Of a DNA stretch of 64,000 nt, positions 1 through 64,000 are shown piece by piece (positions within the stretch are counted from its first letter, which is position 1; the number at the start of each line of letters is the position of its first letter). Under the pieces are notes generated by a model. That model ran no database searches, had not been told where the DNA came from, and was given only the letters and a program-made list of their open reading frames with translations. Location of the stretch: positions 299,024 through 363,023 of the forward strand of contig JAIUOC010000003.1 of the NCBI GenBank assembly GCA_020161265.1. The letters run 5' to 3'. Origin of the DNA: Chloroflexota bacterium (GTDB lineage Bacteria > Chloroflexota > Chloroflexia > Chloroflexales > Herpetosiphonaceae). The position numbers and the translations under genes were made by a program.

Positions 1-563
1 GCCCAGAAGCCTTCTTTGCCCACTTCGAGCGCCAAGAAATGCTCGGGGCAATCGACCGCGAATGGATCGATTATCTGACGGCGGTTGATGAATTGCGCCA
101 AGGCATCGGCAATGTCGCAATTGCCCAACAAGATCCATTGGTAGCCTTCAAGCGCGAAGCCTTTAAGATGTTCGACGAACTCAAAGGCAACATCCAAAAC
201 CGAATCGTCTACAACTTCTTTACCGATGCAGCCAACTGGCAAGTGCGTTTGCGCCAAGTTGAGCTTGAAATGGAAGCCCGTTTGGCCATGGCTCAAACCG
301 CTGGTGGCTCAGAAAACGCCACCGAAGAAGCGCCCAAGCCTGCCAAGCGTGGCGTTGGTGGGGCGGCACGTCGGGTCAGCAATGCCGCAGGCCAAGCTGC
401 ACCAGCCCGCCGAATCGTGATCAAAATCGGACGCAATGATCCTTGTCCATGCGATAGCGGCAAGAAGTTCAAAGCATGCCACGGCTTGCCGGGCAAAGAA
501 GCCGAACTTGAGGCGATTTTGGCGGTCAAGCATACCCACGCGCAAGCGGTTGGTAAAAAATAG
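1..563 (+). CDS. secA: Preprotein translocase SecA, C-terminal fragment (5' end lies outside the window)
   Basis: C-terminal zinc-binding tail '[21 protein letters not shown]' is typical of SecA. The ORF is open to the window start. Confidence 0.85.
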
Positions 564-928
564 CATTTGGTATAACCGATAATCGTTGGTGGGCCGTGGG
601 GTATGTTTGCTCCACGGCCTTTTTGTAGCACATAGCGATTGGGGATCGGTTGTCGGGGGTTGGGGATCGGTTATAAATGCTGGGGTATGCAGCTAGTAGT
701 TTGGGGATAGCAAGATAATCATCAAAATCTATGCTAATCTGTGGCTTAAAACAGCCCTTCGTGTAATTCGTGTAATTCGTGGCTCAATCGCTTTGCGGTT
801 TCATTCTTCGTGCGCTTCGTGTTCTTCTTGGTTTCAACATGCAGCTTTTATGGTTTGGTCAAAATCAATTTAGCGCCTCTGGGTTAAAATAGCTATTTGT
901 AATAATCTTGATGAATAGAGATCTGCAT

Positions 929-2038
929 ATGCGAATTGTAGTTAAACTTGGCACGAGCGTTTTGACCGATGGAACCGACCGTTTACGTCGCCCGCGCATG
1001 GTCGATTTAGCTCGTCAGATGGCCCAATTACGTGAGGCTGGCCACGAAGTTGTCTTGGTTTCTTCAGGCGCAGTTCTGGCTGGTTGGGAGCGACTGGGCT
1101 TTCCCAAACGGCGGCGTGAGTTGACCCATAAACAGGCTTTGGCGGCAGTTGGGCAGGGCCGTTTGATGCATATTTATGGCCAATTATTTGAAATTTACGA
1201 TGTGCCGGTGGCTCAAACGCTGCTGACCCGCGCCGACCTGCGTGATCGAGTGCGCTATCTGAATGCGCGGGCCACCTTATTAACCTGCTTAGAAATTGGC
1301 GTATTACCAATTATCAATGAAAACGATGCAGTGGCGATTGATGAAATTCGCGTCGGCGATAACGACACACTTTCAGCCTTGGTTGCGAATTTGGTTGATG
1401 CCCAGTTGTTGGTTATTTTGAGCGATATTGCTGGCTTGTATAGCGCCGACCCGCGCCATAACCCGGAAGCAACCCTCATCGACGATGTTGCAGCAGTCAA
1501 TGAACAGGTTTATGCTTTGGCAGGAGCGGCCGGTTCGCATCGTGGCACTGGCGGAATGTTCACCAAAATTCAGGCTGCCGAATTGGCGACCCGCGCTGGC
1601 ACAACCATGGTGATTGCTGCTGGCAACGAGCCGAATGTGCTAGTGCGCCTGGTTGCTGGCGAGAGTGTGGGCACCCGCTTTCGGCCAGTCAGCACCCGCT
1701 TGGAAAGCCGCAAACGTTGGATTATGGCTGAACGAGTGCGCCAAGCCCATATTGCAGTTGATGCTGGTGCAGTGCAAGCCCTAACCCATCAAGGCCGTAG
1801 CCTTTTACCTGCTGGAATTGTGTCCGTTGAAGGTGAATGGCGACGCGGCCAAACCGTAGCGATTGTTGCACCCGACGGCCAAACGATCGCCTGTGGCTTA
1901 TGCCAATATGCTGCTCACGAAGTCGCCCAAATCAAAGGCTCGCGTACCAGCGACATCGAAAGTATTCTCGGCTACTCCTACGGCGCTGAAGTCATTCACC
2001 GCGATGATATGGTAGCCTTTGTTAAGGATGAAGGATGA
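929..2038 (+). CDS. proB: Glutamate 5-kinase
   Basis: N-terminus 'MRIVVKLGTSVLTDG', an amino-acid kinase fold, then a C-terminal PUA-like region. ATG at 929 is the preferred start over 908. Confidence 0.9.
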   Translation: MRIVVKLGTSVLTDGTDRLRRPRMVDLARQMAQLREAGHEVVLVSSGAVLAGWERLGFPKRRRELTHKQALAAVGQGRLMHIYGQLFEIYDVPVAQTLLTRADLRDRVRYLNARATLLTCLEIGVLPIINENDAVAIDEIRVGDNDTLSALVANLVDAQLLVILSDIAGLYSADPRHNPEATLIDDVAAVNEQVYALAGAAGSHRGTGGMFTKIQAAELATRAGTTMVIAAGNEPNVLVRLVAGESVGTRFRPVSTRLESRKRWIMAERVRQAHIAVDAGAVQALTHQGRSLLPAGIVSVEGEWRRGQTVAIVAPDGQTIACGLCQYAAHEVAQIKGSRTSDIESILGYSYGAEVIHRDDMVAFVKDEG

Positions 2039-2187
2039 GGGATGAATTATGAAGGAAGAGCCACGAAATGATCCTTCATAATTCTATGAGGTTGAATTAT
2101 TATTTTGGGATGCTGAAAACGTGTGAATGGTTGAGGGAATATTTCATCCTTTATCCCTCATCCTTCATCCTTTCATAAAGGGGTGTT

Positions 2188-2883
2188 ATGGCTAAACTCT
2201 ATTTGATTCGCCATGGGCAGGCTGTGGTGAATGTCGAGCCGATTATTGGTGGGATCAAGGGCGATCGTGGCTTAACCGCTTTGGGCATACAACAAGCCGA
2301 ATCATTGCGTGATCGGCTGATGGCAACTCGCGAGATTGTGCCCGATCTGTTTATTTGTAGTACGATGCCACGCGCAATGCAAACTGCTGAAATTATTGCG
2401 CCAGCATTTGCTCAGCCTTTGCTCTACGATGAAAGTTTTTGCGAGTTCAACGTGGGCGAGGCTGATGGCCTGAGTTGGAAAGAGTATAATGCGCGTTATG
2501 GCAAGTTTGATTTCGACCTGCGCAAGCCTTTATCGCCTGGTGGCGAGACTTGGCAAACCTTTTGTCAACGCACGCACAGCAATTTTGAACGAGTGCTAAA
2601 CGCCAATCCCGAAGCCACGATTGTGATTGTCTGCCACGGTTGGGTGATAGAATCGTCATTAAGCTATTTTTGGCCGCATACTCGTAGCGAACAACCAAAT
2701 GTTGATCTCGAAGTAACCAATACATCCTTGACCCATTGGTATCAGCATCAGCGAGGTGGGCAGGTGCGCTGGTTTTTGGGCGGCTACAACGACGCTGTGC
2801 ATTTACATGCCGCCGTTCGTTGGCAACTCGAAGGCGATCTGGAAGGTGAGGATCATCCAGCCGCCCCGCTTGGCGAGTTATGA
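2188..2883 (+). CDS. Histidine phosphatase (phosphoglycerate mutase-like) family protein
   Basis: 'LYLIRHGQ' RHG catalytic motif at the N-terminus and 'VCHG' later in the sequence. Confidence 0.7.
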   Translation: MAKLYLIRHGQAVVNVEPIIGGIKGDRGLTALGIQQAESLRDRLMATREIVPDLFICSTMPRAMQTAEIIAPAFAQPLLYDESFCEFNVGEADGLSWKEYNARYGKFDFDLRKPLSPGGETWQTFCQRTHSNFERVLNANPEATIVIVCHGWVIESSLSYFWPHTRSEQPNVDLEVTNTSLTHWYQHQRGGQVRWFLGGYNDAVHLHAAVRWQLEGDLEGEDHPAAPLGEL

Positions 2884-2905
2884 CGGCTAGCATGAGGAGT
2901 ATCCA

Positions 2906-4168
2906 ATGCTTGAGGCAATGGGTCAGCGAGCAAAGCTGGCAGCACGCATATTGGCCCGTACAACCACAGCTCAACGGAATGCCGCTGTCGAGGCCATGGC
3001 CGAAGAACTAAGCCTTGATCGCGAATCGATTCTTTCGGCCAACGAGGCTGATATGCGGCTTGGGCGCGAGGCTGGCTTAACTCCGGCCTTGCTCGATCGT
3101 TTATTACTCAACGAGCAGCGACTTGAAGCAATTGCCAACGATGTGCGCACCGTGGCGGTCTTGCCTGATCCGGTTGGTGAGGTGTTTGAGCAAGGTGTAC
3201 TGCCAAATGGCTTGCGGATCGAGAAGCGCCGCGTGCCGCTGGGCGTGGTTGGCGTGATCTACGAGGCGCGACCAAATGTTACTGCTGATGTGGCGGCATT
3301 GTGTATCAAGGCGGGGAGTGCAGTGATTTTACGCGGTGGCAAGGAAATTACCCGTTCAGCTGGAGCGTTAGTGCAAGCTTTACGTCGCGCTTTAGAACGG
3401 GTCGATCTACCTGCTGATGCCTTGCAACTGATCGATAATCCTGATCGTGAATTGGTGCGCGGCTTGCTAACCTTGGATCGCTATGTGGATATGATTATTC
3501 CACGCGGTGGTTCGGGCTTGCACGATTTTTGTCGTAAAACTGCCACAATTCCAGTGATTACGGGCGGAATCGGGGTTTGCCACGCCTATATTGATCATAC
3601 TGCGCCACTTGAGCAAGTTGTGCCAATTATTGTTAATGCCAAAGTGCAACGCCCAAGCGTCTGCAACTCGCTCGAAACCGTGTTGATTGAGCGTAGCGCT
3701 GCGGCCAAAGTGTTGCCACGGCTTGGTGCAGCTTTGCAAGAGCAAAAGGTTGAATTGCGTTGTGATCCTGAGTCGTTGGCGATCTTACGCGAGGCTGGTA
3801 GCGCCGATTGGAACTTAGTTGCGGCCCAGCCCGATGATTTTGGTCAAGAGTTCTCGGCATTAATTTTGGCAGTACGCGTGGTCGATGGACTTGATCAGGC
3901 CATTGAGCATATTGATCACTATGGCACTGATCATTCCGACACGATTTTATCGCAAGATCCGGCGGCGATTGAGCGTTTTTTGAACGAGGTTGATTCAGCG
4001 GTGGTGTATGCCAATTCCTCAACCCGTTTCACCGATGGCTCGCAAATGGGCTTGGGTGCTGAAATTGCAATCAGCACCCAAAAATTGCATGCACGTGGCC
4101 CAATGGCTTTGCGCGAATTGACCTCGTACAAATGGGTAGTCCGTGGCGCTGGCCACATTCGCGATTGA
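2906..4168 (+). CDS. proA: Gamma-glutamyl phosphate reductase (glutamate-5-semialdehyde dehydrogenase)
   Basis: About 420 aa of the aldehyde dehydrogenase-like ProA family, next to proB. Confidence 0.9.
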
Positions 4169-4173
4169 TATTG

Positions 4174-4569
4174 CTAGCGGGCAATCGCGCTAGTTTGGCG
4201 TGGATTGCCCGTTTGTTGATCGGCCCGCAAACCCCAAAGCGTCGCGACTGCGCCAACCACATCAGCGCCAGCAAAAAAGAGCAATTGCCATGGCCCTGCG
4301 CCAGTAATTACCCACCAACCAAAGATCAACGGCACGCTCAGCCGCAAAATCACCGTGGTCATGGCATAGCGGCGCAGATCGATTGGGCTAACATTCATGT
4401 GCAAAACCCCAATAAAGCCCACCAACATACCTGCCACGCGTGGCCAAACCTCAGTCGTTGCTGGCATACCAAATACACTCAAGAGTAGATTTGGCGCGAG
4501 TGCCGCCAAAAGCCCAGTGCTCACCGCATACCAACCAAACCAGCGTAAACTACGAATTGTTCTAAGCAT
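4174..4569 (-). CDS. Small hydrophobic membrane protein, hypothetical
   Basis: Internal start 'MLRTIRSL...' gives about 131 aa with 3-4 predicted TM helices. It overlaps the MerR stop by 8 bp, suggesting an operon. Confidence 0.4.
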   Translation of the reverse strand: MLRTIRSLRWFGWYAVSTGLLAALAPNLLLSVFGMPATTEVWPRVAGMLVGFIGVLHMNVSPIDLRRYAMTTVILRLSVPLIFGWWVITGAGPWQLLFFAGADVVGAVATLWGLRADQQTGNPRQTSAIAR

Positions 4570-4972
4570 CAGAAACTCCTTGTGTACAGGCCATCTCGGC
4601 CAAAGCGTGAATAACGGGGCATTCACGCGGATCATCAGCGGAACGAGCGGCAAATTCATGCAAGGCTTGGCGCAAACGCTGAAACTGTTGAACCGTTTGG
4701 TCAATCTGCTGGACTTTTTGATCAACAAATTGCTGAATCAAGGCTTGCTCGGTATTTTGCGGGCTGAGTTGTAGAAACATGCCCATTTCGCGCAAGCTAA
4801 AGCCCAATGCTTGACCTTGCTTGATTGCTAAAATTCGCGCAACTACCGTGTTTGAATAATCGCGATAGCCTGATTCACGGCGTTGGGCGGTTTCGATCAA
4901 GCCCATTCGTTCATATAAGCGCACCGTTTGCACACTCACGCCACAACGGCGAGCTACTTGACCAATTTGCAT
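4562..4972 (-). CDS. MerR family transcriptional regulator
   Basis: N-terminal HTH 'MQIGQVARRCGVSVQTVRLYERMGLI' and a C-terminal Cys/His region. Confidence 0.8.
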   Translation of the reverse strand: MQIGQVARRCGVSVQTVRLYERMGLIETAQRRESGYRDYSNTVVARILAIKQGQALGFSLREMGMFLQLSPQNTEQALIQQFVDQKVQQIDQTVQQFQRLRQALHEFAARSADDPRECPVIHALAEMACTQGVSDA

Positions 4973-5394
4973 CGCTCAATTCCTTTCTGCTGCTTAGCAT
5001 AAACCCTATACTATGCTATAGAGTCAAGCCCAAGTTTTTATTAAAATCAAAAGGCAGAAGGCAAAAATCAAAAAGTAGCAACAGGAAATTGGAATGCAGC
5101 TGTAACGCAGAGGCGCAGAGGGAAAATATGAATGATGAATATTAAACCGCCAAGGGCATGAAGAACGCGAAATGAGGCTATAGGCTATGGACTATCGACA
5201 TTTCTTGGTATTCCAATGCTGTAAATCCAATAGCCAATAGTCAGTAGCCTGTGCTTTCCCTCTCATGGCGCGGTTGCATTTGCGTGGGCGAAAGATAAAG
5301 CCTATGATATCGAACGCCAATGGCAATTTGCCGATGACGAAGCACAGAGTCATGGCGATGCTGCTTCGACGCTGATGTGGTATGGAGGATGTTC

Positions 5395-6027
5395 ATGACT
5401 GAATCAATTGGGATTCTTGGCACGGGTGAGATGGGGGGCAGTTTGGCGCGGGCCTTCAGTCGCGCAGGCTATCCAGTTTTGCTCGGCTCGCGTGATGCTG
5501 CGCGGGCAGCGGAACGGGCTACCGCGCTTGCCGTTGCTGGTGGGGGAGTGATTCAGCCTGGTGACTATGCGACGACGATCCAATCAACTTCGATCCTGAT
5601 TCTCGCGCTGGGCTTTTCTGATGCTTTTACCTTGCTCCCAACAATCGGAACTGCCTTGAACGGCAAATTGGTGGTGGATATTAGTACGCCATGGGGCGAT
5701 GAAATTGCCGACCGCTCCGCCGCCGAACGTTTAGCAGATCAGCTTCCTGCCACGGCGCAGCTTGTTGGTGCGTGGAAAACAACCTTTGCGGCGACACTTG
5801 ACGGATCACACGAGCCGCAGCACGATGTGTTTGTATCGGGGGATCAGGCAGCGGCCAAACAGCGGATAAGTGGTTTAATTCAGCAATTAGGGTTTCGGGC
5901 GGTAGATTGTGGAAACTTGGCGACTGCCCGAGTGCTGGAGGGGATGGTGCGATTGATGGGACCAATCGCACGGTCGCTTGCACCCACCGAGCGCCATGGC
6001 TCACCTGCATGGAAGTTTTTGCCTTAG
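5395..6027 (+). CDS. NADP-binding Rossmann-fold oxidoreductase (F420-dependent NADP reductase / predicted dinucleotide-binding family)
   Basis: 'IGILGTGEMGGSLARAFSRAGYPV' dinucleotide-binding motif. RBS GGAGG at 5384-5388. Confidence 0.6.
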   Translation: MTESIGILGTGEMGGSLARAFSRAGYPVLLGSRDAARAAERATALAVAGGGVIQPGDYATTIQSTSILILALGFSDAFTLLPTIGTALNGKLVVDISTPWGDEIADRSAAERLADQLPATAQLVGAWKTTFAATLDGSHEPQHDVFVSGDQAAAKQRISGLIQQLGFRAVDCGNLATARVLEGMVRLMGPIARSLAPTERHGSPAWKFLP

Positions 6028-6049
6028 GCCATGGTCATACCGTGCAAGT

Positions 6050-6658
6050 ATGCCATTGAATCGGAGAAGTGTGATAGTTTCGATGATAAATGCTCCCTTG
6101 TCGCTTCAGTATACAGTGTTAGGAATGCTATCTGGTCGCCCACCCTGCACCGATGGCGACTACGGCGATGCCGTTGATATGCTCTGGCCAACTGAAATGG
6201 CGCGGATGGGAACCGTGTTTATTCAGGCATTGACGGCACTTCACCAGCAGGTCGGCTGTCAGATGCCGCTTGTCCAACGAGAGTGGGCTTGGTGTTCCGC
6301 CGATCTAGCAGCGCATATTGCGATGTGGTATGGCGATGATGGCGGACTTACGTATGCGATGTTTCCGAAAGGCGGGCGTGGTGATCCAGTGGCGATTAGC
6401 GCACGGTGCTCGTTTATCAAAGGTGTCTTATTGCGCAAGGGCTTTTGGGATGAGACGCAGCAGTATTGGGCGGTTCCCGTGGCGGATCTGGCCTGGGGCT
6501 TTGTGCTATATCAGGTCTTATTAGATTTGCGCTGGTATGGGACGACTATGGTCTATGAGGCGATTGAAGGCCCGCTGGTGGTGGTCACGATTCCTATATC
6601 GCCCTTTGCGGAGCACTTGATGGCTACGCCCTGGCCATGGGAGAATGATCCTGTTTAG
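6050..6658 (+). CDS. Hypothetical protein
   Basis: ORF with normal codon usage and no motif I can assign. The start is uncertain (6050 or 6082). Confidence 0.4.
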   Translation: MPLNRRSVIVSMINAPLSLQYTVLGMLSGRPPCTDGDYGDAVDMLWPTEMARMGTVFIQALTALHQQVGCQMPLVQREWAWCSADLAAHIAMWYGDDGGLTYAMFPKGGRGDPVAISARCSFIKGVLLRKGFWDETQQYWAVPVADLAWGFVLYQVLLDLRWYGTTMVYEAIEGPLVVVTIPISPFAEHLMATPWPWENDPV

Positions 6659-6880
6659 TCAATTGGTATAGAGAGCAGAACCTGCTATCCAGTGATCAGG
6701 TCTAGCAGAGGGCTGGCTGACTTTGAATTTCCCTGCAACCAGCGCCTCTACGCTAAAGCATTGATCTATGCAGGAGTACAAAGATTTATTTTGAGCCACA
6801 GATTGTTTAGATTCTCCCAATAGCCTAGAGCCAATTCCCCTGACCCCTATTTTGATTTTTGCCTTCTGCCTTTTGCCCTT

Positions 6881-6921
6881 AAAAAACTCCCCCATAAACC
6901 TGTAGGCTCATGGAGGAGTTT
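6881..6921 (-). terminator. Putative Rho-independent terminator after nuoN
   Basis: Stem aaactcc/ggagttt with inner ccat/atgg pairing. On the minus strand it is followed by a U-run (plus-strand aaaaaa at 6881-6886). Confidence 0.45.
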
Positions 6922-6940
6922 CAACAACCTAGAAATTAAT

Positions 6941-8416
6941 TTAGGGAGCGACGGTCAGCACCAGCGCTTTGGCCAAATCGGTGAAGATATTCGGCAAAAT
7001 TCCCACAGCAATAATCCCAATTACGGCGACGATCACGCCCAACGAGAGCGAGGCCGTGGCATAGGTTGGTTGTGGCTCAGTGGCTTCGGCATCGCGCATC
7101 CACATCGTCACAATCACCCGCAAGTAGAAGAATGCCGAAATCACACTGGTAACCACCCCGATAATCGCCAGATAATCGAGGTTGGCATCCCAAGCGGCGC
7201 GGAAAATGCCAAACTTGCTGGCAAAGCCGGCTGTTGGTGGCACGCCCGCCAACGAGAACATAAACACGGTCATCGCTAGCGCCAACAATGGGCTACGCTT
7301 GCCCAAACCGCGTAAATCGCTCAATTCAAACACGGGCATGCCGCGATTTTCTAAAGCGATTAGCACAGCAAACGCGCCAAGATTGGTCAAGGTGTAAGCC
7401 AACAGGTAAACCGTGAAGGCGCTAATGCCTTTTTCGCTGGCTGCCAACACGCCCAGCAACATATAGCCAGCGTGAGCAATCGACGAATAAGCCAGCATGC
7501 GCTTGAGGTTGCTTTGGGCAACCGCCACGATATTGCCATAGGCCATGGTTGCAGCGGCAAATAAACCAAACAGCAATTGCCACTCAGGCTTGAGCGCAGG
7601 AAATGCTACATTCAAGAAACGCAACATGGCTGCAAACGCCGCACCCTTAGTCGCAACCGACATGTACGCGGTGACTGGTGTAGGCGCACCTTCATAAACG
7701 TCAGGTGTCCAAGCGTGGAAGGGGAACATTGAAACCTTGAAGCCCAAGGCAATCAATACAAAGCCAACCCCAGCCAACAAAATTGGATCATCAATTGCTT
7801 TGCCTGTGCTTTGCCAAGTGCTCAATTCGTTGGCAATTTGGGCTAAGTTGGTTTTGCCGGTCATGCCATAAATCAAGGCAATGCCATAGACCAAAAAGCC
7901 AGCCGCAAAACCACCAAGCAACAGATATTTAATCGCTGCTTCGCCCGATTTGAACTGCGGCACGGCAAAGCCGGTTAGCACATACAGCGCAATCGAGAGC
8001 GTTTCAACCCCAATGAAGATTGTTACAAGGTCGGTTGATTGAACCAAGAACAACATCCCCGAGGTTGCAAATAACACCAAGGGATAAAATTCGCCTTGGC
8101 TGAGATTTTGGCGTGGCATGTAATCAAAGGCAATCAGCAAGGTCAAGGCTGTGCCCGCCAGCAAAATCCAATTTACCAATACCCCAAACTTGTCAAACAC
8201 CAACATGTCTGAGAAGCCCGAGATAGTTGAGCCATAATCCAGCGCACCGAGCGCCGCCGTCACGCCAAGCCCAATCAGGCTCAACGTGAGCAAAACCCGC
8301 CGATCCGAGGTGAACATATCGACAATCAATACCAACATCGCCCAAATCATCAGGAATGCTGGCATGCCTAAGACTGTCCAGTTAATCTCCGGCGTGATAA
8401 ATGTTAAATCATTCAT
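6941..8416 (-). CDS. nuoN: NADH-quinone oxidoreductase subunit N
   Basis: 491-aa polytopic membrane protein at the end of the nuoI-N series. Confidence 0.85.
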   Translation of the reverse strand: MNDLTFITPEINWTVLGMPAFLMIWAMLVLIVDMFTSDRRVLLTLSLIGLGVTAALGALDYGSTISGFSDMLVFDKFGVLVNWILLAGTALTLLIAFDYMPRQNLSQGEFYPLVLFATSGMLFLVQSTDLVTIFIGVETLSIALYVLTGFAVPQFKSGEAAIKYLLLGGFAAGFLVYGIALIYGMTGKTNLAQIANELSTWQSTGKAIDDPILLAGVGFVLIALGFKVSMFPFHAWTPDVYEGAPTPVTAYMSVATKGAAFAAMLRFLNVAFPALKPEWQLLFGLFAAATMAYGNIVAVAQSNLKRMLAYSSIAHAGYMLLGVLAASEKGISAFTVYLLAYTLTNLGAFAVLIALENRGMPVFELSDLRGLGKRSPLLALAMTVFMFSLAGVPPTAGFASKFGIFRAAWDANLDYLAIIGVVTSVISAFFYLRVIVTMWMRDAEATEPQPTYATASLSLGVIVAVIGIIAVGILPNIFTDLAKALVLTVAP

Positions 8417-8434
8417 TCGAACTCACGCTCCGTC

Positions 8435-9988
8435 TTATTGGCCAGCAATCAGTGGCGCAGCATTAGCAACGAAGGCTTCAAGCGCCTTGATCGTTGTTTC
8501 CATTGGGCGAGTAAAGTATGACGAGTAGAGACCAATTACCAACATCAAGATACAGAGTGGTAACAAAATCGCTACTTCACGGCGGGTCAAATCGCTGAGG
8601 TGTGGCGTGCGGCGTTCGCTAAATGGCCCCGAAGCAATGCCTTGGAACATCTTGAGCAAATAGACCGCTGCCAAAATCACCCCAACTGCGGCAAACGCGG
8701 TGAACGTCCAGCCGATTGGCGAATCGAACGCGCCGAGCATAATCAAGAATTCGCCGACGAAGCCGTTCAGGCCAGGCAAGCCGACCGAGGCCATCGTGGC
8801 AAACAACAGGAAGTAGACGAACACTGGCACAACTTTCCACAAACCGCCGTAATCGGCCAATTCGCGGGTGTGAGTGCGTTCGTAAACCATCCCAATCAGC
8901 AAGAACAACGCGCCAGTGCTCAACCCGTGGTTGATCATTTGCAGCACTGCGCCTTGCAATCCAACTTCATTCAGCGCGAAAATCCCCAAAACGATAAAGC
9001 CCATGTGGCTGACTGATGAGTAGGCCACCAGCTTTTTAATATCGCTTTGAGCATACGAAAGCACTGCGCCATAGATGATCCCAATCACTGCCAGCAAGGC
9101 AATTGGCCGTGCCCATTCCTGGGCAATTTGTGGGAACAACTGGACGCAGAAGCGAATCATGCCGTAGCCGCCCATTTTCAGCAGCACCGCCGCCAGAATT
9201 ACCGAGCCAGCGGTTGGGGCTTCAACGTGGGCATCGGGCAACCATGTGTGGACGGGCCACAATGGCACTTTGACCGCAAATGCCACGAAGAACGAGAGGA
9301 ACAGCAATTTTAATTCGGTATCCGACAAGCCAAATTGATTGATATTAGCCATCAAAGTTTGCACTTGGAAGGCGGTATCAGTTGGTAAGCCTTGTTGGGC
9401 CAAATATTTGTAATTGAGCAAGCCCAAGGCAATAATGCCGATCAACATAAACACCGAGGCAGCGAAGGTATACAAGAAGAACTTCACTGTGGCATAAATG
9501 CGGCGCTTGCCACCCCACATCCCAATCAAGAAATACATTGGAATGAGGGTGAATTCCCAGAAGATATAGAACAAGAACAGGTCTTGAGCGAGGAACACGC
9601 CCAACATCCCAGTTTCTTGCAACAGAATTAGCATCAAAAAGTTGTTGGTTTTCTCTTCAACATTCCAGGCACTCCAAATTGCCAAAGGAGTGACGAAAGT
9701 TGTCAACAATACCAACCACAAACTAATGCCATCAAGACCCAACTCGTAGCGCACGCCCCAATCTGGAATCCAGTTGAAATATTCGTAGAACTGAAGCCCA
9801 GCGGCATCGTGCTTGAAATTGAACAAAATTGGCAATGACACGGCAAAAACGAGTGTGCTCCAGCCCAAGGCAAAAATTCGGGCTGCTCCGCGTTGGCCGC
9901 GCATAAACGCCAGGATGATCGCACCGACGGCGGGTAAAAACACCACCAGCGATAAGATCGTAAAACCTAAGTCGTTTGTATTCGTCAA
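8435..9988 (-). CDS. nuoM: NADH-quinone oxidoreductase subunit M
   Basis: 517-aa antiporter-like subunit, e.g. 'WLPDAHVEAPTAGSV'. Confidence 0.9.
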   Translation of the reverse strand: MTNTNDLGFTILSLVVFLPAVGAIILAFMRGQRGAARIFALGWSTLVFAVSLPILFNFKHDAAGLQFYEYFNWIPDWGVRYELGLDGISLWLVLLTTFVTPLAIWSAWNVEEKTNNFLMLILLQETGMLGVFLAQDLFLFYIFWEFTLIPMYFLIGMWGGKRRIYATVKFFLYTFAASVFMLIGIIALGLLNYKYLAQQGLPTDTAFQVQTLMANINQFGLSDTELKLLFLSFFVAFAVKVPLWPVHTWLPDAHVEAPTAGSVILAAVLLKMGGYGMIRFCVQLFPQIAQEWARPIALLAVIGIIYGAVLSYAQSDIKKLVAYSSVSHMGFIVLGIFALNEVGLQGAVLQMINHGLSTGALFLLIGMVYERTHTRELADYGGLWKVVPVFVYFLLFATMASVGLPGLNGFVGEFLIMLGAFDSPIGWTFTAFAAVGVILAAVYLLKMFQGIASGPFSERRTPHLSDLTRREVAILLPLCILMLVIGLYSSYFTRPMETTIKALEAFVANAAPLIAGQ

Positions 9989-10034
9989 GGGTTACTCCTT
10001 GTGAAGTTGCAAGCCGAGGCCTGCGCTCCACGTC

Positions 10035-12119
10035 CTAGCGCAACGCAAAGAAGCCAAGCACGATCACCACACCGATCACAAACATCAGTGCATACGAGCG
10101 TACATAGCCCGATTGGAACGTTCGCAAGCCGCGACCCGACAAGCCGACAAGCTCTGCCGTGCCATTAACGATGCCATCAATAATTTTGACATCGAAGAAC
10201 TTACCAAAGAAGCTAGCCAAGGCCTTGTAGGGCTTGACCAAAACCGCGTTGTACAACGCATCAAAGCCCCATTTTTCCTCAAGGATGGCATAGAAATCGC
10301 CGCCCCAGTGGTGCAACAGGTCGCGTTGGTTGGGCTTGATCCGTTTGTGCTTGGCTGCCCAATTGTAGAGATAGAAGCCTGCGGCAAACGATGCCAAGCC
10401 TAAGATCGTTACAATTGCGGCGATGTTGAGGTGGAACTTAGCAGCTTCTTCTTCGACGATTGGCTCAAGCCATGTGGTTAATGGATGCCAGCCAGGAACG
10501 TTGATCAAACCACTGGCGAGGGTCAAGCCTGCCAAAATCCACAATGGAATCGTCATCCAGCGGCTGCTTTCGTGGGCATGAATGTGCTGATCACGTTGTT
10601 CGCCAAAGAAGACCATTGAGATTTGGCGGCCCATGTAGAACGAAGTCAAGACTGCGCCCAACACCAACAGCATGCCAACTGTGCGATGGTCGTGATCAAA
10701 GGCATGGCCGATGATTTCATCTTTCGACCAAAAACCCGAAACCAAGGGGAAGCCGATCAAGCCCATCGTCCCAACAATATATGTCCAGAAGGTGGCGGGC
10801 ATTTTCTTGCGCAGACCGCCCATCTTGCGCATATCTTGCTCGTTGCCAAAGCCATGAATCACTGAGCCAGAGCCAAGGAACAAGAGCGCCTTGAAAATCC
10901 CGTGGGTCAGCAGGTGGAACATCGCGGCAACGTATGCTCCCATGCCCACGGCTGCCACCATAAAGCCCAATTGCGAGACGGTCGAGAAGGCCAGAACCTT
11001 CTTGATATCGTATTGACCGAGCGCAATTGAAGCAGCGACCAAAGCGGTAGCAACCCCAATAAAGGTTACAGTGCTTTGAACCGATGGCGATAATTCAAAG
11101 ATTGGATGGGTGCGGATCATCAAATACACGCCAGCGGTAACCATGGTTGCGGCGTGAATCAAGGCCGAAACAGGGGTTGGGCCAGCCATTGCATCGGGCA
11201 ACCAGACAAACAGCGGAATTTGCGCCGATTTACCAGTTACGCCAAGCAACAGCATAAAGGCAATCGCCCCAGCCGCCGTGTATTGCGTGCCCATAAAGAA
11301 GGTGCTGTATTGTTGCAGCGAGAAGACCGTCCCTTGCTCCAAGACTTCGCGGAAGACCAATGAATGCAAGAAGGTACCATCGGGTTTACGCGCCAAGGCC
11401 CAAATTGCAAACATCGCCATCAACAAGCCAAAGTCGCCAACCCGGTTGGTTACAAAAGCTTTGACTGAAGCCCATGGTGGGTCGCGTTGTTCAAACCAGA
11501 AGCCAATCAGCAAGAACGAACACAAGCCCACGCCTTCCCAACCTAAGAAAAGCATCACAAAGTTGTTGCCCATGACGAGCATCAACATTGCCACAATAAA
11601 TAAGTTGAGGTAGACGAAAAAGCGGGTAGGCCGTTCATCGTGGCTCATATAGCCTACGGCATAGAGGTGAATTAACGTCCCTACGCCAGTGACCAAGAGC
11701 ATCATCGTGACCGAAAGTTGGTCGATCAAGAAACCAAAAGGAACTTCCAAATCGCCAAAGGCCATCCAGTTCCAATAGGTTACATCGAACCAACGATTAT
11801 TTTCGCCCAATGTGGTTGTGGCAGGCATACCCAGCAACTCAATCAGAGTTGCGACGGTCAGCACAAAGCCCAAACCAACCATGACGCTGGCAATCAAGCC
11901 AGAGCGTTTAGCGGTGGGATTATCGCCATGTCCATGGTGCGCGTCACCGTGGCCATGCCCGTGATCATGCCCATGGTCGTGGTGGGCGTTGGCGCGACTG
12001 AGACGCAAATCGTTCAGCCCCAACAGAGTATTGATCACGACACCGAGCAGTGGCAGCAACGGCACAAGCCAAATTAATTCCGCCATAAGTTCTCCAGTAG
12101 ACACTTCGGCAAGGTGCAA
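10035..12119 (-). CDS. nuoL: NADH-quinone oxidoreductase subunit L, with a His-rich N-proximal insertion
   Basis: 694-aa antiporter-like subunit, e.g. 'WLPDAMAGPTPVSALIHAATMVTAGVY'. Contains 'HHDHGHDHGHGHGDAHHGHG' near the N-terminus. Confidence 0.9.
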   Translation of the reverse strand: MHLAEVSTGELMAELIWLVPLLPLLGVVINTLLGLNDLRLSRANAHHDHGHDHGHGHGDAHHGHGDNPTAKRSGLIASVMVGLGFVLTVATLIELLGMPATTTLGENNRWFDVTYWNWMAFGDLEVPFGFLIDQLSVTMMLLVTGVGTLIHLYAVGYMSHDERPTRFFVYLNLFIVAMLMLVMGNNFVMLFLGWEGVGLCSFLLIGFWFEQRDPPWASVKAFVTNRVGDFGLLMAMFAIWALARKPDGTFLHSLVFREVLEQGTVFSLQQYSTFFMGTQYTAAGAIAFMLLLGVTGKSAQIPLFVWLPDAMAGPTPVSALIHAATMVTAGVYLMIRTHPIFELSPSVQSTVTFIGVATALVAASIALGQYDIKKVLAFSTVSQLGFMVAAVGMGAYVAAMFHLLTHGIFKALLFLGSGSVIHGFGNEQDMRKMGGLRKKMPATFWTYIVGTMGLIGFPLVSGFWSKDEIIGHAFDHDHRTVGMLLVLGAVLTSFYMGRQISMVFFGEQRDQHIHAHESSRWMTIPLWILAGLTLASGLINVPGWHPLTTWLEPIVEEEAAKFHLNIAAIVTILGLASFAAGFYLYNWAAKHKRIKPNQRDLLHHWGGDFYAILEEKWGFDALYNAVLVKPYKALASFFGKFFDVKIIDGIVNGTAELVGLSGRGLRTFQSGYVRSYALMFVIGVVIVLGFFALR

Positions 12120-12128
12120 GGCCGTTGC

Positions 12129-12431
12129 CTAGCCCTTGAGCGTATTCACGTCATCAATGTTGGTGGTCTTTTTGGCACGGAAAATCGACACCAACAGCGC
12201 CAAACCGACTGCGACTTCTGCCGCAGCGACTGCAATCACGAAGAATGTGATAATTTGGCCATCGCTTTCAGCACGTGCACGGCTAAACGCAATTAACGCC
12301 AAATTGGCCGAATTGAGCATCAACTCGACCGACATAAACATCACGATTACATTGCGACGCACCAAGACCCCAACGACTCCAATCGTAAAAAGAATTGCGC
12401 TCAAGAGCACATATGCGTTGGTTGAAATCAC
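12129..12431 (-). CDS. nuoK: NADH-quinone oxidoreductase subunit K
   Basis: 100 aa with 3 TM helices, positioned between nuoJ and nuoL. Confidence 0.85.
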
Positions 12432-13018
12432 GATTGGCTCTCCTCACGGGCAACCACCCGCCGACGGGTCAGCACGACTGTCCCGACTACTGCAATCAAG
12501 AGCAAAATTGAAATCACTTCAAAAGGCAAGAGATAGGTGCTGAAAAGTTTGGCGCTGATCGTGGTTGGTGCGCCAATGTTGGTTGCATCGGCCACCGGAG
12601 CATCGATTAATTTCGTGCCACGATAGGCCACATAGCCAATCTCGGCCAATAATGCGACACCCAAGACGAGGCCAGCCGGCTTTTGCCAGCCGATTTTCTC
12701 CTCGCCAAGCTCGGCATTTTCAGCGCCCAACAGCATGATCACGAACAGGAACAGCACCATAATCGCGCCAGCATAAACCGTCACTTGAACAGCACCGAGA
12801 AACGGCGCACGCAGCAAAAAATATAAAATGGCGACCGAGCAGAAATTCAAAATCAAAAACAGCGCACTATGCACTGCATTGCTGCTCAGCACCATTGCCA
12901 AGGCTGCCCCCACCGCCACAATGGCCGTGGTGATAAACAAAAATGTTTCCATGGACACTCCCAGATAAAGGATGAAGGATGAGGGATGAAATTCAAACCC
13001 CGTTGGCACGCCCTTCAC
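12428..13018 (-). CDS. nuoJ: NADH-quinone oxidoreductase subunit J
   Basis: 196-aa membrane protein whose end overlaps the nuoK start by 4 bp. Confidence 0.8.
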
Positions 13019-13131
13019 ACTTTGTACCGTTGGCTACCCTTAGCGATAAAGCAGAAGCTTGGGTGCTGAGCAATCAAATTCAGCCTGAACTAGCCCATCC
13101 TTCATACTTCATCCTTCATACTTCATACCTT

Positions 13132-13638
13132 TTATAGGTCTATTTGGGCCGGTGGGTTAAGTTGTTTGCCAGTTTGTTGCAAGACTGGTGGCACTTCGCC
13201 GTGGCCTTTATCGACCGCAACCAGCAACATATCTTGGGTATAGATCGAGGCGCGGCGGTCGTAGAAGGCCAATTCATATTGGTGTTCAAGCACAATTGCA
13301 TTGGTGGGGCATGCATCTTCGCAGTAGCCACAGAAAATACAACGCAACATGTTAATTTCATAAACAGCCGCATGGCGTTCGCCTGCCGAGCGTGGATTCG
13401 CCGGATCGTTCTGGCCAGGCACCACATAAATTGCATCTGCCGGACAAGCAGCGGCACACAGCGAACAACCGATACACCGCTCTAGACCATTGGCAAAACG
13501 CTTCAGCTCATGCCGACCACGGAAGCGCTCGCGGACAGGCCGTTTGACCTCAGGATATTCAACGGTCACAGGCTTTTTGAAGAGATATTTCGCCGTGGTT
13601 TTGAGACCCTTAAAATAGGCCATCGTTCCTTTCAGCAT
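13132..13638 (-). CDS. nuoI: NADH-quinone oxidoreductase subunit I (2x[4Fe-4S] ferredoxin)
   Basis: Two CxxCxxCxxxCP motifs, 'CIGCSLCAAACP' and 'CIFCGYCEDACP'. Confidence 0.9.
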   Translation of the reverse strand: MLKGTMAYFKGLKTTAKYLFKKPVTVEYPEVKRPVRERFRGRHELKRFANGLERCIGCSLCAAACPADAIYVVPGQNDPANPRSAGERHAAVYEINMLRCIFCGYCEDACPTNAIVLEHQYELAFYDRRASIYTQDMLLVAVDKGHGEVPPVLQQTGKQLNPPAQIDL

Positions 13639-13986
13639 TGGCGATTCCTTTCTCGGTGCGTGACTCCTATGGCGTTCACGCCAAAACCGCCACTATGCAT
13701 CAAGCGGCGGTGCAATGTCATTCGAATCGGTGCCGTCGCGGGCGCGTTTATTTTATCACAATCTCTTGATAAGCCAAACAGGGGGAATAAGGATGAAGGA
13801 TGAATTATGAGGGATGAAATTAAGAACATAGAACATAGGGCGATCGGCGTTTGGCTTTGGGCGATTGGCTATCGGAACGTTGTGTGGTATGACACTCATT
13901 CGCGATAGCCAATCGCCTATAGCCTATAGCCTTTTGTCACATCTTCGTGCGCTTCGTGGATCAAAATATCCCAAATCCTCGATGTT

Positions 13987-15195
13987 CTAGGCTAGAGTTT
14001 CTTGCTCATTCCAACCAGCAAAAGGATCATCGATTTGCCAAGTTGCGGCTGGTTGTTGCCATTCGTGATCGCTGACCAAACATGCATCCAACGCTTGTTG
14101 CAACCATTGTTGATCAAAATCTTGGCCAATAAAGACTAGTTCTTGGCGACGATCACCAACTTGCTCATCCCATAGGGCTTCAATTTCGGCACGTTCCTCG
14201 GCAGTTTCGGGCCATTCGCTCTGATCGCTATCGGCCCACCACTCGCCAGCTGGCTCAACACGGCAATTTTGGCCTGCTTGCGAGAGTAATCCAGCGGTTG
14301 TGGGCTGTGAAATTACCCAAAAGAAGCCTTTGGCGCGAATCACTCCAGGCCAATCGTTATTCACAAACTCCCAAAAACGTTGAGCTGCAAATGGCCGTCG
14401 AGCACGATACACCCAACTGCGAATGCCATATTCCTCGGTTTCGGGTGTATGTTCACCACGCAATTCGGCCAGTCAGCCAGGTGCAGCGCTCGCTTGATCA
14501 AAATCAAACAAGCCAGTATTCAGAATTTCGCTGAGTGGCACTTGACCATGCTGGGCATGAATAATCTTGGCCTGCGGATTGAGTTTATTTAGCAATTCGT
14601 GTAAATGAGTTAATTGTTCAGCACTGATTAAATCAGTTTTATTAATGATCAACACATTGCAAAACTCAATCTGATCGATCAATAAATCGACCAAGGTGCG
14701 CTCATCAGCCTCGTCAATTGCCAAATCACGGTCGCGCAAATCGTGGGCAGCATTGAAATCGTGCAAGAAATTGAGGGCATCAACCACCGTCACCATCGTA
14801 TCGAGTTGAGCAATTTCGCCCAAACTGAGGCCTGATTCATCTTCGAAGGTAAAGGTTTCGGCTACGGGCAATGGCTCCGAAATGCCTGTCGATTCGATCA
14901 ACAGATAATCGAAACGGCCAGCACGAGCCAACTTACCGACCTCAAGCAGCAGATCTTCACGTAAGGTACAGCAAATACAACCATTGCTTAACTCGATCAA
15001 TTGTTCTTCGACCCGATTGAGCGCAAGCTCGCCTTGACCTACCAACCGCGCATCGATATTAACTTCGCTCATATCGTTGACGATGACGGCGACCCGCAAA
15101 CCCTCGCGATTGGCCAAAATATGATTTAATAAGGTGGTTTTCCCCGCACCGAGAAACCCAGAAAGTACAGTTACAGGCAGCGGCAACTTCGACAT
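13987..15195 (-). pseudogene. COG0523/CobW-family G3E GTPase (metallochaperone) interrupted by an in-frame TGA. The N-terminal GTPase part is 14473-15195 and the CobW_C part is 13987-14463.
   Basis: P-loop '[11 protein letters not shown]' and a 'CICCTL' metal motif are in the upstream ORF. The downstream ORF, in the same frame, carries a CobW_C-like 'EEYGIRSWVYRARRPF'. The two are separated only by TGA at 14473-14475 plus 3 sense codons. Confidence 0.55.
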
Positions 15196-15340
15196 TTGGC
15201 TTTAATCCTTATTTATTGATACCATGTATCATTATAATCGATTTTTGAATTCGTCAAGCAGCGTTTGACAAAACGACCAAAGCGGAGTATACTTCAGCAC
15301 TGTTGAACGGCAAAATCGCCCAAAACACACAACTATATAA

Positions 15341-15416
15341 TCCCTGATAGCTCAGTTGGTAGAGCAATTGACTGTTAATCAATGGGTCCTAGGTTCGAGT
15401 CCTAGTCAGGGAGCCA
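15341..15416 (+). tRNA. tRNA-Asn (anticodon GTT)
   Basis: Cloverleaf read by hand: acceptor tccctga/tcaggga, D-arm gctcagttggtagagc, anticodon loop cuGUUaa, T-arm ggttcgagtcc, encoded CCA. Confidence 0.85.
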
Positions 15417-15436
15417 CTTCTTTTTACAATTGATAA

Positions 15437-15512
15437 TCCCTGATAGCTCAGTTGGTAGAGCGGTTGACTGTTAATCAGCATGTCCTAGGTTCGAGTCCTA
15501 GTCAGGGAGCCA
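15437..15512 (+). tRNA. tRNA-Asn (anticodon GTT), second tandem copy
   Basis: Near-identical to the first copy, differing only in the anticodon stem and variable loop. Encoded CCA. Confidence 0.85.
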
Positions 15513-15516
15513 CAAC

Positions 15517-15560
15517 CGACAAACGTCCATTGAGCAATCAGATGGGCGTTTGTTAATTAA
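15517..15560 (+). terminator. Stem-loop after the tRNA pair
   Basis: acaaacgtccat...atgggcgtttgt inverted repeat directly 3' of the second tRNA. Confidence 0.4.
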
Positions 15561-15833
15561 GACACAAAAAATAAAGCACTGCGTCAAACACAGTCGCTTG
15601 GTATCAATACATCATCAGGGATAACCACCGTATTCCTGATATGGACAACTGGCAGCGGTCACATGAATGGCTACCATTCATACAACGATCTCAGCATGCC
15701 AAGAATCTTGTCCCCTTTATCTATTCATTTGGTAAGGTGCGTTAGTTTACAGAGGATACTCCACTCGCGATATAGCTGACGGTCGCCAAACACAAAGCAT
15801 ATATCGCAATAGAACTGGCCCAACTATCAGACA

Positions 15834-16100
15834 CTAGTTAGTCTGCTGAAGTTGGGCCAGTTCTACTTTTTTAGGATAAAAAAGTCCAACGGGTTCATTA
15901 TCTGGCACTTGTACCAGTAAATCACCAGGTGAAACTTCAAGAATTGAGCAAATCTTATCTAAGATTGGCAGGTCTACGCGTGTCGTATAACCACGATACA
16001 AACCTTTTGCAGTGTTATACGAGATATCAGCTCGATCTGCCAGATCTTGAATAGATAACCCTTTTTCTTCTGCAAATCTTCCCACGTTTAATACGATCAT
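15834..16100 (-). CDS. XRE (Cro/CI-type) HTH transcriptional regulator
   Basis: 88 aa with an HTH_3-like 'LSIQDLADRADISYNTAKGLYRG'. Confidence 0.8.
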   Translation of the reverse strand: MIVLNVGRFAEEKGLSIQDLADRADISYNTAKGLYRGYTTRVDLPILDKICSILEVSPGDLLVQVPDNEPVGLFYPKKVELAQLQQTN

Positions 16101-16176
16101 AAAGACCCCCTGTAACTTGGCCGTAAGTCTATTAGATCTGTTTTATTTTATCAACTTTTATTCTTTTCGACTTGTT

Positions 16177-16250
16177 GCCATTAGGTTGCTCCATTTTATA
16201 ATTTCAACTTTTCGACTTGTTGAAATTATAAAATGGAGCAACCTAATGGC
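16177..16250. promoter_or_regulatory. Perfect 32-bp inverted repeat (arms 16177-16208 and 16219-16250, 10-nt spacer) overlapping the RBS and ATG of the downstream gene. Candidate operator.
   Basis: gccattaggttgctccattttataatttcaac is the exact reverse complement of gttgaaattataaaatggagcaacctaatggc. A direct 13-mer ttttcgacttgtt precedes each arm. Confidence 0.5.
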
Positions 16251-16743
16251 ACACACAAAAGCGGTCACCTATAACTTCAAGAATCGGGATTTCGATGCGT
16301 CCGTGAACGGCGAGTACATTGGCTCATTCCCAACCGATCTGGATGCACGAATGGCCTGCAATCGTTTAGTGTTGGAATTGATTGAGTTGGATAATCGGGC
16401 TGTTGAGGAAGCTGAAGAAGTAATGGCCATTGGCGTGGTTGAACCCGTTGCCGAAGCTAGCGCTGAGGTTGCTTTGTTTGAAGTCGTCGATCTGATTCCC
16501 ATGCCTGTGGTTACCGCCACGACCTATGCCAACACCCCTATTGATGCGCTTGCCCGCACCATGGTCATTTTGAGCCGCAACTGGCAACGGGCGATTCGCG
16601 CAGGTCGGTATACTGATGCCGAGCGGATTGAAGCTCATGAACAGGCCGTCCGCAGCCAATTCCGCTCCCTCTCCTGTCCTGCATTGCCACCCACGTCTGC
16701 TACTCAGCAGTGCCCAACGACCAGTCGCCAGATTAACTATTAA
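16246..16743 (+). CDS. Hypothetical protein (islet cargo)
   Basis: ORF with GGAG RBS 9 nt upstream of ATG 16246. No recognisable motif. Confidence 0.5.
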   Translation: MAHTKAVTYNFKNRDFDASVNGEYIGSFPTDLDARMACNRLVLELIELDNRAVEEAEEVMAIGVVEPVAEASAEVALFEVVDLIPMPVVTATTYANTPIDALARTMVILSRNWQRAIRAGRYTDAERIEAHEQAVRSQFRSLSCPALPPTSATQQCPTTSRQINY

Positions 16744-16833
16744 ACCCTTCACTGCTCTTCAAAGCAGCAAAGGGCCTCACATGACCGAGGTGCAGACTGC
16801 AACCTAGCCTCGGTCACGAAAGGATGATACCTG

Positions 16834-17151
16834 ATGTCACAGACCCATGTCAATCACGACCGCTGCCAACGCTTGGCGCGTGCCAGTGCGATTGTTCAAC
16901 TGGCTACTATTATTCAGGAAGAAGAAGGCCTCGACGACAACACCGCCTACACGCTGGCTGAACACGAACTCGATGCCATCGCTGTGACCGAAGCGGCATG
17001 GAGCGAACCGCAACCCCTCGCCATGCTTCGTATCCTGCCAACAGCGTGGGGGATCGTGCTGGTGCGCAACGGTTCGCGCGTGGTCGTACATCGTGCCGAT
17101 ATTCCGGCGGTGCTGGAATCCTTGACCCGTTGGGCTGCTGTATCCTATTAA
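16834..17151 (+). CDS. Hypothetical protein
   Basis: 105-aa ORF with no motif. Confidence 0.4.
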   Translation: MSQTHVNHDRCQRLARASAIVQLATIIQEEEGLDDNTAYTLAEHELDAIAVTEAAWSEPQPLAMLRILPTAWGIVLVRNGSRVVVHRADIPAVLESLTRWAAVSY

Positions 17152-17174
17152 TAGATATAGCGAGGACTATTGTT

Positions 17175-17534
17175 ATGGCTGATACTGCATCACCGCTCGC
17201 AAGCATCAAAGTGGAGCACCAGATTCACTTCACCCTTGATGGCTTTCCTTGCACCACCTCGGTGGCAGGTGCGACCGCCGATCAACTCAAAGTCGTGATT
17301 GATCGCCTCAAAGCGATCGGAGCACAACCACCCACGACACACCCAGCTCAACCAACCCAACCAGTCGCCGCTGCTGCACCACCCAGTGCTCCCGCCCAAC
17401 GCCTCTGCCCAACCCATGGTTCGCCCTTGCAGTTACGCCAAGGCACGCGACGCGGTGGCAAGCCCTACAAATTTTGGAGCTGCAACCATACCGATGCGGA
17501 TGGCAACTGGTGTGATCATACCGAGAAGCCGTAG
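17175..17534 (+). CDS. Hypothetical protein with a C-terminal zinc-ribbon-like motif
   Basis: 'CPTHGSPL...FWSCNHTDADGNWC' resembles a small C4/C3H zinc ribbon. Pro/Ala-rich linker. Confidence 0.4.
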   Translation: MADTASPLASIKVEHQIHFTLDGFPCTTSVAGATADQLKVVIDRLKAIGAQPPTTHPAQPTQPVAAAAPPSAPAQRLCPTHGSPLQLRQGTRRGGKPYKFWSCNHTDADGNWCDHTEKP

Positions 17535-17696
17535 TGGAGGGTATTCATGGAATTAACCGCTGCGGCGATTCGTCGCTATGTGACCACCCGCTTGGCCACG
17601 CACATTGCTGACATACACGCGCTCCCTAGTCCACATCCTGAATGGGATGTTGGGTATCTTGATCAGTAAGTCTCTAGGAATAGCAGATGTCACTCC

Positions 17697-18002
17697 CTAA
17701 CTCTGAGCGTCATCCAGCAGTATTCTGCTCCATTCCAGAAGCTGTTGGCGACCAGATTCGCCGACCAACTTCTCGCTGATTGCTAAGCGAACAACCTGCC
17801 GCCGAACCGCTTCAAGGACAACATCATGATAGTGGTTCACGATCCATTTGTGCCAGTCCTCGGGTGTGGTCTGATTATCAGCAAGGTGGATAAGAAAGGC
17901 GGCAAATTCCTGGCGGTACGATGTGGACATAAACAGCCTCCAGGGCGGCACCGCCACCCAGTTCTGGGGATATGACACCCGCAGCGTCGGGAGGGGAGCC
18001 AT
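17697..18002 (-). CDS. Hypothetical protein
   Basis: ORF only. The start is uncertain. Confidence 0.3.
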   Translation of the reverse strand: MAPLPTLRVSYPQNWVAVPPWRLFMSTSYRQEFAAFLIHLADNQTTPEDWHKWIVNHYHDVVLEAVRRQVVRLAISEKLVGESGRQQLLEWSRILLDDAQS

Positions 18003-18725
18003 TGTTCGGTATGCTTGGACGGACCACCAACCAAGCTTTACTGCCCAAGGAGACTCCCCTCATGAACACGTTGCCAGCCTTGACCAGTCAACGTATTTTA
18101 AATGATACCATGGCCCTGCTCCAGACCTATATCCCACTTCAAGCCACAGGCTATCGCTGCCAGACAGCCTATGGGACGGCCTTGAGCGATCTGGCAGCAT
18201 AGATACGAGAGACCCTCGATGAACCCCTGCCGCCCCTCGTTGATCGCGAAGCCGATGGGCTGGCTATCGCGATTGACTGACTGATGATGGATGACCAGCC
18301 AGCAGTTCAAATCAGGCTGTTGGCGAATGTTTTTTTAGCGCGAAACGGTTATGATAATGGATATTGTCGCACATGGTCGGTATCGACCTGCTACCCCATA
18401 TGATGTTTAACGCGACACGTTCGCACCCCGTACTCAATTCCATGCCCCAGGCACCGCCGTTAAATCCACCCCAACCCCCGCACGATGGCCAGCAGAAGGA
18501 GTTTCCAGCTGTGGCCAAGCAACTGCGCGGACGATGGCACAACATCGCCAAACTGCACTAGCCATGTGACCCAAGAGTTGATTGGGTTGCAACTCCTCAG
18601 CACTGGCATACGTACACACCGCAGTGATACCAAGATTCCGTGTTGCACCAATCCAACTGGAGTGTCTGTCAGGTGAAAACGATACGTAGGCCCCAACAAA
18701 TAATCTTATTAGAGGAGAGACCCCT

Positions 18726-19676
18726 ATGCATACCAGACGGCTGGCCCTGTTAGCGAGCTTGTGTGCCGTGTTGCTTGGCTTTGCGGTGGCTAAACAACCT
18801 GAAGGAACACGCGCCAAGGCATTATTAACACCAACCCCAACGCCACTTCGCTCGGAATTAATTCTGAGCGGCCCGACCGAAGTTTACGTTGGTGAACTGT
18901 TTTTGATCATGATTCAATATGTCAATATTGGTGTGCCTTCCACCACAATCACCCTGAGTCCGAACAATCTGGCGCACTTTGATCCACCGATGATGATGCC
19001 GTGTAAGTCCAATGAACATATAACAGGGTGTCGCGCAATCACATTACGAGCAACGGCTGGGGGACTATTAAAAATTTCTGCATCGGCGACAGGCGAAGTA
19101 CCGATTGCTGGTGGTGGTTGGGCTTGGGGCAGTGCTCAGGAACGGAATCCATTGATGATCAATGTTGTTGATTCCAATGTGACGGCTACCGCAACAGCGA
19201 CTAACACGGCAACACCATGCCCAACTACCGTGGCGATGCGTGATAGCGCTTGTATCGGAACCCCAACGATCACGCCAACTAGTGGAAGTCCAACGGTCAC
19301 ACCACTGGTTAAAGAGTTGATTTTGAGTGCGCCACCGTTGGTGAATGTTGGCGATGCATTCAGTTTGACGATTCAGTATGTCAATATTGGGGTACCCTCT
19401 ACCGGAATTACCCTGAACCCAATCGGCACTGTCCAGTTTGATCCACCATTGACGATGCCCTGTACGTACAATCAACATCCAACGGGATGTCGCACGATTG
19501 GGTTGCGAGCGGTTGCCCCTGGTACGATTGAGATTGACGCTGGGGCGACTGGTGAAGTGCCAATCGCTGGTGGCGGCTGGGCTTGGGGTAGTGCCCAGGC
19601 ACGGAATTCTATTAATGTGCAAGTCCGTAGTGTTTTAGCCTATAAAACCTTCATTCCCTATGCCAAAGTTCAATAA
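18726..19676 (+). CDS. Secreted protein with two tandem ~100-aa internal repeats
   Basis: Signal peptide 'MHTRRLALLASLCAVLLGFAVA'. The block 'ELILS..IQYVNIGVPST..ITL.P......FDPP..MPC......TGCR.I.LRA.A.G...I.A.ATGEVPIAGGGWAWGSAQ.RN' occurs twice. Confidence 0.6.
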   Translation: MHTRRLALLASLCAVLLGFAVAKQPEGTRAKALLTPTPTPLRSELILSGPTEVYVGELFLIMIQYVNIGVPSTTITLSPNNLAHFDPPMMMPCKSNEHITGCRAITLRATAGGLLKISASATGEVPIAGGGWAWGSAQERNPLMINVVDSNVTATATATNTATPCPTTVAMRDSACIGTPTITPTSGSPTVTPLVKELILSAPPLVNVGDAFSLTIQYVNIGVPSTGITLNPIGTVQFDPPLTMPCTYNQHPTGCRTIGLRAVAPGTIEIDAGATGEVPIAGGGWAWGSAQARNSINVQVRSVLAYKTFIPYAKVQ

Positions 19677-20152
19677 TGGGAAGGATAGAAAGTTGGGGGA
19701 ATGAAAGACGATGACAAATGGCAACCCACGGGAGCGCCAATGAGTTGAATGATTGGGATGTCGAAGCCGAGGAGGCGCTCTACCTATTGTGTTGCCCACA
19801 ACCAGGGAGGCTACGCCGCCAGCTCCTGAGACCAGTGACCCCGACCCGTATTTCGGTATAGCCATCGACCGCAGTCGTCGTGGTCAACAGGGTGTGCATG
19901 ACGTGACTGATCGGCGGTATGATCTCCATGGATGTTCCTTGGATTCATCATGAGTGTTGCAATGTCATGATGCCATGGGGCGTCCGTTAATATTAAGCTT
20001 GCTGCGCATGGGGAATTTACTTTTAGTTCCTAAAAGCACGCAGATCTGCCTTTCCAGAAGGAATCACGATTATGCATTAAATCGTGATTCCTTCTTTATT
20101 ATGGAGTTCTTTCAGGCAATCAGGTTTGTGCTTTTTAAAGGGAGTTGTGAAT

Positions 20153-23100
20153 CTATCGATTTATAACATATGGAATATAGACATAATTAATTGGATCGAC
20201 TGGAATGACGTAGATTTGCGTATCGGTGAGAATCGCTGGCTGTGGAATACCCGTCCGATCACTGGCTTGGGCTGCACCTAAAGCGAAGTTTAGGCTGCCA
20301 GGGTTGGTAGCACGTAAGGTAATTGTGGCTAGTTGTCCATTGCCTGATGCTCCAACGGGGCTAGTACCGATGCTATAGGCTGCAAAATTAAGCGTTCCCC
20401 TGACCAGATCGATCTGCGGCCCGATCGGATAAAATTGACGACCACTGCTACTTGGATAGCCATCAATGGTAGCGTTGAGGATTTCGAGCTTGCTTGGGCT
20501 AAATGGTAGTGTGAACTCGAAAGAACCAAGATCATTGACATCACTAATTACTACTCCAATGGTAAATGGGACTCCAACTTGAATTGGCGCTTTGGTTGGC
20601 TGTAAACTAAATGTGGTGGGCCATGGCGTTGCAGTTGATGTCAAGGTTGGCCGTGGAGCAGAACACTGAGTTCCCCAACGCACCGCTACTCTCTGAATGT
20701 CGATAATATCGATATCGCCATCAGCATCAATATCATAAAGTGGCGCATAGAGTGGGTCGCCGAGGTGTGTATTCCAGCGGTAGGAGATTCGCTGGATGTC
20801 GATGATATCAACATCACCATCAAGATCAAAATCGCCAAGGCAGTTGGCAACCTGAATCGATCCATTGCGAGTTGCGACTGTAATTGCCTGACCATTGATA
20901 TTGCTGACCTGAACATTACTGAAGGTGAGCGGTGCTGTGCCAACCGCCCGAGGACGCAACCGGATATGGGCAAGCGAACCCTGGCCACTCGCGCCTGCTG
21001 GATTCGCCCCAAGACTAAAGCCGCCAAAGGTTATCGTCCCTGCATTTGGATTGATCGTCGGCCCAACGGGGGTAAAGTTGCGGCCAGTACTAGCAGGAAA
21101 TGCCCCCATAGTAACTTGCTCAACCGTTACAAGCGCTGGGCTATACGCTAGCGTAAACTGGAACGAGCCAAGTTGCTGAATTTGCGAGATTGCCACTGTG
21201 GCCGTAATTGCTTGCTCTAAACCTCCAGATAATGCTGGTGGCGACAGATAGACCAGTGGTTGATTACTAGGTGGCGCAAGCACAGTAATATAGTTTGGCT
21301 TAACAATTGTGTTGGAGCCACCAGGGCCATCGACGAGCAAGCGCACTGCATAGGTGCCTGGTTGGGTGTAGGTATGGATTGGATTTGGAATGCTGTCCTC
21401 GCCGCCATCACCAAAATCCCAACGTCTACTAGCGATTGTTCCACTTGATTGATCGCTGAAGCTGACGGTAAGCGGCGCGACACCAGTCAGTGGAGTTGCC
21501 CCAAAGTCTGGCGTTGGTGGCAATTGATCCGCCATCAAGGTACGTTCCTCAAGGGCAATTTCGTTAATAAATGCCCCAGTTGTGCCATTTGTGCGCACTA
21601 TGCTGACGATGATGCTCTCATCACTAACATAGGCACTCTGGGGGATATCAAGGACAGGGCGCTGAACTTGGAAATTACCAGTATTAATTGGTGACCCTAG
21701 CTCAATGCCATCAATCTGGACTTTTTGAATCCGCTCGCTTCCGTCACGCTGCCAAAAACTCGTATGCAGTTGATAGCGTCGATCACGCTTGAGTCCATCG
21801 AAGCGATAGCGCAATGTAGCATCACTTTGATCGATTCGAACACTCTGATAGGGCAGGGTTCCCCAGATACTATTGCGAACTCCATCGAGCGCACCAAAGC
21901 TTAATCCACTGCTTGGGGTGGTTCCTGGATAACCAACCTCGGTAAGTGAACCAGCATCAATATAACGATAATCGATTGGATGCAAGCTCACATAGGCAAC
22001 AACTGCACCGTCAATACCTGGCGCTTCTATGCTAACCTCAATTTTACGATCAGCGTATAATGCTGGATCAATTCGCGTTGAAAGCCGTTGAATTTGGCCA
22101 TTGGCAAGGCTTACTGGCCCAACAATAGGATTACCATCAACGTTAATCACTTCCTGTCGGCCAACACCATCGCACTCAAAGAGCGTAATATCAAGATGAT
22201 AGAACCGTCCAGGCTGAAGTTGATCAAACTGATAGCGTACCTGCCCATCGGGATCGATTCGAACAGTTTGGTGTGGTGCTGAACCACAACTACTGATCGT
22301 ATCAGGCTCTCCGATATCAATCACTCCATAGCCAAGGCTCGGCGTATAGGTTGCCTCGCTAGCTGCGCCACTATCCAGATGGATTGGGCCATTGATGCCT
22401 ACGGCAATCGGTTGCCACAACGTGTTGTTGGCTTCGTTGGATTCAGATATCTCGGCTTGGCTATCGATGCTTGCAGTTAATTGATACAAACCAAACTGGG
22501 TTGGAGTCCATGGAAGTACAAGGGTTGTGGTGCTGGCAGCAGTTAGCATGGGGATGCTTTGGCTGCTAATGATCGCACCTGTTTGGCCCGTTGCGCCTAC
22601 CATTAAGCGTAGATCATGCCTACCTGCGGTTGTTTGACCAGCATTGTGAACTTGAATTGTTACGCTGATCGGCTGGCCAATCAATGGCTCTGAATCAGAA
22701 AACTGAATCCGGCTAACCTGAAGATCGGCGCGGGTTCGAATCGGTAGGGTTGCTGTTACCACATTATTGGTCTCGTTAATCTCTGCTACCCGATCGAATG
22801 GGTCTACCACGACCCGAACCGGAATTGTTCCTTGAAAACCTTCGGTTGGGAATGGAATCGATACTAAGGCATCGCCACCTGCCGGAATATTGGCAACAAA
22901 TCGACTGCCTAGGTACCAATCGCCAAAAATTGGTGATTTGGCGTAGACACTGGTAATAAATCCGCCGGTGGCTAGATTGCTTGGGTTGCGAATGCGGGCT
23001 TGGAGCTGAGCCTGCATGCCCTCAGTTGGGTTACTAGGATTTAAACTTAGCTCATGGGCTGCCAAACCTAGCTCGGTAGCACCGCCTGGGGTTGCAACGA

Positions 23101-26100
23101 GATTGAGCATATGCAGTTGTCCACTGGTATTGAGTGAAATTCGAATGGGTACGCTGACCATCCCTTGGGCATCAGGTGTTGCCGATGCCATGAAACTTGT
23201 CAGGCCAGCAGCGAGGTTGGTGGTTGAGAGAGTGGTTGGCAAGGTTGGCGAGTTGTTATAGCTCCACTCCCAATTGCCATTATTGCCAATATCGAGATTG
23301 ATTTGCAAGAAAGCGGCGTTCGATCTGGTTATGAGCAGATCGAGAGTTGTAGTGAGATAGCGAGCTTTTGGCAAACTAACGTGGATAACCTGTTCGCCAG
23401 CGCTGCTGAATTGGATTGTTCGCCCACTTTGCACATGGTAGCGTTGACGATCACGGAATGCTGTTGGGATATAGAGATTAATTTGGTGTGGGCTACCAGC
23501 AACTTTTTCGATGCTAAATGCCAGCATGCCAAAATGAGCAGTCGCGGTTGCGCCTGCAACGAGGTTAACGTTCACTGAGCTAGCACTCGTTGCCGCATAT
23601 CCATTGGGTAGGGTTGCATTAACGGTATAGGCAGCTGCCGTAAGATTGGTAAAACTATAAGCGCCTTGGGCATCGGTAACGCTGGTTTGTCCGGTTCCGC
23701 TCAGCGCAACATTAATGCCGGCAAGGCCATTCTCCCCAGGATTTTGGATTCCATTTTGATTAAGATCATGGAATACAATTCCGCTAATGCTTGCTTGCGG
23801 AATGAGCGCAAGATTAACCGTGGTTGTCGTGTTTGATTGAACCGTTACGCTGTTGGTACACGAATTACTACAAGCGTATCCAGCTTTTGGGGTAACAGTG
23901 AGGCTATAGGTTGCTGGCGGCACGTTGTTAAAGTTATAGTCGCCATTCGCATTCGTTGTAGCCGTCCCAACTGTATTTAAATTGATGTTAATCGTTGCCA
24001 ATCCTGCTTCACCAGGATCACGCACGCCATTTGCATTATTATCACTATAGACGCTGCCCGCAAGTGTGCCATAACAACCAAGCTGGGCTTGATTAGGTGC
24101 TGGAACGATATTCTCAATCCCAGTTACTGTATTGCAATACTCAAGCCGAATTGAGCCATGGCCACCAGCACCACCAATAAATCGTCCGCTTGGGCTGCCT
24201 GGTGGCACTAGTTGTGGTGCGCCGAGTGCGTTGATCCCATTCGCCGCTACCGATATCGTATCAGCGCGAAGATACATTTGCCCACCGCCGCCAGAGCCAG
24301 CAGCCACACGCCGATTGGTGCCATCATCGGACATAGTGCCATTTGCTTGCTGCCCATTGGCCCGAATCTGGCCAGTGATTGTGAGTTGACGGGCAAAAAT
24401 AAACACCAATCCACCGCCGCGTCCAGCCTGCGAATAGCCAGCGCCAGGGTTGATGCTGGTAGCACTCCCACCGCCACCGCCACCAAAATAGAGTCGTGTG
24501 CCATCGGTTGTACAGTGACCAATGCCACCGCGACCCCATGTACTGCCGCCAATATGTTCACCATCGCCTCCGGCTGCACAACCAGCGCCACCGCCGCCAC
24601 CACCAATCGCATCGGCAGCACCACCGCCTTGGGCCGATGGCGTGATGTTGGGGGTTTGGCAATAATGCGTGCTATTATTCGACGTGCAGATAATCCCTTC
24701 ACCCTGCCACTGATCAGTTTGATAACCATTGCCACTATCTCCACCACGAAAGCCGCTGGCATCGCCATTGATCAGCCCGCCGATTGTGGCATTATTTTGA
24801 CACATAAAGGCGATAATCCCACCAACGTGACCATTCCAAGCCAGCAAGGGTGTGATTGTGCCGCTGACTGGGCAATCGCTGTATTGTGGCACGCGCATAA
24901 TTTGGGCTTGGGCACGGTAGTCAATCGAGCTATAACTATGGCGCAAGGGTTGAGCTAAAGCAAAGGTTCCACTCCCAGTAACATCGCCAACTGCGGTATT
25001 GAGTTCCCACAAACCAGCAATTGAAGGGTCACCGCGAGTCTGATGAATCAATACTCGATCGCCGGGATTAATGCGCGAAACTGCATGCTGATCGACAATC
25101 GTAATCGCGGTTGAGCCAGCATTGCCACTGGCTATCCCAATACCAACGCCATTACTGGTATCAAGATTGCCATTTGCTGGCATGATGCCATCGCGACCAT
25201 CACCATAGCGATCGGTTAGATTCGTGGGCTGAGGTGTTGCCAGCGCAAGGCGAGCCTGCCGGAGGTTAACAACAATTCCCTGTAATAGCCCACGGCCAAT
25301 CCCAAGCAGGGTTTGTTGGCTTTGATCATAGAGACGGAGTGGTGTGACATGCAGTGCATCGCTAACAATTGTATCAACATAGGAAATGAGCTCACGTTGA
25401 GATCGCGAACCAGTTACCACAACATACTCATCCCAAGGCCGATATGGGCTGATCGGGAGCGCTTGGGCTGGCGTGGTTGGAGCTACGATGACACCCTGAA
25501 CTTGCAGGTTGTGGCTCGGACGTTGAGGATCACTAGTCCGTAGTTGAATGGTGCGACTGAACGGCCCAACCGGGATATAATAGGTGTCCAGAAGTACCTC
25601 AAGTATGCCCATATCACCAGCCGCAATCGTTGTGGTGGGCCGTGATTGGCTTGTAACCGGTATTCCTGAGACTTCCACATGGGCTTGGAATTGCCCAATG
25701 GTATCGGTATTACAGCCGAGACAGTTGTTGGTTGCTAAATACAGTCGCCCACTTGTGGAGCTGGCTGCGCGATAGCTGGTTCCTGCCATAAATGGCGTAT
25801 TATTGCCAACTCGGGCAATCAGGCTGAATTGACTTGCTCCAGGGGCTGTCCATCCGCTAGCTGCGTCTACTCCGTTGCCATCAGGCCCAAAGCAATTTGT
25901 ACTACTGTCATAACAGATATTGCCAGTTGCCTGAATACCAATTGCATCCCCATGACGAACCTCAAGGCCTGTATCCATCCAGCTAATTTCACCAGAAATT
26001 GCCAGATCACGTCGCCCTCCAGCGCCTAAAAGGGTGGTGCGCAAGCCAGCACGGCCCTCGTTGGGCAAGCCAAAGTTATGGCGAAGTTGACTGCCTTGGG

Positions 26101-29100
26101 TTGCCGTCCCAAAATTCCAAACCGATTCAGCGGTATTGATTGCAAATATTGGCTGCGGGTCGGCTTGGAAGGTATCGAGCATTCGCGCTGAGTTTCCAAG
26201 GATATTGCCCTGATGATCGGTTAGAAAGGCAATAACACCATAACGATGGTTGGGATTAAATGCTGGATTGAAGTCGGCAGCTTGCCACGTGATATTAACC
26301 AAATTTGGCCCTGGTTGGAGATTGACTGAACGAGCCTCTTCGCGAACGACTCCACCTTGACCATTCAGATCAATGAATTCAAGATACAGTCGTGCATTAA
26401 TAAAGCTCTCTACTGCCGGAATTTGGGCCAACAAAGTGGTAGTTTGTTGTAAGGCTGGCGTAAATGGTGCGGTTGCGATGATCTCAACACCCGCACTATC
26501 ATGCAGCATTTGGCCGCTGTAGGGTGCAAGGTTTGCTTGAGGATGACTTAACTCAGACGTGGTAACCAAGCGATGATGACCTTGTGGATCGTTGTAGGCG
26601 AGAATTACTAAGGGTTTTGTATATGGCTCACGGTTGATTCGATAGCTAAAGGCATCATTGGGCGGAGTTGCTACAATCTTAAAGGTTTGGTTATGTTGAA
26701 CTGTGCCGCTCATCAGCGCCAGTTCAAGCCCTTGGCCCCCGACACCTAGGCGTTGGGGTGATGCATAGCCTGCACCAAAGTTGAGGCTGCCAGTATTGCC
26801 TATGCCATCATTCCAGTGTAATGCCCATGTTCCGCTGCCAACGTCGCAGCCTAAGGGAGCCGAACATTGAACGGTAAAGAGATATTCACGTTCGTTTGCA
26901 CCAACATAATAGCCAGCAGTTGTGGGAAGCGCCGTACCCGACCATGAACTGGAGAGGCTAGGTTGATGGATCGTACTGCCAACCACGACTTGATGGAATG
27001 CGCGAACGCGGCCTGTACCACCAACAGTATTATTTTGGATCGTCACCGAATCATTTGGCGCAACCATAATCGCCTGAACACTATAGGCATCGTATAGCCC
27101 AGTGTTGAGCAGCGATAGCGTACTTGTAACAACATTGCCAACCCGCGTCGAATGGGTTGCCGCAAGCAGTTCAGGCTTTGGAAATGAGCTAGCATTGTGC
27201 GGATCAGTTTGGAGCCGAAGCTCATCACTATCACTATAGCCATCAAGATCACTATCTTGATTAAAGCGAAATAATGCCCCAGCAGCTGGTGCGGCTGCCA
27301 TATCTTGAAAACCCAAATCGCCATTGCCAAGCCCGCCAGAGTAAATATTCCACCACTCGGCAGCTGAAAGTGCATGTTGACACCACAGGATTGCTCCAAC
27401 TCGACGTGGTAAACGACACCAACTAGGGCTATCAGTGCGCCGTTCAGGAGTCCAAACCGCTATTAATTGACCATTCGCATCGGTTGTTGTGGGAAAGTAG
27501 CGAGCTAATACATCAAAGGCTGTTTCATCACCCCAGGTTGGAATCAAGAAATCCTCGATTAGCTCATCGTTATCGGCAGTTCCATCTTCAATTGCAATCG
27601 TCATGCTTGCATTGAGTGCATCCGCATAAAACAACTCATCAATGCCATAAGTATAGTCTTCGGCCACGATTCGAATTGGCGAACCAAGATCGATCGCACG
27701 TAATTGGTCGAGGGTTAGTGCAATTCGACGAGACGTGTATTGATGCGACTCACCTGGCATGAAGTTGTGAAACTTGCCATCGCCGCCGAGATCTGGCCCA
27801 ACAAAATAGGTTGTTGCTGGAATCGGACTGTCACCGATATATACGTTGAAAGCGAGATTGCCAATTTCGCGGGCATATTCGCTGCCATTATTGCTCACGC
27901 GATAGCTAAACCAGAGTTCAGCGGCATGAGCCGAATTGACCGCAACAGCATTGCTCCACGATTCACCCGACGAAAATGCTTGACCATTCGTAACGGTATG
28001 TTCTTTATATTGAGTATGGGTGGTTGTTTGCGCACCACCGCGTGATTGCCCTTTGGCGCTCGTCGTTGTTTGGGTGGGAACCTGCTGTGGGTAACTGAAT
28101 TGATAATATTGCTCGACAACGGCGCGAGCATCACTCGTGGCTCCACTATGCAGGTGGTTACCAACACTTCGGCCTTGGCTTATTTGTGATGTGCGTTGAC
28201 TATTGACGGTTTGTTGGGAGCTGGCAGGGGTTCCAACTTTGCTGCTACAGCCAGGCACACATTGATTCGCCTGCTGCTTGAGTTGTTTAATCTCAGTTTG
28301 AAGTTGGCGTAAGGTTTGAGCCGATTGTTGGGCTTCATTACGATTGACAACATAGTCGCCATAGGCAGTTGCAAACCCAATTGTGCCTACAGCAATAGCC
28401 GACGCAAGGGTAATCCCAGCACAAAGTGGTGCTGTTGCCAAACAAAGCCCTGCCGCAGTTACACTGATTGCCCCACTCGTAATTGCTAGCCCAATCTTTT
28501 GGCGATCCCAGGCTTCGGTGGTGGGAGCCCGGGGCAATATACCGAATGTTGGTGGCAAATAACGGCCAGCAAGCGGAATGGTCGTTGCAATCGATTGCTC
28601 CTCCCAGGCGTTCCAGTTTACTTCATTGGCAATGCTCGAACTCGTGCCTTCGGTACTTGCCGTGCTATAAAGCCGCTCGGTTCCCGTAATAATGGTGTGA
28701 TCAGTGCGAATTTCGGTGACGGTTTGCACTCGCAGCGAGTTTGGTACTAAATCAATCGCTGGGACTGGGAAGGCTGCCATTAATGGGTGATTGGCTGGAG
28801 TTTTAACCCATGCAGGCATTTCGGCAAAGATAATGCCCCAATCCTCGTTGCGAGGTAATGCGCCATAGCCACAAAATCCACCACTGCCAGGGCAATAGGT
28901 GCTGCCAAAAAGCTCTTGTCCATCATCAAATTTATCGCGGTCGGTTGATTCGCGATTCATGTTCAGCCCCAAATCCCAACGCTCAGCGAGATCGGGGATG
29001 GAATCTAAATCGTCGTCACGACAGTTTGCAAGCTGGCTAGGCCAGCCAGCGAATGGTTTACCATTTGCTGGTGGGCTGCTTCGTTCGTGGCGCATCCAGC

Positions 29101-29701
29101 TACGGGCGGCCTGAACTTCGCTACCATCATGTTCACCATCGCCATCGGTATCGGGCATAAGTGGATTGGTACACCACCATTGCTCTTGGGTATTTGTCAA
29201 GCCATCATTATCATCATCAATACTCGAGCCACTAGCGATGGCAGCTGTTTGTTCAGGCCGCAGTTGTTGCATTTGGGTATACAGCAACGAACGATTGGCT
29301 TTTGAAGGTGTTTTGGCAACTACCTTGGCGGCCTCAAAGAGCGGTTCAAGGGTTGCTACGAGTGTAGGTGGGCTAGCGGTGTGTTTGAGTAGTTCAGAGA
29401 GCCCATTGGTTTCAGTTGGGCCAAAACCCAGTCGCGCAAGTTTATCGAGCATGAGTTCATCAACTAATACAAGCAGCCGATCTGCTTCTTCATGTAAGAT
29501 GCGTAGATCAAACTGTTGTAAACGCTGTTTTGTATAATCAGTTGGCTGATAGAGCACTGTTCGATAGAGAATACTGCCATCATTTGGTATTGTGGATGGC
29601 ACAGGCTGTAGACCATAGACATCAGCAGTTGGCCAATAGGTTGAGAGCAGGCTGCATAGCAATAGTAGTGCGAGTAGGCGGCGATTAAGGCGGTTTCGCA
29701 T
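20153..29701 (-). CDS. Giant (3182 aa) secreted multidomain surface protein (PKD, Cna-B/SdrD-like, CARDB-like, Gly-rich and dockerin-like modules)
   Basis: Signal peptide 'MRNRLNRRLLALLLLCSLL'. PKD-like 'WDFGDGG..S..NP.HTY..PGTY'. SdrD/Cna-B-like 'GSVYSDNNANGVRDPGEAGLA' repeats. CARDB-like 'DLQVSRIQFSD'. Gly-rich block. C-terminal paired 'DLDGDVDIIDIQRISYRW / DIDADGDIDIIDIQRVAVRW' dockerin-like repeats. Confidence 0.8.
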   Translation of the reverse strand: MRNRLNRRLLALLLLCSLLSTYWPTADVYGLQPVPSTIPNDGSILYRTVLYQPTDYTKQRLQQFDLRILHEEADRLLVLVDELMLDKLARLGFGPTETNGLSELLKHTASPPTLVATLEPLFEAAKVVAKTPSKANRSLLYTQMQQLRPEQTAAIASGSSIDDDNDGLTNTQEQWWCTNPLMPDTDGDGEHDGSEVQAARSWMRHERSSPPANGKPFAGWPSQLANCRDDDLDSIPDLAERWDLGLNMNRESTDRDKFDDGQELFGSTYCPGSGGFCGYGALPRNEDWGIIFAEMPAWVKTPANHPLMAAFPVPAIDLVPNSLRVQTVTEIRTDHTIITGTERLYSTASTEGTSSSIANEVNWNAWEEQSIATTIPLAGRYLPPTFGILPRAPTTEAWDRQKIGLAITSGAISVTAAGLCLATAPLCAGITLASAIAVGTIGFATAYGDYVVNRNEAQQSAQTLRQLQTEIKQLKQQANQCVPGCSSKVGTPASSQQTVNSQRTSQISQGRSVGNHLHSGATSDARAVVEQYYQFSYPQQVPTQTTTSAKGQSRGGAQTTTHTQYKEHTVTNGQAFSSGESWSNAVAVNSAHAAELWFSYRVSNNGSEYAREIGNLAFNVYIGDSPIPATTYFVGPDLGGDGKFHNFMPGESHQYTSRRIALTLDQLRAIDLGSPIRIVAEDYTYGIDELFYADALNASMTIAIEDGTADNDELIEDFLIPTWGDETAFDVLARYFPTTTDANGQLIAVWTPERRTDSPSWCRLPRRVGAILWCQHALSAAEWWNIYSGGLGNGDLGFQDMAAAPAAGALFRFNQDSDLDGYSDSDELRLQTDPHNASSFPKPELLAATHSTRVGNVVTSTLSLLNTGLYDAYSVQAIMVAPNDSVTIQNNTVGGTGRVRAFHQVVVGSTIHQPSLSSSWSGTALPTTAGYYVGANEREYLFTVQCSAPLGCDVGSGTWALHWNDGIGNTGSLNFGAGYASPQRLGVGGQGLELALMSGTVQHNQTFKIVATPPNDAFSYRINREPYTKPLVILAYNDPQGHHRLVTTSELSHPQANLAPYSGQMLHDSAGVEIIATAPFTPALQQTTTLLAQIPAVESFINARLYLEFIDLNGQGGVVREEARSVNLQPGPNLVNITWQAADFNPAFNPNHRYGVIAFLTDHQGNILGNSARMLDTFQADPQPIFAINTAESVWNFGTATQGSQLRHNFGLPNEGRAGLRTTLLGAGGRRDLAISGEISWMDTGLEVRHGDAIGIQATGNICYDSSTNCFGPDGNGVDAASGWTAPGASQFSLIARVGNNTPFMAGTSYRAASSTSGRLYLATNNCLGCNTDTIGQFQAHVEVSGIPVTSQSRPTTTIAAGDMGILEVLLDTYYIPVGPFSRTIQLRTSDPQRPSHNLQVQGVIVAPTTPAQALPISPYRPWDEYVVVTGSRSQRELISYVDTIVSDALHVTPLRLYDQSQQTLLGIGRGLLQGIVVNLRQARLALATPQPTNLTDRYGDGRDGIMPANGNLDTSNGVGIGIASGNAGSTAITIVDQHAVSRINPGDRVLIHQTRGDPSIAGLWELNTAVGDVTGSGTFALAQPLRHSYSSIDYRAQAQIMRVPQYSDCPVSGTITPLLAWNGHVGGIIAFMCQNNATIGGLINGDASGFRGGDSGNGYQTDQWQGEGIICTSNNSTHYCQTPNITPSAQGGGAADAIGGGGGGAGCAAGGDGEHIGGSTWGRGGIGHCTTDGTRLYFGGGGGGSATSINPGAGYSQAGRGGGLVFIFARQLTITGQIRANGQQANGTMSDDGTNRRVAAGSGGGGQMYLRADTISVAANGINALGAPQLVPPGSPSGRFIGGAGGHGSIRLEYCNTVTGIENIVPAPNQAQLGCYGTLAGSVYSDNNANGVRDPGEAGLATININLNTVGTATTNANGDYNFNNVPPATYSLTVTPKAGYACSNSCTNSVTVQSNTTTTVNLALIPQASISGIVFHDLNQNGIQNPGENGLAGINVALSGTGQTSVTDAQGAYSFTNLTAAAYTVNATLPNGYAATSASSVNVNLVAGATATAHFGMLAFSIEKVAGSPHQINLYIPTAFRDRQRYHVQSGRTIQFSSAGEQVIHVSLPKARYLTTTLDLLITRSNAAFLQINLDIGNNGNWEWSYNNSPTLPTTLSTTNLAAGLTSFMASATPDAQGMVSVPIRISLNTSGQLHMLNLVATPGGATELGLAAHELSLNPSNPTEGMQAQLQARIRNPSNLATGGFITSVYAKSPIFGDWYLGSRFVANIPAGGDALVSIPFPTEGFQGTIPVRVVVDPFDRVAEINETNNVVTATLPIRTRADLQVSRIQFSDSEPLIGQPISVTIQVHNAGQTTAGRHDLRLMVGATGQTGAIISSQSIPMLTAASTTTLVLPWTPTQFGLYQLTASIDSQAEISESNEANNTLWQPIAVGINGPIHLDSGAASEATYTPSLGYGVIDIGEPDTISSCGSAPHQTVRIDPDGQVRYQFDQLQPGRFYHLDITLFECDGVGRQEVINVDGNPIVGPVSLANGQIQRLSTRIDPALYADRKIEVSIEAPGIDGAVVAYVSLHPIDYRYIDAGSLTEVGYPGTTPSSGLSFGALDGVRNSIWGTLPYQSVRIDQSDATLRYRFDGLKRDRRYQLHTSFWQRDGSERIQKVQIDGIELGSPINTGNFQVQRPVLDIPQSAYVSDESIIVSIVRTNGTTGAFINEIALEERTLMADQLPPTPDFGATPLTGVAPLTVSFSDQSSGTIASRRWDFGDGGEDSIPNPIHTYTQPGTYAVRLLVDGPGGSNTIVKPNYITVLAPPSNQPLVYLSPPALSGGLEQAITATVAISQIQQLGSFQFTLAYSPALVTVEQVTMGAFPASTGRNFTPVGPTINPNAGTITFGGFSLGANPAGASGQGSLAHIRLRPRAVGTAPLTFSNVQVSNINGQAITVATRNGSIQVANCLGDFDLDGDVDIIDIQRISYRWNTHLGDPLYAPLYDIDADGDIDIIDIQRVAVRWGTQCSAPRPTLTSTATPWPTTFSLQPTKAPIQVGVPFTIGVVISDVNDLGSFEFTLPFSPSKLEILNATIDGYPSSSGRQFYPIGPQIDLVRGTLNFAAYSIGTSPVGASGNGQLATITLRATNPGSLNFALGAAQASDRTGIPQPAILTDTQIYVIPVDPINYVYIPYVINR

Positions 29702-29969
29702 TTCAATCCTCCTAGCGAGAAAGCACCAACACCGTTACAACTAGTAGCGAATCCGTTAACCTGTTGAGCAATCGTAACCTCCTCGATATACGTCATTAAT
29801 CCTAAACTACCTACTCCAGATATCACCCAATCATGGCTACAAACCCCCGCAGTTGTTAGGAGTGATCGACCTCAAGGTGTCCAGTCTAGAGGCGTAGTAT
29901 CCATTGCGAATGCAGCGGAAGGTTTGTTATGATGCTGATGGTAGCGAATAGTTGGGCGAAGTGAAAGCA

Positions 29970-30008
29970 AAAAAGCAGTCATAAAAAGCAGTCATAAAAA
30001 GCAGTCAT
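29970..30008 (+). repeat. 3 perfect tandem copies of the 13-mer aaaaagcagtcat abutting the ATG cluster of the STAND regulator gene
   Basis: Direct reading gives 29970-29982, 29983-29995 and 29996-30008, all identical. Confidence 0.6.
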
Positions 30009-30013
30009 ATGCA

Positions 30014-32785
30014 ATGCACGACTGGAAGGATGGGTGTATGCAGAAAAAACCACGGCAGGAGGCTAACGCTCGGGCCAAGCAGGCCTATACTTTGGTCAAT
30101 GATCTGCGGGAGCAACTGGGGTTTACTTGGAATGATATTTCTCAGGCAACGACATATGCACAATCATCAATTAGTAATTGGCGAGGGCGAGGGATTGGTA
30201 CAACTCAAATCACGCTGGTTGGCGATCTGATTAGGTTGTTTGCCAAGGGCAACCGTGGGCTACAATGTACTGCCGATGATGCCGCGCGGCTCGTAAGTTT
30301 AACCTACCCTGAGCACGTTGTGGCGGAGCACTATCAATATCTGCTGGGGCTCTTCAGCCATACTGAACTTGCGCTCGCACTCCATCTTCATGCGCCATTT
30401 GTGGCCTATACCCTTGAGCAAGCAGGCATGCTTTGCTTAAATGTACGGCCTGAAATCCATTTACATCTAGGGCGGCTGCAAGCACCACGCGAGCTTCAAT
30501 TAATTGGGCGTGAGCGGTTGCTGAAACACTGGCGTGCCCGTTTGCTTAAGCCCGATCTTCGCTTGCTGACGATTGGAGGGCCAGGTGGGATTGGCAAAAC
30601 CCAATTTGCCCTGCATCTTGCCGATAAACTTCAACAACAATTTACTAGCGTTCAAAGTATCGATCTTAGCAATATTACGCAGGCCGAGGATGTAGTTGGG
30701 GTGCTCGTTCGCCAGATTTTGCCCCCCGATCAACCACAAACTGCTGGTACTCCAACTGAACTTGGTCAATTGATCGACTATGTGCGCCAACGGCAGATGT
30801 TGCTTGTGTTAGACAATCTTGAGCAGCTTTTGCGACCAGGTGAGGGGCTTGAACAGATTCAGCGCTTGCTGCATGAATTGCTCAAGGCTACCGATTGGCT
30901 CAAACTGATTGTCACCAGCCGTCAAACCCTGAATCTTCCATTTTGGGAGCATATCTGTGAACTACCTCCGCTTGCAGTATCAGCATCTGAGCCTGAAAAT
31001 TCTGGCATCAGCCCAGCAGTTCAACTGTTTATCAAGCGTGCGCAAACATGGGATGCTACCTTTACCCCTACGCTTGAACAGCTGCAGGAGATTAGCGCAA
31101 TTTGCACACGGCTTGATGGGATTCCTTTGGCGATTGAACTTGCAGCAGCCCGTTTACGCCAAATTGGAGCCTTGACTCCTTGGCTTACCCAGCTTAATCT
31201 CTTGGGCTTTGCCTCGTTTGATCAAGCTGGTGGCTCACTTGATCGGCATCAGACATTGCGGGCTACGATTGAATGGAGTTATTGTCTTTTAAGGGCTGAC
31301 GAGCAACGAATTTTTCAGCAACTTGCTATTTTTGCCGATGGATGGAGTCTTGATGCAGCCCAAGCGATTTGTTTTCCGACCCTCGACCAAGCCTATGGCT
31401 TAAGTATGCTTGGGCGCTTGGTTGATACATCGCTGATTCAAGTGATGCCAAAAGCGACGAGCCATCAACGCTATACCATGTACAATGTCATTCGTGAATT
31501 TGCCCTCGAATATTTTGCCAATGATCAAACTGCAGTTGAGATTGCCCAACGCCATGCTCACTACTATAGCCAACTCGCCATCAATTTGACCACCAAAATT
31601 AAAAGTTCTGACCGTTCCAATGCGTTGGCAGAACTTGAATCGTTGCATGCGAATATTGCGATAGCTCTCGAATGGTTGATTGAACATCAATTGCTTGAGG
31701 CTGCCACCCTTGCCGATAGCTTGACATATTTTTGGGGAGTGCGGGGATATGCCCGTGATGGCTTGCGCATCCTATTGCGTTTCGAGCCAACAGCGCTACC
31801 GCAAGCACTTCGTCCGCAGTTTCACTATAATCTTGGCTGGCTTTACGATAGCTTGCGCGATTATGATGCTGCATCGAAACACTATCAGATTTGTGCCAGT
31901 TATTGGAAACACCAGCCTTCATCGCTGGATTGGGCGAGGGTGCTTTATGCCCAAGGGCGGGTTGCTCGTTCGCAAAACCATTTTACCGAGGCTGAGCGTT
32001 TGTTAACCGAAAGTTTGGTGGCACTTGCTGATCAGCCTGAACCATGGCTTCAGACGGCAATATTAAGTGTGCTTGGTTGGGTCCAAACCCAGATGAATAC
32101 ATTTGAAATAGCCGAGTCCACCCTGCAGGAGAGTCGGAGGCTGAGCCGCTCCGTTGGTGATCCAGATCTCGAAGCGATCACTTTGCTGAATATGGGTAGT
32201 TTGTGTGCTCGAATGGCAGAGTATGCCTCGGCTCAGGCCTACCTTATTCAGGCAAAAGCGATCTTTGAACAACTTGGCAACCTTGGGCAATTGGCGGTTT
32301 GTCTTAATAATTTGGTAGCAGCCAGTAGTGATGACCATAACTATAGCCAGGCAATCGATTATCTTGCCGAATTGCTGCCGCTGCTCAAGACCCTTGATGA
32401 TCACGAGGGAATCATCTATTGGTATCTAAACCGCGGCGAGCTGGCACTTAAACAAGACCAATTCGCCCAAGCTCGGGCTGATTATGTGAGTGCGTTGCGC
32501 CAAGCCGAGCGAGCTAATTTTGGGTGGCCGTATGGGGCATCAATAACGGCCTTAGCCAATATCCAAGCTAAAATTGGTCATTTTACAGCTGCTGCCCAAT
32601 TGATTGGTGCTGCTGATCAAGCCTACGAGGTATGTGGTGCTGATGCTGCACTCTTTGATCCATGGCGCTCGCAAACGCTTGGCTTAATTCAACAACAGCT
32701 CAATCCTGAGCAGGAGCTACACCTGCATAAACAAGGTAAACGGATGCCGATTGGGCGGATTATCCAACTGAGTGTTAGCGAGTAA
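30014..32785 (+). CDS. STAND-class NTPase regulator: N-terminal HTH, central NB-ARC/AAA P-loop, C-terminal TPR repeats (AfsR/MalT-like)
   Basis: Walker A 'GGPGGIGKTQFAL', hhhhD 'LLVLDNLEQ', and a C-terminal TPR-like helical repeat region. The start may be at M9 (30038). Confidence 0.7.
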   Translation: MHDWKDGCMQKKPRQEANARAKQAYTLVNDLREQLGFTWNDISQATTYAQSSISNWRGRGIGTTQITLVGDLIRLFAKGNRGLQCTADDAARLVSLTYPEHVVAEHYQYLLGLFSHTELALALHLHAPFVAYTLEQAGMLCLNVRPEIHLHLGRLQAPRELQLIGRERLLKHWRARLLKPDLRLLTIGGPGGIGKTQFALHLADKLQQQFTSVQSIDLSNITQAEDVVGVLVRQILPPDQPQTAGTPTELGQLIDYVRQRQMLLVLDNLEQLLRPGEGLEQIQRLLHELLKATDWLKLIVTSRQTLNLPFWEHICELPPLAVSASEPENSGISPAVQLFIKRAQTWDATFTPTLEQLQEISAICTRLDGIPLAIELAAARLRQIGALTPWLTQLNLLGFASFDQAGGSLDRHQTLRATIEWSYCLLRADEQRIFQQLAIFADGWSLDAAQAICFPTLDQAYGLSMLGRLVDTSLIQVMPKATSHQRYTMYNVIREFALEYFANDQTAVEIAQRHAHYYSQLAINLTTKIKSSDRSNALAELESLHANIAIALEWLIEHQLLEAATLADSLTYFWGVRGYARDGLRILLRFEPTALPQALRPQFHYNLGWLYDSLRDYDAASKHYQICASYWKHQPSSLDWARVLYAQGRVARSQNHFTEAERLLTESLVALADQPEPWLQTAILSVLGWVQTQMNTFEIAESTLQESRRLSRSVGDPDLEAITLLNMGSLCARMAEYASAQAYLIQAKAIFEQLGNLGQLAVCLNNLVAASSDDHNYSQAIDYLAELLPLLKTLDDHEGIIYWYLNRGELALKQDQFAQARADYVSALRQAERANFGWPYGASITALANIQAKIGHFTAAAQLIGAADQAYEVCGADAALFDPWRSQTLGLIQQQLNPEQELHLHKQGKRMPIGRIIQLSVSE

Positions 32786-32819
32786 GCGGGGCTATTAACC
32801 ACAATAGCCCCGCCAATCG

Positions 32820-35800
32820 TTATCGATTAATCAGCGGCAGATAGATCGGCTGGCTTTGGTTGATCATAAGATTATCGAGCAGCCAGCCACGATCTGATCC
32901 GTCGCGGTCAACGGTCATGCGCAACCGTAAACGAATGGTTTGATTCTGAAATGAACGTAGGGAGATTCTGACTGGTTTCCAATGAGGAGTTGACCATTCA
33001 TCGCTGCTTGGGGTTGCTGGGCGTAGGCCATGTGCGCCGCCGCCAGTGAAATCGGCGATGATCTGCCAGGTTAGGCCATTATCGGTTGAAACTTCCACAC
33101 TCCCATGATCATCGCCTGCTGCGGTTCGGGCAAACACGTAATCGTGCTCGAAGGAAAGCACTGGATGCTGACAATTAGCTAGGTTAATTGGCTCGTGGAA
33201 GGTTAGGGTACTTGTCAGATATTGATTTGGTGCGACGGCTTGGGCATAGGCATGGCCCGGGCTATCATCAAGGGCAACCTCGCCACTCGCTAAGCGCGAT
33301 GTAGCCCAAGTTCCTTGAATTTGCCATTTGCCCAATTGGCTATTAAATGTTTCAGCAAAACATGCAGGTGTTGGTGGGTAAAGGGCGAGTGCTGGTGCTG
33401 GTACGCTTGACCCATCACCATTGGTTAAGCTCGTTCGGTAATAACCTGGGGCAAGTGCAGCGGTTAGGGTTATGCTGCCACTGCTGGAGTTATGCAATGT
33501 AACGCTTAAACTGATCGTGCTGGTTAGCGTTTGCAAGTGAAGTGTTGCTGGTGCCAGTAAGTTGTTGCCGCTTACCAGCAATGTGTTGGTAAGCCCACTG
33601 GTGATCATGGTTGGTGTTAAACTTTGAACGCTTGGCTGCGAATGCCCACCTATTAATGTATAGATGCCTGGCTTTGGCGCATGAGCCGCGGCAACATTAT
33701 AGGTTGTGTTCAAAACGGTCGATAAACGCTCCCAATAGGTTCCATTCCAAAAGCCAATCGCTAAATCTGGCTCTTCAACATTGGCTGTAATCAGATCATA
33801 ACCAAGATATTGAAAACTAACTGAGCCTGAAATTGGTTGGGTTTGTTGGGCGGTAACGAGTTGATAGCCTTGCCCCACGTTTACCACCCCTGCTGGTAAA
33901 GCCGGAAGTTCGGCCATCTCTTGAATCGCATAAAATTGGCCAACTTCAAAGGTCGCTTTGGTATAGAAGGTCATCTGTCCATCGGGAGATAGTAACGGTG
34001 CACCACCCAACCGATAGTAACCGCCACCACCGCGATAGTAACCGCCACCACCGCGATAGTAACCGCCACCACCGCGATAGTAGCCTGGGTTTCCGCCAAT
34101 TGAGTAGGCGATAAGTGTTTCGCGGCGTGGGTTTGTCTCACTTGCTGGCTCTTCAACCCATACTTGAATATGGCCACTCATCGAGGGATATTGGCTTACC
34201 AAGCTTCCACGGTAGCCATCGCCAAAATGCTCAAGCAGTACTGGTGAACCAGCCGATCCATCATCAGGAAAGAGCCGTGCTTGTAAACTTAAGCCTGGTT
34301 GAATTCCAGTTACCTGAAGTTTGAGGGTTGTGCTGGTAACTGGCGAGAGCGTTACGAGTGGTTTCCAAGCAGCATCATGCTTAAGCGTAATATATTGATC
34401 ATCGATGCTCAACACTTCACAACCAAAGTGTTGTGTGCCACGATCAAAAAGACAAAACCGATCGCCCGGCTGTGCCCCTCGGCCTAAGATGCGGTTTTGA
34501 TTGTTGACAGTACTGCCCAGAGGCATAATCGTATCGTCAGTTAGAGCTGGGGTCTGCTGGTTTGTAATCAAGAATCCGCGAGCTTTGGCTGAACTGGTTG
34601 TATTACCAGCATATTCTAAGTATAAGGTAGGATCAACCAAAGGAGTGGTAGGAGTCAAGGGGTCAACGATTTGCACATTCGTGAAGACGAAAGGCATTTG
34701 TTGTGGCCCAGCCAGCGGCATAGTCGGAGTTATCAGTGCCGGATACCAAAGCCGAAGTGTTTCCCATTCAGTTCGTTTTAACTCCTGCGCTGCGAGGGTT
34801 TCCTGACAGTGTGCTTGCCACACCTCAGGATCAAAGACAAATTCGGTATTTGTTGGAAGATACACATCACCCATCGCGCTTCCCGCGCATGTATCCACCG
34901 GAACCAAGAGCTGATCTGCTTGGATTCCAAGGTAAGTGTCTTCCATGAAAAATAAATAATGGCTTAATTCATGGGCAAGAATAACCGACCAATCAGTGCT
35001 AATATCTTCGCCAGGAATTCCATTGCGATTCCAGTGGGAACCAATATGCACTTGTCCTATATCGTAGATCACCTCAGGATGTTCAAGATCAAGGGTTTTG
35101 GTTAAGACGATTCCGCCCTCGCTGGCGAAAGGTCGGAGCCGATTTGTTGCATGGATCACAACATCGGCATAATTGAGTTGCTCTCCATTCTGGTAGACGC
35201 TTATTTTTCCTAAGGCTACCTGGCCATTAGTAAAGTCATAGAGATAGCGTGAAGCGCGATGGAGATCTGACTCAAGTTTTTGCAGGTAGGTGGGGGAGTG
35301 TGATGCATCCCATTCGAGCGCAATTTTCAAGTTAAAGAGCAATAATGGATGTTCTGGTCGCGCAATCAACTCTTGCGTGCCGGGCGTGGTGATCGTCCAA
35401 CCATCCAAGCCCATCTCAGTAGGAACCCCATTTGTATGATAAAGGCTGTAGGCATAGGTTGTTGTAATTGGCACAAGGGCGATTAAGCGATCATCTGGCC
35501 GTAATTCGCTTTGGCCTTGCAAGTAGCCTTGACCATCGGTAATAAATGGCGCACTGCCCTGACTTGCTGCCATAGGCCGCCCACCGCCGCTTTGACCTGC
35601 GCCTAGTCGGTAGACGATTGCTCCTGCCGCAGCGATTGGTGGTTGCTCGGCGGTGGCATGCAGCACCCGCACGCCTGTGCCACGCACTCGGAATGGAAAT
35701 GAGTTCGTTGTATAGGCTCCATAACGATAGCTACCAGCAGTACTATGCGCCTGAGGCAGTACACTAGGATACATTCGAAGCTGAACCGCCATTGTATCGT

Positions 35801-38393
35801 TGCTGCCACGAACTCCACTCCTGAAAAGATCCCAAGTATAGCTATTTGGCCCAAGATTTGGTTCACCAAGCGTTCCGCTTAATGGAATTGCAGCAGTCCA
35901 GTGACCACCACCCATGCGTGAGAAGGCTAGATCAACCTGACGAGCTGGGGCATACCGCAGGCTATAGCTAATTGGTAGTTGGGGATCACTCAAAATCGTC
36001 GGGTTGGCGATCCCATCTGCGGCTAACCCACCAGGATGTTCAAGCAAGGGTTGTGGAATAACGCCTTGATGCAGGAGGTTGAAGCGTTGGTTTTGATAGA
36101 TCGCTGTGGTAATTGTATCAGCGGGATTTGTACCTTGGTTTTCGCCGCTTGCACTGAGATAAGCGATCGCTAGATCGTGATCACCATCAGCATCGGCATC
36201 GCCGCAAGCCCCGGCAAAAGCTCGCCCAGCGGTTGGGGTTGACCATAAAGCTGAGCGACTCAGGCTGCCAGCTTCGTTAAGGTACAGCCGACTGGGAGTA
36301 CCTTCGTTAAAGGCCAACAGATCAAGATCGCCGTCACCTTCGATATCACATGCTTCAAGTCCATTCGATGGGTCGTTTTCGCGTGATGACCAGATCGGTC
36401 GTACATCCAATGTTTCGCCTTGGTTGAGAAACACGCGATTTGGTTGATTATAGTTAGCAACCAAGAGATCTTGTAGACCATCGCTATTAATATCGGCCCA
36501 AGCAATATCCCGAGTCCGATCACGGTAGGTTATATTGTTCCAAAGCAGATTAAATTGATAGTGTGGGGTTAGTGCTAAGGGGTCACGTAATCCATCGTTA
36601 CGATAAACTTGGGTTGGCTGACCATCATTTGCAACCGCCAGATCGATATCGCCATCACCATCAACATCGCCCCAAGCTAGATTGCGAGTTGCCTGTACAA
36701 CTGGAGCGACCCATGCATCATACATTGTTACACTAAAGGGTTGCGTTTGACCAATTGGTGGTGGTTCAGTCGCCCGATTGCCAAGAATATAAATTGGGGC
36801 TTGATTTCGCCCGACAGCCATGTCAAGATCGCCATCATTATCAACGTCGCCAATCGCTAGCGAGGCATAGTCGGTGCCAAGCCGGACATCTTGCCAACCT
36901 GGCCGTCCATTAGGGCCAAAATTTCCATCGCCATGATTAAGAAACATGGCTAAACCTGTGCGACTTGCAGTCACCAGATCAAGCTTTCCATCCATATTCA
37001 TGTCGGCCCAAGCAATATCAAAGAGATTGTCTTGGCCAGACGATTGCCAGATGGGCGTAGTTGAGAGAGAGCCGCCGATATTCTGATAAACTTGTACTCC
37101 TTGATAACTTGCAATAGCAAGATCGAGCAAGTTATCAGCATCGAAATCGCCCCACGCCATTCCACGCACCGATATACCTACTGGAAGCGCCCATTGCGGC
37201 GCTGCAAATGGCGCTTGTCCATTGAGATACAGTCGGTTTGGATCTTCGTTATTTGAACGGATGATATCCAGATCACCATCATTATCAATATCGCCAGCCG
37301 CTAAACCATAGGATATATCCCGCTCGTTTGAAGTCCAGTCGGGAGTTTCTGGGTAAGTTCCAGCTTGTGCAAGATAGATCTGCATCGGGCCATGCGGTTG
37401 TTGTGGCGTATTACCACTCACGCTAATAACATCTAAATCATAGTCACCATCAATATCTTCTACGATTAAGTCTTGAGTTTTATCAGGGTTCGTTGACGAC
37501 CAAGTTGGGGTTAGGGCCAACGTTCCACTGATATTGTCAAAAAAGCGATTACCATGGCTTTCGCTGGCAATAAACAGCTCGGGATAGGTATCGTGATCAA
37601 TATTCCGCCATACGACACTGGTAGAGGCTTCAATTTGGGGTGCTTGCCAGACTGGATTCGCCGTAAGCAGGCCATTTAGGTTGTGATAGACTTGAGTTTT
37701 AGCGTTGCCACTATAGTTGGCAAAAGCTGCATCGAGATCATGATCGCCATCAACATCATCAAGTGCCACATAGACTGCTGGCAAGGCTATGTCCGAATTC
37801 CAGACAGGACTTGCACCCAAGGTTCCATCGCCTTGGTTGTAATACATGACTGCTTTGTTTTTATAGCAGGCAACCACAACATCTAAGTTGCCGTCGCCAT
37901 TCATATCGCCAAGTGCTAAGCTCCAACCGTGGTGAAGTAGTGGGGAGCGCCAACTTGGATGGTTTGGAAAGTGGCCCTGTTGATTGAGGTAGATTAGAAT
38001 CGGCCCATCGAAGGTGACTACAACGAGATCAAGCCAATTGTCACGATTCATATCGCCAAGGGCAATATCGCGCACCCGGTCGTTATCATCGACATCAACG
38101 TACCAACTTGGCAGTGGTTCTAGGCTCCCTCGTTGATTGCGATACATTCGAATACCGCCAGCATCGTCGCCGAAGAAAACATCGAGCCATCCATCATTAT
38201 CGCTATCACCCCAGGCGGTTGAGGTTGTTTCATAACGATCATTTGCTAGCCAAATTGGCTCAAGCGTTACTGTTTGGGGGGATGCTGGCGCAGCCAAGAG
38301 TTGCTGATTGGTGTGGGTATGTGGCAGGAAACTAAGGGTTAGCAGCAATAATGCGATGATTCGAAATCGGTGTAACGTACTCAAAAGAAACAT
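32820..38393 (-). CDS. Giant (1857 aa) secreted FG-GAP/VCBS beta-propeller repeat protein with an HExxH metallopeptidase-like motif
   Basis: Signal peptide. More than 15 'GD.D.DG..D' FG-GAP Ca-binding repeats. 'ILAHELSHYLFFMED'. The GGGYYRG x4 tandem repeat. Confidence 0.8.
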   Translation of the reverse strand: MFLLSTLHRFRIIALLLLTLSFLPHTHTNQQLLAAPASPQTVTLEPIWLANDRYETTSTAWGDSDNDGWLDVFFGDDAGGIRMYRNQRGSLEPLPSWYVDVDDNDRVRDIALGDMNRDNWLDLVVVTFDGPILIYLNQQGHFPNHPSWRSPLLHHGWSLALGDMNGDGNLDVVVACYKNKAVMYYNQGDGTLGASPVWNSDIALPAVYVALDDVDGDHDLDAAFANYSGNAKTQVYHNLNGLLTANPVWQAPQIEASTSVVWRNIDHDTYPELFIASESHGNRFFDNISGTLALTPTWSSTNPDKTQDLIVEDIDGDYDLDVISVSGNTPQQPHGPMQIYLAQAGTYPETPDWTSNERDISYGLAAGDIDNDGDLDIIRSNNEDPNRLYLNGQAPFAAPQWALPVGISVRGMAWGDFDADNLLDLAIASYQGVQVYQNIGGSLSTTPIWQSSGQDNLFDIAWADMNMDGKLDLVTASRTGLAMFLNHGDGNFGPNGRPGWQDVRLGTDYASLAIGDVDNDGDLDMAVGRNQAPIYILGNRATEPPPIGQTQPFSVTMYDAWVAPVVQATRNLAWGDVDGDGDIDLAVANDGQPTQVYRNDGLRDPLALTPHYQFNLLWNNITYRDRTRDIAWADINSDGLQDLLVANYNQPNRVFLNQGETLDVRPIWSSRENDPSNGLEACDIEGDGDLDLLAFNEGTPSRLYLNEAGSLSRSALWSTPTAGRAFAGACGDADADGDHDLAIAYLSASGENQGTNPADTITTAIYQNQRFNLLHQGVIPQPLLEHPGGLAADGIANPTILSDPQLPISYSLRYAPARQVDLAFSRMGGGHWTAAIPLSGTLGEPNLGPNSYTWDLFRSGVRGSNDTMAVQLRMYPSVLPQAHSTAGSYRYGAYTTNSFPFRVRGTGVRVLHATAEQPPIAAAGAIVYRLGAGQSGGGRPMAASQGSAPFITDGQGYLQGQSELRPDDRLIALVPITTTYAYSLYHTNGVPTEMGLDGWTITTPGTQELIARPEHPLLLFNLKIALEWDASHSPTYLQKLESDLHRASRYLYDFTNGQVALGKISVYQNGEQLNYADVVIHATNRLRPFASEGGIVLTKTLDLEHPEVIYDIGQVHIGSHWNRNGIPGEDISTDWSVILAHELSHYLFFMEDTYLGIQADQLLVPVDTCAGSAMGDVYLPTNTEFVFDPEVWQAHCQETLAAQELKRTEWETLRLWYPALITPTMPLAGPQQMPFVFTNVQIVDPLTPTTPLVDPTLYLEYAGNTTSSAKARGFLITNQQTPALTDDTIMPLGSTVNNQNRILGRGAQPGDRFCLFDRGTQHFGCEVLSIDDQYITLKHDAAWKPLVTLSPVTSTTLKLQVTGIQPGLSLQARLFPDDGSAGSPVLLEHFGDGYRGSLVSQYPSMSGHIQVWVEEPASETNPRRETLIAYSIGGNPGYYRGGGGYYRGGGGYYRGGGGYYRLGGAPLLSPDGQMTFYTKATFEVGQFYAIQEMAELPALPAGVVNVGQGYQLVTAQQTQPISGSVSFQYLGYDLITANVEEPDLAIGFWNGTYWERLSTVLNTTYNVAAAHAPKPGIYTLIGGHSQPSVQSLTPTMITSGLTNTLLVSGNNLLAPATLHLQTLTSTISLSVTLHNSSSGSITLTAALAPGYYRTSLTNGDGSSVPAPALALYPPTPACFAETFNSQLGKWQIQGTWATSRLASGEVALDDSPGHAYAQAVAPNQYLTSTLTFHEPINLANCQHPVLSFEHDYVFARTAAGDDHGSVEVSTDNGLTWQIIADFTGGGAHGLRPATPSSDEWSTPHWKPVRISLRSFQNQTIRLRLRMTVDRDGSDRGWLLDNLMINQSQPIYLPLINR
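34000..34082. repeat. Perfect 21-bp tandem repeat (3 exact copies plus 1 degenerate) inside the FG-GAP gene, encoding (GGGYYRG)n
   Basis: accgccaccaccgcgatagta at 34020-34040, 34041-34061 and 34062-34082. Confidence 0.7.
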
Positions 38394-38909
38394 GGCTGTC
38401 CTCCTGATGGGGATCTATCAATAGACCTACAGGAATGGACACTACGCACACTATTACAACATCAATAAGCAAAATAATACTCTGATGGTTCTTTCTAGAC
38501 TGGACGAACAGATTATACACCAATATATTTTCTTGCGGAACAGGAATATCGCTGCCATGCGGTGCGTGGGATGGTTGCGATGTCGCGCCCATTTGACTAG
38601 AGACTATCGCATAAATGGTAGGATTCCTCTATTGTTGTCGATGGAGAAATCGCATGGAATTGACGAATTGCGCAATGGCAGGTTGTCGCACCCCTCATCC
38701 CTGAACCACCCCGCCGTCCTGATGGGTGTGGGCGGCCTTGGCGGCCAGTTCACTTTTGGACGGAATTCTCTGGATCTTTTGGGTTAGTGCTCCTTTTTTA
38801 GCCGAAAAATTCAATCCGTCTTTTGCATATTTTCTCAATAGTGGATACGATCATCCAAATCCTTTATCCCCAATTCTAAAGTTCTTGGATTATCCCAAGA
38901 AAGGATGTT

Positions 38910-39827
38910 ATGAAGCAGGCCGTTGGTGATTCATCAATTTCTTTGCCACCCAATCACGCCGACCCATCCGTTCGCCGCCAGCGCTGGCTTGGGATTGCGG
39001 CCATGTTGCTTTCGGCGATCGCTTTTGGCTGGCTGGGTGTGTTTGCACGACTGGCCTACGCCGATGGTGCTGAGCCGATCACGGTTTTATGTTTACGATT
39101 CAGTATTGCCGCTGTGGTCATGTTTGGTATTCTGCGGGTTCGTGGTGAACGGCTGCCACGTGGAAAGCTGCTCGTCGGTCTCTTGCTACTGGGTGGAATT
39201 GGCTATGTGGCTCAATCGTTGGCCTATTTTGTTGCGCTTACCATGGCCTCGGCGGGCTTAGTTGCGGTGTTGCTCTATCTCTATCCTGGCTTGGTTACCA
39301 TAATCTCGGTTGTGGTTTTTAAGGAACGGCTGACCTCTCGGATGGTGCTGGCGCTAGTGTTGGCATTGGCAGGCTCGGCGTTGGCAATCGGGCCGATTGG
39401 TGGTGGCAAGCCGCTCGGTATCATTTTCGCAATCAGCGGGGCGGTGATCTACGCTATTTATATTACGGCGGGGAGCCGAATTACTGCCCAAGCTGGAGCC
39501 ATCCCTTCATCAACCGTGATTATGAGTGCAGCAGCAGTGGTATATATTGGAATAATGCTTGCCCGAGGTCCGGTCTGGCCAGTAAGCATGGACGGTTGGC
39601 TGGCGATTATTGGGATTGCCCTGATTTCCACCGTGTTGGCGATTGTTATGTTTTTTGTTGGACTCGAACGGATTGGCCCAACGGCGGGATCGACGATCTC
39701 AGCATTGGAACCCTTGGTATCAGTGGGTGCAGCGGTTGTCGTTCTGCATGAACCAATTAGCCTCTGGCAACTTGGTGGTGGCTTGCTCATTCTGATAGCT
39801 GTGGTCTTGCTAGCACGCCATTCGTGA
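38910..39827 (+). CDS. EamA/DMT-superfamily transporter
   Basis: Ten-TM protein with duplicated EamA-like halves. Confidence 0.75.
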   Translation: MKQAVGDSSISLPPNHADPSVRRQRWLGIAAMLLSAIAFGWLGVFARLAYADGAEPITVLCLRFSIAAVVMFGILRVRGERLPRGKLLVGLLLLGGIGYVAQSLAYFVALTMASAGLVAVLLYLYPGLVTIISVVVFKERLTSRMVLALVLALAGSALAIGPIGGGKPLGIIFAISGAVIYAIYITAGSRITAQAGAIPSSTVIMSAAAVVYIGIMLARGPVWPVSMDGWLAIIGIALISTVLAIVMFFVGLERIGPTAGSTISALEPLVSVGAAVVVLHEPISLWQLGGGLLILIAVVLLARHS

Positions 39828-39948
39828 GCAGCCTGAAGCCGATAGTCATTCGTGCTCGGCAAGGTTGCCATCCTATGCATCCTGCGTATAATGCAAACGC
39901 TGATCATCGGCTCGGTGATCATTAATTTGAACATTTCAAGGATGAGGT

Positions 39949-40857
39949 ATGGCTCAGACATCACTCGAACAAACTGACTTGTCGCCACGTCGCGAGGCCT
40001 TACAACTCTGGATTCCCTTGGGGATTGTGCTGCTTTTGACGATTGTGACGACCTTCTTTTTAACTGGTCAGTATCAAATTGCCGCTGGCAAGGGGATTGT
40101 GCAAGGCTTGGGCGAGCCGTTACCAATTTCGTCATCGGCACATTTAATTGTTGTGCCATGGTTTTTCAATTGGCAAGATCCCTTTTTTCAAACCCAAACC
40201 TTTGATGTTGCCCTGCATATGGGCACATTAATTGCTTTGCTGTTGTTTTTTTGGCGCGATTGGTTGAATTTGATTATGCATATGCATCAACCACGCAGCC
40301 AACAAGGCCGCATGTTTTGGTTTATCGTGTTGGCATCAATTCCAGCTGGGATTGTCGGTTTGCTCTTAGATAGTTTGGCGGAAGAGTATTTTCTTGATAA
40401 ATATTTGGTGATTGCCGCCACAATGAGCATTATGGGAGTTGTGCTCTACATTGCTGATCGCTTTGCCCCGCGCCGTTATGAGTTGAGCGACTTGACTTGG
40501 AAACATGCCTTGTTGGTTGGCTGCGCTCAAGCATTGGCATTAATTCCTGGGGTTTCACGCTCTGGCAGTACCATGACGATGGGTCGTGCCTTGGGTTTTA
40601 CCCGCGAAACTGCCGCGCGTTTCTCGTTTTTAATGGCGATTCCCATTACCTTTGGGGCTGGTGTGCTTAAATTGCGCGATATTGATAGCTCGCAATTGAC
40701 TGCACCCTTTTGGCTGGGAATTAGCGTCTCATTTGTGGTGGGAGCATTGGCGGTTGGCTTTTTGCTGCGCTATGTTCGTACTAACTCATTTTTGCCGTTT
40801 ATTATTTACCGCCTTGTAATTGCAGCGGTGATTGTGGCCGTCTATCTCGCCCGCTAA
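39949..40857 (+). CDS. uppP: Undecaprenyl-diphosphatase (BacA/UppP)
   Basis: 'GLGEPLPISSSAHL' and 'GVSRSGSTM' signature motifs. Confidence 0.85.
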   Translation: MAQTSLEQTDLSPRREALQLWIPLGIVLLLTIVTTFFLTGQYQIAAGKGIVQGLGEPLPISSSAHLIVVPWFFNWQDPFFQTQTFDVALHMGTLIALLLFFWRDWLNLIMHMHQPRSQQGRMFWFIVLASIPAGIVGLLLDSLAEEYFLDKYLVIAATMSIMGVVLYIADRFAPRRYELSDLTWKHALLVGCAQALALIPGVSRSGSTMTMGRALGFTRETAARFSFLMAIPITFGAGVLKLRDIDSSQLTAPFWLGISVSFVVGALAVGFLLRYVRTNSFLPFIIYRLVIAAVIVAVYLAR

Positions 40858-40889
40858 CTGTTCTGGCGCAATCCGTGCAGGAGGAAGCA

Positions 40890-41575
40890 TGATTTGTAGC
40901 GCGTGCCAAGCCAACGTTCGGGATACAGCTCAGCATTGTACTACCTGTGGCGCAAAAATTAATCAGCCAAGTGCCGCAACTGGACCATTGCCACAAGCCA
41001 AGGTAGCCAAGCCACGGCGGCGCTGGGTTAAATCGTGGTGGAGCTTTATTCTGGGCGTTTTAAGTACAGGCTTGATCTTGCCGCTCATCGGGATTATCGC
41101 TTTGTGGATTTTTGGCGGCACGAATGCGGCTCGCACACCATCGCCAGTGCCCGATGAACGCCCCGATATCAGCGTCGATATTGATCATAGCTATATCGAA
41201 CAAGCGATTGCGACCAACCCCGATTTTCAAAATCCCCAAGTGATTTTGGGCAATCATCCCAAGGGCGGCGTGGCAATGACCGTCACGCTAGGCTACCCGT
41301 TGCCCTTGGTTGGTGTGCAAGATATTCAAGCCCGTACCCAAATTGCCGCGATCGATGGTAAGTTGGTGGTAACAACCGAGAATGTTGGCTTAGGCGAAAA
41401 TGGTCGGCTGAGTATTCCAGGCTCGGTGATTGAAAATATGCTTAGCTCAACCCTCAACGAAGAGATTGATAAGCGCCTGCGTTCAAATCCACAGCTGGAG
41501 ATTGCGATTATCAACACAAGTACCACTAATCAGGTCTTGCGGGTAGCCGCAATTATCACCACCAAACCAAAGTAA
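40890..41575 (+). CDS. Hypothetical membrane-anchored protein with an N-terminal zinc ribbon
   Basis: 'MICSACQANVRDTAQHCTTCGAKI' (CxxC...CxxC), one TM helix, and a periplasmic C-terminal domain. GGAGG RBS. Confidence 0.45.
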
Positions 41576-41621
41576 AACCCTTCTCCCATAATCGAGAGAA
41601 GGGTTTGCTTGGCAAGTTTGG

Positions 41622-42227
41622 TTATTCGGTAACCTCAACCTCGATTAAAAAGAGTTGGTTGGGGTCAGCAGTCTCAAAGCCACGCTGATACGCCAAGGCA
41701 AAACTGCCTGAGCCAACTTCGACCGCTTGGAAATAGAAGGTTTCGGTGCCGCCAGAGCCTGGTTTCGGATTTGGATCTGAGGATTGAAATTGCGCTGCGC
41801 CTTGTTGCTGCAACAGTTTGCCAGCATCAGGGCCAGTGCTCCAAGCAAAGCCCGTGCTGGGGTTGCTGTCCAGCACAATTTCGATGATCTCGCCTTTTTT
41901 TAGGGTAATTTTGCTATTGTTATCTTGCATGGTCAGCCGCTTGACGCTGGCATCGCTGCTTGCTTGATTTTGGCTGGTTGGGCGACATTCGCCACGCTGA
42001 AAGGCCCATTCTTCACATTCGCTGCCATCGGGAAAGCCACAAAAACCCGTTTGATTGCCAGCTGCATCTTGGCGAATACTCAGCGTGCCCCCGTTTTGCG
42101 TACAAAATGCCGAAGCAGGATTGACCATATTGGCTGCAGGCACGGCGGTTGGTTGATTCGCGCCACAAGCGATCAAGAGACTCGCGCACAGCCCAAGGCC
42201 CAAACCGAGAATTGATTGACGGATCAT
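41622..42227 (-). CDS. Lipoprotein with a DUF333-like Cys-rich module and a chagasin/I42-like peptidase-inhibitor module
   Basis: Lipobox 'LLIAC'. 'FCTQNGG...GFCGFPDGSECEEWAF..GEC'. 'NPSTGFAWS' chagasin-like motif. Confidence 0.55.
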   Translation of the reverse strand: MIRQSILGLGLGLCASLLIACGANQPTAVPAANMVNPASAFCTQNGGTLSIRQDAAGNQTGFCGFPDGSECEEWAFQRGECRPTSQNQASSDASVKRLTMQDNNSKITLKKGEIIEIVLDSNPSTGFAWSTGPDAGKLLQQQGAAQFQSSDPNPKPGSGGTETFYFQAVEVGSGSFALAYQRGFETADPNQLFLIEVEVTE

Positions 42228-42338
42228 GTATTTTAGCTCCATTGCCAGATTTCCACGGGAGAACGTTCTCGTTGTTTGCAATTGCACTAGTCTAACGTGC
42301 TAGCTAGCTAGATTGTTCCCAATCTGGTAAGAGCATTT

Positions 42339-42740
42339 TTAAGCTTGGGCGATAATCCAAGCCCATTGTTCGGGGCTGCATGGCACAACCGAAAGCCGCG
42401 ATTGGCGCACCAAGGCCCAATCAGCCAAACTAGGCTCGGCTTTGATTTGGGCTAAACTTACGGGCTGAGCAAGCGGGCCAACTGGCTCAATTTCAACTAC
42501 AACATGCTTAGGATTCTCGCTATTGGGGTCGGGGTAGGCGGTGCGACTAATCCGCGCAATTCCAACTGCGGCTCGTACATCGCCGCTGTGATAGATCAAA
42601 CATTGGTCATCAAGCTGCATGGCACGGAGATTAATCAAGGCTTGGGCGTTGGTTACGCCATTCCAAACCGTCGAACCATCGCGCAGCAAATCTTCCCAGC
42701 TAAACTCGTTTGGCTCAGTTTTGAGCAACCAAAACGCCAT
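42339..42740 (-). CDS. EVE (PUA-like) domain protein
   Basis: 'MAFWLLKTEPNEFSWEDL' is a typical EVE N-terminus. AAGGAG RBS. Confidence 0.7.
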   Translation of the reverse strand: MAFWLLKTEPNEFSWEDLLRDGSTVWNGVTNAQALINLRAMQLDDQCLIYHSGDVRAAVGIARISRTAYPDPNSENPKHVVVEIEPVGPLAQPVSLAQIKAEPSLADWALVRQSRLSVVPCSPEQWAWIIAQA

Positions 42741-42810
42741 GTATATGCTCCTTAACTCAAAAGCACGGATGGCAACAACCACCCGTGCTCAAACCTGTGG
42801 TTAATCAGGC

Positions 42811-43413
42811 TTACTTATCGTTTTCAGCGACTTTGTTCCAATCCAACACTTCCCACCACGTTTTGATGTAGTCGGGGCGGCGGTTTTGGTAGCGCAAGTA
42901 GTAAGCGTGTTCCCAAACATCTAAGCCCAACAAGGGGGTTTGGCCTTCCATGACTGGTGAGTCTTGGTTGGCGGTGCTAGTTACGGCCAATTTACCTTCG
43001 CTGGTGCGCACCAACCAAGCCCAGCCTGAGCCGAAGCGAGTGGTTGCAGCTTTGGCAAATTGTTCCTTGAAGTCATCAAGTGAGCCAAAGGTCGCGTTGA
43101 TTTCATCGCCAAGTTTGCCGGTTGGTTCACCGCCGCCATTTGGGCTGAGAATGTTCCAGAACAAGCTGTGGTTGGCATGGCCACCGCCGTTATTGCGCAC
43201 AGCGGTGCGAATATCTTCGGGCAAACTGTTCAAATCGCTGATCAACTCGTGCAATGATTTGCTTTGCAATTCGGGATATTTTTCCAAGGCAGCGTTGAGG
43301 TTATTCACATAGGCAGCATGGTGCTTGCCATGGTGAATTTCCATGGTTTGCGCATCGATTGCTTTTTCTAAGGCATCGGTTGCATAGGGCAACGCTGGCA
43401 GTTCAAAAGCCAT
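42811..43413 (-). CDS. sodA: Superoxide dismutase [Mn/Fe]
   Basis: '[10 protein letters not shown]...[14 protein letters not shown]' and 'DVWEHAYYL'. Confidence 0.9.
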
Positions 43414-43693
43414 TGTATGGACTCCTTTTGATCTCAAGGATGCGACTTTGCACGCATCAACACACGGTTCCCACTTCTATTGTAGCAGAAGTTGGGCCAT
43501 GCTTGATGCACAATCTTGGGCACATTTGGAATCATGGGGATCGGGGATCGGTTGCTGGGGGTCAGGGATCAGAGATCAGGGATCAGAAATACTGAAACCG
43601 CGAAGAACGCGAAGATCGCGAAGGCTGGAGATCGGAAATCAAACAGCTTTAGGTTGATCAGGCAACCACTGCAAATCAAAAATTGAACTTTAT

Positions 43694-43751
43694 GCAGGGG
43701 GATGAAAACCCACTGCGTTTCCCTCCGGTGGAGGGACGGAAGGGTGGCGAA
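43694..43751 (+). repeat. Copy A of a conserved two-hairpin ~58-nt element (a possible structured RNA)
   Basis: Sequence gcagggggatgaaaacccactgcgtttccctccggtggagggacggaagggtggcgaa is matched at 63257-63314. Confidence 0.6.
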
Positions 43752-43862
43752 ACGATGAGTTCGTTCTCAAGCACCCAATTGGCTAAAATGTGTTAAGCTT
43801 AATCCCAACGATGATTAATCCCATGCAATCCCAATTGCTACCACAATAGATGTAGGAACTTC

Positions 43863-46388
43863 ATGAGCGAACAACGCCGTTTTTCCAAGCCCGAAGTGAT
43901 GAGTCCGGCGGGCTATTGGCCGCAGTTGCACGCCGCAATCGAAGCAGGTGCAGATGCGGTTTATTTTGGTTTGAAGCATTTTACCGCCCGTGCCAAGGTG
44001 GGTTTTACGCTCAGCGAGTTGCCCGACGTGATGCGTACCCTGCATCAACGTGGTGTGCGCGGCTTTGTGACCTTCAATACCTTGGTGTTCGAACACGAAT
44101 TGCGCGAAGCCACCCGCTCGTTGGCAGCGATTGCCGAGGCTGGAGCCGATGCGGTGATTGTGCAAGATATTGGCATCGCCCAGCTTGCCCGCCAAATCGC
44201 CCCCGAAATGGAAGTGCATGGCAGCACCCAAATGAGCATCACCAGCGCTGAAGGGGTTGACTTAGCGCGGCGGTTTGGAGCTAATCGGGTGGTTTTGGCC
44301 CGTGAATTATCGCTTGCTGAAATTGCGGCAATTCGCCAAGCCACCGATTGCGAGCTAGAAATGTTTGTCCATGGGGCGTTGTGTGTCTCATATTCTGGCC
44401 AATGTTTCTCCTCAGAAGCTTGGGGCGGGCGCAGTGCCAATCGTGGCCAATGTGCTCAAGCTTGTCGTTTGCCCTACCAATTGTTGGTTGATGGCAAACA
44501 TAAACCCTTGGCCGATGCCCGGTATTTGCTCTCGCCAGGCGATTTGTATGCTGTGCCCTTGATGCACGATATTATCAAATTGGGCATTTCGTCGCTGAAA
44601 ATCGAAGGCCGCTACAAAGATGCCGATTATGTGGCCTTGACTACCAGCGCCTATCGCAAGGCGGTTGATGAGGCTTGGGCTGGCTTGCCCTTGAGCATCA
44701 CGCCCGCCGAAGAGTTGCAATTAGAGCAAGTCTATTCGCGTGGCTTAGGCACATTTTTCATCGGCGGAACCAATCATCAAACCGTGGTCAATGGCCGTGC
44801 GCCGCGTCACCGTGGCGTATTAATCGGTATGGTCAGCGATATCTATGGCGAACGGATTGTGCTCAAGCCCCACGAAAATCATGCTATTGCCCCGCTCAAG
44901 GCTGGCGATGGCGTAGTGTTTGATGCCGCCAATTGGCGCAGCCCTGAAGAACGTGAAGAAGGTGGGCGAATTTATGGCATCGAAGCCTTGCCAACTGGCG
45001 AAATTGAGCTACGTTTCGGCCCGCAAGCGATCAAACCCAACCGCATTCGCATTGGCGATTTGATTTGGCGTAGCCACGACCCTGAGCTTGATCGCGCTGC
45101 TAAGCCGTTTTTAGAGGCCGCCGCGCCTGTCGCCAAACAACCTTTGCAGGTGCATGTTGTAGCCCACGAAGGCCAGCCTTTACAATTAACCTGGACGGTC
45201 AGCAATTATCCTCAATTCAGCGTAACCGTGCAATCGCCTGAGCCATTGCCATGCTCACAAAACCGCGCCTTGACCAATGAATTTCTGTTTGATCAAGCCA
45301 GTCGTTTGGGCAACACCGCCTACAGTTTGGCCGAAATGAGCGTCGATATTAGTGGCCAGCCGTTTGTGCCAAGTTCGTTGCTGAACAACCTGCGCCGCCA
45401 AGCAATCGAGCAACTTAGTGCGTTGCAAGCCGCCGCACCAACGCGCCAGATTCAAGCGCCACTTGAGGTTTTGGCCCAAGCGCAACAAGCGGTTCAAGTA
45501 GCACCAAGCCTCAGCAATGCTCCCCAATTGCATATTTTGGTGCGCACGCCTGAGCAATTGCAAGCTGCGATCGCCGCCAAACCAGCCAGCATCACCCTCG
45601 ATTATTTGGAATTGTATGGCTTGAAGCCAGCGGTTGAATTAGTTCAAGCTCATGGAATTACGGTGCGCGTGGCTAGCCCACGGGTGCTCAAACCTAGCGA
45701 GCAGCGGATTATTCACTTTTTGCTCAAGCTTGGCTGCGAAATTGTAGTCCGTTCAACGGGCTTGCTCGAAGCCTTGCGCCAAGAACAACACCCAGCCTTG
45801 ATTGGCGATTTCAGCCTGAATGCCGCCAATAGCATTACCGCCAACACCTTGCTCGAATTAGGCTTAGAGCGGATTACGCCGACCCACGATTTGAATGCGG
45901 CCCAAGTTGCGGCCTTGGCTGAGCAATTGGGTAGTGCAGCGGTTGAAGTGATCGCCTATCAACATTTGCCTGTATTTCATACCGAGCATTGCGTGTTTTG
46001 CCGTTTTCTCTCGAATGGCACAAGCTTCAAAGATTGCGGCCATCCCTGCGAGAAGCATCGGGTCGAGTTACGCGATCTGAATGGGCGGGCGCATCCAGTA
46101 ATGGCCGATGTTGGCTGTCGCAATACGGTTTTTGGGGCTGAAGCTCAAACGGCTGTGGAGCATCTTGATGCCTGGCGAGCCGCTGGCATTGTGCATTATC
46201 GCTTGGAATTTGTGCACGAAACTGCTGAACAAGTAGAGGCAATTATTGCCGCCTTTGATCGCACGTTGCAAGGCCAGCAACCAAGCAGTGTTTTGGCCGA
46301 GCAATTGCGCAAGGCAGCGCCGCAGGGCATCACCCAAGGCAGCTTGTTTATTCCCAACGATTATCTGCGCGTACCGTTGATGCAGTAG
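43863..46388 (+). CDS. U32 family peptidase (long form)
   Basis: N-terminal 'AGADAVYFGLKHFTAR' and 'EGRYKDADYV', with a conserved Cys cluster at the C-terminus. Confidence 0.8.
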   Translation: MSEQRRFSKPEVMSPAGYWPQLHAAIEAGADAVYFGLKHFTARAKVGFTLSELPDVMRTLHQRGVRGFVTFNTLVFEHELREATRSLAAIAEAGADAVIVQDIGIAQLARQIAPEMEVHGSTQMSITSAEGVDLARRFGANRVVLARELSLAEIAAIRQATDCELEMFVHGALCVSYSGQCFSSEAWGGRSANRGQCAQACRLPYQLLVDGKHKPLADARYLLSPGDLYAVPLMHDIIKLGISSLKIEGRYKDADYVALTTSAYRKAVDEAWAGLPLSITPAEELQLEQVYSRGLGTFFIGGTNHQTVVNGRAPRHRGVLIGMVSDIYGERIVLKPHENHAIAPLKAGDGVVFDAANWRSPEEREEGGRIYGIEALPTGEIELRFGPQAIKPNRIRIGDLIWRSHDPELDRAAKPFLEAAAPVAKQPLQVHVVAHEGQPLQLTWTVSNYPQFSVTVQSPEPLPCSQNRALTNEFLFDQASRLGNTAYSLAEMSVDISGQPFVPSSLLNNLRRQAIEQLSALQAAAPTRQIQAPLEVLAQAQQAVQVAPSLSNAPQLHILVRTPEQLQAAIAAKPASITLDYLELYGLKPAVELVQAHGITVRVASPRVLKPSEQRIIHFLLKLGCEIVVRSTGLLEALRQEQHPALIGDFSLNAANSITANTLLELGLERITPTHDLNAAQVAALAEQLGSAAVEVIAYQHLPVFHTEHCVFCRFLSNGTSFKDCGHPCEKHRVELRDLNGRAHPVMADVGCRNTVFGAEAQTAVEHLDAWRAAGIVHYRLEFVHETAEQVEAIIAAFDRTLQGQQPSSVLAEQLRKAAPQGITQGSLFIPNDYLRVPLMQ

Positions 46389-46416
46389 TGAGCAAGGGGT
46401 CAGGGGCTAGTTGTCA

Positions 46417-46457
46417 GGGGTCAGAAAAAGTAGAGCTAATTCTTAATTTCTGACCCC
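46417..46457. terminator. Bidirectional stem-loop between convergent genes
   Basis: ggggtcagaaa (46417-27) and tttctgacccc (46447-57) form a perfect 11-bp stem with a 19-nt loop. It lies between the U32 stop and the hydrolase stop. Confidence 0.5.
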
Positions 46458-46481
46458 TAGCCTCTGAATCCTAGTCTCCAC

Positions 46482-47366
46482 TTACAAATAGCGCTCGAAA
46501 AACTCGGCGACTCGTTTGACATAGGCTGGGCGATCAGCGAAATACGCTCCGCAATGTGGCATGTCTTCAACAATCCACAGTTCTTTCGGGCCTTGGGCGG
46601 CGGCATACAAATCGTAGGCATCAACCACGGGAATCACCGTATCACCTGTGCAATGAATGACCAGCAATGGCCGTTGCCCATAGCGAATCAAGGCCTCGAT
46701 TGGCCGCACGGCCTCAAAGCGATAGCCATAACGTTGAGCAGTAATGTGGTCGGCTAAAGCTCGCAATGGGCGACGCGGCAAACGCCGATTAGCCAAAGCA
46801 AAATCAACCAAATTGGCCATTTCGGCAAAGCTACTATCAGCAACGACCGCCTTAACCGCTGGCTGATTGGCGCTGCCCAACAGGCTAACCGCTGCACCCA
46901 TCGAATAGCCAATTACCCCAATTTGCGCTTCAGGCAAGCGTGATTCAACATACTTGATCGCGCCATGCAAATCGCCAACCTCGTGATAGGCCAGCGAACA
47001 GATCGAATCATCGCTCTCGCCACGCCCGCGAAAATCGAAAATCAATACATTCATGCCTGCTCGCCACAAGCCTGAACCAATGCCGAGCAACTCGTCTTTG
47101 CGGCCCCGATGGCCATGGCAGCCAATCACAACCCGCTTGCTTTCAAGTCGGCCAAGCCACCAAGCACGAATTTGTAAGCCATCGACCGAATCAAACCGAA
47201 CTTCTTCCCAATCGACCCCGGTTTCAAATGGCGTGAAAGCAAATAGCGTTTCACGTTTGAGCGCGGCAGTTGGGCCACTTAACCGATGGGCGGCATAGGC
47301 CGCAATGCCAGCAAGCGCACTGGCGGCGGCACTCAAGCCAGCCCCAAGCCATAATTTGCGTTTCAT
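46482..47366 (-). CDS. Alpha/beta hydrolase fold protein
   Basis: Nucleophile elbow 'GYSMGAA' and the 'HGHRGRK' region. N-terminal signal or TM segment. Confidence 0.7.
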   Translation of the reverse strand: MKRKLWLGAGLSAAASALAGIAAYAAHRLSGPTAALKRETLFAFTPFETGVDWEEVRFDSVDGLQIRAWWLGRLESKRVVIGCHGHRGRKDELLGIGSGLWRAGMNVLIFDFRGRGESDDSICSLAYHEVGDLHGAIKYVESRLPEAQIGVIGYSMGAAVSLLGSANQPAVKAVVADSSFAEMANLVDFALANRRLPRRPLRALADHITAQRYGYRFEAVRPIEALIRYGQRPLLVIHCTGDTVIPVVDAYDLYAAAQGPKELWIVEDMPHCGAYFADRPAYVKRVAEFFERYL

Positions 47367-47368
47367 AA

Positions 47369-48844
47369 CTACTCGATACTAAAAACCATTTCAACATCAC
47401 CAATCCGAATCCGGTCACCAGGCCGCAGATGGTGCGGTTGATAGGCAGTCATTGGCACGCCATTGATGCTTGTGCCATTGATGCTGCCCAAATCAATTAA
47501 TAAATGATGATCACCCTGTTGTTCGATCACGGCATGGCGGCGCGAGGCCACACCCCGATCATGCTCAGCCAAATCGATCTCAGGATGATGATTTTGCGCC
47601 GGATCACGCCGCCCAATTCGGCAAGGAAAGTGGGTTAATGCCAATTCCCACACAGCGCGGGGCGAAGTAATCACTAGCTTGGGCACAGCCCGTTTGATTG
47701 CCGCGCCACAACCAGCGCAAAACCGCGCATTAGGTTTATTCATGCGGCCACATTGATCGCAAATTGGGCCATTAGCCTGGGGCGGCGGCGACCAAGCTGG
47801 GGTTTGGACGGGCGGTGCCCACGATGGGGCTGGCTGTGGCACAGGTTGCGGCATTGGCTGTTGATATTGTGGCGGACTGGGATTGCCCCAAGCTGGCGCA
47901 GGGTTTGGGTTCGGATTACCCCAGGCTGGCGCAGGGTTTGGATTGGGATTATTGAAAACTGGTGCTGGCATCGACATCATGGTTGGATCATCGCGCTTAT
48001 CGGGCACAATCACCCCACGATCAACCGCCAACAATGCTTGCTCAAACGAAGCCATGGTCTGAAAGCGCTTCTCGCGATCCATTGCCATCGACCGAATAAT
48101 CACCTGCTCCATCTCTGGGGTAACCGATTGATTATGTTTGATCAGCGAGCCATCTTTGGGAGTTTGCAGCGGCACAGGTGGCAGGTTAGTCAACATATGC
48201 AGCAAGGTTGCGCCCAAGGCATAAATATCAGCCCGCGCATCAGTTTGGCCCTTGCCATATTGCTCAGGTGGCGCATAGCCAGCCGACCCCATAGCCACGG
48301 TATCTTTACTTTTATTGGTTTTGTAGGTTCGCGCCACGCCAAAATCGATCAGCTTAATAATGCCTTCAGGCGTGAGCATCACATTCGGCGGCTTCATATC
48401 ACGAAAAATAATTGGGGGATTTTGGCTATGCAAATAATTAAGCACACGAGCAATCTGCACGCCCCAATTCAGCACATCACGTTGAAAAAATGGCGCGTTC
48501 ATTTCACGCTGCTTATCTTCAAGCGTTTTGCCTTGGACAAACTCCATCACCAGCGTGGGGCGACCAGCCTGCTCAAATGAATCGACCACTTTGGGCAAGT
48601 TGGGATGATCGAGCGTTTGCAATAATTGCGCTTCTTGGTCAAAGAGCTTGCGATTTTCGGCAATTTCCTCGGGAGCGGCCTCGGCTGGTGGGCGCATCTC
48701 TTTAACCGCCCAGGTTGAGCCATCGCTGAGGCGCTCGCCACGATAGACCGCGCCCATGCCCCCGCGCCCGATGATGCCGAGAATCCGATATTGATCGTGT
48801 TGTCCTTGAAGGATCGTGCCATCAGGCAGCAAATCAGCAAACAC
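47369..48844 (-). CDS. Ser/Thr protein kinase with a Pro-rich repeat linker, a zinc ribbon and a C-terminal FHA domain
   Basis: Kinase motifs 'AVKEM', 'FRDMKPPNV' and 'DFG'. '(NPNPNPAPAWG)x2'. 'CDQCGR...CAGCG'. FHA-like C-terminus '...RRHAVIE...GSINGTSINGV'. Confidence 0.8.
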   Translation of the reverse strand: MFADLLPDGTILQGQHDQYRILGIIGRGGMGAVYRGERLSDGSTWAVKEMRPPAEAAPEEIAENRKLFDQEAQLLQTLDHPNLPKVVDSFEQAGRPTLVMEFVQGKTLEDKQREMNAPFFQRDVLNWGVQIARVLNYLHSQNPPIIFRDMKPPNVMLTPEGIIKLIDFGVARTYKTNKSKDTVAMGSAGYAPPEQYGKGQTDARADIYALGATLLHMLTNLPPVPLQTPKDGSLIKHNQSVTPEMEQVIIRSMAMDREKRFQTMASFEQALLAVDRGVIVPDKRDDPTMMSMPAPVFNNPNPNPAPAWGNPNPNPAPAWGNPSPPQYQQPMPQPVPQPAPSWAPPVQTPAWSPPPQANGPICDQCGRMNKPNARFCAGCGAAIKRAVPKLVITSPRAVWELALTHFPCRIGRRDPAQNHHPEIDLAEHDRGVASRRHAVIEQQGDHHLLIDLGSINGTSINGVPMTAYQPHHLRPGDRIRIGDVEMVFSIE

Positions 48845-49107
48845 AGTTTCCCCCGCCGCTACATGATTGCGTAGCCTGTATTATCAACGATTGATACGCC
48901 AAAAGTCAAAGGGTTGTGGCAACTATTAATCAACAATTAAGCAAAAAAACTCAACTTAGCTGCAAAAAAATCACGCCAAATTGCATCTATACCTAGTACA
49001 GGCTGTGCTTGACAATCCTTGGTAGGATAGGACGTATCTCCTAGCGTTCCACCAAGCCACACCAATATACCACTCTCTGTTGCCAATTAGTTCTCTGGGG
49101 AGTTGTA

Positions 49108-50949
49108 ATGTCGCATTTATTACTAATCACGATTGGTCCAGTTCAAGATTTCATCGCCAGTGCTCGCCGAACCCGCGACCTCTGGTTTGGTTCGTGGCTG
49201 CTCAGCGAGTTGTCCAAAGCGGCGGCACAAAGCATTTATCAAGCTAAAGGTAATTTGATCTTTCCTTATCCAACCGATTCTGACCAAGATTTAGAGGCAA
49301 ATAGTGCTTTCAATGTACCCAACAAAATTCTGGCCGAGGTAGAGGGCGATGTCAAAACGATTGCTGACGCAGCCAAAAATGGCTTGGATACCCGCTTGAA
49401 CGAAATTCGTAACGGGGCATTTGCAAAAGTAACTGGTGCGTTTGATCAAGCCCGAGCCAATGACCAAATCAATGCTTTGATGGAATTCAATTGGGTTGCC
49501 CTGCCCTTAGGGACTGATTATGCGAAAACTCGCGAGCAGCTTGAACACCTGATGGCAGCTCGCAAAAATACTCGTAATTTTAGCGAGGTGACGTGGGGCA
49601 CTCGTGCTCCAAAATCCTCAATCGATGGCGAACGTGAATCGGTGATTGATGAAAAATACTATCCCCCTGCTGGGATGGCGAATACCTCGCCAGAATACGC
49701 CAAAATCGTGACTAGGCTCTATCGTGATTATGGAATCAACGTTGGTGAACGTTTATCAGGCGTTGATATTCTTAAACGTCATGGTCAAAAAGGTGCCGAT
49801 TCAAGATTTCCAAGCACCTCGCATATGGCTGCTATACCTGTTTTTAATTATTTGCTTGGAATGAATACCAAAGAGCAAAGTAAAAATAAGGTAGCCCAAT
49901 CGTGGGATACATACATTGCTAATTTAAATACTATTCCTGCGGCACAAGAATATATTCGCAATGAAGTTACTCCCAAATCACAGGATATTTTTAAAGATTA
50001 TGATGGTTCGCTCCTCTTTGCTGAACGTTTTAATGATGCTTTGGTAGGGGATGATCTGAAGAATGCTCAAAAATATCTGCATGATTTCTTAAAACCATTT
50101 CTTGATACTACAACTCCGATTCCCTACTATGCCATTCTGCATGCTGATGGTGATGCGATGGGGAAATTTATTAATGCGACCCATAGAATGGATGAACATC
50201 AAGACATTTCTGAAAAATTAACTAGATTTGCGGGAAATGTTAAGTTGATCGTGGAGAAACATCAAGGAGCCTTAGTCTATTCGGGCGGCGATGACGTTTT
50301 AGCATTTTTACCACTAACAAGTAGCTTTGAAATTCAAGAAAGTGACAATAAACGTTTCGCAACAGTTTTTGATTGTGCTGCTGAATTAGCTGATGAGTTC
50401 AAACAAAAACTTGCTAATTCAATGGTATCACTCTCGGTTGGCATTGCGATTGTGCATCACCTCGAGCCATTATCCGATGCCTTAGATTTAGCGCGTAAGG
50501 CTGAGCAGAAAGCCAAAGCTGTAACAGGTAAAAATGCGCTGGCAATCAACCTCAGCAAACGCGGCGGCGCAGATCGAATTATCGCCGGATCGTGGGCTAA
50601 ACCTGAGGGTCAGTTTTCGTTATATGAACGACTGACGCACCTAATCGAGTTACATCAAGCCGAGCAAATTCCCCTCGGCTTTGCCTTTGAACTGCACGAT
50701 TTATCTATTCGCCTAAAAGACTTGCCCGCCAACATTTTTCACGCCGAAGCCAAACGAATCATCGAGCGCAAGCATACAAGCAACGGTAAAAAAGTTAAGG
50801 ATACTATTGCAGGGCAATTACTCAAAATGATTGATGATTTGTTATTAGATCAAAATACCAAGCCTCATTCTGGTATTCAACAATTTGCTGATGAAGTCAT
50901 TATTGCCGAATTTATTGCTAAAGCACAGAAGCTCGCCAATGGAAATTAA
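49108..50949 (+). CDS. cmr2: Type III-B Cas10/Cmr2, short form lacking the HD domain and the Cys4 zinc finger. The GGDD cyclase motif is intact.
   Basis: N-terminal 'ITIGPVQDFIASARRTRDLWFGSWLLSEL', palm-1 'ILHADGDAMGKF', palm-2 'LVYSGGDDVLAFLPL'. The protein has a single Cys. 613 aa. Confidence 0.75.
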   Translation: MSHLLLITIGPVQDFIASARRTRDLWFGSWLLSELSKAAAQSIYQAKGNLIFPYPTDSDQDLEANSAFNVPNKILAEVEGDVKTIADAAKNGLDTRLNEIRNGAFAKVTGAFDQARANDQINALMEFNWVALPLGTDYAKTREQLEHLMAARKNTRNFSEVTWGTRAPKSSIDGERESVIDEKYYPPAGMANTSPEYAKIVTRLYRDYGINVGERLSGVDILKRHGQKGADSRFPSTSHMAAIPVFNYLLGMNTKEQSKNKVAQSWDTYIANLNTIPAAQEYIRNEVTPKSQDIFKDYDGSLLFAERFNDALVGDDLKNAQKYLHDFLKPFLDTTTPIPYYAILHADGDAMGKFINATHRMDEHQDISEKLTRFAGNVKLIVEKHQGALVYSGGDDVLAFLPLTSSFEIQESDNKRFATVFDCAAELADEFKQKLANSMVSLSVGIAIVHHLEPLSDALDLARKAEQKAKAVTGKNALAINLSKRGGADRIIAGSWAKPEGQFSLYERLTHLIELHQAEQIPLGFAFELHDLSIRLKDLPANIFHAEAKRIIERKHTSNGKKVKDTIAGQLLKMIDDLLLDQNTKPHSGIQQFADEVIIAEFIAKAQKLANGN

Positions 50950-50974
50950 TCCAACAAGTTTTTGGAGGATTGCT

Positions 50975-52450
50975 ATGACTACACGCCGAGAACGTTCTAA
51001 GCAAAAGCAACAAGCCAAAAGGCAAAACAGCAGCAATATCCAATTGGTTGAGCAAACATTGCTAACACCAACCATTGATCAAATAGCTGAACCAACAATT
51101 GAGTCGGATAATTCAATTCAAGTTGAGGCAAACTCAGATCAACCAACCAACGCTGAAACTACAACTCAGCAAGCGTGGCTGATCGAGCCGCGTGACCCGT
51201 TGATTGTGCGCGATGGCCGACCGTTTAACAATACACTAGGAGCACGCGCCTATACCCAGTCGTTTCCACCACCATCAGTTTTGGCTGGGGTTATTCGATC
51301 CCAAACCGCCTATGCAACAAATATGCGGCTTACCCTTGATAATGGTAAACCTAATCAACCTAAGCTTGATCTGCTTAAACAAATAAAAATTTATGGACCA
51401 TTGCTATTCAAATTGCCCAATCCAAACAAAGAAAAAAATGAGCCTGAATTCCTATGTGCTGCACCTGCCGATGCACTGTTATTTGAGCCTGAGGCCAAAA
51501 CCGAGGCCCAAGAATCCGACAATCAACAATCACCCGCAACTCGACCTTGGCTCTGCCGCTTGATGCCAATTCAGGTTCCTGAAGGGTTCGTCTGCGATTT
51601 TAATGAACTTGGCTTGGTTGGTTTAGTCAAAGCTGATCCACGTAAGCCAGCCAAAGAGCAACCGCAATTTTGGTATTGGAAGCATTTTCTGCAATGGTTG
51701 CAAGATCCTGAAGGATTGATCAATAAGACCAATCCTCAAGCCTCAAACCCCAAGACAATCGCCATGGGAGATTTGGGAATTAAAGGCTTACCAATTGATC
51801 AACGAACGCATGTACAGATTGATAGTGAGAGCCAAAGTGCTGAAGATGGCCGCTTATTTCAAACCCGTGGCCTAAGTTTTACCCAAACCAACGAGCAACA
51901 ATTAGCAGAAGCGCGGCGTTTGGCATTATATGTGCACGCCGATTACCGCGATATAACTGGTTTAAGCATTCCACAGCCAAGCATTGCCCCCTTGGGCGGC
52001 GAACGCCGTTTGGCTCATTGGGCAACAACCAATCATAACTTACCAGCATGCGATCAAGCTATTCTCGACGCAATCGTAGAAGCCAACGCCTGTCGCGTAA
52101 TTCTGCTCACCCCAGCGATGTTTGAACATGGCTATCGCCCAACTTGGCTTTGTCGCGAGGTTGATGGGGTGCAGCCAACACTTGCAGCAATCGCGATCAA
52201 GCGTGCTCAAGTTATTTCAGGCTGGGATTTAGCAGCACGTGGCGCTAAACCAACTCGCCGCCTAGCTCCTGCTGGCACAGTCTTTTTCCTCTCGCTAGTA
52301 GGCGAAAAACCTGCAATTGAAGCTTGGGTTCGCAACTATTGGATGCGTTGTATTAGCGATGCCGACCAAGATCGCCGCGATGGCTTTGGGTTAGCAGTGC
52401 TCGGAGTTTGGGATGGGACGTTCGCTGAAATTAAGGGGGTAACCAAATGA
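50975..52450 (+). CDS. cmr3: Type III-B Cmr3 (Cas5 family)
   Basis: 'WLIEPRDPLIVRDGRPF...SFPPPSVLAGVIRS' is a typical Cmr3 N-terminus. GGAGG RBS. Confidence 0.7.
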   Translation: MTTRRERSKQKQQAKRQNSSNIQLVEQTLLTPTIDQIAEPTIESDNSIQVEANSDQPTNAETTTQQAWLIEPRDPLIVRDGRPFNNTLGARAYTQSFPPPSVLAGVIRSQTAYATNMRLTLDNGKPNQPKLDLLKQIKIYGPLLFKLPNPNKEKNEPEFLCAAPADALLFEPEAKTEAQESDNQQSPATRPWLCRLMPIQVPEGFVCDFNELGLVGLVKADPRKPAKEQPQFWYWKHFLQWLQDPEGLINKTNPQASNPKTIAMGDLGIKGLPIDQRTHVQIDSESQSAEDGRLFQTRGLSFTQTNEQQLAEARRLALYVHADYRDITGLSIPQPSIAPLGGERRLAHWATTNHNLPACDQAILDAIVEANACRVILLTPAMFEHGYRPTWLCREVDGVQPTLAAIAIKRAQVISGWDLAARGAKPTRRLAPAGTVFFLSLVGEKPAIEAWVRNYWMRCISDADQDRRDGFGLAVLGVWDGTFAEIKGVTK

Positions 52451-53877
52451 ATCGTAAACCAACTATTGATGCACCGGATCTGGAAAATTATCAATTACCC
52501 AATCAATTTACTGTTGGCGAACATACCTATATCACCGAAACCCGCAGCTACAAGCTGATCACCCCATTATTTGGTGGCGGCATCGAGGCTGGAGTGAATG
52601 ACCCAATCACGCCTATTCGTGCTAGTGGCATTCGCGGCCAATTGCGCTTTTGGTGGCGAGCTATTCGCGGCGGCGGCTATAGCTCAATTGATGATTTACG
52701 GGCAAAAGAGGCTGAGATTTGGGGTAGTGCTAATACAAATAGTGATTCGAAGAAAAATCGACAACTTTTTAGATCGGTGCAAATTAACGTTACTGAGGTT
52801 ATTCATACTCAAAATGAAAAAAAGAAGTATGAAATTACTCCATACGAAGTCATAAAAAAAGATGGTAAGTACTCAGTCACTATAACTCGAAACAATCCTA
52901 TTCCTAGATATGCAGTATTCCCACTACAACCAACTACTGAGGAAGCACAAGAGATAAAAGATAACAAACAAGATAAGCGCATTAAAAAACTTACCCATAA
53001 TATCCATTTTGATTTAGAGATTACATATCACGAAAGTTTTGAACTTGAAATTCAATCTGCATTATGGGCATGGGAGACATTTGGTGGAGTTGGTGGTCGT
53101 ACCCGACGTGGATTTGGTTCGATCAAAAGACTTGATAATCTTACATATCCTAAAACTATAAAGGATTTCAGACAATGGCTTATTAAAAATTTTGAAAATT
53201 ACAGTGTACTAACATATCTGCATGAAAAATTGCCTCAACTAAATATTAATAACCCTATTCGATTTATGATCTTTTATAAAACAAAAAAACAAGGTTTATT
53301 TGGAATGTGGAGGGATTTGATAGAACAATTGAAATATTTTCGGCAAGCAAAAAATACTGATGGAACAAGTCTTTGGCCTGAACCAAATCAGATTCGTAGA
53401 ATTACAAAACAATATCTTAAGCATCATAATCCAGATAATGTTCAAGCAAATCCGCAGTATAAGATAATCAAGGCATTCCCTCGTGCCCAGTTTGGATTAC
53501 CAATCATTTTTCAGTTTAAAGGTAATAGATATGGATCTAATAGGAAAGATTTAGATCCTCGTCCTACAACTCTTGGATTAGTAAATCCCAATGATTCAAC
53601 AAAAGATAATGAGCGTTTAGCCAGCCCACTTATCTTAAAAACCTTCCAATGTACAAATGGAGATAGCATAGGGTTAGCATTTATTTTATCAGGAAGTGAA
53701 CTAGCGCCAAAAATGGAGCTAGCACTGAAGGCTAGTGGCCATCCTATATCTCCAAAATCAGAAGATCTTAGGTTTTTGTTGGAAGAAGATGAAAAAATTG
53801 ATATAGGTATTAGTGAGGTAAAAGGCAATATCCTTGAATCATTTTTAGCTTATCTTGATAAAAAAATGCCGAAATAA
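52447..53877 (+). CDS. cmr1: Type III-B Cmr1 (Cas7 family), long form
   Basis: 'TPLFGGG...PIRASGIRGQLRFWWRA' and a G-rich loop 'FGGVGGRTRRGFGS'. The central part is AT-rich and Lys/Asn-rich. Confidence 0.7.
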   Translation: MNRKPTIDAPDLENYQLPNQFTVGEHTYITETRSYKLITPLFGGGIEAGVNDPITPIRASGIRGQLRFWWRAIRGGGYSSIDDLRAKEAEIWGSANTNSDSKKNRQLFRSVQINVTEVIHTQNEKKKYEITPYEVIKKDGKYSVTITRNNPIPRYAVFPLQPTTEEAQEIKDNKQDKRIKKLTHNIHFDLEITYHESFELEIQSALWAWETFGGVGGRTRRGFGSIKRLDNLTYPKTIKDFRQWLIKNFENYSVLTYLHEKLPQLNINNPIRFMIFYKTKKQGLFGMWRDLIEQLKYFRQAKNTDGTSLWPEPNQIRRITKQYLKHHNPDNVQANPQYKIIKAFPRAQFGLPIIFQFKGNRYGSNRKDLDPRPTTLGLVNPNDSTKDNERLASPLILKTFQCTNGDSIGLAFILSGSELAPKMELALKASGHPISPKSEDLRFLLEEDEKIDIGISEVKGNILESFLAYLDKKMPK

Positions 53878-53947
53878 TCTACTGTTACTAGGTAAAAAAT
53901 ACTGTTCTCAAAGCATTTTTAGCCTATCTTGCGAAGGAGCTACGATA

Positions 53948-54829
53948 ATGACCACCAAACTCGTTTTTGTGCATGCGCTTTCACCACTTCATGCTGGCAC
54001 TGGCCAAGGCGCTGGAGTTATTGATTTGCCGATTGCCCGTGAAAAAGCCACCAACTTGCCCTATTTGCCTGGTTCATCGCTCAAAGGCCCGTTGCGCGAT
54101 AGTTACGATGGTGCTCGTAAAGACGAAATCTTTGGAACTGCATCAGATAACGCTACTGGTAACGCTGGCTACGTTCAATTTTCTGATCTGCGCTTGTTGT
54201 GCATGCCGGTGCGCAGCTTGTATGGCACCTTCGCATGGGTTACCTCGCCCTACATTCTCAATCGCCTTGCCCGCGAAATCAAAAATCTTTTTACTGAAAA
54301 CACCCCACCGAGCTGGATCGAAAACCCTGATGTCGAGCAATGCCTTGTCGTTGCCGGATCAGCACTTAAATCAAACTTGCCAAAATCAGAAAAGCACAAG
54401 GATATTTATTTAGAAGATTTAGATTTTGAATATCAAGCAGATCAAGCTGAGCTAGTGACCCAATGGGCTGATTGGCTCAAAGAGCGTATTTTTGGCGATT
54501 TACCAGAGTGGCAACCCATGTTTGTCGAGCGTTTCTGCATCGTCAATGATGATGTATTTAGTTTCCTTCTGAATACAACGACCGAAATAACTGCTCGGAT
54601 TCGGCTCAACGATGAGACCAAAACAGTTGCCGATGGTCAACTTTGGTATGAAGAAGCCTTGCCTGCCGAATCGATTTTGACTGGCTTGATGTTGATTGCT
54701 CCGCCAGCCTCAAAAACAGACGTAGGAGACAGCATTAAGACTGAGCTACCACGCCTGTGGCAAAAACCAATTCAGCTTGGGGGCAAGGCCACCGTTGGGC
54801 GTGGCATTTGTCGCGTGATTGTGAAATAG
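53948..54829 (+). CDS. cmr4: Type III-B Cmr4 (Cas7 backbone subunit)
   Basis: 'LSPLHAGTGQGAGVIDLPIAREKATNLPYLPGSSLKGPLRD'. GAAGGAG RBS before ATG 53948. Confidence 0.8.
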   Translation: MTTKLVFVHALSPLHAGTGQGAGVIDLPIAREKATNLPYLPGSSLKGPLRDSYDGARKDEIFGTASDNATGNAGYVQFSDLRLLCMPVRSLYGTFAWVTSPYILNRLAREIKNLFTENTPPSWIENPDVEQCLVVAGSALKSNLPKSEKHKDIYLEDLDFEYQADQAELVTQWADWLKERIFGDLPEWQPMFVERFCIVNDDVFSFLLNTTTEITARIRLNDETKTVADGQLWYEEALPAESILTGLMLIAPPASKTDVGDSIKTELPRLWQKPIQLGGKATVGRGICRVIVK

Positions 54830-54839
54830 GAGCAGCACA

Positions 54840-55310
54840 ATGAGTAATTCAGTCTTTCAAACTCGTGATCAACAATATGCTGCTTCAGCGTATGCTCATA
54901 TTGAAGAAGTTCTAGAAAAATATCCAAAACCGGATATTAAGTCAGATGAAAAAAACACACTGGTGTACAAAAAAAACCGCAAACGCTACGGGGTCATAGC
55001 ACATAAATTGCCTATATTAATTAGAACTGCTGGCTTAACGCAAGCATTGGCATTTATTAGTTCACGGAGTAAGAAAAATAAAACTGGCAAAGAAGATGAA
55101 TTTAGTTTATTCCTAAGCCATCTTGCAAAAACAATAAACATAGATACAAATGATCTTGTTCAATATAGTATCCAACAACCCCTATCAAATTATATGTATC
55201 TAACCCAACAGGTGCTTGATGCACTTTTATGGTATAAGCGCTTTGCTCAAAGTGTACTTGATGTTGATCCAACTGATCAACTTGATGATGAGCAGGGAGC
55301 TGAAGCATGA
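54840..55310 (+). CDS. cmr5: Type III-B Cmr5 (Cas11 small subunit)
   Basis: 156-aa helical protein between cmr4 and cmr6, e.g. 'HKLPILIRTAGLTQALAF'. Confidence 0.65.
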   Translation: MSNSVFQTRDQQYAASAYAHIEEVLEKYPKPDIKSDEKNTLVYKKNRKRYGVIAHKLPILIRTAGLTQALAFISSRSKKNKTGKEDEFSLFLSHLAKTINIDTNDLVQYSIQQPLSNYMYLTQQVLDALLWYKRFAQSVLDVDPTDQLDDEQGAEA

Positions 55311-56155
55311 GAAGCAGTCGTTTAGAGGTTAAATATGAGCATATTTCAACAAAAGATAGGCCTAGTGATTGTAATGCAGGCTTATGGCTAGATCGTTATT
55401 TATCTGATCAATCAAACGATGATGGGAATTTCAAACCAAAGCATTTCGCCGATGTTACCAAAATTGCACATCACATGCATAACTCTAAACTCTATCGAGC
55501 ATTTTTTACCCGTTGGTTGAACACATTAAAGGGGATTCCTGAGATTTGTTTGTTGAAGGCGACCGTCGAGGGCCGTATGGTCGTGGGGCTGGGAGCCGAA
55601 AGTGTGCTCGAAAACGCTATTGCCTTGCAGCGCACCTACGGCTTGCCTTACATTCCAGGCAGTGGCTTGAAAGGCTTGGCATCGAGCTTCGCTCACCAAC
55701 GCCTTGGCCAAAGCCCAGCCAACGCTGATACCCTCAACGATTGGGCTAAGGGTGGAAAATTTCATCGCGAATTATTTGGCACAACCGAGCTAAGTGGCTG
55801 CGTTAGCTTTTACGATGCTTTGTATATTCCTAATACGGCTCAGGCTGGTGGTCCATTGCATTCGGATGTGATTACTGTGCATCATCCTACGTATTATCAA
55901 GGCAATTCAACCCCGCCAGCGGATTGGGATAGCCCAGATATTATTCCGTTTCTTAGCGCAACTGGTCACTATTTAGTAGCACTCAGCGGAGACCCGAATT
56001 GGTGTAATGCCGCCCGCACCCTGCTCGCTAATGGCCTGACGCATATGGGTATTGGCGCAAAAACATCAAGCGGCTATGGCCGGATGAAACTTGGGGAAAT
56101 GTGTAAGAACGAGCAACAAATCGAAGCCCTACTTCAACGTTTGAATAAAAAATAA
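55307..56155 (+). CDS. cmr6: Type III-B Cmr6 (Cas7 family)
   Basis: 'GLGAESVLENAIALQRTYGLPYIPGSGLKGLA'. Overlaps the cmr5 stop (ATGA). Confidence 0.75.
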   Translation: MRSSRLEVKYEHISTKDRPSDCNAGLWLDRYLSDQSNDDGNFKPKHFADVTKIAHHMHNSKLYRAFFTRWLNTLKGIPEICLLKATVEGRMVVGLGAESVLENAIALQRTYGLPYIPGSGLKGLASSFAHQRLGQSPANADTLNDWAKGGKFHRELFGTTELSGCVSFYDALYIPNTAQAGGPLHSDVITVHHPTYYQGNSTPPADWDSPDIIPFLSATGHYLVALSGDPNWCNAARTLLANGLTHMGIGAKTSSGYGRMKLGEMCKNEQQIEALLQRLNKK

Positions 56156-56221
56156 GAGCGCTTTTGATGATGAGTTAAAAAGGTTTTTCATTAATTTTTA
56201 TTTTCACTTAAGGAGTCATCG

Positions 56222-57076
56222 ATGAAAATTCTTTTATCGCTAGTTGGTGCCCAACCTTTGCCGAACCTTATTCCTATCTATCACCTTAAACCAGATTTAG
56301 CATTGCTTATTTATACTGGTGGAACAGTCAAACAAGCTAATAATACTGCGGCGCTTCTAAGATCCAAAAATATTGAAACTGAAATTATATGTACGGATTC
56401 TTATGATATCTCAAAGATTACCCGACAGATAGAGGAAGGTATTTCTAATTTCAGCGCAGGTAATGAGATTTACTTTAATGTTACTGGTGGAACAAAACCG
56501 ATGTCATTTGCCGCTGCCCAGGTGGCACGAAAATACAACTTTCCTGTGGTTTATCTTGAGAGCGAAGCAGGCAAAAGTAAGTTGTATACATATGCTTGGA
56601 AAGATTTTGAATTCCATCTCATAAAAGAAGATTCTATACCACCTTGTATAGCACTAGAGGATTGGCTAGATGTTCATTTAGGCTTAGAAAATTGGTCTAT
56701 CGAGAAAGTAAAAGAGCCTTTTGAAGAAGCAGTTATAGGTATTCTGGAAAAGAATAATATTGAAATATTATCAGCTGTACGTTCTTTCTCAGGACAGATA
56801 GATTTAGATGTAATTTATCGTAAGGGTAATCATTTTGGTATTATTGAAGTGAAATGCGGAGAAAAAGGTAAAAAAATTGAAGGTATAAGACAACTTAATA
56901 CAACGGGTTTACACTTAGGTATTTATTCAAATAAGATTCTAATTATTACAGAACAACCTGGGAAATCTCAATTAGCCCTTGCAGATGCATCAAATGTGCA
57001 AATTCTTTCAGTTAATTTTGATGGCTCTACTATTGATGAAGATTCTGAAGCAAAAATATTAAATATTATTAAGTGA
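56222..57076 (+). CDS. CARF-domain protein with a C-terminal PD-(D/E)xK nuclease-like domain (Can2/Card1-like cOA-activated effector candidate)
   Basis: N-terminal 'MKILLSLVGAQPLPNLIPI' CARF-type Rossmann start and C-terminal 'IDLDVIYRKGNHFGIIEVKCGEK' (D...EVK). AT-rich gene. Confidence 0.55.
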   Translation: MKILLSLVGAQPLPNLIPIYHLKPDLALLIYTGGTVKQANNTAALLRSKNIETEIICTDSYDISKITRQIEEGISNFSAGNEIYFNVTGGTKPMSFAAAQVARKYNFPVVYLESEAGKSKLYTYAWKDFEFHLIKEDSIPPCIALEDWLDVHLGLENWSIEKVKEPFEEAVIGILEKNNIEILSAVRSFSGQIDLDVIYRKGNHFGIIEVKCGEKGKKIEGIRQLNTTGLHLGIYSNKILIITEQPGKSQLALADASNVQILSVNFDGSTIDEDSEAKILNIIK

Positions 57077-57110
57077 TATTATTCGAGTAGAATTTAACGA
57101 AGGAAACCCT

Positions 57111-57500
57111 ATGCTTCTGATTAACTTTGCGCATCCATTGACTGATAAACAGTTTGCCCAAGTTGTAGCGCTGGTCGATGAAACGCCCGAAATTCGCTTT
57201 GTCGATACCCAAGTGAGCCGCATGCGGCCTTTGGCTGAGGTTGCTTACGATTTGATTGAAAGCATCGGCTTGAAAACCGCCGATTGGCAAACAATCCCAA
57301 TTATTATCAATCCGCCGGGGCTGGCTCCATTGGCCTTGGCGGTTATCGCTGAGTTGCATGGGCGCTCCGGCTATTTTATGCCAATCATCAATATGCGCCC
57401 TGTGCCCAATACCACCCCAACCGTTTTTGAGGTAGGCGAGATTTGCAATTTGGATGCAATTCGTCAAGTCGCCCGCACTCGGCGAATTCCTAAACTGTAG
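57111..57500 (+). CDS. Small (129 aa) uncharacterized protein co-oriented with the cmr module. Possible accessory protein (Csx3/ring-nuclease-like?), unverified.
   Basis: Position and orientation only. Alternating beta/alpha pattern 'WQTIPIIINPPGLAPLALAVIAELHG'. Confidence 0.35.
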   Translation: MLLINFAHPLTDKQFAQVVALVDETPEIRFVDTQVSRMRPLAEVAYDLIESIGLKTADWQTIPIIINPPGLAPLALAVIAELHGRSGYFMPIINMRPVPNTTPTVFEVGEICNLDAIRQVARTRRIPKL

Positions 57501-57548
57501 CAGCAACACAGGGCATCGATATGATTTGATCGGTGCCCTGCATTTAAT

Positions 57549-58307
57549 CTAGCTAAACCGCCCGACATACACGGTGGTTGTGTATAAAAAGGCCACTTTG
57601 CCTTCAACCTGATGCTGTTGCCAAGCCTCAATCAACCCTTGGCGGAGCAGTTGATAGGTAGGTTGCTCAGGTGTAGGCGTATACGACGAGGAAAAAGCTC
57701 GGCCTAACAAACCAGCTTGATCAAAATATTGGGCGTTTTGGGCGGTATAGCAAGCTGGTTGGTTGCCAAAGAAATCAGCAATGCGTTGTGGTTCGATGTT
57801 GGTATGCCTGACGCTGGCGTAATCGCTGCCAAATTGGTGTAATAGCGCTTCGTATTGCTGTAAAAACGCTGTGCCGTCAAGCGAACGTTGGTTCCAAATT
57901 AAGCCTACCCAACCCTCAGGTTGTAAAATTCGTTGCCATTCGCGGCGCGTCGCCTGTGGTTCGAACCAGTGAAACGCCTGAGCCGCCGTAATCCAATCGA
58001 CGCTCTGATCGTCCAATCCCGTGGCTTCGGCGCTACCATCAACGGCTTGGAATGTGGGATAACGCTCGGCAAGTTGCAGGCTGGCTTCGCGCATCGGTGC
58101 GTTGGGTTCAACCGCATAGACAGTTGCCCCATGCTGGAGTAGTTGCTCGCTCCAAATCCCTGTGCCCGCCCCAATATCGGCCACGACTGAGTTTTGGCCA
58201 AAGCCATGGTGTTGTTGCAAGGGCACGAATATTTCGCTAGGGTAATTTGGGCGAAACTGGACATAATCAGCTACCCGATTGCTGAAGCGCTGACGATTAT
58301 CGGTCAT
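57549..58307 (-). CDS. Class I SAM-dependent methyltransferase
   Basis: Motif I 'VADIGAGTGIWS' and 'VYAVEPN'. Confidence 0.75.
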   Translation of the reverse strand: MTDNRQRFSNRVADYVQFRPNYPSEIFVPLQQHHGFGQNSVVADIGAGTGIWSEQLLQHGATVYAVEPNAPMREASLQLAERYPTFQAVDGSAEATGLDDQSVDWITAAQAFHWFEPQATRREWQRILQPEGWVGLIWNQRSLDGTAFLQQYEALLHQFGSDYASVRHTNIEPQRIADFFGNQPACYTAQNAQYFDQAGLLGRAFSSSYTPTPEQPTYQLLRQGLIEAWQQHQVEGKVAFLYTTTVYVGRFS

Positions 58308-58330
58308 TGGGCTACTCCTTCAAGCAAATG

Positions 58331-60070
58331 CTACGAGCGAAAGCTATACCACCATTCGAAAATCAACGCTGCCAAGGCCAAACCAACCAGCATCGGCCAT
58401 AATGGCGTGCCTTGCGGTGGTAGGCGATCGCCCTCAGGTTGCGGGCTTTGGCTAATCGTTGGCTGGTTTTGTTGTTGCAGATTTGACTCCTGTGGATCGC
58501 CAAAGTTGACCGCAATCCCGCCACGATTACTCCCAACGACCCGATACAAACCTGCTTGATTCAGGCGCTGATCGAGCGCTTGCGCCTCGCCATCAGGGCG
58601 GGTTAGTGGTGTGTTGGGAGCAAAACTGCCAGCCGCCAGTTGCTCAGGCAATGATCCACCCGTTAATTTAGCGATACTGGCCGCTGTCAATAAGGGAAAG
58701 GCCAATTTTGCGCTGAGATTGGTGTTATCCAGATTAAAGAGCCAAATGATGGTGGCTCGCTCTTGCCATGTGCCACGCAGCACCAAGGGCGCTTGCGTAT
58801 CAGTTTCGATCACACTGCTCAAGCCTGCGGGAATCTCGTCACGCTTGATCGGGCGACGACCACCCCATTGGACACTCGAAAGGTCGATGCCTGCAAAATC
58901 GGCATCCAAGACGGCACTACTGGCCTGCTCACCCAAAACACTATCTTGGGTTGGCAAACGTAGGTCACTCGGCGGATTGACAATCAACAAGGCGCTGGTT
59001 GGTAATTGCTGCGGCAAAACTCCGTTCAACACAGTCAAATCCACCCGTTGATTGCTGACGGTTTGGCTAACACTTAACTCGATATTGGGCAAACTGCGCA
59101 GCATGCGTTCAAGTGGCGAGGGGGTTAATGTGGCCAAATGCACGCGCAACGAGCCAGAGCGGCTGAGCGCAAGCACTGCTCGATCATCAAGGGCATAACT
59201 ATCGTTGGGGCTAAGTTGTAATTCGGCCAGCTCACCGTTAGCAACTTCCCAAGTGCGCTCCTCGCTGCCACCAGGCTGAATCACCAAATTTTGCTCCGAT
59301 TCAACCTCGCCATCAACTAAAAGGGTTAAGGTTCGGGCCGCAGGCAAATCGCTAAAATTGGTCACGCGGGCATACAGGGCATTGCGTTGGTTGGGCAAAC
59401 GGCGGCTCGCAAAATTAACAATGCCACTATTGGCGGTGCTTTCGCCCAGCATGCGCCATTCTAATTCGGCGGCAACCGATAATGGCGTGCTGTTGGCAGG
59501 CAACGCGCCATCGCTGAGTACAATCAGCTGGTTTTGGCGATCGTTGGCGAGGGTGGCGGTGGCAATGTTCAGCGATTGGGCCAAGTTGGCATTATTACCA
59601 GCGGGAGCCAGCTCGGCCACAATTTGACGCAATTGTTGGCGTTCAGCATAGCCGCCATAGCCAAGCAAACGCGCTTCGTGATTCAACTCAACCAGTGCGA
59701 GGCTATCATCACGCCCCAAATCATTAATCAAATTTTCGGTTTGTTGTTGGGCTTGAGTAAATGAGCGATTGGCCGCCATACTTGAAGTTGTATCAAGAAT
59801 AATTACGAGGTGGCGTGGCGCATCGGCTCCAAAAATCCAAGCTGGTTGGGCTAGGCTCAAAGCCAAACAAGCTGCGACCAGCAAATGTAATGCTAACAGC
59901 AAAGTTAGGGGCAAGGTACGTTGTTGGCGCTCAGGTGGTGGCGTTAATGCCGCCCACAGCCGAATAGTGGGAATCTTCAGCCGCTGTCGGCGTTGGCGCA
60001 CCATATGCAACACCACGATGATCGGCAAGGCGATTAAGCCAATTAAACCCAATGGCATAAGCAAATTCAT
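58331..60070 (-). CDS. BatA-like vWA-domain membrane protein
   Basis: N-terminal paired TM 'LIALPIIVVLHMV', then 'VIILDTTSSM' (vWA MIDAS-like), with a C-terminal TM. Confidence 0.6.
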   Translation of the reverse strand: MNLLMPLGLIGLIALPIIVVLHMVRQRRQRLKIPTIRLWAALTPPPERQQRTLPLTLLLALHLLVAACLALSLAQPAWIFGADAPRHLVIILDTTSSMAANRSFTQAQQQTENLINDLGRDDSLALVELNHEARLLGYGGYAERQQLRQIVAELAPAGNNANLAQSLNIATATLANDRQNQLIVLSDGALPANSTPLSVAAELEWRMLGESTANSGIVNFASRRLPNQRNALYARVTNFSDLPAARTLTLLVDGEVESEQNLVIQPGGSEERTWEVANGELAELQLSPNDSYALDDRAVLALSRSGSLRVHLATLTPSPLERMLRSLPNIELSVSQTVSNQRVDLTVLNGVLPQQLPTSALLIVNPPSDLRLPTQDSVLGEQASSAVLDADFAGIDLSSVQWGGRRPIKRDEIPAGLSSVIETDTQAPLVLRGTWQERATIIWLFNLDNTNLSAKLAFPLLTAASIAKLTGGSLPEQLAAGSFAPNTPLTRPDGEAQALDQRLNQAGLYRVVGSNRGGIAVNFGDPQESNLQQQNQPTISQSPQPEGDRLPPQGTPLWPMLVGLALAALIFEWWYSFRS

Positions 60071-60223
60071 CTGGCTCGCTGCCTCACAACCATCTCAGCC
60101 GAGGCCCAGATGCTTGCGCTGAATGAACAAACAGCATGGTTTGTACCATGCTGTCGTATTATAACGAGCTTTTGGGTCGCGTTGGAAGCGAAGAATCAAA
60201 ATAATGCTGCGACACCATCCAAG

Positions 60224-60964
60224 CTAGCGTTGAGGTAACTCGTTCATGAAGGTATGTTGTTGCTCATTGATTGCTTGTTGCAATTGGTCGCGCGAGAGCA
60301 TGCCCGAAAGCACCAACAACTCGCCAACCTGGAAATTCTGGCCGCGCACCTTCAAATCGGCTTGACGGGCAATGACTTGATTAAGTTGAGTCCGCGTAAT
60401 CAGGCCTTGCTCAATCAAATGTTCACCCAACCGATTGATTGTGCTGGCGTGGCCACCCTGAGCACGCGCCATTTTTTGCACTTCCAGAACCTTGCCAAGC
60501 GCTTGGGTGGTAAGCCACCGTCGCCGCAACAAAATATCGCCCAGTGGCACGATTCGGCCATAACGCGCTTCTTGGGCTTGCTCGCTTAAAGCTGCATCAA
60601 GTTGAATTTGCTTAATAAACTTTTGCTCGACCAAATATTCGCCCAAACGTTTGACCACTGCGACTGATTTTTCAACTGGCGGAGCAGGTGGTGTTTGATC
60701 AACAACGACTTGCAAGCGCAGAAACTCTAAGCCCATGAGCGCCGCTTCGTTGGTTGGCTCAAGCTCAAGCACCCGTTGCAAACAATCACGGCGTTTTTCT
60801 GGCTCCTCCAAAACCCCGCTGAGCCAGAGCCATGCTGGCGCAAAATCGGGGTCTTCATGAATAATTGAAATTAATAAGCTGCGCCCCTCCTCCTTCCGGC
60901 CAGTGCTTATGGCAGCACGGGCATGGGCAAAAAGCGTTTCGATGCTCACAGAATGTCCTTTCAA
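60224..60964 (-). CDS. Protein with an N-terminal TPR-like region followed by four MshEN/T2SSE_N-like 24-residue repeats (candidate c-di-GMP receptor)
   Basis: 'RLGEYLVEQKFIKQIQLDAALSEQ', 'PLGDILLRRRWLTTQALGKVLEVQ', 'RLGEHLIEQGLITRTQLNQVIARQ', 'QVGELLVLSGMLSRDQLQQAINEQ'. Confidence 0.6.
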   Translation of the reverse strand: MKGHSVSIETLFAHARAAISTGRKEEGRSLLISIIHEDPDFAPAWLWLSGVLEEPEKRRDCLQRVLELEPTNEAALMGLEFLRLQVVVDQTPPAPPVEKSVAVVKRLGEYLVEQKFIKQIQLDAALSEQAQEARYGRIVPLGDILLRRRWLTTQALGKVLEVQKMARAQGGHASTINRLGEHLIEQGLITRTQLNQVIARQADLKVRGQNFQVGELLVLSGMLSRDQLQQAINEQQHTFMNELPQR

Positions 60965-60966
60965 GC

Positions 60967-62316
60967 TTAGCCTTTAGCCAATGCTTGGGCAGCAACCAAC
61001 AGTGGGTCCCACACCGATGAAAATGGGGGTGCATAACTCAGGTCTTGCCAAGCAAACTCATCTACCGTCATTCTTCCCGCGAGTGCCACCGCTACCACAT
61101 CAACCCGCTTTGCTACATCGTCGAAGCCAATAATTTGGCCACCCAACAATGTGCCGTCGGCTGCATCAGCAACCAACTTAACCGTTATTGGCCGAGCATT
61201 AGGGTAGTACCCCGCATGATCGGTTGAATGGATGATTTTGCTACGAACGTGGTAGCCATGGTGGAGAGCTTGCTCAACACTTAATCCAGTTGCGGCAATA
61301 TGTAAATCAGCAAATTTGGTGACTGCTGTGCCCACAACTCCGCGAAATGGGCGCTCATGGCCTGCGAGATAGGCTCCAAGCGTCCGACCTTGTTTATTGG
61401 CAGTCGTGCCCAGTGGTAAATACACGGGCTTATTGAGAATTCGATGATCAACGGTACTGCAATCGCCAGCAGCATACACCCTATCGACGCTAGTACGGCC
61501 TAATTGGTCGATTTTGATTGCGCCATGCTCGCCAAGCTCAGCGCCACAGCTTTGGGCCAATTCGCTATTTGGCTGCACTCCGGTGGCGATAATCACCAAT
61601 TCGGCGGGAATATCGCGACCGCCAGCAACCACATGAGTTACTCGATCGTGCTTGCCTTCAAGGCCTTCCAAGCCACAACCAAGCGCTAATTGCACGCCCG
61701 CAGCTTCAAGTCGGGTAATAATCTGGCTGCTCATATCGTGATCAAGTGAGCTTAACACGGTTTTGCTGCGATTGACCAACGTTACGCCAATCCCACGATC
61801 GAGCAAGGCCTCGGCCATTTCTAGCCCAATATAGCCAGCACCAACCACGACAGCATGCTTGGGTTGCTGTTCGCTGATGTAGGTTTGAATCGCCAAACCA
61901 TCATGCATTGAGCGTAACCGAAAGACCCCCTGTAGTTCAATCCCTCGTACTGGTGGACAATTGACTCTCGCGCCAGTTGCCAGCACCAAACGATCAAAAT
62001 GATCGTGGAACGTACTATTGTTAGCCAAATCGCGCACGGTCACCCGCCCCGCCGCTACATCAAGATCGATCACTTCATGGTCGGTTTTGACGGTTACGCC
62101 ATCGCGGGCAAATTGAGCTGGAGTACGGGCGATTAACGCCTGATAATCAGCAACTGCCCCGCTAATCAAATAGGGCAACCCACAAGCAGAGTAGGAAACA
62201 TGAGCTTCACGGCCATATACACAAATATCCAAATCGGGATTGGTGCGTTTGGCTTTGGCGGCAGCACTCGTTCCGGCGGCGACGGCTCCAATCACGATCA
62301 CCCGTTCGCTAGCCAT
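60967..62316 (-). CDS. FAD-dependent pyridine nucleotide-disulfide oxidoreductase (CoA-disulfide reductase / NADH oxidase family)
   Basis: 'VIVIGAVAAGTSAA' FAD motif. Single redox Cys in 'SYSACGLPY'. NAD motif 'AVVVGAGYIGLE'. Confidence 0.8.
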   Translation of the reverse strand: MASERVIVIGAVAAGTSAAAKAKRTNPDLDICVYGREAHVSYSACGLPYLISGAVADYQALIARTPAQFARDGVTVKTDHEVIDLDVAAGRVTVRDLANNSTFHDHFDRLVLATGARVNCPPVRGIELQGVFRLRSMHDGLAIQTYISEQQPKHAVVVGAGYIGLEMAEALLDRGIGVTLVNRSKTVLSSLDHDMSSQIITRLEAAGVQLALGCGLEGLEGKHDRVTHVVAGGRDIPAELVIIATGVQPNSELAQSCGAELGEHGAIKIDQLGRTSVDRVYAAGDCSTVDHRILNKPVYLPLGTTANKQGRTLGAYLAGHERPFRGVVGTAVTKFADLHIAATGLSVEQALHHGYHVRSKIIHSTDHAGYYPNARPITVKLVADAADGTLLGGQIIGFDDVAKRVDVVAVALAGRMTVDEFAWQDLSYAPPFSSVWDPLLVAAQALAKG

Positions 62317-62377
62317 TCCAAGCTCCTTTAGCTATGCTACTATTTGGACAGATTGTCACGAGCATGAGAGCTTAATT

Positions 62378-63151
62378 ATGCCACCAAGCCCTAGTAAGAA
62401 TCAACCACGTTTGCCGGCTCAACCAAATCGTTTGGGAGCTTGGTTGGTCTATCAGGCCTTGATCCGGCCTGCATTACGCAAAACCTTTGATCAAGTATTG
62501 CTGAATGTTGGGTCAACCGCTGACATTCTGCGCAGCCGCGAGCCAATTTTGGCCTATGTTACCCATACAAGTTGGTGGGATGGGCATCTGGCGTTCGAAT
62601 TATTTCGCACAGTCTACCCACGCCACCACTATTTAATGATGGAAGAAGCCCAGTTGGCCCGCTATTTCTTCTTTCGTTGGTGTGGCTGTTTCTCGGTTAA
62701 TCGCCAAGAACCACGCGAAGCCTTGCGCTCAATTCGCTACGCCAGCAGCCTGCTCCAACACAAACAATCTTTAGTTTGGATCTTTCCGCAGGGTCAGATT
62801 ATACCGCCAGATCGCCGTCCGCTCCAACTTTTTCGTGGGGTCGCCGATATCGCCACCCGCACCGGCAATTTGTGGTGCTTGCCAATCGCCTTGCGCTACG
62901 AATTTGCTGGCGAACAACGGCCAGTTGCCTTAATTCGCTGCGGCGAGCCAACATGGGTTGATGCAGATACCAGCCGCGAACAGCTGCAACCGCAATTAGC
63001 AATCAACCTAACCCGTGCCGCCGATCAACTACGCGATGAATGGAATCAGCAAGAGCTTGTTAATTTTCAGCCAATTTTGCAAGGCACAGCCTCGGTCAAT
63101 CGCCGTTTTGATCACATTTTAGGGCCAATTGTGCGCTGGTGGCAACAATAA
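62378..63151 (+). CDS. Lysophospholipid (1-acyl-glycerol-3-phosphate) acyltransferase family protein
   Basis: HX4D box 'HTSWWDGH'. Start set at 62378 to avoid overlap with the divergent gene. Confidence 0.65.
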   Translation: MPPSPSKNQPRLPAQPNRLGAWLVYQALIRPALRKTFDQVLLNVGSTADILRSREPILAYVTHTSWWDGHLAFELFRTVYPRHHYLMMEEAQLARYFFFRWCGCFSVNRQEPREALRSIRYASSLLQHKQSLVWIFPQGQIIPPDRRPLQLFRGVADIATRTGNLWCLPIALRYEFAGEQRPVALIRCGEPTWVDADTSREQLQPQLAINLTRAADQLRDEWNQQELVNFQPILQGTASVNRRFDHILGPIVRWWQQ

Positions 63152-63256
63152 CCAACATTTGGAGATCGGAACAAACGAAACCGCGAAGAGCACGAAGACC
63201 GCGAAGTATGAGATATTAGAAATACAAGAACAATCCACAAACTAAATATTTGGGGG

Positions 63257-63314
63257 TGCAGGGGGCTGAAAACCCCCTGCGTTTCCCTTCGGCGGAGGGA
63301 CGGAAGGGTGGCGA
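63257..63314 (+). repeat. Copy B of the conserved two-hairpin ~58-nt element
   Basis: gcagggggctgaaaaccccctgcgtttcccttcggcggagggacggaagggtggcgaa. Substitutions relative to copy A keep both stems paired. Confidence 0.6.
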
Positions 63315-63338
63315 AGCCAGATGAAAATCAGCAAAATA

Positions 63339-64000
63339 TTATTGAAAAACAGCTTTAATCAATTGTGGCAACAACTCATCAGCACTGCCCGCCAACGAAT
63401 AAGTTGCAATCCCTCGCAACGGAATATCAGGGTTAATTTCAATCACCGTTTTTTTGCGGCGCAAGGCTCGATGAGGCAACGAAGCAATTGGCTCAACAAT
63501 CGCCGATGTGCCAATTACCAAGGCCACGTCGCTGTTATCAAAGGCGTGCTTGGCCGCTTGCAATATGTCAGCATCCAACAATTCGCCAAACCAAACAATA
63601 TCAGGCCGTAATGGTGCGCCACAAGCCGGGCAAATTGGCTGCTCAGCATCCCAGGTTTCAACCAAATTGCCTTCTCGCGAACAGATTGTGCGAGCCAAAC
63701 TGCCATGCACCTCATAAACCTGGCCTGAGCCAGCCCGCTGATGCAAACTATCAATATTTTGGGTAAACAGCTTAAATTGCGTGATCAATTGCTCCAAATG
63801 CGCCAAGGCATAATGCCCAGCATTTGGTTGGGCTGCCTCACACTGGCGTTTCATGGCTTGATACACCTGAAAAACCCCAACTGGATCACGCTCAAAGCCC
63901 GCGAATGTCGCAACTTTATCAGGATCATAGGCCGTCCAACGGGCATCAGCGGCGGCACTACGATAGGTCGGAATTCCGCTGGGAGCTGAAATTCCCGATC
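63339..64000 (-). CDS. cobB: NAD-dependent protein deacylase (Sir2/CobB), 3' portion. The gene continues past the window end.
   Basis: 'FTQNIDSLHQRAG', 'VYEVHGS', 'CPACG' and 'RPDIVWFGE'. The upstream frame, still open at 64000, encodes 'SGIPTYRS'. Confidence 0.8.
   Translation of the reverse strand, partial: SGISAPSGIPTYRSAAADARWTAYDPDKVATFAGFERDPVGVFQVYQAMKRQCEAAQPNAGHYALAHLEQLITQFKLFTQNIDSLHQRAGSGQVYEVHGSLARTICSREGNLVETWDAEQPICPACGAPLRPDIVWFGELLDADILQAAKHAFDNSDVALVIGTSAIVEPIASLPHRALRRKKTVIEINPDIPLRGIATYSLAGSADELLPQLIKAVFQ

Follow-up and report, generated by a model that had tools for sequence, protein, structure and literature searches.

Inverted pairs of tandem heptamers spanning intergenic gaps in a Herpetosiphon genome

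Going by the Calothrix heptanucleotides as they are cited in PMC4692102, bacterial heptamer repeats have been known for decades, and heptameric SSRs are over-represented in bacterial intergenic DNA, with polymerase slippage as a possible cause (PMC4692102). STRR hairpins lie between hupS and hupL, where a role in transcript stability or translational coupling has been proposed for them (PMC2670836), and translational regulation has been suggested for heptamer repeats of the TAACTGA and GGGAATC types (PMC4679880, PMC4692102). The only mechanism resolved by experiment for such a structure is that of the hmw1A 5′-UTR in H. influenzae, where a heptamer SSR makes up one arm of a long hairpin and cleavage by RNase III changes expression (PMC12721329).

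The repeat described here very probably belongs to a set of tandem-heptamer intergenic repeats of Herpetosiphon (Chloroflexota) that is the counterpart of the cyanobacterial STRR sequences. Between a purine-rich array, (AAGGATG)n, and its complement, (TTCATCC)n, lies an interior of 60–110 nt that is otherwise unrelated, and the whole gap between two co-directional genes forms a single hairpin cassette with a 26–30-bp stem. Its tandem 7-mer unit places the repeat with the STRR and heptameric intergenic SSRs (PMC2670836, PMC4692102); this is membership in the STRR kind, not in the named cyanobacterial families. The literature searched contained neither GGATGAAGGATGA as a bacterial repeat nor a link between Herpetosiphon and heptamer repeats. 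At gathering score, Rfam returned only two tRNAs in the window (the 64-kb stretch of DNA analyzed here, from a Herpetosiphon MAG) and nothing in 13 element-bearing loci, with sub-threshold, miRNA-like chance matches only at 1900–2300.

Tandem heptamers in the window

The window contains tandem 7-base units, GGATGAA or GGATGAG (GGATGAR), in inverted pairs that span whole intergenic gaps. Two GGATGAR arrays (2024–2056 and 2143–2172) lie between proB and a phosphatase gene and two more (12964–12990 and 13096–13131) between nuoI and nuoJ, gene names that were given in the initial annotation and with which Pfam agrees (AA_kinase+PUA for proB, His_Phos_1 for the downstream phosphatase, NuoJ and NuoI for the other two). 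The fifth, at 13784–13818, is a singlet without a complementary partner. TRF assigns period 7 and 3.9–4.7 copies to all five. The exact 21-mer GGATGAAGGATGAGGGATGAA, which amounts to three units of the tandem heptamer, occurs on the plus strand at 2026–2046 and 12970–12990, and variants with up to three mismatches occur at 2143–2170 and 13101–13128 on the minus strand and at 13784–13818 on the plus strand. Together these give eight matches in the window, against 0.00 in 100 dinucleotide shuffles; the dispersed 21-mer claimed initially is thus real and sits at the places named, albeit 3–10 nt away from the positions first given for the two exact copies (2029–2049 and 12960–12980). With up to two mismatches, the 13-mer GGATGARGGATGA has 22 matches against 2.26 expected, 17 of which fall in the three GGATGAR places.

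A census of periods found eight period-7 arrays in the window, compared with 0.1 in shuffles, and zero arrays of period 8 or 10–12. All eight are located within the 13% of the window that is non-coding, with one overlapping the last five codons of proB. The initial annotation had missed the tandem heptamer nature of the repeat, its unpaired copy at 13784–13818, and the other heptamer families that form similar structures.

At least five heptamer families recur across Herpetosiphon species, often nested (families A–E in the window and the Herpetosiphon loci); the heptamers seen are GGATGAR, AAGGCAR/AAGTCAR, AGARCAT, and GGCTATR. A B-family array (AAATCAA/AAGGCAG/AAGGCAA), detected by TRF, occupies 5043–5075 on the plus strand, followed by a TRF-detected inverted pair of GGCTATR arrays at 5176–5249 (5176–5197 and 5227–5249; no strand assigned) and a plus-strand B-family array in pyrimidine form (TTTTGAT/TTTTGCC/TTCTGCC) at 6850–6878. 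The GGATGAR singlet (plus strand; pyrimidine form on the nuo sense strand) lies in the region from a cobW-like gene to the nuoI promoter, and other species carry an array at this position too (L138 1274–1298, L139 1265–1295, and L142 1196–1226). Close to it, at 13823–13946 (no strand assigned), are modules of other families, namely 2.3 copies of AGAACAT (13823–13838) and an inverted GGCGATT/GGCTATR pair (13831–13874 and 13903–13946) that is 73% complementary over 44 nt. A GGGGATC/GGGATCA array is found upstream of a superoxide dismutase gene (43536–43586, plus strand), and an inverted pair of GGGGTCA-type arrays (46395–46474, no strand assigned; predicted duplex −46.3 kcal/mol, z −4.5) closes the convergent gap at 46389–46481. 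Stems of this sort close just 3 of the 22 gaps in the window and are therefore not a property of every gap.

The paired elements at proB and nuoI–nuoJ

Inverted GGATGAR doublets are present at two of the three GGATGAR loci in the window, with unrelated spacers of 89 and 110 nt. These two copies and the third array have heptamer arms alone in common, with no defined unit or interior. At proB, the 5′ purine-rich arm (2024–2056, plus strand; AAGGATG/AAGGATG/AGGGATG/AATTATG/AAGGA) holds the last five proB codons (VKDEG) and the TGA stop codon at 2036–2038, so that the proB ORF ends at 2038; in species with another arm family, the proB stop is TAA and lies five codons earlier. The inner end of this arm, GAATTATGAAGGA, pairs with a pyrimidine array, TCCTTCATAATTC, in a nested hairpin (2044–2084, plus strand) with a 15-nt loop, which is fully paired over 13 nt (2044–2056 and 2072–2084) and is present in the MFE structure. 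Next come a unique interior (2085–2142, plus strand), absent from other copies and from close relatives, and the 3′ pyrimidine-rich arm of TTCATCC-type heptamers (2143–2172, plus strand), which ends 15 nt ahead of the phosphatase start codon (2188) and adjoins an AAAGGGG Shine-Dalgarno sequence. The outer arms (2024–2053 and 2143–2172) are 90% complementary over 30 nt, and the predicted RNA fold of the element reaches −67.7 kcal/mol (z −6.7). Among orthologous proB gaps, a closing stem is found in 6 of 7 (z −3.1 to −7.4), made from three different arm sequences, and both arms change family together.

The nuoI–nuoJ element reads on the minus strand. In the nuo sense direction, its 5′ purine arm, AAAAGGUAUGAAGUAUGAAGGAUGAAGUAUGAAGGAUG (13096–13131), begins right after the nuoI stop codon (13134–13132), and its 3′ pyrimidine arm, UUCAUCCCUCAUCCUUCAUCCUUUAUC (12964–12990), ends about 10 nt ahead of the nuoJ start (12955), adjoining a GGGAG Shine-Dalgarno sequence. 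The interior between them (12991–13095) is orthologous across Herpetosiphon species at 88–99% identity, its 3′ half being well conserved. Here the arms (12965–12990 and 13101–13126) are 85% complementary over 26 nt, with a predicted fold of −58.6 kcal/mol (z −2.3). Both the inverted pairing of the arms in the two gaps and the inner 13-bp hairpin at proB had been pointed out in the initial annotation, and both stand.

The nuoI–nuoJ arms are strongly conserved, with a mean pairwise difference of 0.008 and 0.012, compared with 0.095 in the interior and 0.134–0.158 at third codon positions. This makes them more than 10-fold more conserved than synonymous sites and places them at a level like that of non-synonymous sites. 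Arms and unit number are constant across five species, over 13–16% synonymous divergence, and mismatches are conserved as well, a conservation at the sequence level that goes beyond pairing. Because the arms are invariant, the stem displays neither covariation nor compensatory change across its 27 pairs. Homogenization within or between arrays could be an alternative to selection as the source of this invariance. A small protein encoded in the interior (MKDGL..., 21–23 codons) was rejected because its frame is shifted in H. gulosus and its substitutions are non-conservative.

We tentatively favor, as the most likely role of the cassette, a long stem in a polycistronic mRNA that bridges a stop codon and the next ribosome-binding site and acts in processing, stability, or coupling. 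From gene order alone, we infer that the flanking genes are co-transcribed; the cassette would then be carried within the proB–phosphatase–proA and nuoIJKLMN mRNAs, where the base of the stem would join the upstream stop codon, in the 5′ arm or no more than 5 nt from it, to a downstream ribosome-binding site 10–15 nt beyond the 3′ arm. A stem of such length could be cut by a double-strand-specific RNase and could block exonucleases, and in this way would determine how stable the flanking cistrons are, and how well translated, relative to each other. Translational coupling would arise because a ribosome that terminates within the 5′ arm would open the base of the stem. This role is consistent with the complementary arms, the fold scores in both gaps (z −6.7 and −2.3), the retention of a stem in six of the seven proB gaps, the constraint on the nuoI–nuoJ arms, the geometry of stop and start codons, and the hmw and hupS–hupL precedents. 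The downstream Shine-Dalgarno sequence, however, is sequestered in the predicted proB fold but free in the predicted nuoJ fold, which argues against it, as does the lack of compensatory change in the nuoI–nuoJ stem.

Distribution, turnover, and alternative explanations

The motif is not confined to the window, in keeping with the dispersal first claimed for it: at least eight further, mutually non-overlapping loci carry it in five Herpetosiphon genomes. The same heptamer is present in many phyla and in genuine phage genomes, where GGATGAR hairpins also lie between structural genes, and the purine arm comes first in 97 array counts versus 2. Gene calls at foreign loci are crude longest-ORF calls and the context counts are therefore approximate: across 18 co-directional elements, the median distance is 2.5 nt between the stop codon and the outer end of the 5′ arm, and 22.5 nt from the end of the 3′ arm to the start codon that follows. 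Paired elements are also present in convergent and divergent gaps, at roughly the background rate (25:5:5), and numerous Herpetosiphon copies have no partner. Among unpaired arrays in co-directional gaps, the purine form is sense in 35 cases versus antisense in 13, and 47 unpaired arrays join the stop of a long ORF to the next ORF, with the first start codon inside the array in 19 of the 47; both the bias and these start codons suggest a link between the purine array and translation. In 17 co-directional elements from many phyla, the sense strand folds no better than the antisense strand (7 vs 10, p 0.6), and an asymmetric TCCGCC variant has no link to gene direction (6 vs 7). These two results, the pairs in convergent and divergent gaps, and the many unpaired copies all weigh against the bridging stem.

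One sub-family is common to Acidobacteria, Planctomycetes, Verrucomicrobia, and phages; its members retain the same AT-to-CG substitution in the 3′ arm, at the second unit, which produces a 2x2 internal loop and may indicate either common descent or a recognition site. A bolder reading, which we hold to be unlikely, is that (AAGGATG)n represents a frame-independent intercistronic punctuation that has reached phages and six or more bacterial phyla. Together with its complement, and with the purine arm always in front, it would form a stop-to-start stem that makes downstream translation dependent on the upstream gene, and the cassettes would be exchanged by a heptamer- or hairpin-specific recombination activity. 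As 7 = 1 mod 3, three units give TGA and ATG in every frame, and each ATG in the array has an AAGGA Shine-Dalgarno sequence 6 nt upstream.

Cassettes and arm families turn over among relatives. A lineage with nuoI and nuoJ 98.4–98.7% identical to those of the window has an unrelated B-type cassette of 225 bp, with arms of its own, where other strains have a 179-bp A-type cassette. Its junctions coincide exactly with the stop codon on one side and fall about 6 nt ahead of the Shine-Dalgarno sequence on the other, and its flanks are not raised in divergence. At proB, the assignment of the arms to family A or B conflicts with the tree of the flanking genes, and interiors are unrelated even where flanks are 96% identical. 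Heptamer families have also been substituted in place 3′ of a MerR-family regulator gene, and the site at 5043–5075, B-family in the window, holds GGATGAR arrays in H. gulosus and in an aurantiacus-like contig. Lineage-wide homogenization to one heptamer family was rejected, as at two sites the switches between A and B run opposite ways. No donor copy of a swapped interior was present in the DNA compared, and two metagenome scans for these interiors gave 0 matches in a collection that lacks the JGI samples known to carry the sequence.

Such turnover bears on the main rival to the bridging stem, a possibility of some weight, in which the cassettes are selfish or recombination-driven DNA without a host function. 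The arms would be terminal inverted repeats or hot spots of recombination or repair, and the cassettes would be inserted, replaced, or converted at the DNA level and tolerated only between genes. The exact nuoI–nuoJ exchange between near-identical genes, the conflicts and unrelated interiors at proB, and the in-place substitution next to the MerR gene all favor this explanation, as do the arrays in many phyla and genuine phages, the folding without strand asymmetry, and the 97 versus 2 polarity, which is as predicted for a terminal inverted repeat with directional binding sites. However, no target-site duplications are visible at the element flanks, no relative compared has an empty site, copies within one genome lack a common interior, and unit number is variable. 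Clustering of 1087 neighbor ORFs at about 260 loci revealed no recurrent transposase beside the arrays, only phage terminase, portal, connector, and amidase proteins and ABC transporters, and none was found in the 40 window ORFs scanned. Nor do nuoI–nuoJ arms and unit numbers that are fixed in five species resemble a decaying parasite. A single MITE family was rejected: inverted ends are present, but no target-site duplication is seen at the flanks, interiors are unrelated, and copies are alike in their arms only.

Rather doubtful, in our judgment, is that the arrays are binding sites for a protein whose monomers each read about 7 nt of single-stranded RNA or DNA (cold-shock proteins, ribosomal protein S1, or a CsrA-like protein), with the complementary arm only masking or unmasking them. 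AAGGAUG resembles both the Shine-Dalgarno sequence and the GGA-centered CsrA site. The strict 7-nt register, the sequence-level conservation at nuoI–nuoJ including its mismatches, and the many unpaired arrays would fit such sites; heptamer repeats are bound by CspB, one molecule to each heptamer, and for the TAACTGA heptamers a role of S1, Csp, and Csr proteins has been proposed (PMC4679880). Against this, at least five unrelated heptamer families occur interchangeably at the same positions, no protein emerged as a candidate, and the predicted folds of paired copies bury the sites within the stem.

It is very unlikely that the stems serve as intrinsic terminators or attenuators of transcription. 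The stems are stable, the GGGGTCA pair at 46395–46474 lies between convergent genes, and some 3′ arms are followed by TTT, but a terminator scan found none at the proB–phosphatase or nuoI–nuoJ locus, where terminator and promoter scans together gave nothing beyond chance. Moreover, the stems consist of A/T-rich heptamers without a U-tract, and both loci are inside operons whose downstream genes need read-through.

The initial annotation had called the repeat REP/BIME-like. As a functional analogy this is fair, since the repeat is dispersed, extragenic, hairpin-forming, and located between putatively co-transcribed genes, so that a comparable role in mRNA stability or processing, or as a mobile or recombination site, may be considered. 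Membership in a classical REP/REPIN (BIME) family mobilized by a RAYT transposase is, by contrast, highly improbable. The repeat shares with such families its inverted hairpin doublets and singlets, its persistence at orthologous sites with occasional turnover, and the proposed role in mRNA stability. REP units (20–60 bp), however, have an imperfect palindrome as their core and REPINs a fixed spacer (PMC3116915), and REP ends carry a GTAG or CGTC tetranucleotide tag (PMC3733652). When folded by itself, each GGATGAR arm stays fully unpaired (0 kcal/mol), the tag is absent from the arm ends in the window, the arms are built of tandem 7-mers, and the spacer between them is variable and unrelated from copy to copy. 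A Y1/RAYT transposase was absent from the 40 crude window ORFs scanned, out of 46, and none recurred beside about 260 arrays; with arms that are not palindromic either, the repeat does not appear to be a REP/REPIN. Neutral slippage-generated microsatellites in an accidentally inverted arrangement are the least credible explanation: heptameric SSRs are over-represented in bacterial intergenic DNA, possibly through slippage (PMC4692102), but unit number and sequence are fixed over 13–16% synonymous divergence, arm order is biased 97 to 2, the same few heptamer families recur, and both arms switch family together.

Significance and comparison with known systems

The nuoI–nuoJ and proB loci provide a clean test case within essential operons, with conserved arms and yet a whole-cassette swap in a sister lineage, and the near-absolute arm order across phyla and phages is a rule for which every proposed mechanism has to account. 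Should the stems govern processing or coupling, operon regulation in Chloroflexota and several soil phyla would have a further layer that is missing from annotations; if the cassettes are mobile, they would be miniature elements of a new type, for which no enzyme is known. The arrays also extend or truncate annotated ORFs, as with the five extra proB codons, and give rise to spurious ORFs on the pyrimidine strand.

Intercistronic stems of a similar kind are found in the early mRNA of phage T7, where RNase III sites are long imperfect stems, some with an internal loop, and where cleavage leaves a protective 3′ hairpin. The Herpetosiphon element, known here from its sequence and predicted fold, has no sequence relation to these sites. 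It resembles hmw1A in having a heptamer array, predicted to be transcribed, as an arm of a long imperfect RNA hairpin near a start codon, but its fit to an hmw-type RNase III hairpin is in predicted stem length alone (26–30 bp, imperfect). The hmw1A array is a pyrimidine arm on the 5′ side of the hairpin; its partner is a G-rich stretch without repeats, its length is phase-variable, and its place is in a 5′-UTR, whereas in Herpetosiphon both arms are arrays, the purine arm is 5′, unit number is fixed at nuoI–nuoJ, and the element lies between cistrons.

The TAACTGA direct repeats of Beggiatoaceae, cyanobacteria, and Bacteroidetes (PMC4679880) and the GGGAATC repeats of Xanthomonas (PMC4692102) are likewise intergenic heptamer arrays with a patchy spread across phyla, near start codons, with stop codons in forward orientation and sometimes in inverted pairs. 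They are, however, mostly direct arrays just 5′ of start codons, while in Herpetosiphon the paired, gap-closing form is prominent and the heptamer combines a Shine-Dalgarno-like AAGGA with ATG and TGA.

The closest likeness remains that to the STRR of filamentous cyanobacteria, which have in common with the Herpetosiphon repeats a 7-bp unit in head-to-tail tandem, confinement to intergenic, non-coding DNA, several families per genome, and hairpins inside operons. The host, by contrast, is Herpetosiphon, of the Chloroflexota, instead of a filamentous cyanobacterium, and the heptamers differ from those originally described. In the literature searched, we found no STRR report of arms conserved far above synonymous sites, of cassette swaps, or of a strict purine-arm-first order. 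These three features of the Herpetosiphon repeats, the last extending across phyla and phages, and the arm-family switches that run against phylogeny are new findings.

Heptamer arrays and closing stems in the window

The exact 21-mer GGATGAAGGATGAGGGATGAA is found at 2026-2046 and 12970-12990; close variants occupy 2143-2170 and 13101-13128 (opposite strand) and 13784-13818 (forward strand). Matches with up to three mismatches number eight in the window versus none in 100 shuffles. The initial annotation had located these repeats at the right places and named the adjoining genes correctly, although its coordinates were 3-10 nt off. The 21-mer is three tandem copies of a heptamer rather than a unit in itself, and TRF assigns all five arrays a period of 7 with 3.9-4.7 copies. 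The inverted pairing proposed for the proB and nuoI-nuoJ gaps is borne out: the proB-gap arms (2024-2053 and 2143-2172, 30 nt) are 90% complementary and the nuoI-nuoJ arms (12965-12990 and 13101-13126, 26 nt) 85%, and the proB gap also contains the perfect 13-bp inner hairpin (2044-2056/2072-2084), itself built of like heptamer units. The predicted RNA folds reach -67.7 kcal/mol (z = -6.7) for the proB gap and -58.6 kcal/mol (z = -2.3) for the nuoI-nuoJ gap. A partner arm was sought for the 13784-13818 array and none was found. As a control, closing stems are present in only 3 of the 22 window gaps of at least 70 bp and are therefore not a general property of gaps. A 'Chloroflexi bacterium' MAG encodes a protein identical to the phosphatase at 2188-2883, which shares 95% identity with its Herpetosiphon geysericola counterpart; NuoI of the window and NuoI of H. 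aurantiacus DSM 785 are identical.

Period-7 arrays number eight in the window versus 0.1 in shuffles, all within its non-coding 13%, and no arrays of period 8, 10, 11, or 12 occur there. Besides GGATGAR, the family of the five arrays above, further heptamer families (AAGGCAR/AAGTCAR/AAATCAA, AGARCAT, GGCTATR, GGGATCA, and GGGGTCA) recur both here and elsewhere in Herpetosiphon, and are found singly, as inverted pairs, and nested. A 9-mer repeat, CGCGAAGAA (2.8 copies, 43599-43623), adjoins a GGGATCA array, and the related GAAGAACGCGAAATG lies at 5159-5173, downstream of a MerR-family regulator gene.

The window holds several further features. A type III-B CRISPR-Cas (Cmr) module spans 49108-57076, encoding Cas10/Cmr2 (49108-50949), three RAMP proteins (52447-53877, 53855-54829, and 55307-56155), Cmr5 (54840-55310), and a CARF-domain protein (56222-57076), with a 1.5-kb stretch (50950-52446) that lacks any ORF of 80 aa or more. 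A cobW-like GTPase gene (13987-15195, minus strand), which specifies one 398-402-aa protein in other Herpetosiphon species, is split by a single in-frame stop at about 14473-14475 (…AAPG*LAEL…), either a nonsense mutation or a MAG assembly error. Two tandem tRNA-Asn(GTT) genes (15341-15512) lie inside a 96-bp repeat with 92% identity. A perfect 33-bp inverted repeat with a 10-nt loop (16176-16251) adjoins a Cro/C1-type HTH gene (15834-16100) and is accompanied by the 15-nt direct repeat CTTTTCGACTTGTTG; the position of this region after the tandem tRNA genes points to a possible integrated element or operator. The ORFs at 16117-19676 have no Pfam match. Two ORFs are very large (3183 aa, 20153-29701; 1858 aa, 32820-38393), the second including a perfect 21-bp tandem repeat (3.4 copies, 34012-34082), and a perfect 13-bp tandem repeat, AAAAAGCAGTCAT (3.1 copies), occupies a divergent intergenic region at 29970-30009.

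Exchange and conservation of cassettes among relatives

All of the relatives compared have a closing stem in the proB gap, with z of -3.1 or lower in six of seven orthologous gaps, built from different arm families: GGATGAR (family A) in the window, H. giganteus, and H. gulosus; GGCAGAA/GTCAAAA (family B) in H. geysericola and H. aurantiacus; and GGGCATAGG-type arms in a relative at 57% identity. Arm family is incongruent with the flanking-gene tree, such that the window and H. aurantiacus have flanks that are 96% identical yet carry A and B, and H. geysericola and H. giganteus, at 95%, carry B and A. The interiors of these gaps bear no relation to one another. Downstream of the MerR-family gene the exchange runs the other way: the window has B, and H. 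gulosus has A. At the H. giganteus locus (L125, 2900-3010), a tandem duplication of about 61 bp comprises the 3' arm, the Shine-Dalgarno sequence, and the first phosphatase codons.

The same 179-bp nuoI-nuoJ cassette is found in five species and two metagenome contigs. Mean pairwise difference is 0.008 in its 5' arm, 0.012 in its 3' arm, and 0.095 in its interior, against 0.134 and 0.158 at third codon positions of nuoI and nuoJ and 0.005-0.010 at positions 1 and 2. Arm sequence, unit number, and even the mismatches within the arms are fixed, and this invariance leaves no covariation to be seen. The nearest lineage to the window (nuoI 98.4% and nuoJ 98.7% identical) has instead a 225-bp cassette unrelated to this one, with GGCAAAA/GTCAGAA arms. 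Its ends lie exactly at the stop codon on one side and about 6 nt short of the Shine-Dalgarno sequence on the other, and divergence is not raised in its flanks. The 5' half of the 179-bp cassette's interior varies across species; the 3' half, the GGGTAGCCAACGGTWCAAAGTGTGAAGGGCGTGCCAACGGGG block (12991-13045, minus strand), is almost invariant and contains two GCCAACGG direct repeats. This block has no Rfam match and had no match in the metagenome scan, whose collection lacks the JGI samples known to hold the sequence.

Distribution and geometry beyond Herpetosiphon

The motif is dispersed, as the initial annotation had supposed: the matches listed when a single genome from each species was scanned include at least eight further Herpetosiphon loci, overlapping neither each other nor the window. 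These matches also include Acidobacteria, Planctomycetes, Verrucomicrobia, cyanobacteria, Armatimonadota, and others, and more than 120 viral contigs bearing terminase, portal, and connector genes also have the GGATGAR array. In some of these phage contigs (e.g., loci L159, L178, L186, and L203), arrays of further heptamers (CACTGAC, GCAGAAT, CTCTCGA, and CCCCAAC) adjoin the GGATGAR arrays, so that multi-family heptamers also mark these phages.

For arrays that have a complementary partner no more than 300 nt away, the order among the matches listed is purine arm first in 58 versus 0 cases in genomes and 39 versus 2 in viral contigs; these are array counts, in which one element may count once per strand, and represent 70 unique paired elements. 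Paired elements occupy co-directional, convergent, and divergent gaps in the ratio 25:5:5. In 18 co-directional elements, the median distance is 2.5 nt from stop codon to 5' arm and 22.5 nt from 3' arm to the following start codon. Unpaired arrays are sense in 35 cases versus antisense in 13. Unpaired arrays connect the stop of a long ORF with the ORF that follows in 47 cases, and the array itself contains the first start codon in 19 of them; this fits the presence of TGA, ATG, and an AAGGA Shine-Dalgarno in all frames of (AAGGATG)n.

An identical AT-to-CG change (TCATCCYTCCGCCYTCATCC) recurs in 50 distinct 3' arms; at the 13 genome loci inspected it falls in the second unit from the outer end, resulting in a conserved 2x2 internal loop, and its orientation is not linked to gene direction (6 versus 7). 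In one viral contig (L284, 7034-7100 and 8633-8692), the GGCGGA/TCCGCC unit is present in both arms, closing there the internal loop known elsewhere.

Possible roles and relation to known repeats

We tentatively favor a post-transcriptional role for a transcribed stem that closes the gap, a reading that falls somewhat short of probable and of which we infer all functional steps. A stem of 26-30 bp would be long enough for a double-strand-specific RNase, and its base would bring the stop codon and the ribosome-binding site together. Two tests able to support an RNA role came out neutral, one being the orientation of the AT-to-CG change and the other a comparison of sense with antisense folding in 17 co-directional elements (7 versus 10, p = 0.6). 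The main alternative, DNA-level turnover of cassettes by a mobile or recombination process, gains support from the cassette swaps, the mismatch between arm families and gene tree, and the fixed arm polarity, and is weakened in that we found no duplications, empty sites, paralogous interiors, or enzyme; we regard it as somewhat less likely. The RNA stem and DNA-level turnover are compatible rather than exclusive, as is the case for REPINs.

The REP/BIME-like label is reasonable as an analogy but wrong as membership: a single arm folded alone is predicted to be unstructured, the GTAG/CGTC tag is absent from the repeat, and the copies have the arms alone in common. No Rfam family matches the repeat, no transposase was detected in the 40 of 46 crude window ORFs scanned, and clustering of 1087 neighbor ORFs from about 260 arrays outside the window yielded no recurrent enzyme.

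The repeat is a real feature that joins a known kind, sharing every defining feature of the STRR, or heptameric intergenic SSR, except the host (PMC2670836, PMC4692102). STRR hairpins have been suggested to act in stability or coupling (PMC2670836), and the one resolved precedent for a heptamer-hairpin mechanism is the hmw hairpin of H. influenzae, whose cleavage by RNase III affects expression (PMC12721329).

Follow-up and report, generated by a model that had tools for sequence, protein, structure and literature searches.

A Herpetosiphon strain (Chloroflexota) carries a zinc metallochaperone gene, zigA, that is interrupted by a single in-frame TGA codon and is most probably a young loss-of-function or strongly hypomorphic allele, that is, a nascent pseudogene. 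The locus lies in the window (the whole stretch of DNA that was analysed, 64,000 nucleotides long) and is an orthologue of zigA, which encodes a COG0523 subfamily 1 zinc metallochaperone GTPase. The TGA change is real in the DNA, and the locus is an ordinary strain-specific nonsense allele of a known gene, with no new mechanism. The allele suggests that one of the chaperones used by this strain under zinc limitation was recently lost or impaired, possibly because zinc is plentiful where the strain grows or because paralogues are redundant with it.

Structure of the interrupted zigA gene

The two ORFs that make up the gene, and the motifs found in them, are listed below in the direction of reading.

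14473-15195 (including the stop), minus strand: ORF1, 240 aa, with an ATG start and a TGA end
14476-15195, minus strand: coding part of ORF1, codons 1-240 of zigA, a complete G3E GTPase (G) domain
15136-15159, minus strand: P-loop GFLGAGKT, in ORF1
14968-14979, minus strand: CxCC zinc site CICC (C73-I-C-C76), in ORF1
14884-14895, minus strand: ESTG, in ORF1
14632-14643, minus strand: NKTD, in ORF1
14473-14475, minus strand: premature in-frame TGA at codon 241 (plus-strand letters TCA)
13990-14472, minus strand: zigA codons 242-402, linker and CobW_C, 161 codons in an open frame with zero indels
14461-14463, minus strand: TTG at codon 245, the only in-frame start-type codon near the stop
13987-14463, minus strand: ORF2, 158 aa from the TTG, with a TAG stop at 13987-13989
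14428-14445, minus strand: PETEEY linker motif, residues 251-256, 3' of the TGA
14326-14337, minus strand: RxKG arginine-finger motif RAKG (R287-A-K289-G290), 3' of the TGA in CobW_C

The first-pass annotation had described a 240-aa GTPase ORF and a 158-aa CobW_C ORF that share one frame (15195-14463 = 732 = 3 x 244), with TGA at 14473-14475 and then CTG-GCC-GAA between ORF1 and the TTG of ORF2, and every one of these details was confirmed. Its placement of the split between the GTPase and CobW_C domains was likewise borne out, as ORF1 matched PF02492 (cobW/HypB/UreG; E 5e-57) and ORF2 matched PF07683 (CobW_C; E 5e-28) in Pfam. The proposed COG0523/CobW-type metallochaperone could be identified more precisely as ZigA. 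The NCBIfam model NF038288 (zinc metallochaperone GTPase ZigA), with an equivalog cut-off of 600 bits, was matched at 630 bits only by the 402-aa conceptual read-through product with W at position 241, while this product scored far under each cut-off of the CobW, YjiA-type, MRF and CobW-related selenoprotein models. The G1, G3 and G4 motifs of a G3E P-loop GTPase were all found in ORF1, and the residues of the CxCC site (C73-I-C-C76) were invariant in the 56-sequence alignment used for the structure model described below. The adjacency of ORF1 and ORF2 is far from a chance juxtaposition, and the window gene departs from the family in that its two domains are not joined in one uninterrupted polypeptide, the frame being broken by TGA at codon 241. 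Both ORFs should be annotated as one disrupted zigA (pseudogene or nonsense allele) rather than as a GTPase and a separate 'CobW_C domain protein'.

Thousands of full-length homologues were obtained by searching a collection of 5.8 billion proteins. An alignment of 131 full-length homologues, all of them uninterrupted, had W in the column of the stop in every sequence (131/131), and this column was embedded in a near-invariant block (A-P-G-W-L-x-E-L-R-G-E-H-x-P-E). The 90%-identity cluster that includes both window ORFs also contained intact proteins of 398-402 aa, all with W241. Intact W241 proteins are encoded by Herpetosiphon aurantiacus DSM 785 (ABX03287/WP_012188195), H. gulosus, H. giganteus, H. 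geysericola, H. llansteffanensis and Herpetosiphon sp. NSE202, and this cluster membership assigns the source of the window to Herpetosiphon. Each of the seven Herpetosiphon orthologue DNAs compared had TGG as codon 241. Across the gene, the closest of these (L081) is 93.5% identical to the window; 69 of the differences are synonymous and 10, among them the stop, are non-synonymous. Because TGG is present in all seven orthologues, including the closest, the lesion is a single G-to-A transition on the coding strand at window position 14473 (TGG to TGA), in agreement with the earlier suggestion that the stop is one transition away from a Trp codon. As judged from this comparison, the ancestral codon 241 is TGG (Trp). 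Orthologues that end at this position and are followed by a separate downstream gene, which the first-pass annotation had named as the observation that would speak against its reading, were not seen; the split arrangement was absent from relatives, with every named Herpetosiphon species having a single protein of 398-402 aa.

Reality, decoding and age of the stop codon

The exact 240-aa and 158-aa products were also recorded in JGI metagenome 3300003765 (contig Ga0056911_1001020), and the exact truncated products were found again in a 604,596-bp JGI contig and in the Logan assembly of SRR5422910, the contig of which was recorded in three samples. The window was 100% identical to Ga0056911_1001020 over 4606 nt and to the SRR5422910 Logan contig over 1613 nt. 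Random sequencing error is unlikely because different assemblers and libraries reproduce the same base, although the JGI and Logan data may stem from one culture, community or strain and so exclude random error rather than a mutation acquired in the laboratory. When all six frames were scanned for two open stretches, each 90 codons or longer, parted by one stop, no other broken gene was detected in the 64-kb window. A region at 57072-58319 (minus strand) was considered as a second broken gene and rejected, since it consists of a complete 252-aa methyltransferase gene ending in TAG and then a 159-codon in-frame stretch without a domain. Of the 39 remaining long ORFs in the window, eight (nuoJ among them) end in TGA, which indicates that the standard genetic code is used. 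Reassignment of the code (table 4/25, with TGA read as Trp or Gly) was rejected on the basis of this stop-codon usage and of the lack of any other interrupted gene.

These observations bear on the three options that the first-pass annotation had left side by side, namely a recent nonsense mutation, a sequencing error and a programmed event. If the true base gave TGG and the gene were intact, a sequencing or assembly error of just one single-base substitution would be needed, but the identical TGA in Ga0056911_1001020, in the 604,596-bp JGI contig and in the SRR5422910 Logan assembly, produced by different assemblers, and the intactness of all other genes in the 64 kb make this explanation very unlikely. 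Programmed recoding, in which the UGA would be decoded as selenocysteine, as Trp by a reassigned code or via regulated read-through, has some features in its favour. In E. coli no stop is leakier than UGA, for which Trp-tRNATrp competes with RF2 (PMC10570021; PMC5373646), and decoding of this kind would put back the very residue that was ancestral. Over the 81 nt that start at the stop, the window folds somewhat better than shuffled sequences (-27.5 kcal/mol, z -1.98, 10 of 200 shuffles as good). However, the TGA is unique to the window lineage, with TGG in the relatives and nothing conserved, and the hairpin is not conserved in the seven orthologues, which gave different folds and z values from -2.2 to +2.1. 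TGA is also the ordinary terminator of the eight other window genes noted above, and the position is an invariant Trp rather than the Cys that selenocysteine usually replaces. A selenoprotein gene was rejected on similar grounds, with a score of 50 bits against a cut-off of 180 for NF041053 (CobW-related selenoprotein) and no conserved downstream hairpin. Programmed recoding is therefore considered extremely improbable. Among the three options, the recent nonsense mutation was supported, the sequencing error was weakened by the recurrence of the TGA in the JGI and SRR5422910 data, and the programmed event was not supported, given the lack of conservation of both the TGA and the downstream RNA structure and the use of TGA as a normal stop.

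The gene was disrupted relative to its intact orthologues (TGA against TGG in 7/7), with no indels relative to any orthologue compared. In comparisons of the window with seven intact genes, codons 1-240 gave dN/dS (Nei-Gojobori) values of 0.010-0.055 and codons 242-402 values of 0.022-0.047; these values were indistinguishable from those between intact genes (0.015-0.065). Eleven nucleotides in zigA were unique to the window lineage: the stop itself, nine changes that are synonymous and one, at the variable residue 400, that is not. As one or fewer non-synonymous changes out of 10 would be rare under neutrality (P ~4e-5), most of the window branch evolved under constraint. Three of the window-specific changes lie 3' of the stop (two synonymous and one non-synonymous, P = 0.17), a number that provides no power to detect relaxed selection. 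No signs of decay (relaxed selection, indels, further stops or promoter loss) were detected in window zigA, with low power for the part 3' of the stop. The mutation is regarded as young because indels are absent, the promoter is unchanged and dN/dS 3' of the stop resembles that of intact genes; its age is bounded loosely, as the nearest intact allele is ~6.5% divergent and there is no isogenic TGG reference. Taken from the sequence comparisons, this pattern points to a lesion that is young, or to two halves that may both still be useful.

Probable consequences of the break and the possibility of two polypeptides

An AF2 model of an intact protein (P0001, 99% identical), built from a 56-sequence alignment and with a mean pLDDT of 75, contained two confident domains joined by a segment with pLDDT <50 (residues 239-258). 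The last G-domain helices of the model cover residues 232-245, with confidence below 50 from residue 239. As the low-confidence segment spans residues 239-258, the stop is predicted to fall right where the flexible linker between the domains begins.

The function of the part beyond the stop is known from A. baumannii ZigA, in which the C-terminal domain (CTD) is a built-in GAP that acts via an invariant RxKG arginine finger (Rocchio et al. 2026, PMC13001444). The R293A and K295A variants have GTPase activity at or below detection and resemble the deletion strain under TPEN, while linker residue E258, located in the PETEEY motif that is specific to SSN cluster 1 (ZigA, ZagA and Nha3), gates zinc dependence (PMC13001444). 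A purified AbZigA 'linker-core CTD' (residues 246-409) rescues the RxK mutants in trans with a Km of 1.7 uM (PMC13001444). R293 of AbZigA corresponds to R287 in the window protein, and the distance from the Trp to RxKG is equal in Acinetobacter homologues. With this anchor and no difference in Trp-RxKG length, the numbering offset is +6 and AbZigA residue 246 corresponds to residue 240 here, so that the natural break would coincide with the boundary of the experimental linker-core CTD construct.

In the favoured reading of a young nonsense allele, a single G-to-A change has turned the TGG of the invariant Trp-241 into TGA, and standard decoding would end after G240 to give a 240-aa G-domain that retains the P-loop together with the CxCC zinc site and the G3 and G4 motifs. 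Such a product could bind zinc and GTP, and would be without the PETEEY gating linker, the C-terminal domain and the arginine finger. It is expected to be both GTPase-dead and chaperone-dead because the RxK mutants of ZigA are analogous, and the allele would probably have lost GTPase and chaperone activity. A near-cognate Trp-tRNA reading the UGA could restore the ancestral residue and supply some wild-type protein at low yield. The base after the TGA is C, and Poole et al. (1995) reportedly ranked the resulting four-base context, UGA-C, with the weakest such stops of E. coli.

The location of the break also raises the question of a functional split gene, in which the G-domain (residues 1-240) and a linker-CTD re-initiated at TTG-245 would associate non-covalently and the arginine finger would be supplied in trans. 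The break at the start of a flexible linker (pLDDT <50 over 239-258) and its match to the N-terminus of the AbZigA fragment 246-409, which is active in trans with a Km of 1.7 uM (PMC13001444), speak for such an arrangement. ORF2 is fully intact and under purifying selection, an intact frame being equally expected of a functional split, and the TTG is located 7 nt past the stop, within reach of termination-reinitiation. TTG-245 is plausibly the only point at which a separate linker-CTD polypeptide could be re-initiated. However, TTG is a weak start, this one is buried in a predicted hairpin and the 30 nt 5' of it (GCGAGCGCTGCACCTGGCTGACTGGCCGAA) contain no Shine-Dalgarno-like sequence. A compensatory origin of the TTG as a new start was rejected, as TTG-245 is also present in the intact gene of DSM 785. 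Further points against a split gene are that the arrangement is absent from relatives, that the in-trans experiments used a full-length mutant and excess CTD rather than an isolated G-domain, and that the CTD-only sequences inspected elsewhere were pseudogene relics and not two-gene systems. A functional split gene is thus judged unlikely. The broader claim that the TGA allele is alive, with a 27-kDa Zn/GTP-binding G-domain and an 18-kDa linker-CTD working as a GTPase/GAP pair, perhaps helped by low Trp read-through, is held to be distinctly unlikely. If true, it would provide a natural counterpart of in-vitro trans-gapping and a step in evolution towards a GTPase and a GAP encoded by separate genes. 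Since the break falls at the G-domain/linker boundary, where published in-vitro work has taken the halves apart and recombined them, the strain could offer a natural system in which to ask if a COG0523 chaperone functions when made as two chains.

The frequency of comparable lesions was assessed from a HMMER scan of 1.84 billion representatives with ORF2, which returned many short CTD-only entries, several of them beginning exactly with 'MRGEH'. A low-GC metagenome contig (L092) contained a ZigA homologue with an in-frame TAG at 472-474, five codons 5' of the Trp codon. The sequence at this site reads FDFEQA, the stop and then QAPGWLKEMRGEH, and the break is an independent one in the same linker. 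A second locus (L093, 2390-2989) contained a 162-aa CTD-only ORF with a GTG start at 'VRGSH', which is a relic of a COG0523 paralogue; a frameshifting deletion took nearly the whole G-domain and left AAEAPGWLREV on the 3' side of the junction. This ORF lies between COG0523 genes of 326 aa and 409 aa and was present on six contigs. Established stand-alone linker-CTD genes were rejected as an explanation of the short entries, since the CTD-only loci inspected (L092 and L093) are broken genes, and no established two-gene ZigA system was found among the ORF2 HMMER matches inspected. Disrupted COG0523 genes are not rare, which fits ordinary gene decay. A separate entry, P0247 (ENA ERZ27296333), is a 151-aa CTD-only gene starting with 'MRGEHVPETEQFGI' and located directly upstream of a FUR-family regulator gene. 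No G-domain gene was called beside it, and it could be either a genuine stand-alone CTD or one more relic.

Genomic context and comparison with known systems

The region upstream of zigA contains the following features.

15217-15231, no strand: palindrome TGATAC-ATG-GTATCA, between the -10 element and the start codon, present in all eight upstream regions
15228-15257, minus strand: sigma-70-like promoter of zigA, TTGACG ... TATAAT/AATGAT, almost invariant in eight Herpetosiphon sequences
15265-15293, plus strand: strong promoter-like site TTGACA-17-TATACT, the divergent promoter of the tRNA-Asn pair
15341-15416 and 15437-15512, plus strand: two tandem tRNA-Asn(GTT) genes, divergent from zigA

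The zigA promoter, the palindrome and the divergent tRNA-Asn promoter were essentially invariant across the eight sequences compared. Subfamily-1 COG0523 genes have been linked to Zur sites (PMC2770081). The palindrome overlaps the zigA promoter and is a candidate operator for a Fur-family (Zur) regulator. Exact copies were not found elsewhere in the window, where 2-mismatch copies occurred only at chance level, and no zur gene is present in the window. We know of no Zur motif for Chloroflexota. An Rfam scan of the window detected the two tRNAs and nothing else. Short-read contigs end at the tRNA-Asn pair.

Several other features of the window were recorded. Upstream of the tRNA-Asn pair lies a gene for a small HTH_26 (Cro/C1-type) regulator (15834-16100, minus strand), next to which is a block of short ORFs without domains (16100-18200). 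This block varies among Herpetosiphon genomes, with differing HTH_26 counts and an AAA_15/AAA_21 ATPase in H. gulosus, and looks like a variable islet beside the tRNA-Asn genes. Two giant predicted surface proteins are encoded at 20153-29701 and 32820-38393 (both minus strand), one of 3182 aa with SdrD_B, CARDB, PKD and cohesin domains and the other of 1857 aa made up of FG-GAP repeats. They flank a gene for a 923-aa NB-ARC/NACHT-TPR STAND NTPase (30014-32785, plus strand). On the other side of zigA, the spacer between zigA and nuoI contains a 44-nt imperfect inverted repeat (13831-13874 and 13903-13946) with the core GGCGATTGGCTATCG / CGATAGCCAATCGCC. A related inverted-repeat element is located downstream of zigA in L081, and the repeat may be a REP-like or terminator element. 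The NuoL protein (10035-12119, minus strand) has, in its N-terminal part, a His-rich loop, HHDHGHDHGHGHGDAHHGHGD, after its first transmembrane helix. Three other Herpetosiphon loci encode the identical loop and H. geysericola a nearly identical one; it is possibly a metal-binding feature of complex I, encoded ~2 kb from zigA.

The nearest comparison for the window gene is with intact Herpetosiphon zigA, which has 96-98% protein identity and shares with it the promoter, the palindrome and, upstream, the divergent tRNA-Asn pair, but differs in that codon 241 is TGG and one 402-aa protein is made. Downstream of zigA, DSM 785 has genes for DUF2071 and a glycosyltransferase, whereas the window has nuoI. 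With respect to decoding, near-cognate Trp-tRNATrp reads through UGA in E. coli (nudL is an example); the stop is the same, and the inserted residue is Trp, the ancestral one here. This read-through was described in E. coli K-12 with its weak RF2, whereas the host of the window gene is a Herpetosiphon, and the expected yield is low.

To our knowledge, E. coli YjiA is the only COG0523 protein with a solved structure. YjiA (PDB 1NIJ/4IXM) was the only PDB match (E 4e-27, residues 5-234) and shares the G-domain fold and the CxCC motif with the window protein. It belongs to another subfamily, is without the PETEEY linker and has a shorter CTD.

The closest characterised system is A. baumannii ZigA (NF038288, SSN cluster 1), which has the same two-domain architecture, with a PETEEY linker joining a CxCC-bearing G3E GTPase to an RxKG-bearing CobW_C domain. 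The read-through product is ~60% identical to Acinetobacter homologues among the matches listed in a scan of genome contigs, all of which were at 65% identity or less. The frame of A. baumannii ZigA is uninterrupted, whereas in window zigA a TGA replaces the invariant Trp codon where the linker begins, and the hosts also differ, window zigA belonging to a Chloroflexota predator and ZigA to a proteobacterial pathogen. The in-vitro 'trans-gapping' of ZigA/MigC (PMC13001444) is similar in that the CTD construct starts at AbZigA residue 246 and the natural break is at residues 240/241. Those experiments combined purified CTD in excess with full-length RxK mutants, whereas the CTD of the window gene would first have to be translated.

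Follow-up and report, generated by a model that had tools for sequence, protein, structure and literature searches.

Probable left arm of a Herpetosiphon temperate phage beside a tandem tRNA-Asn pair

Genes and features following the tRNA-Asn pair

The 64-kb stretch of DNA analysed in this work, referred to as the window, derives from a Herpetosiphon-like MAG and carries two tRNA-Asn(GTT) genes, 20 nt apart and 93% identical across 81 nt, followed by a minus-strand XRE gene and several small genes (Table 1). This tandem pair, the XRE gene, the 105-aa gene, the 119-aa gene with its C-terminal Cys/His zinc-ribbon-like motif and a minus-strand 101-aa ORF had all been noted in a preliminary description of the locus and were recovered here; the gene divergent from the XRE gene was also present but encodes 165 rather than 166 aa. 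The 88-aa XRE product scored above the curated Pfam cut-offs for both PF13443 (58.1 bits, cut-off 22) and PF01381 (29 bits, cut-off 23). In the structure predicted for the 165-aa protein, three strands and a helix make up the N-terminal domain, which an acidic disordered linker connects to a conserved helical hairpin at the C-terminus. This N-terminal domain of ~50 aa, with no Pfam family, occurs in 466 representative protein clusters. The locus had been called an AT-rich islet, a term that fits only the repressor and switch region at 15.5–16.3 kb (37–43% GC), as the early operon at 16.3–18.7 kb has 53–59% GC against a window background of ~50%. The base composition of the segment as a whole deviates mildly from the background, in both directions.

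Table 1. Coordinates of features at the tRNA-Asn locus (window numbering).
Feature	Position	Strand	Remarks
tRNA-Asn(GTT), copy 1	15341–15416	+	ARAGORN; Rfam, 72.7 bits
tRNA-Asn(GTT), copy 2	15437–15512	+	ARAGORN, Rfam; entirely within the att-homology segment
att-homology segment	15372–15744	+	3' part of tRNA-Asn-1, spacer, tRNA-Asn-2 and 215 bp; one copy in the window
16-mer TTGGTAAGGTGCGTTA	15729–15744	+	end of att repeat; first sequence common with element B (alignment)
Hairpin, perfect 16-nt arms, then T-run	15810–15865		spans 3' end of XRE gene
XRE/Cro-C1-type repressor gene, 88 aa	15834–16100	−	Pfam HTH_26, E = 1e-15; PHROG transcriptional repressor families
Two direct copies of CTTTTCGACTTGTTG	16163–16177, 16208–16222	+	candidate operator sites
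Perfect palindrome, 33-nt arms, 10-nt loop	16176–16251 (arms 16176–16208, 16219–16251)		RNA fold −56.6 kcal/mol, z = −14
First early gene, 165 aa	16246–16743	+	92% aa identity to H. aurantiacus DSM 785; dN/dS 0.12
Second early gene, 105 aa	16834–17151	+	dN/dS 0.14–0.15
Third early gene, 119 aa	17175–17534	+	small N-terminal domain, Pro/Ala linker, C-terminal zinc-ribbon-like domain
Variable slot	17547–18202		three ORFs; content as in H. gulosus
40-aa ORF	17547–17669	+	absent from the preliminary description
77/101-aa ORF	17697–18002	−	101 aa as ORF, 77 aa in public gene calls
63–76-aa ORF	~18011–18202	+	absent from the preliminary description
Conserved 120-bp region	18238–18358	+	lies before the first recombinase gene of every intact relative; identity ~90%, element B included
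Strain-specific DNA, 20.4 kb, outside the element	18359–38778		316-aa secreted repeat protein, 3182-aa protein, NACHT, VCBS
316-aa signal-peptide protein	18726–19676		internal duplication, 459-nt period
Relic of XRE88-like gene (start and tail only)	38779–38855	−	just upstream of DMT transporter gene; common to H. gulosus

The region between the XRE gene and the 165-aa gene contains the two copies of CTTTTCGACTTGTTG, considered candidate operator sites, and a 33-nt inverted repeat over the start of the 165-aa gene that had been overlooked previously. The right arm of this palindrome contains the RBS and ATG of the 165-aa gene. Rfam matches to the palindrome were limited to miRNA precursors and carry no meaning. 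Two promoter-like sites lie within the palindrome as mirror images, face-to-face, with TTGCCA-16-TATAAT on the plus strand (16175–16202) and GTGCCA-16-TATAAT on the minus strand (16252–16225), matching 11/12 and 10/12 consensus positions, respectively. Both promoters and operators are consensus matches alone, with five promoter-like sites found against 3.2 expected by chance. The switch region of H. aurantiacus DSM 785 likewise has a palindrome. On the other side of the XRE gene, the hairpin sequence at its 3' end is a conserved feature of the left end in every related element, and codes for a common C-terminal tail, ...ELAQLQQTN. At the opposite end of the locus, the conserved 120-bp region contains an intrinsic terminator (18298–18324 and a T-run) and a GATAAT box, and is preceded by a slot of variable content, occupied by a methyltransferase in H. 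aurantiacus and by a 76-aa gene in H. geysericola.

Comparison with intact Herpetosiphon prophages

The cobW/tRNA-Asn locus with the 165-105-119 genes was found in H. gulosus, H. aurantiacus DSM 785, H. geysericola and H. llansteffanensis. In the last two species the order is nuo-cobW-tRNA-Asn x2-HTH genes-182/181 aa-103-116-integrase-amidase-terminase-SPP1 portal-capsid, and the same arrangement is present in DSM 785 and H. gulosus. The prophages of these relatives encode two tyrosine recombinases, an amidase, terminase, portal, capsid, tail, primase and ParM-like protein, together with a 1139-aa ORF in the tape-measure position. Their large terminase matches those of Arthrobacter and Microbacterium phages, with 26–32% identity to known phages, and an IMG/VR viral contig covers the DSM 785 element; the phage family is without a cultured relative. 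At the nucleotide level the window is 93.8% identical to H. gulosus over 8340–15743 and 93.6% over 16246–18365, where the two are fully collinear and after which the alignment breaks; identity of the corresponding segment to DSM 785 is 90%. The repressor and early operon are homologous and syntenic to those of the intact prophage in H. gulosus and DSM 785; a single HTH gene is present here compared to two to five in the relatives. Across the three early genes dN/dS was 0.06–0.15, a purifying selection that was measured against intact prophages and is therefore not proof of selection acting on the window copy itself.

The H. gulosus prophage, of ~41 kb, is bounded by a 374-bp direct repeat whose two copies are ~95–96% identical. 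The repeat begins with CTGTTAATCAATGGG in the anticodon loop of tRNA-Asn-1, corresponding to window position 15372, and runs to the 16-mer TTGGTAAGGTGCGTT(A); attR holds a complete tRNA-Asn-2 copy. The tyrosine integrase int2 adjoins attR, and the second recombinase of the phage, which is XerD-like, lies mid-genome. Compared site by site with the two H. gulosus copies, the att segment of the window is ambiguous, with seven attL-like and 11 attR-like positions. The same MAG contains a second, related element located after tRNA-Phe (element B), which has a divergent control region but has its left end and the region before the first recombinase gene (int1) in common with the locus described here. 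The 16-mer at the end of the att segment marks the left boundary of phage-specific DNA.

A Phage_integrase ORF, present in all relatives, was not found at 15.3–20.2 kb, and a second copy of the tRNA-Asn 3' end was not found across 64 kb with up to three mismatches, in line with the preliminary description on both counts. Neither an extra copy of the left-end 16-mer nor flanking direct att repeats at the two ends of the segment were found within the 64-kb window. Searches of the whole window by tblastx, using relative loci that bear int1, recovered no prophage body genes, and packaging, head, tail and lysis genes were likewise not found there, whereas the relatives have the amidase, terminase, SPP1 portal and capsid. 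Everything from ~35 bp upstream of int1 through attR is absent.

Taken together, window 15729–18358 is very probably a left arm that has survived from a temperate tailed phage, one whose integration target is the first of the two tRNA-Asn genes. On sequence grounds, the small genes correspond to the left 2.6 kb (repressor, switch region and early operon) of a 41-kb temperate phage with complete copies in sister species. Given that this arm belongs to a phage found complete at the same site in sister Herpetosiphon, the locus is best described as an ordinary decayed prophage rather than a new system. The suggestion of a decayed island at a tRNA integration site was therefore borne out, the same genes forming the left arm of the tRNA-Asn prophage with att repeats in the relatives and the window keeping only that arm. 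Gene order conserved in all relatives with normal GC had been proposed as evidence against such an origin. The 165-105-119 order is indeed conserved in the four species but sits within complete prophages there, so its conservation is no argument against a mobile origin.

It had also been proposed that the genes form a self-contained toxin–antitoxin or anti-phage defence cassette under XRE control, a layout that a small divergent repressor followed by several small proteins next to tRNA genes would suit. Weak matches of the XRE protein to HTH-type PADLOC entries (PDC-M69A, E = 0.002; capH, E = 0.036) point the same way, but represent generic HTH similarity. Pfam, PHROG and PADLOC searches with the 165-, 105-, 119-, 40- and 101-aa products revealed no toxin or antitoxin domain, and nothing beyond weak zinc-ribbon matches; defence matches in PADLOC-DB were confined to the weak HTH-type XRE matches (E at least 0.002) and one match of the 101-aa ORF (E = 0.015). 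None of the small proteins matches a toxin, antitoxin or defence-effector family. Furthermore, five other elements hold the same genes between repressor genes and a recombinase, inside the att repeats of a complete prophage, that is, in the early-operon position of a temperate phage. The cassette proposal was consequently not upheld and is considered very unlikely.

The right-hand break and the history of the locus

Homology to all relatives stops at ~18358, ~35 bp short of int1, and this truncation point was the same when four other elements were compared. The junction falls in a 32-bp exact repeat common to the remnant and element B, at which k=31 Logan contigs end, so the join rests on the JGI and MAG assemblies. 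If the assembly had been wrongly joined at this repeat, the truncation would be an artefact. In favour of this, Logan contigs assembled with short k from this sample terminate precisely at 18356 and at the matching position in element B, and the two elements have identical sequence over the final 32 bp of the conserved region. However, a JGI contig of 10,969 bp spans the junction and is 100% identical to window 13590–24558, and normal reads and large assembly k-mers are both longer than the repeat. On its right side the replaced block ends in a relic syntenic with H. gulosus, which fits a real rearranged locus, and an artefact is scarcely to be expected.

The sharpness of the break raises a further reading, in which the phage would use the 120-bp region upstream of int1 as its integration site, the module being either a fixed ‘landing pad’ in the chromosome or a small element in its own right, and the window would represent an unoccupied site. 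It would account for int1 being 94–96% identical among elements whose modules are only 42–77% identical, and for the 120-bp region being ~90% identical everywhere. Against this, the 374-bp att repeats of H. gulosus enclose both module and phage body, with a second integrase (int2) adjoining attR, and in the loci retrieved the 120-bp region was not found a second time. A phage without the module would have no repressor or early genes, and the DNA to the right of the break is absent from H. gulosus and hence is not the expected host flank. In light of the H. gulosus att repeats this reading was rejected, and almost no weight is given to it.

The 20.4 kb of strain-specific DNA beyond the break stands in place of ~38 kb in H. 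gulosus, comprising int1 to int2, attR and an older remnant. The secreted repeat protein previously included with the small genes is present, but falls outside the element, homology to the related elements stopping at 18358. Its use to mark the right flank was attempted and rejected, the protein being a member of a scattered Herpetosiphon-specific family found in unrelated contexts. The XRE88-like relic at the far end of the block is the trace of a still older element. The 125 bp following the 16-mer is 97.5% identical to the DNA that follows attR in H. gulosus, part of the older remnant there. In a comparison of HTH proteins, the N-terminal 66 aa of the XRE protein resembled the promoter-proximal repressor of the relatives and its C-terminal tail their leftmost HTH gene, so that the repressor gene looks like a fusion. 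These observations, and the replacement of the phage body by foreign DNA rather than its simple loss, indicate that the history of the locus is not one clean deletion.

Because the block from UppP to CoA-disulfide-reductase is reversed relative to DSM 785, a possible inversion breaking at the pre-int1 site was examined. It was rejected, as H. gulosus has the window orientation with its prophage intact, and window 47–64 kb contains host and Cmr genes. A CobW protein search of genome contigs returned only 63–71% matches from many phyla and no close relative. Viral contigs searched with the 165-, 105- and 119-aa proteins and the conserved pre-int1 DNA gave no match; a metagenome search with a 22-nt conserved motif also gave none, in a collection without the JGI contigs known to carry the motif, and one with int2 recovered distant recombinases only.

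Relation to known systems and significance

The cryptic prophages of E. coli K-12 are examples of defective prophage remnants at tRNA genes. The remnant resembles them as a temperate phage fragment at a tRNA site that has lost its integrase, att repeat and structural genes with regulatory genes intact, and in that older relics adjoin it. It differs in that the host is a filamentous Chloroflexota predator and only the immunity and early arm is retained. P4, HP1 and mycobacteriophage L5 are tRNA-targeting phages with tyrosine integrases and an attP that contains the 3' portion of the tRNA gene. In the same way, the H. gulosus repeat, beginning in the anticodon loop, restores the tRNA-Asn-1 gene, and an integrase adjoins attR. 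Unlike in those phages, the repeat is unusually long, including a whole second tRNA-Asn gene and 215 bp, and another recombinase is located mid-genome; the window keeps none of this machinery.

Among phage immunity switches, lambda employs cI/cro, and P2 and 186 have face-to-face promoters. The locus appears similar in that an XRE/Cro-C1-type repressor is transcribed opposite an early operon, with repeated sites and facing promoter-like sites within 80 bp. In contrast to both types, the promoter-like sites here are exact mirror images in a perfect inverted repeat covering the RBS and start codon of the first early gene, and a recognisable Cro or Apl-type second HTH gene is absent. As a lysogeny-control module, the remnant would act through the XRE repressor, which would bind the repeated sites in the 76-bp palindrome and keep the rightward promoter of the early operon (165, 105, 119 and 40 aa) repressed, with transcription ending at the terminator. 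Transcription from either of the facing mirrored promoters would run across the other, in the manner of the P2/186 type of switch.

Lacking integrase, replication, packaging and lysis genes, the remnant cannot form phage. Judging from the sequence, the most likely effect left to it is immunity, mediated by the repressor, against incoming phages that have the same operators. A stronger proposal is that the remnant is a retained working module, the host keeping the repressor and the 165-, 105- and 119-aa proteins against related Herpetosiphon phages, with the palindrome a distinct bistable switch and the N-terminal domain of the 165-aa protein a widespread undescribed domain of phage early regulation; this is regarded as doubtful.

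The main value of the comparison is correct annotation, the ‘hypothetical’ genes making up the immunity and early arm in a family of Herpetosiphon temperate phages whose attachment site is the tRNA-Asn pair. The locus illustrates how phage integration sites collect layered, decayed left arms, with one remnant and one relic in the window and one intact prophage, one remnant and one relic in H. gulosus. For the biology of phage switches, small leads come from the mirrored-promoter palindrome and from the N-terminal domain that lacks annotation, and the intact relatives offer a way into the hardly studied phages of predatory Chloroflexota.

Small genes beside the tRNA-Asn pair

In a 'Chloroflexi bacterium' MAG, the 165-aa protein encoded beside the tRNA-Asn pair has the locus tag LCH85_08690, and a JGI metagenome contig carrying this protein is 100% identical to window 13590–24558. 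The nearest sequenced relative at the locus is Herpetosiphon gulosus, at about 94% nucleotide identity, and NuoI is identical in the window and in H. aurantiacus DSM 785. ARAGORN and Rfam bore out the two tRNA-Asn(GTT) genes named in the preliminary description, which are spaced by 20 nt and 93% identical over 81 nt, and all of the ORFs listed there, from the XRE gene to the secreted repeat protein, were present. Two further small ORFs and a perfect 33-nt inverted repeat covering the start of the 165-aa gene had been overlooked. As had been claimed, no integrase gene was found in the examined span, nor was any additional copy of the tRNA-Asn 3' end found across the window, even with three mismatches allowed. 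The islet had been described as AT-rich; low GC is confined to 15.5–16.3 kb (37–43%), with 53–59% at 16.3–18.7 kb and about 50% in the window.

Features of the tRNA-Asn locus in the window
Feature	Coordinates	Strand	Remarks
tRNA-Asn(GTT) copy 1	15341–15416		ARAGORN and Rfam
tRNA-Asn(GTT) copy 2	15437–15512		ARAGORN and Rfam
XRE/HTH_26 protein, 88 aa (XRE88)	15834–16100	minus	Pfam E=1e-15
Promoter-like site	16175–16202	plus	TTGCCA-16-TATAAT
Palindrome, 76 bp	16176–16251		
Promoter-like site	16252–16225	minus	GTGCCA-16-TATAAT
165-aa gene	16246–16743		ORF, divergent from XRE gene
N-terminal domain of 165-aa protein, ~50 aa	16246–16400		motif K.I.YD..T.DFA.YLNGE.VGY
105-aa gene	16834–17151		ORF
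119-aa gene	17175–17534		ORF, Cys/His motif at C-terminus
ORF after 119-aa gene	17697–18002	minus	
Intrinsic terminator	18298–18324		predicted
316-aa protein	18726–19676		signal peptide and internal duplication

Searches of Pfam, PHROGs and PADLOC with the small proteins gave nothing significant except the HTH domain, with weak zinc-ribbon matches for the 119-aa protein, and the idea of a toxin-antitoxin or defence cassette received no support. Sequence searches of the PDB returned no match to the small proteins. When 1.84 billion representatives were searched by profile, 466 clusters matched the first 50 residues of the 165-aa family, many of them stand-alone proteins of 50–80 aa; a Pfam family was sought in ten of these matches and found in none.

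The cobW/zinc-chaperone-type GTPase gene of the locus (window 13987–15195, minus strand) contains an in-frame TGA at 14473–14475, where all relatives have TGG (Trp241), which cuts the 402-aa protein into parts of 240 and 158 aa; either the gene is a pseudogene or the stop is a sequencing error. The nuo operon and cobW are adjacent in the window, H. gulosus, H. geysericola and H. llansteffanensis and not in H. aurantiacus DSM 785, where synteny is lost right after nuoI (window 13639–13986 compared with locus L083). An AT-rich (34–46% GC) type III-B CRISPR-Cas module at window 49108–57076, with genes for Cmr2/Cas10, Cmr3, RAMP proteins, Cmr5 and a Card1-type CARF protein, is syntenic in H. aurantiacus and H. 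gulosus.

An intact prophage in sister species and its attachment site

Homologues of the 165-aa protein were found in Herpetosiphon only, and it is their genomic contexts that decide what the window genes are. The same locus order occurs in H. geysericola, H. llansteffanensis, H. aurantiacus DSM 785 (with related MAGs) and H. gulosus. It runs from cobW and the two tRNA-Asn genes to one to five minus-strand HTH genes and then to the genes of 165/182 aa, 103–105 aa and 116–119 aa; a variable slot and 120 bp of conserved non-coding DNA come next. Beyond this lie a tyrosine recombinase (int1), a variable cargo slot and a phage body ordered as three small genes, an Amidase_2 lysin, small and large terminase, an SPP1-type portal and capsid, the large terminase being 28% identical to those of Arthrobacter and Microbacterium phages. 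The DSM 785 region is present in IMG/VR as a 34-kb viral contig, which goes on to include a 1139-aa ORF placed where a tape-measure gene would be expected and other large ORFs placed where tail genes would be. These are followed by a minus-strand block encoding an FtsK-like ATPase, a ParM-like protein, a zinc-ribbon/Toprim primase, a DUF3987 protein and int2, a second tyrosine integrase.

In H. gulosus, 374 bp of the left junction are repeated just past int2, the copies being approximately 95–96% identical. The repeat starts with CTGTTAATCAATGGG in the anticodon loop of the first tRNA-Asn gene, takes in the remainder of that gene, the spacer, the whole second tRNA-Asn gene and 215 bp more, and ends with TTGGTAAGGTGCGTT. 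Given that this repeat flanks about 41 kb of phage DNA and that int2 lies next to it, the element is a temperate phage that integrates at tRNA-Asn, with its integrase adjoining attR. The XRE/165/105/119 module falls within the att repeats as the phage left arm. The decayed island suspected at the tRNA site was thus correctly recognized, and the window remnant is a decayed prophage, a known kind of thing. The genome paper of H. llansteffanensis mentions only an 'incomplete prophage of 16.2 kbp', detected by PHAST (PMC6210107). No account of this phage family or its attachment site was found in the literature.

Several further properties of the relatives' prophage were observed. Its right-arm functions are plasmid-like and encoded on the opposite strand (L110 13200–21365; L111 1–7810; L124 1–6188), and this arm may represent a replication module like that of a phage-plasmid, or else a distinct element integrated in tandem. 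The XerD-like, mid-genome int1 (L098 12823–13961; L123 12000–13135; L095 3533–4677) is conserved far above the neighbouring module and is preceded by the 120-bp region, itself about 90% conserved; with a ParM-like gene present, int1 might act in dimer resolution rather than integration. The prophage occupies one locus in four species (L093, L094, L098, L123) and has diverged there about as much as the host genes around it: between H. aurantiacus and H. geysericola, nucleotide identity is 88% in the lysis and terminase genes and 87% in cobW. This points either to a prophage that has long been inherited vertically or to repeated reinfection by co-diverging phages.

Extent and layering of the remnant

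The window and H. gulosus are collinear at 93.8% over 8340–15743 (nuo, cobW, the tRNAs and 230 bp) and again at 93.6% over 16246–18365, the latter stretch including the variable slot with ORFs of 40, 77 and 72 aa. At 18358, where ...CGGTTATGATAAT ends, homology to every relative is lost, some 35 bp short of the start codon of int1. When the whole 64 kb was compared by tblastx with the prophage bodies of the relatives, no match to the body genes was found. Homology to H. gulosus returns only at 38779, just upstream of genes for a DMT transporter and UppP, inside an XRE88-like relic (38779–38855) that both share and that retains only the start (first ~12 codons) and tail (last ~13 codons). This relic is the trace of an even older phage at the site. 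The intervening 20.4 kb (18359–38778), without counterpart in any sequenced Herpetosiphon at 90% protein identity, encode the 316-aa secreted repeat protein, a 3182-aa protein, a NACHT protein and a 1857-aa VCBS protein. They take the place of the phage body of the relatives; in H. gulosus this place is filled by approximately 38 kb that span int1 to int2, attR and the older of its remnants. Members of the 316-aa family turn up scattered in unrelated genomic contexts, and the secreted repeat protein, which had been counted as an islet member, lies outside the phage. Together with the homology limits, this places the remnant at about 15729–18358 (2.6 kb).

Within the remnant, 15745–16245, comprising the XRE gene and switch region, has no DNA-level homology to the matching region of any relative, and in every comparison homology is regained precisely at the ATG start codon of the 165-aa gene. 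Residues 1–66 of XRE88 match the promoter-proximal repressor type (63% overall identity to a 142-aa H. geysericola protein, 75% over the first 69 residues), while its tail, KVELAQLQQTN, is that of the leftmost HTH gene type, so that XRE88 looks like a fusion of two HTH gene types. The 125 bp past the 16-mer TTGGTAAGGTGCGTT are 97.5% identical to H. gulosus DNA after attR, at the start of the older remnant. The same 16-mer is the first stretch common to the window element and a second, paralogous element (element B) of the same MAG. Upstream of element B (L095/L096, LCH85_08330 region, outside the window) are a tRNA-Phe gene and three small genes. In element B the repressor region and module have diverged, the 165-aa homologue being 42% identical, and its int1 is 96% identical to that of H. 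geysericola. From the divergent switch region, the fusion-like repressor and the match beyond attR it follows that related phages, divergent in their repressor regions, have used the tRNA-Asn locus repeatedly and that left arms are layered there.

Switch region and early operon

Within the palindrome, two promoter-like sites point towards each other as mirror images. Transcription from each candidate promoter would begin within the 10-nt loop and run across the opposite one. Face-to-face promoters that read across each other are the layout of the P2/186-type switch, and the mirrored sites of the window are arranged in the same way. The predicted RNA hairpin of the palindrome (-56.6 kcal/mol, z = -14) would hide the RBS and the ATG start codon of the 165-aa gene if one RNA carried both arms; the predicted start sites place the two arms on separate RNAs. 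The left arm of the palindrome is flanked on its two sides by copies of CTTTTCGACTTGTTG, which are candidate operators. At the equivalent position, DSM 785 has a different, perfect inverted repeat of 17 nt.

The early operon is closed by the predicted intrinsic terminator. Its three genes are intact, with dS close to that of the neighbouring cobW gene and dN/dS of 0.06–0.15, values measured against intact prophages that are no proof of selection acting on the remnant itself. The role remaining to the remnant would most likely be repressor-based immunity.

Follow-up and report, generated by a model that had tools for sequence, protein, structure and literature searches.

Why should a bacterial gene carry a long, perfect palindrome over its ribosome-binding site (RBS) and start codon? 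The question is raised by a locus in a 64,000-nucleotide stretch of DNA (hereafter, the window) that belongs to the metagenome-assembled genome of one of the Chloroflexi, a relative of Herpetosiphon. A repeat search of the window delimits an inverted repeat whose arms, at positions 16176-16208 and 16219-16251, are 33 nt each, 100% complementary and separated by a 10-nt spacer, TTTTCGACTT. The palindrome announced by the original prediction is thus real and perfect, and its spacer length was correctly given, but its arms measure 33 nt instead of 32. As had also been predicted, the right arm holds both the GGAG (16235-16238) and the ATG (16246-16248) of a 165-codon open reading frame. A direct repeat had been described as a 13-mer placed before each arm; the repeat exists, but it is a 15-mer, CTTTTCGACTTGTTG, found at 16163-16177 and 16208-16222. 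The second copy consists of the loop with 1 nt of the left arm and 4 nt of the right one. Hence, no separate element precedes the right arm.

Structures of this kind are not expected by chance. About 5e-14 perfect inverted repeats with arms of at least 33 nt and a spacer of at most 60 would be expected in 64 kb, and the second-longest perfect inverted repeat of the window has 16-nt arms. The arm sequence occurs in these two places only, even if 3 mismatches are allowed, while the expected number is zero. Because such perfection is suspicious and the source is a metagenome-assembled genome, we considered whether assembly or amplification might have produced it artificially, for instance as a chimeric fold-back. 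However, a JGI metagenome contig assembled independently (Ga0056911_1001020, L004) carries the identical palindrome sequence, and normal genes continue from both flanks. Furthermore, a Logan contig from SRR5422910 (L005) starts at position 16222 of the window, with the first 31-mer that reaches beyond the arm. Logan assemblies use k=31, and a graph of that k must break precisely there if the reads contain 33-nt arms. The palindrome is not an assembly artefact, and the probability that we still grant to a fold-back origin is close to nil.

Various identities known for palindromic DNA were considered and discarded. The end of a MITE or of an insertion sequence was rejected because the arm is single-copy in the window. 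An intrinsic terminator was rejected as well: the scan did not flag one, the arms are A+T-rich, and no T-run follows the stem on either strand. A search of Rfam 15 yielded no match at the gathering score, only miRNA-precursor look-alikes below threshold (for instance, 42 bits against a cut-off of 180 bits); when a permissive E-value was used, the only additional matches were the two tRNAs described below. A protelomerase or recombinase site was rejected because the spacer is asymmetric, no such enzyme is encoded nearby and the window lacks an integrase. A blastn search of the 15800-16800 region against phage records produced no match.

The order of features in the locus is cobW, two tandem tRNA-Asn genes, a hairpin, a gene of the XRE family, the palindrome, the gene for a 165-aa protein and two further open reading frames. 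The tRNA genes (15341-15512, plus strand) mark the chromosomal end of an integrated element. The hairpin that comes after them (15810-15865) is followed by a T-run, and both together span 15810-15872. The XRE-family repressor gene (15834-16100, minus strand) encodes 88 aa and matches PF13443 (HTH_26, E=1e-15), so that the identity attributed to the divergent gene by the original prediction was right; a match to PF01381 was also found and supports assignment to the helix-turn-helix XRE family. Transcription of this gene diverges from that of the early operon, whose first gene is the 165-aa gene (16246-16743, plus strand), followed by the open reading frames 16834-17151 and 17175-17534. No Pfam match was obtained for the 165-aa protein, and its PHROG match was marginal. 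When its AF2 model, built from a 6-sequence alignment with a pLDDT of 71, was compared with the PDB using Foldseek, only generic helical-hairpin matches with E>0.5 were retrieved.

The same chromosomal site is occupied in H. geysericola and H. llansteffanensis by 4-5 tandem XRE genes, orthologues of the early genes (77% and 73% protein identity) and a tyrosine integrase, and these orthologous loci keep the order cobW / tRNA / XRE / early genes / integrase. Given the shared site and early genes, and the tyrosine integrase that accompanies them in Herpetosiphon, the element found in the window is in all likelihood a small integrative element at tRNA-Asn. The element has decayed, with loss of the integrase and disruption of a downstream open reading frame: tblastn detected no integrase in the window, and the homologue of a 76-aa open reading frame is interrupted by a 503-bp insertion (17664-18166). 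The window does retain, at 18169-18365, a conserved segment that other loci have ahead of the integrase.

Nucleotide homology to the two Herpetosiphon loci begins exactly at 16245, one base ahead of the ATG, and ends on the other side at the start codon of the XRE gene. Therefore, the entire intergenic region is a different module. In H. geysericola, in H. llansteffanensis and in a paralogue from the same sample, this region is A+T-rich, has ordinary TTGACA...TATAAT promoters and contains no palindrome. Absence from orthologous loci had been named beforehand as an observation that would tell against the predicted role. Such absence is what we found in the three loci just mentioned, and it extends to the nearest relatives of the XRE switch; the palindrome is missing in all the loci compared (L001, L002, L003, L006 and L010).

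To define the parts of the intergenic region, promoters were called as matches to the sigma-70 consensus only. Use of this consensus in the genome is indicated by the tRNA promoter, TTGACA-17-TATACT (15265-15293). The left arm (16176-16208, plus strand) turns out to be the core of a predicted early promoter: a -35 box TTGCCA (16175-16180), a 16-nt spacer and a -10 box TATAAT (16197-16202), followed by TTCAAC, with a score of 11/12 in the consensus scan. The right arm (16219-16251, plus strand) comprises the 5'UTR, the RBS, the ATG and codon 2 of the early gene. The 10-nt spacer between the arms (16209-16218) is part of direct repeat 2. On the other side, a proximal XRE promoter, TTGATA-17-TAGACT (16126-16154, minus strand, 9/12), lies back-to-back with the early promoter. 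Direct repeat 1 (16163-16177) overlaps the early -35 box, and direct repeat 2 (16208-16222) is located at the predicted transcription start; both, read on the plus strand, are candidate XRE operators, in positions that we designate O2 and O1, respectively. Promoters are thus predicted for both genes, with repeated operator-like sites over them. It is nearly certain that this region controls the gene that diverges from XRE.

Relatives of the XRE protein are few. The closest is encoded by a Logan contig, L006 (70% identity), followed by those of L010, L011, L017 and L018 (59%), L014 (51%) and L016 (49%); in the viral contig collection, a relative with 37% identity was found (L012) and set aside as too remote. 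In all the relatives the XRE gene diverges from a set of small unknown genes, and an integrase lies beyond them in L006 and L017. The picture that emerges is a small, hitherto undescribed family of elements integrated at tRNA genes, present in Herpetosiphon and Roseiflexaceae-like Chloroflexi, with an XRE gene, 3-5 unknown early genes, an integrase and a compact, conserved switch layout. The stretch YNTA(K/R)G does not vary within the family. By comparison with helix-turn-helix proteins of the Cro/CI type, we assume it to be the helix that recognises DNA, which leads one to expect similar operator half-sites. L006 harbors another perfect inverted repeat, with 17-nt arms, which covers the ATG of its second integrase gene and has the RBS in its loop.

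A three-way alignment of the intergenic regions of the window, L006 and L010, with the XRE gene on the left, revealed a common order: an XRE promoter, an operator-like site over the early -35 box, a 16-17-nt spacer, a -10 box (TATAAT or TATACT), a second operator-like site (GTCAACAAGTCGAA in L006, GTCAATTAGTTGAC in L010), an A+T-rich leader and the RBS/start region, whose consensus across the three switches is GGAG(G)CAACC-N-AATGRCA. In L006 and L010 the back-to-back promoters match the consensus perfectly or nearly so, and their -35 boxes together make up the palindrome TGTCAA-N4-TTGACA; the operator-like sites of both, 14-16 bp long, are found at -35 and just past -10. The window follows that order with TTGATA-17-TAGACT, direct repeat 1, TTGCCA-16-TATAAT (in the left arm), direct repeat 2 and the right arm. 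Its XRE promoter occupies the same position as those of L006 and L010; direct repeat 1 aligns with their TGTCAA-N4-TTGACA sites; the promoter in the left arm aligns with their early -35 and -10 boxes; and the RBS/start region, GGAGCAACCTAATGGCA, is homologous to GGAGGCAACCCAATGGCA in L006 and GAGGACAACCCAATGACA in L010.

The spacing of the two 15-mers (45 bp) is identical to that of the operator-like sites O1 and O2 in L010, and the equivalent distance in L006 is 38 bp. Conservation is also seen in the sequence TTCGACTTGTTGA-ATTATAA, which is identical at 20 of 21 positions between the window and L006 while the XRE genes share only 71% identity as DNA. Given their position (at -35 and +1) and their conservation, the 15-mers are likely to be the XRE operators through which the divergent repressor would shut off the early operon. 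A search with the conserved motif TTCGACTTGTTGANATTATAA gave a single chance match, inside a Lacibacter coding sequence, in a genome contig collection that does not include the source genome, and no match in viral and metagenome contig collections, in which the source genome is also absent.

Two roles had been proposed for the palindrome: an ideal dimeric operator as DNA, and a hairpin that sequesters the RBS as RNA. Under the latter hypothesis, a transcript spanning both arms would fold into a 33-bp hairpin that hides the RBS and the ATG, or would be cut by RNase III, and the early gene would be translationally silenced. The stability of the full hairpin is indeed extreme (-55.1 kcal/mol, z=-14.4), and the inverted repeat over an integrase start codon in L006 offers a parallel. 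However, the predicted early promoter is within the left arm, where it aligns with the early promoters of the relatives, and no other plus-strand promoter is seen upstream of the early gene, from the tRNA terminator hairpin onwards. The early transcript is predicted to start at around 16209, in the loop. An mRNA initiated there would lack the left arm, so that the two arms would not share a transcript and the RBS would not be sequestered; the early mRNA folded from the predicted start shows no unusual structure (z=0.48). Neither conservation nor covariation is found in the orthologues, and no Rfam family reaches its threshold. We thus consider translational silencing by the hairpin very improbable.

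As for the operator, XRE dimers or tetramers might bind symmetrically across the arms, either to the whole palindrome or to its inner ends, TTTCAAC-N10-GTTGAAA. Arguments can be found for such binding: the half-site-like sequence TWTCRAC appears 5 times within 16149-16225, out of 45 in the 64 kb; GTCAA-N4-TTGAC palindromes exist in the same region of the relatives; the palindromes of L014 and L016, described below, are centred on GTCAAC-N9-ATTGAC; and the putative recognition-helix stretch is invariant in the family. Size is, however, a problem, as 76 bp is several times the length of a helix-turn-helix dimer site and far exceeds the operator-like sites of the relatives, whose counterparts in the window are the 15-mers. 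Past their inner 7 nt, the arms are mostly promoter spacer and -10 box on one side and 5'UTR and RBS on the other, and these sequences are wholly different in relatives that have the same putative helix. Furthermore, conservation with L006 is highest in the 15-mer repeat and not in the arm. An operator made of the palindrome itself seems therefore quite unlikely to us. What stands of the tight control formerly proposed for the downstream gene is that the palindrome covers the RBS and the ATG within a control region; regulation by the operator or the hairpin as formulated is not supported.

How did the symmetry arise? Among the three switches aligned, the promoter and the start region are mutually reverse-complementary in the window only. 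In the left arm, the tract with the -35 box and spacer, TGCCATTAGGTTGCTCCATTT, reads as the RBS/start region in reverse complement, and the relatives contain nothing homologous to this tract. In turn, the sequence TATAAT-TTCAAC of the window has a homologue in L006, TATAAT-GTCAAC. Because both have homologues in L006, the RBS/start region and the -10 box with its TCAAC are probably ancestral. In the inner right arm, comparison with L006 uncovers small insertions that make the window match the -10 region. Lastly, the 10-nt spacer matches the equivalent 10 nt of L006 at 9/10 positions as reverse complement and at 5/10 in direct orientation, although a single outgroup is compared and the two orientations resemble each other in part because of the TCGA core.

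When a polymerase switches template between short inverted repeats, the signature documented for such events is a pair of perfect arms with an inverted spacer (PMC8604942, PMC7202029), and a single event has been described in which the arms were lengthened from 5 to 16 bp together with inversion of the spacer (PMC8604942). The pattern found in the window fits such a copying mechanism, whereby template switching would homogenise the arms of a short inverted repeat and flip the spacer. Growth would have proceeded outward, probably from the small palindrome CAAC-N10-GTTG around the operator in the O1 position. On the left, the palindrome stops where any extension would alter direct repeat 1, and on the right where it would alter codon 3, as one would expect if growth were driven by mutation and bounded by selection. 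A simpler scenario, in which removal of a 45-bp 'insert' (the inverted copy plus one direct repeat) restores the ancestor, was dropped, as it yields an ancestor without early promoter and breaks the architecture shared by the relatives.

The interpretation that we favor, by a somewhat better than even judgement, combines a repressor-switch core made of the promoter arm, the start-region arm and the 15-mer operators with a symmetry that was added by template switching in this lineage and does not reflect an ancestral design. Certain observations sit uneasily with the copying model. Both arms seem to have been partly overwritten, the outer left from the right and the inner right from the left, which calls for more than one event or for selection for symmetry. 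That the reverse complement of an RBS/start region provides an 11/12 promoter with the right spacing is a notable coincidence. Moreover, long perfect palindromes are kept in L014 and L016. On the loci compared, the symmetry is specific of one lineage, and it looks like a DNA-copying accident and not like a conserved operator or an RNA hairpin.

The palindromes of L014 (a Roseiflexaceae metagenome-assembled genome) and L016 are also perfect; their arms measure 22 and 23 nt, and their spacer 11 nt. They resemble that of the window in belonging to the same XRE family, in their location in the same intergenic switch and in having promoter elements in their arms. In contrast, they are centred between back-to-back TTGACT -35 boxes, while the palindrome of the window has its centre downstream of the -10 box, and the arm sequences are unrelated except for the inner TCAAC. 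The palindrome is conserved between these two lineages: the arms are 95% identical, with one difference that is compensated on both arms, while identity is 75% in the loop and 64-76% in the flanks. A search for palindromes of the L014 type in the viral contig collection gave no match. Preservation of perfect symmetry in L014 and L016 indicates that long symmetry can be maintained in this XRE family, either by selection or by repeated homogenisation of arms on a constrained sequence. The L014/L016 palindrome is accordingly a better candidate for a selected symmetric site than its lineage-specific counterpart in the window, for which a selected role is possible.

With a promoter in the left arm, the symmetry inevitably gives the right arm a mirror promoter on its minus strand (-35 box GTGCCA, 16252-16247; 16-nt spacer; -10 box TATAAT, 16230-16225; 10/12). 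Its predicted start, near 16218, is in the 10-nt spacer, as is that of the early promoter which it faces; transcription from the mirror promoter would run across the left arm in the direction of XRE. The predicted starts are only about 10 bp apart, a distance at which the two promoters could not be occupied together given the footprint of RNA polymerase. If active, the mirror promoter would make early and XRE-directed transcription mutually exclusive and would reinforce the repressed state, a behaviour akin to that of the convergent switch which pR and pL form in phage 186. L010 likewise has an additional promoter directed at XRE, TTGACT-17-TATACT (475-503), face-to-face with its early promoter; the promoter scan detected no convergent second promoter in L006, L014 or L016. 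The left arm contains in turn a mirrored RBS, followed by a seven-codon open reading frame read from the sequence (MATSRKE*, 16158-16181, minus strand), which is probably a by-product of the symmetry.

These features admit an explanation in which the symmetry itself has been selected. Each arm would act as a promoter inward and as an RBS/start region outward, and the early promoter and a distal XRE promoter, face-to-face, would exclude each other; the whole would amount to a convergent switch in the manner of P2 and 186, packed into 76 bp. The 10/12 score of the mirror promoter and its aim at XRE agree with such a self-dual cassette, and so do the arrangement seen in L010, the survival of -35, -10, RBS and ATG on both strands, and the perfect palindromes, with one change that is compensated, which L014 and L016 maintain in the same intergenic switch. 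In phage 186, besides, a switch built on convergent promoters that interfere with each other's transcription is well established (PMC3675496). Weaknesses of the explanation are that the arrangement is not conserved, as L006 lacks the second promoter, and that the geometry of the L014 and L016 palindromes is different, with their centres between back-to-back -35 boxes. The mirror -35 box reads GTGCCA and shares bases with the ATG, only a 7-codon open reading frame is served by the mirrored RBS, and loss of the integrase may have relaxed selection on the switch. On balance, we regard selection for a convergent switch as rather unlikely. A broader version of the idea, which we hold to be unlikely too and slightly harder to accept, is that long perfect palindromes are a selected, recurrent feature of XRE switches in integrative elements of Chloroflexi, the one in the window being a minimal bistable switch with mirror promoters that share one operator. 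More remote still is a variant in which single-stranded DNA of the palindrome would fold into a hairpin and act as a promoter, by analogy with F-plasmid Frpo or the M13 minus-strand origin.

Altogether, we are dealing with a lineage-specific structure in a decayed element, probably of mutational origin. If our favored interpretation of a switch core overlaid by template switching is true, the locus would provide a clean natural case of a template-switch mutation that rewrote a whole promoter from the reverse complement of an RBS and start codon, leaving a working-looking promoter and, as a side effect, a convergent twin. Such an event bears on how face-to-face switch architectures may arise in one or two mutational steps. 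A word of caution also follows: a striking perfect palindrome over an RBS need not be an operator or an RNA structure.

Comparison with known systems places the locus at the crossroads of three of them. One is the class of template-switch (quasi-palindrome) mutations explained by the Ripley model (PMC8604942, PMC7202029), with which the window shares perfect arms, part of each arm with homologues while its partner has none, a spacer inverted relative to the outgroup, and a short pre-existing inverted repeat, CAAC...GTTG, as the presumptive seed. Differences are the unusual length of the arms in the window (33 nt), the partial overwriting of both, and the location in a regulatory region where every functional element survived.

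In predicted topology, the locus also resembles the switches of phages 186 (pR/pL) and P2, in which Pe and Pc are the face-to-face promoters: the early and the repressor-directed promoters, as predicted, converge, their transcripts would overlap so that each could interfere with the other, and the repressor gene is downstream of the weaker one. The resemblance is restricted to that topology. The start points of pR and pL in 186 are 62 bp apart, versus some 10 bp between the starts predicted here, and the promoters of the window are mirror copies within one palindrome, the second of them being predicted and absent from L006. In addition, the HTH_26 repressor is not known to be related to 186 CI or P2 C.

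The third comparison is with the Cro/CI (XRE)-type switches of temperate phages and integrative elements, exemplified by lambda OR and by ICEBs1 ImmR / Pxis. Likeness involves a small helix-turn-helix repressor gene divergent from an early or excision operon, back-to-back promoters, repeated operator-like sites over the early -35 box and +1, and location beside a tRNA gene. By its sequence features, the locus qualifies as a Cro/CI-type repressor switch of an integrative element, with the peculiarities that its candidate operators are two identical direct 15-mers 45 bp apart and that no integrase is left. Its most unusual trait is that its promoter core is the exact reverse complement of its RBS/start region, an arrangement of which we met no description in a literature search aimed at other matters, and that this symmetry would generate mirror-image convergent promoters.

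In every related locus, the XRE gene's stop codon and the codons just before it overlap a perfect hairpin with arms of 16-24 nt. This hairpin is found at 15810-15865 in the window, where it overlaps the XRE stop; at 2572-2631 and 2241-2300 in the orthologous loci of H. geysericola (L001) and H. llansteffanensis (L002), respectively; at 1350-1409 in the paralogue locus L003; and, in the related XRE switch loci L006 and L010, at 4237-4290 and about 820-880. One arm of the hairpin is the coding sequence for a conserved C-terminal peptide, KKVELAQL. Because a plus-strand T-run comes after the window hairpin, its sequence looks like that of a terminator for the tRNA-Asn pair. The L006 hairpin looks bidirectional.

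Other inverted repeats were detected in the relatives. In the more distant loci L014 and L016, perfect repeats with 22- and 23-nt arms and an 11-nt spacer (L014 2905-2960; L016 1845-1905) hold both back-to-back -35 boxes. When the two palindromes are compared, arm conservation reaches 95% and that of the flanks 64-76%, and a single compensated G/A...C/T difference is seen. In both loci the early operon's 5' leader also contains a G+C-rich hairpin (L014 2850-2880; L016 about 1790-1822), retained even though the stem sequences differ; it might act in attenuation or as a stabiliser. L006 harbors a perfect 17-nt inverted repeat (4612-4628 / 4649-4665, within 4580-4665) whose 20-nt loop contains the ribosome-binding site GGAGG; the ATG of a second integrase gene falls in its right arm. 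Immediately upstream lies GGTGCGGCTGGAGGGACTCGAAC, which resembles a tRNA 3' end in reverse complement and may be what is left of an attachment site. Two further inverted repeats are found in the window: an imperfect one upstream of the cobW-like genes (13831-13946; 44-nt arms, 73%), and a perfect one adjoining the end of a 3182-aa ORF (20056-20095; 16-nt arms, 8-nt loop).

The first early proteins of the window (16246-16743), L014 (2292-2822) and L006 (2938-3882) elements have in common an N-terminal motif, ..DF..Y(L/V)(N/D)GE.(I/V)G.., confidently predicted by AlphaFold to form a three-stranded sheet and a long helix. Neither a family nor a PDB fold match was found for these proteins.

In the window element, an ORF homologous to a 76-aa one in H. 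geysericola is interrupted by a 503-bp insertion (17664-18166), which contains an ORF on the minus strand (17697-18002). The integrase is absent from the window, although the segment found ahead of the integrase gene in four related loci is still there (18169-18365; 88-95% conserved). Further along, a 316-aa ORF without a family match (18726-19676) carries an internal duplication (18911-19157 versus 19370-19617, 72% DNA identity). The cobW-like GTPase at 13987-15195, a single gene of 398-402 aa in the Herpetosiphon genomes, is called in the window as two ORFs, one of 240 aa and a second of 158 aa that carries the CobW_C domain; the split could reflect a frameshift or a pseudogene.

The nearest DNA match of the window XRE gene is the N-terminal half of the gene for a 142-aa two-domain XRE protein in the two Herpetosiphon genomes (75-78%). 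Both of these genomes carry four to five XRE-family genes in tandem (L001 2600-3854; L002 2269-3864), with tRNA-Asn on one side and early genes on the other. This arrangement suggests that elements have repeatedly accreted or recombined at a single attachment site.
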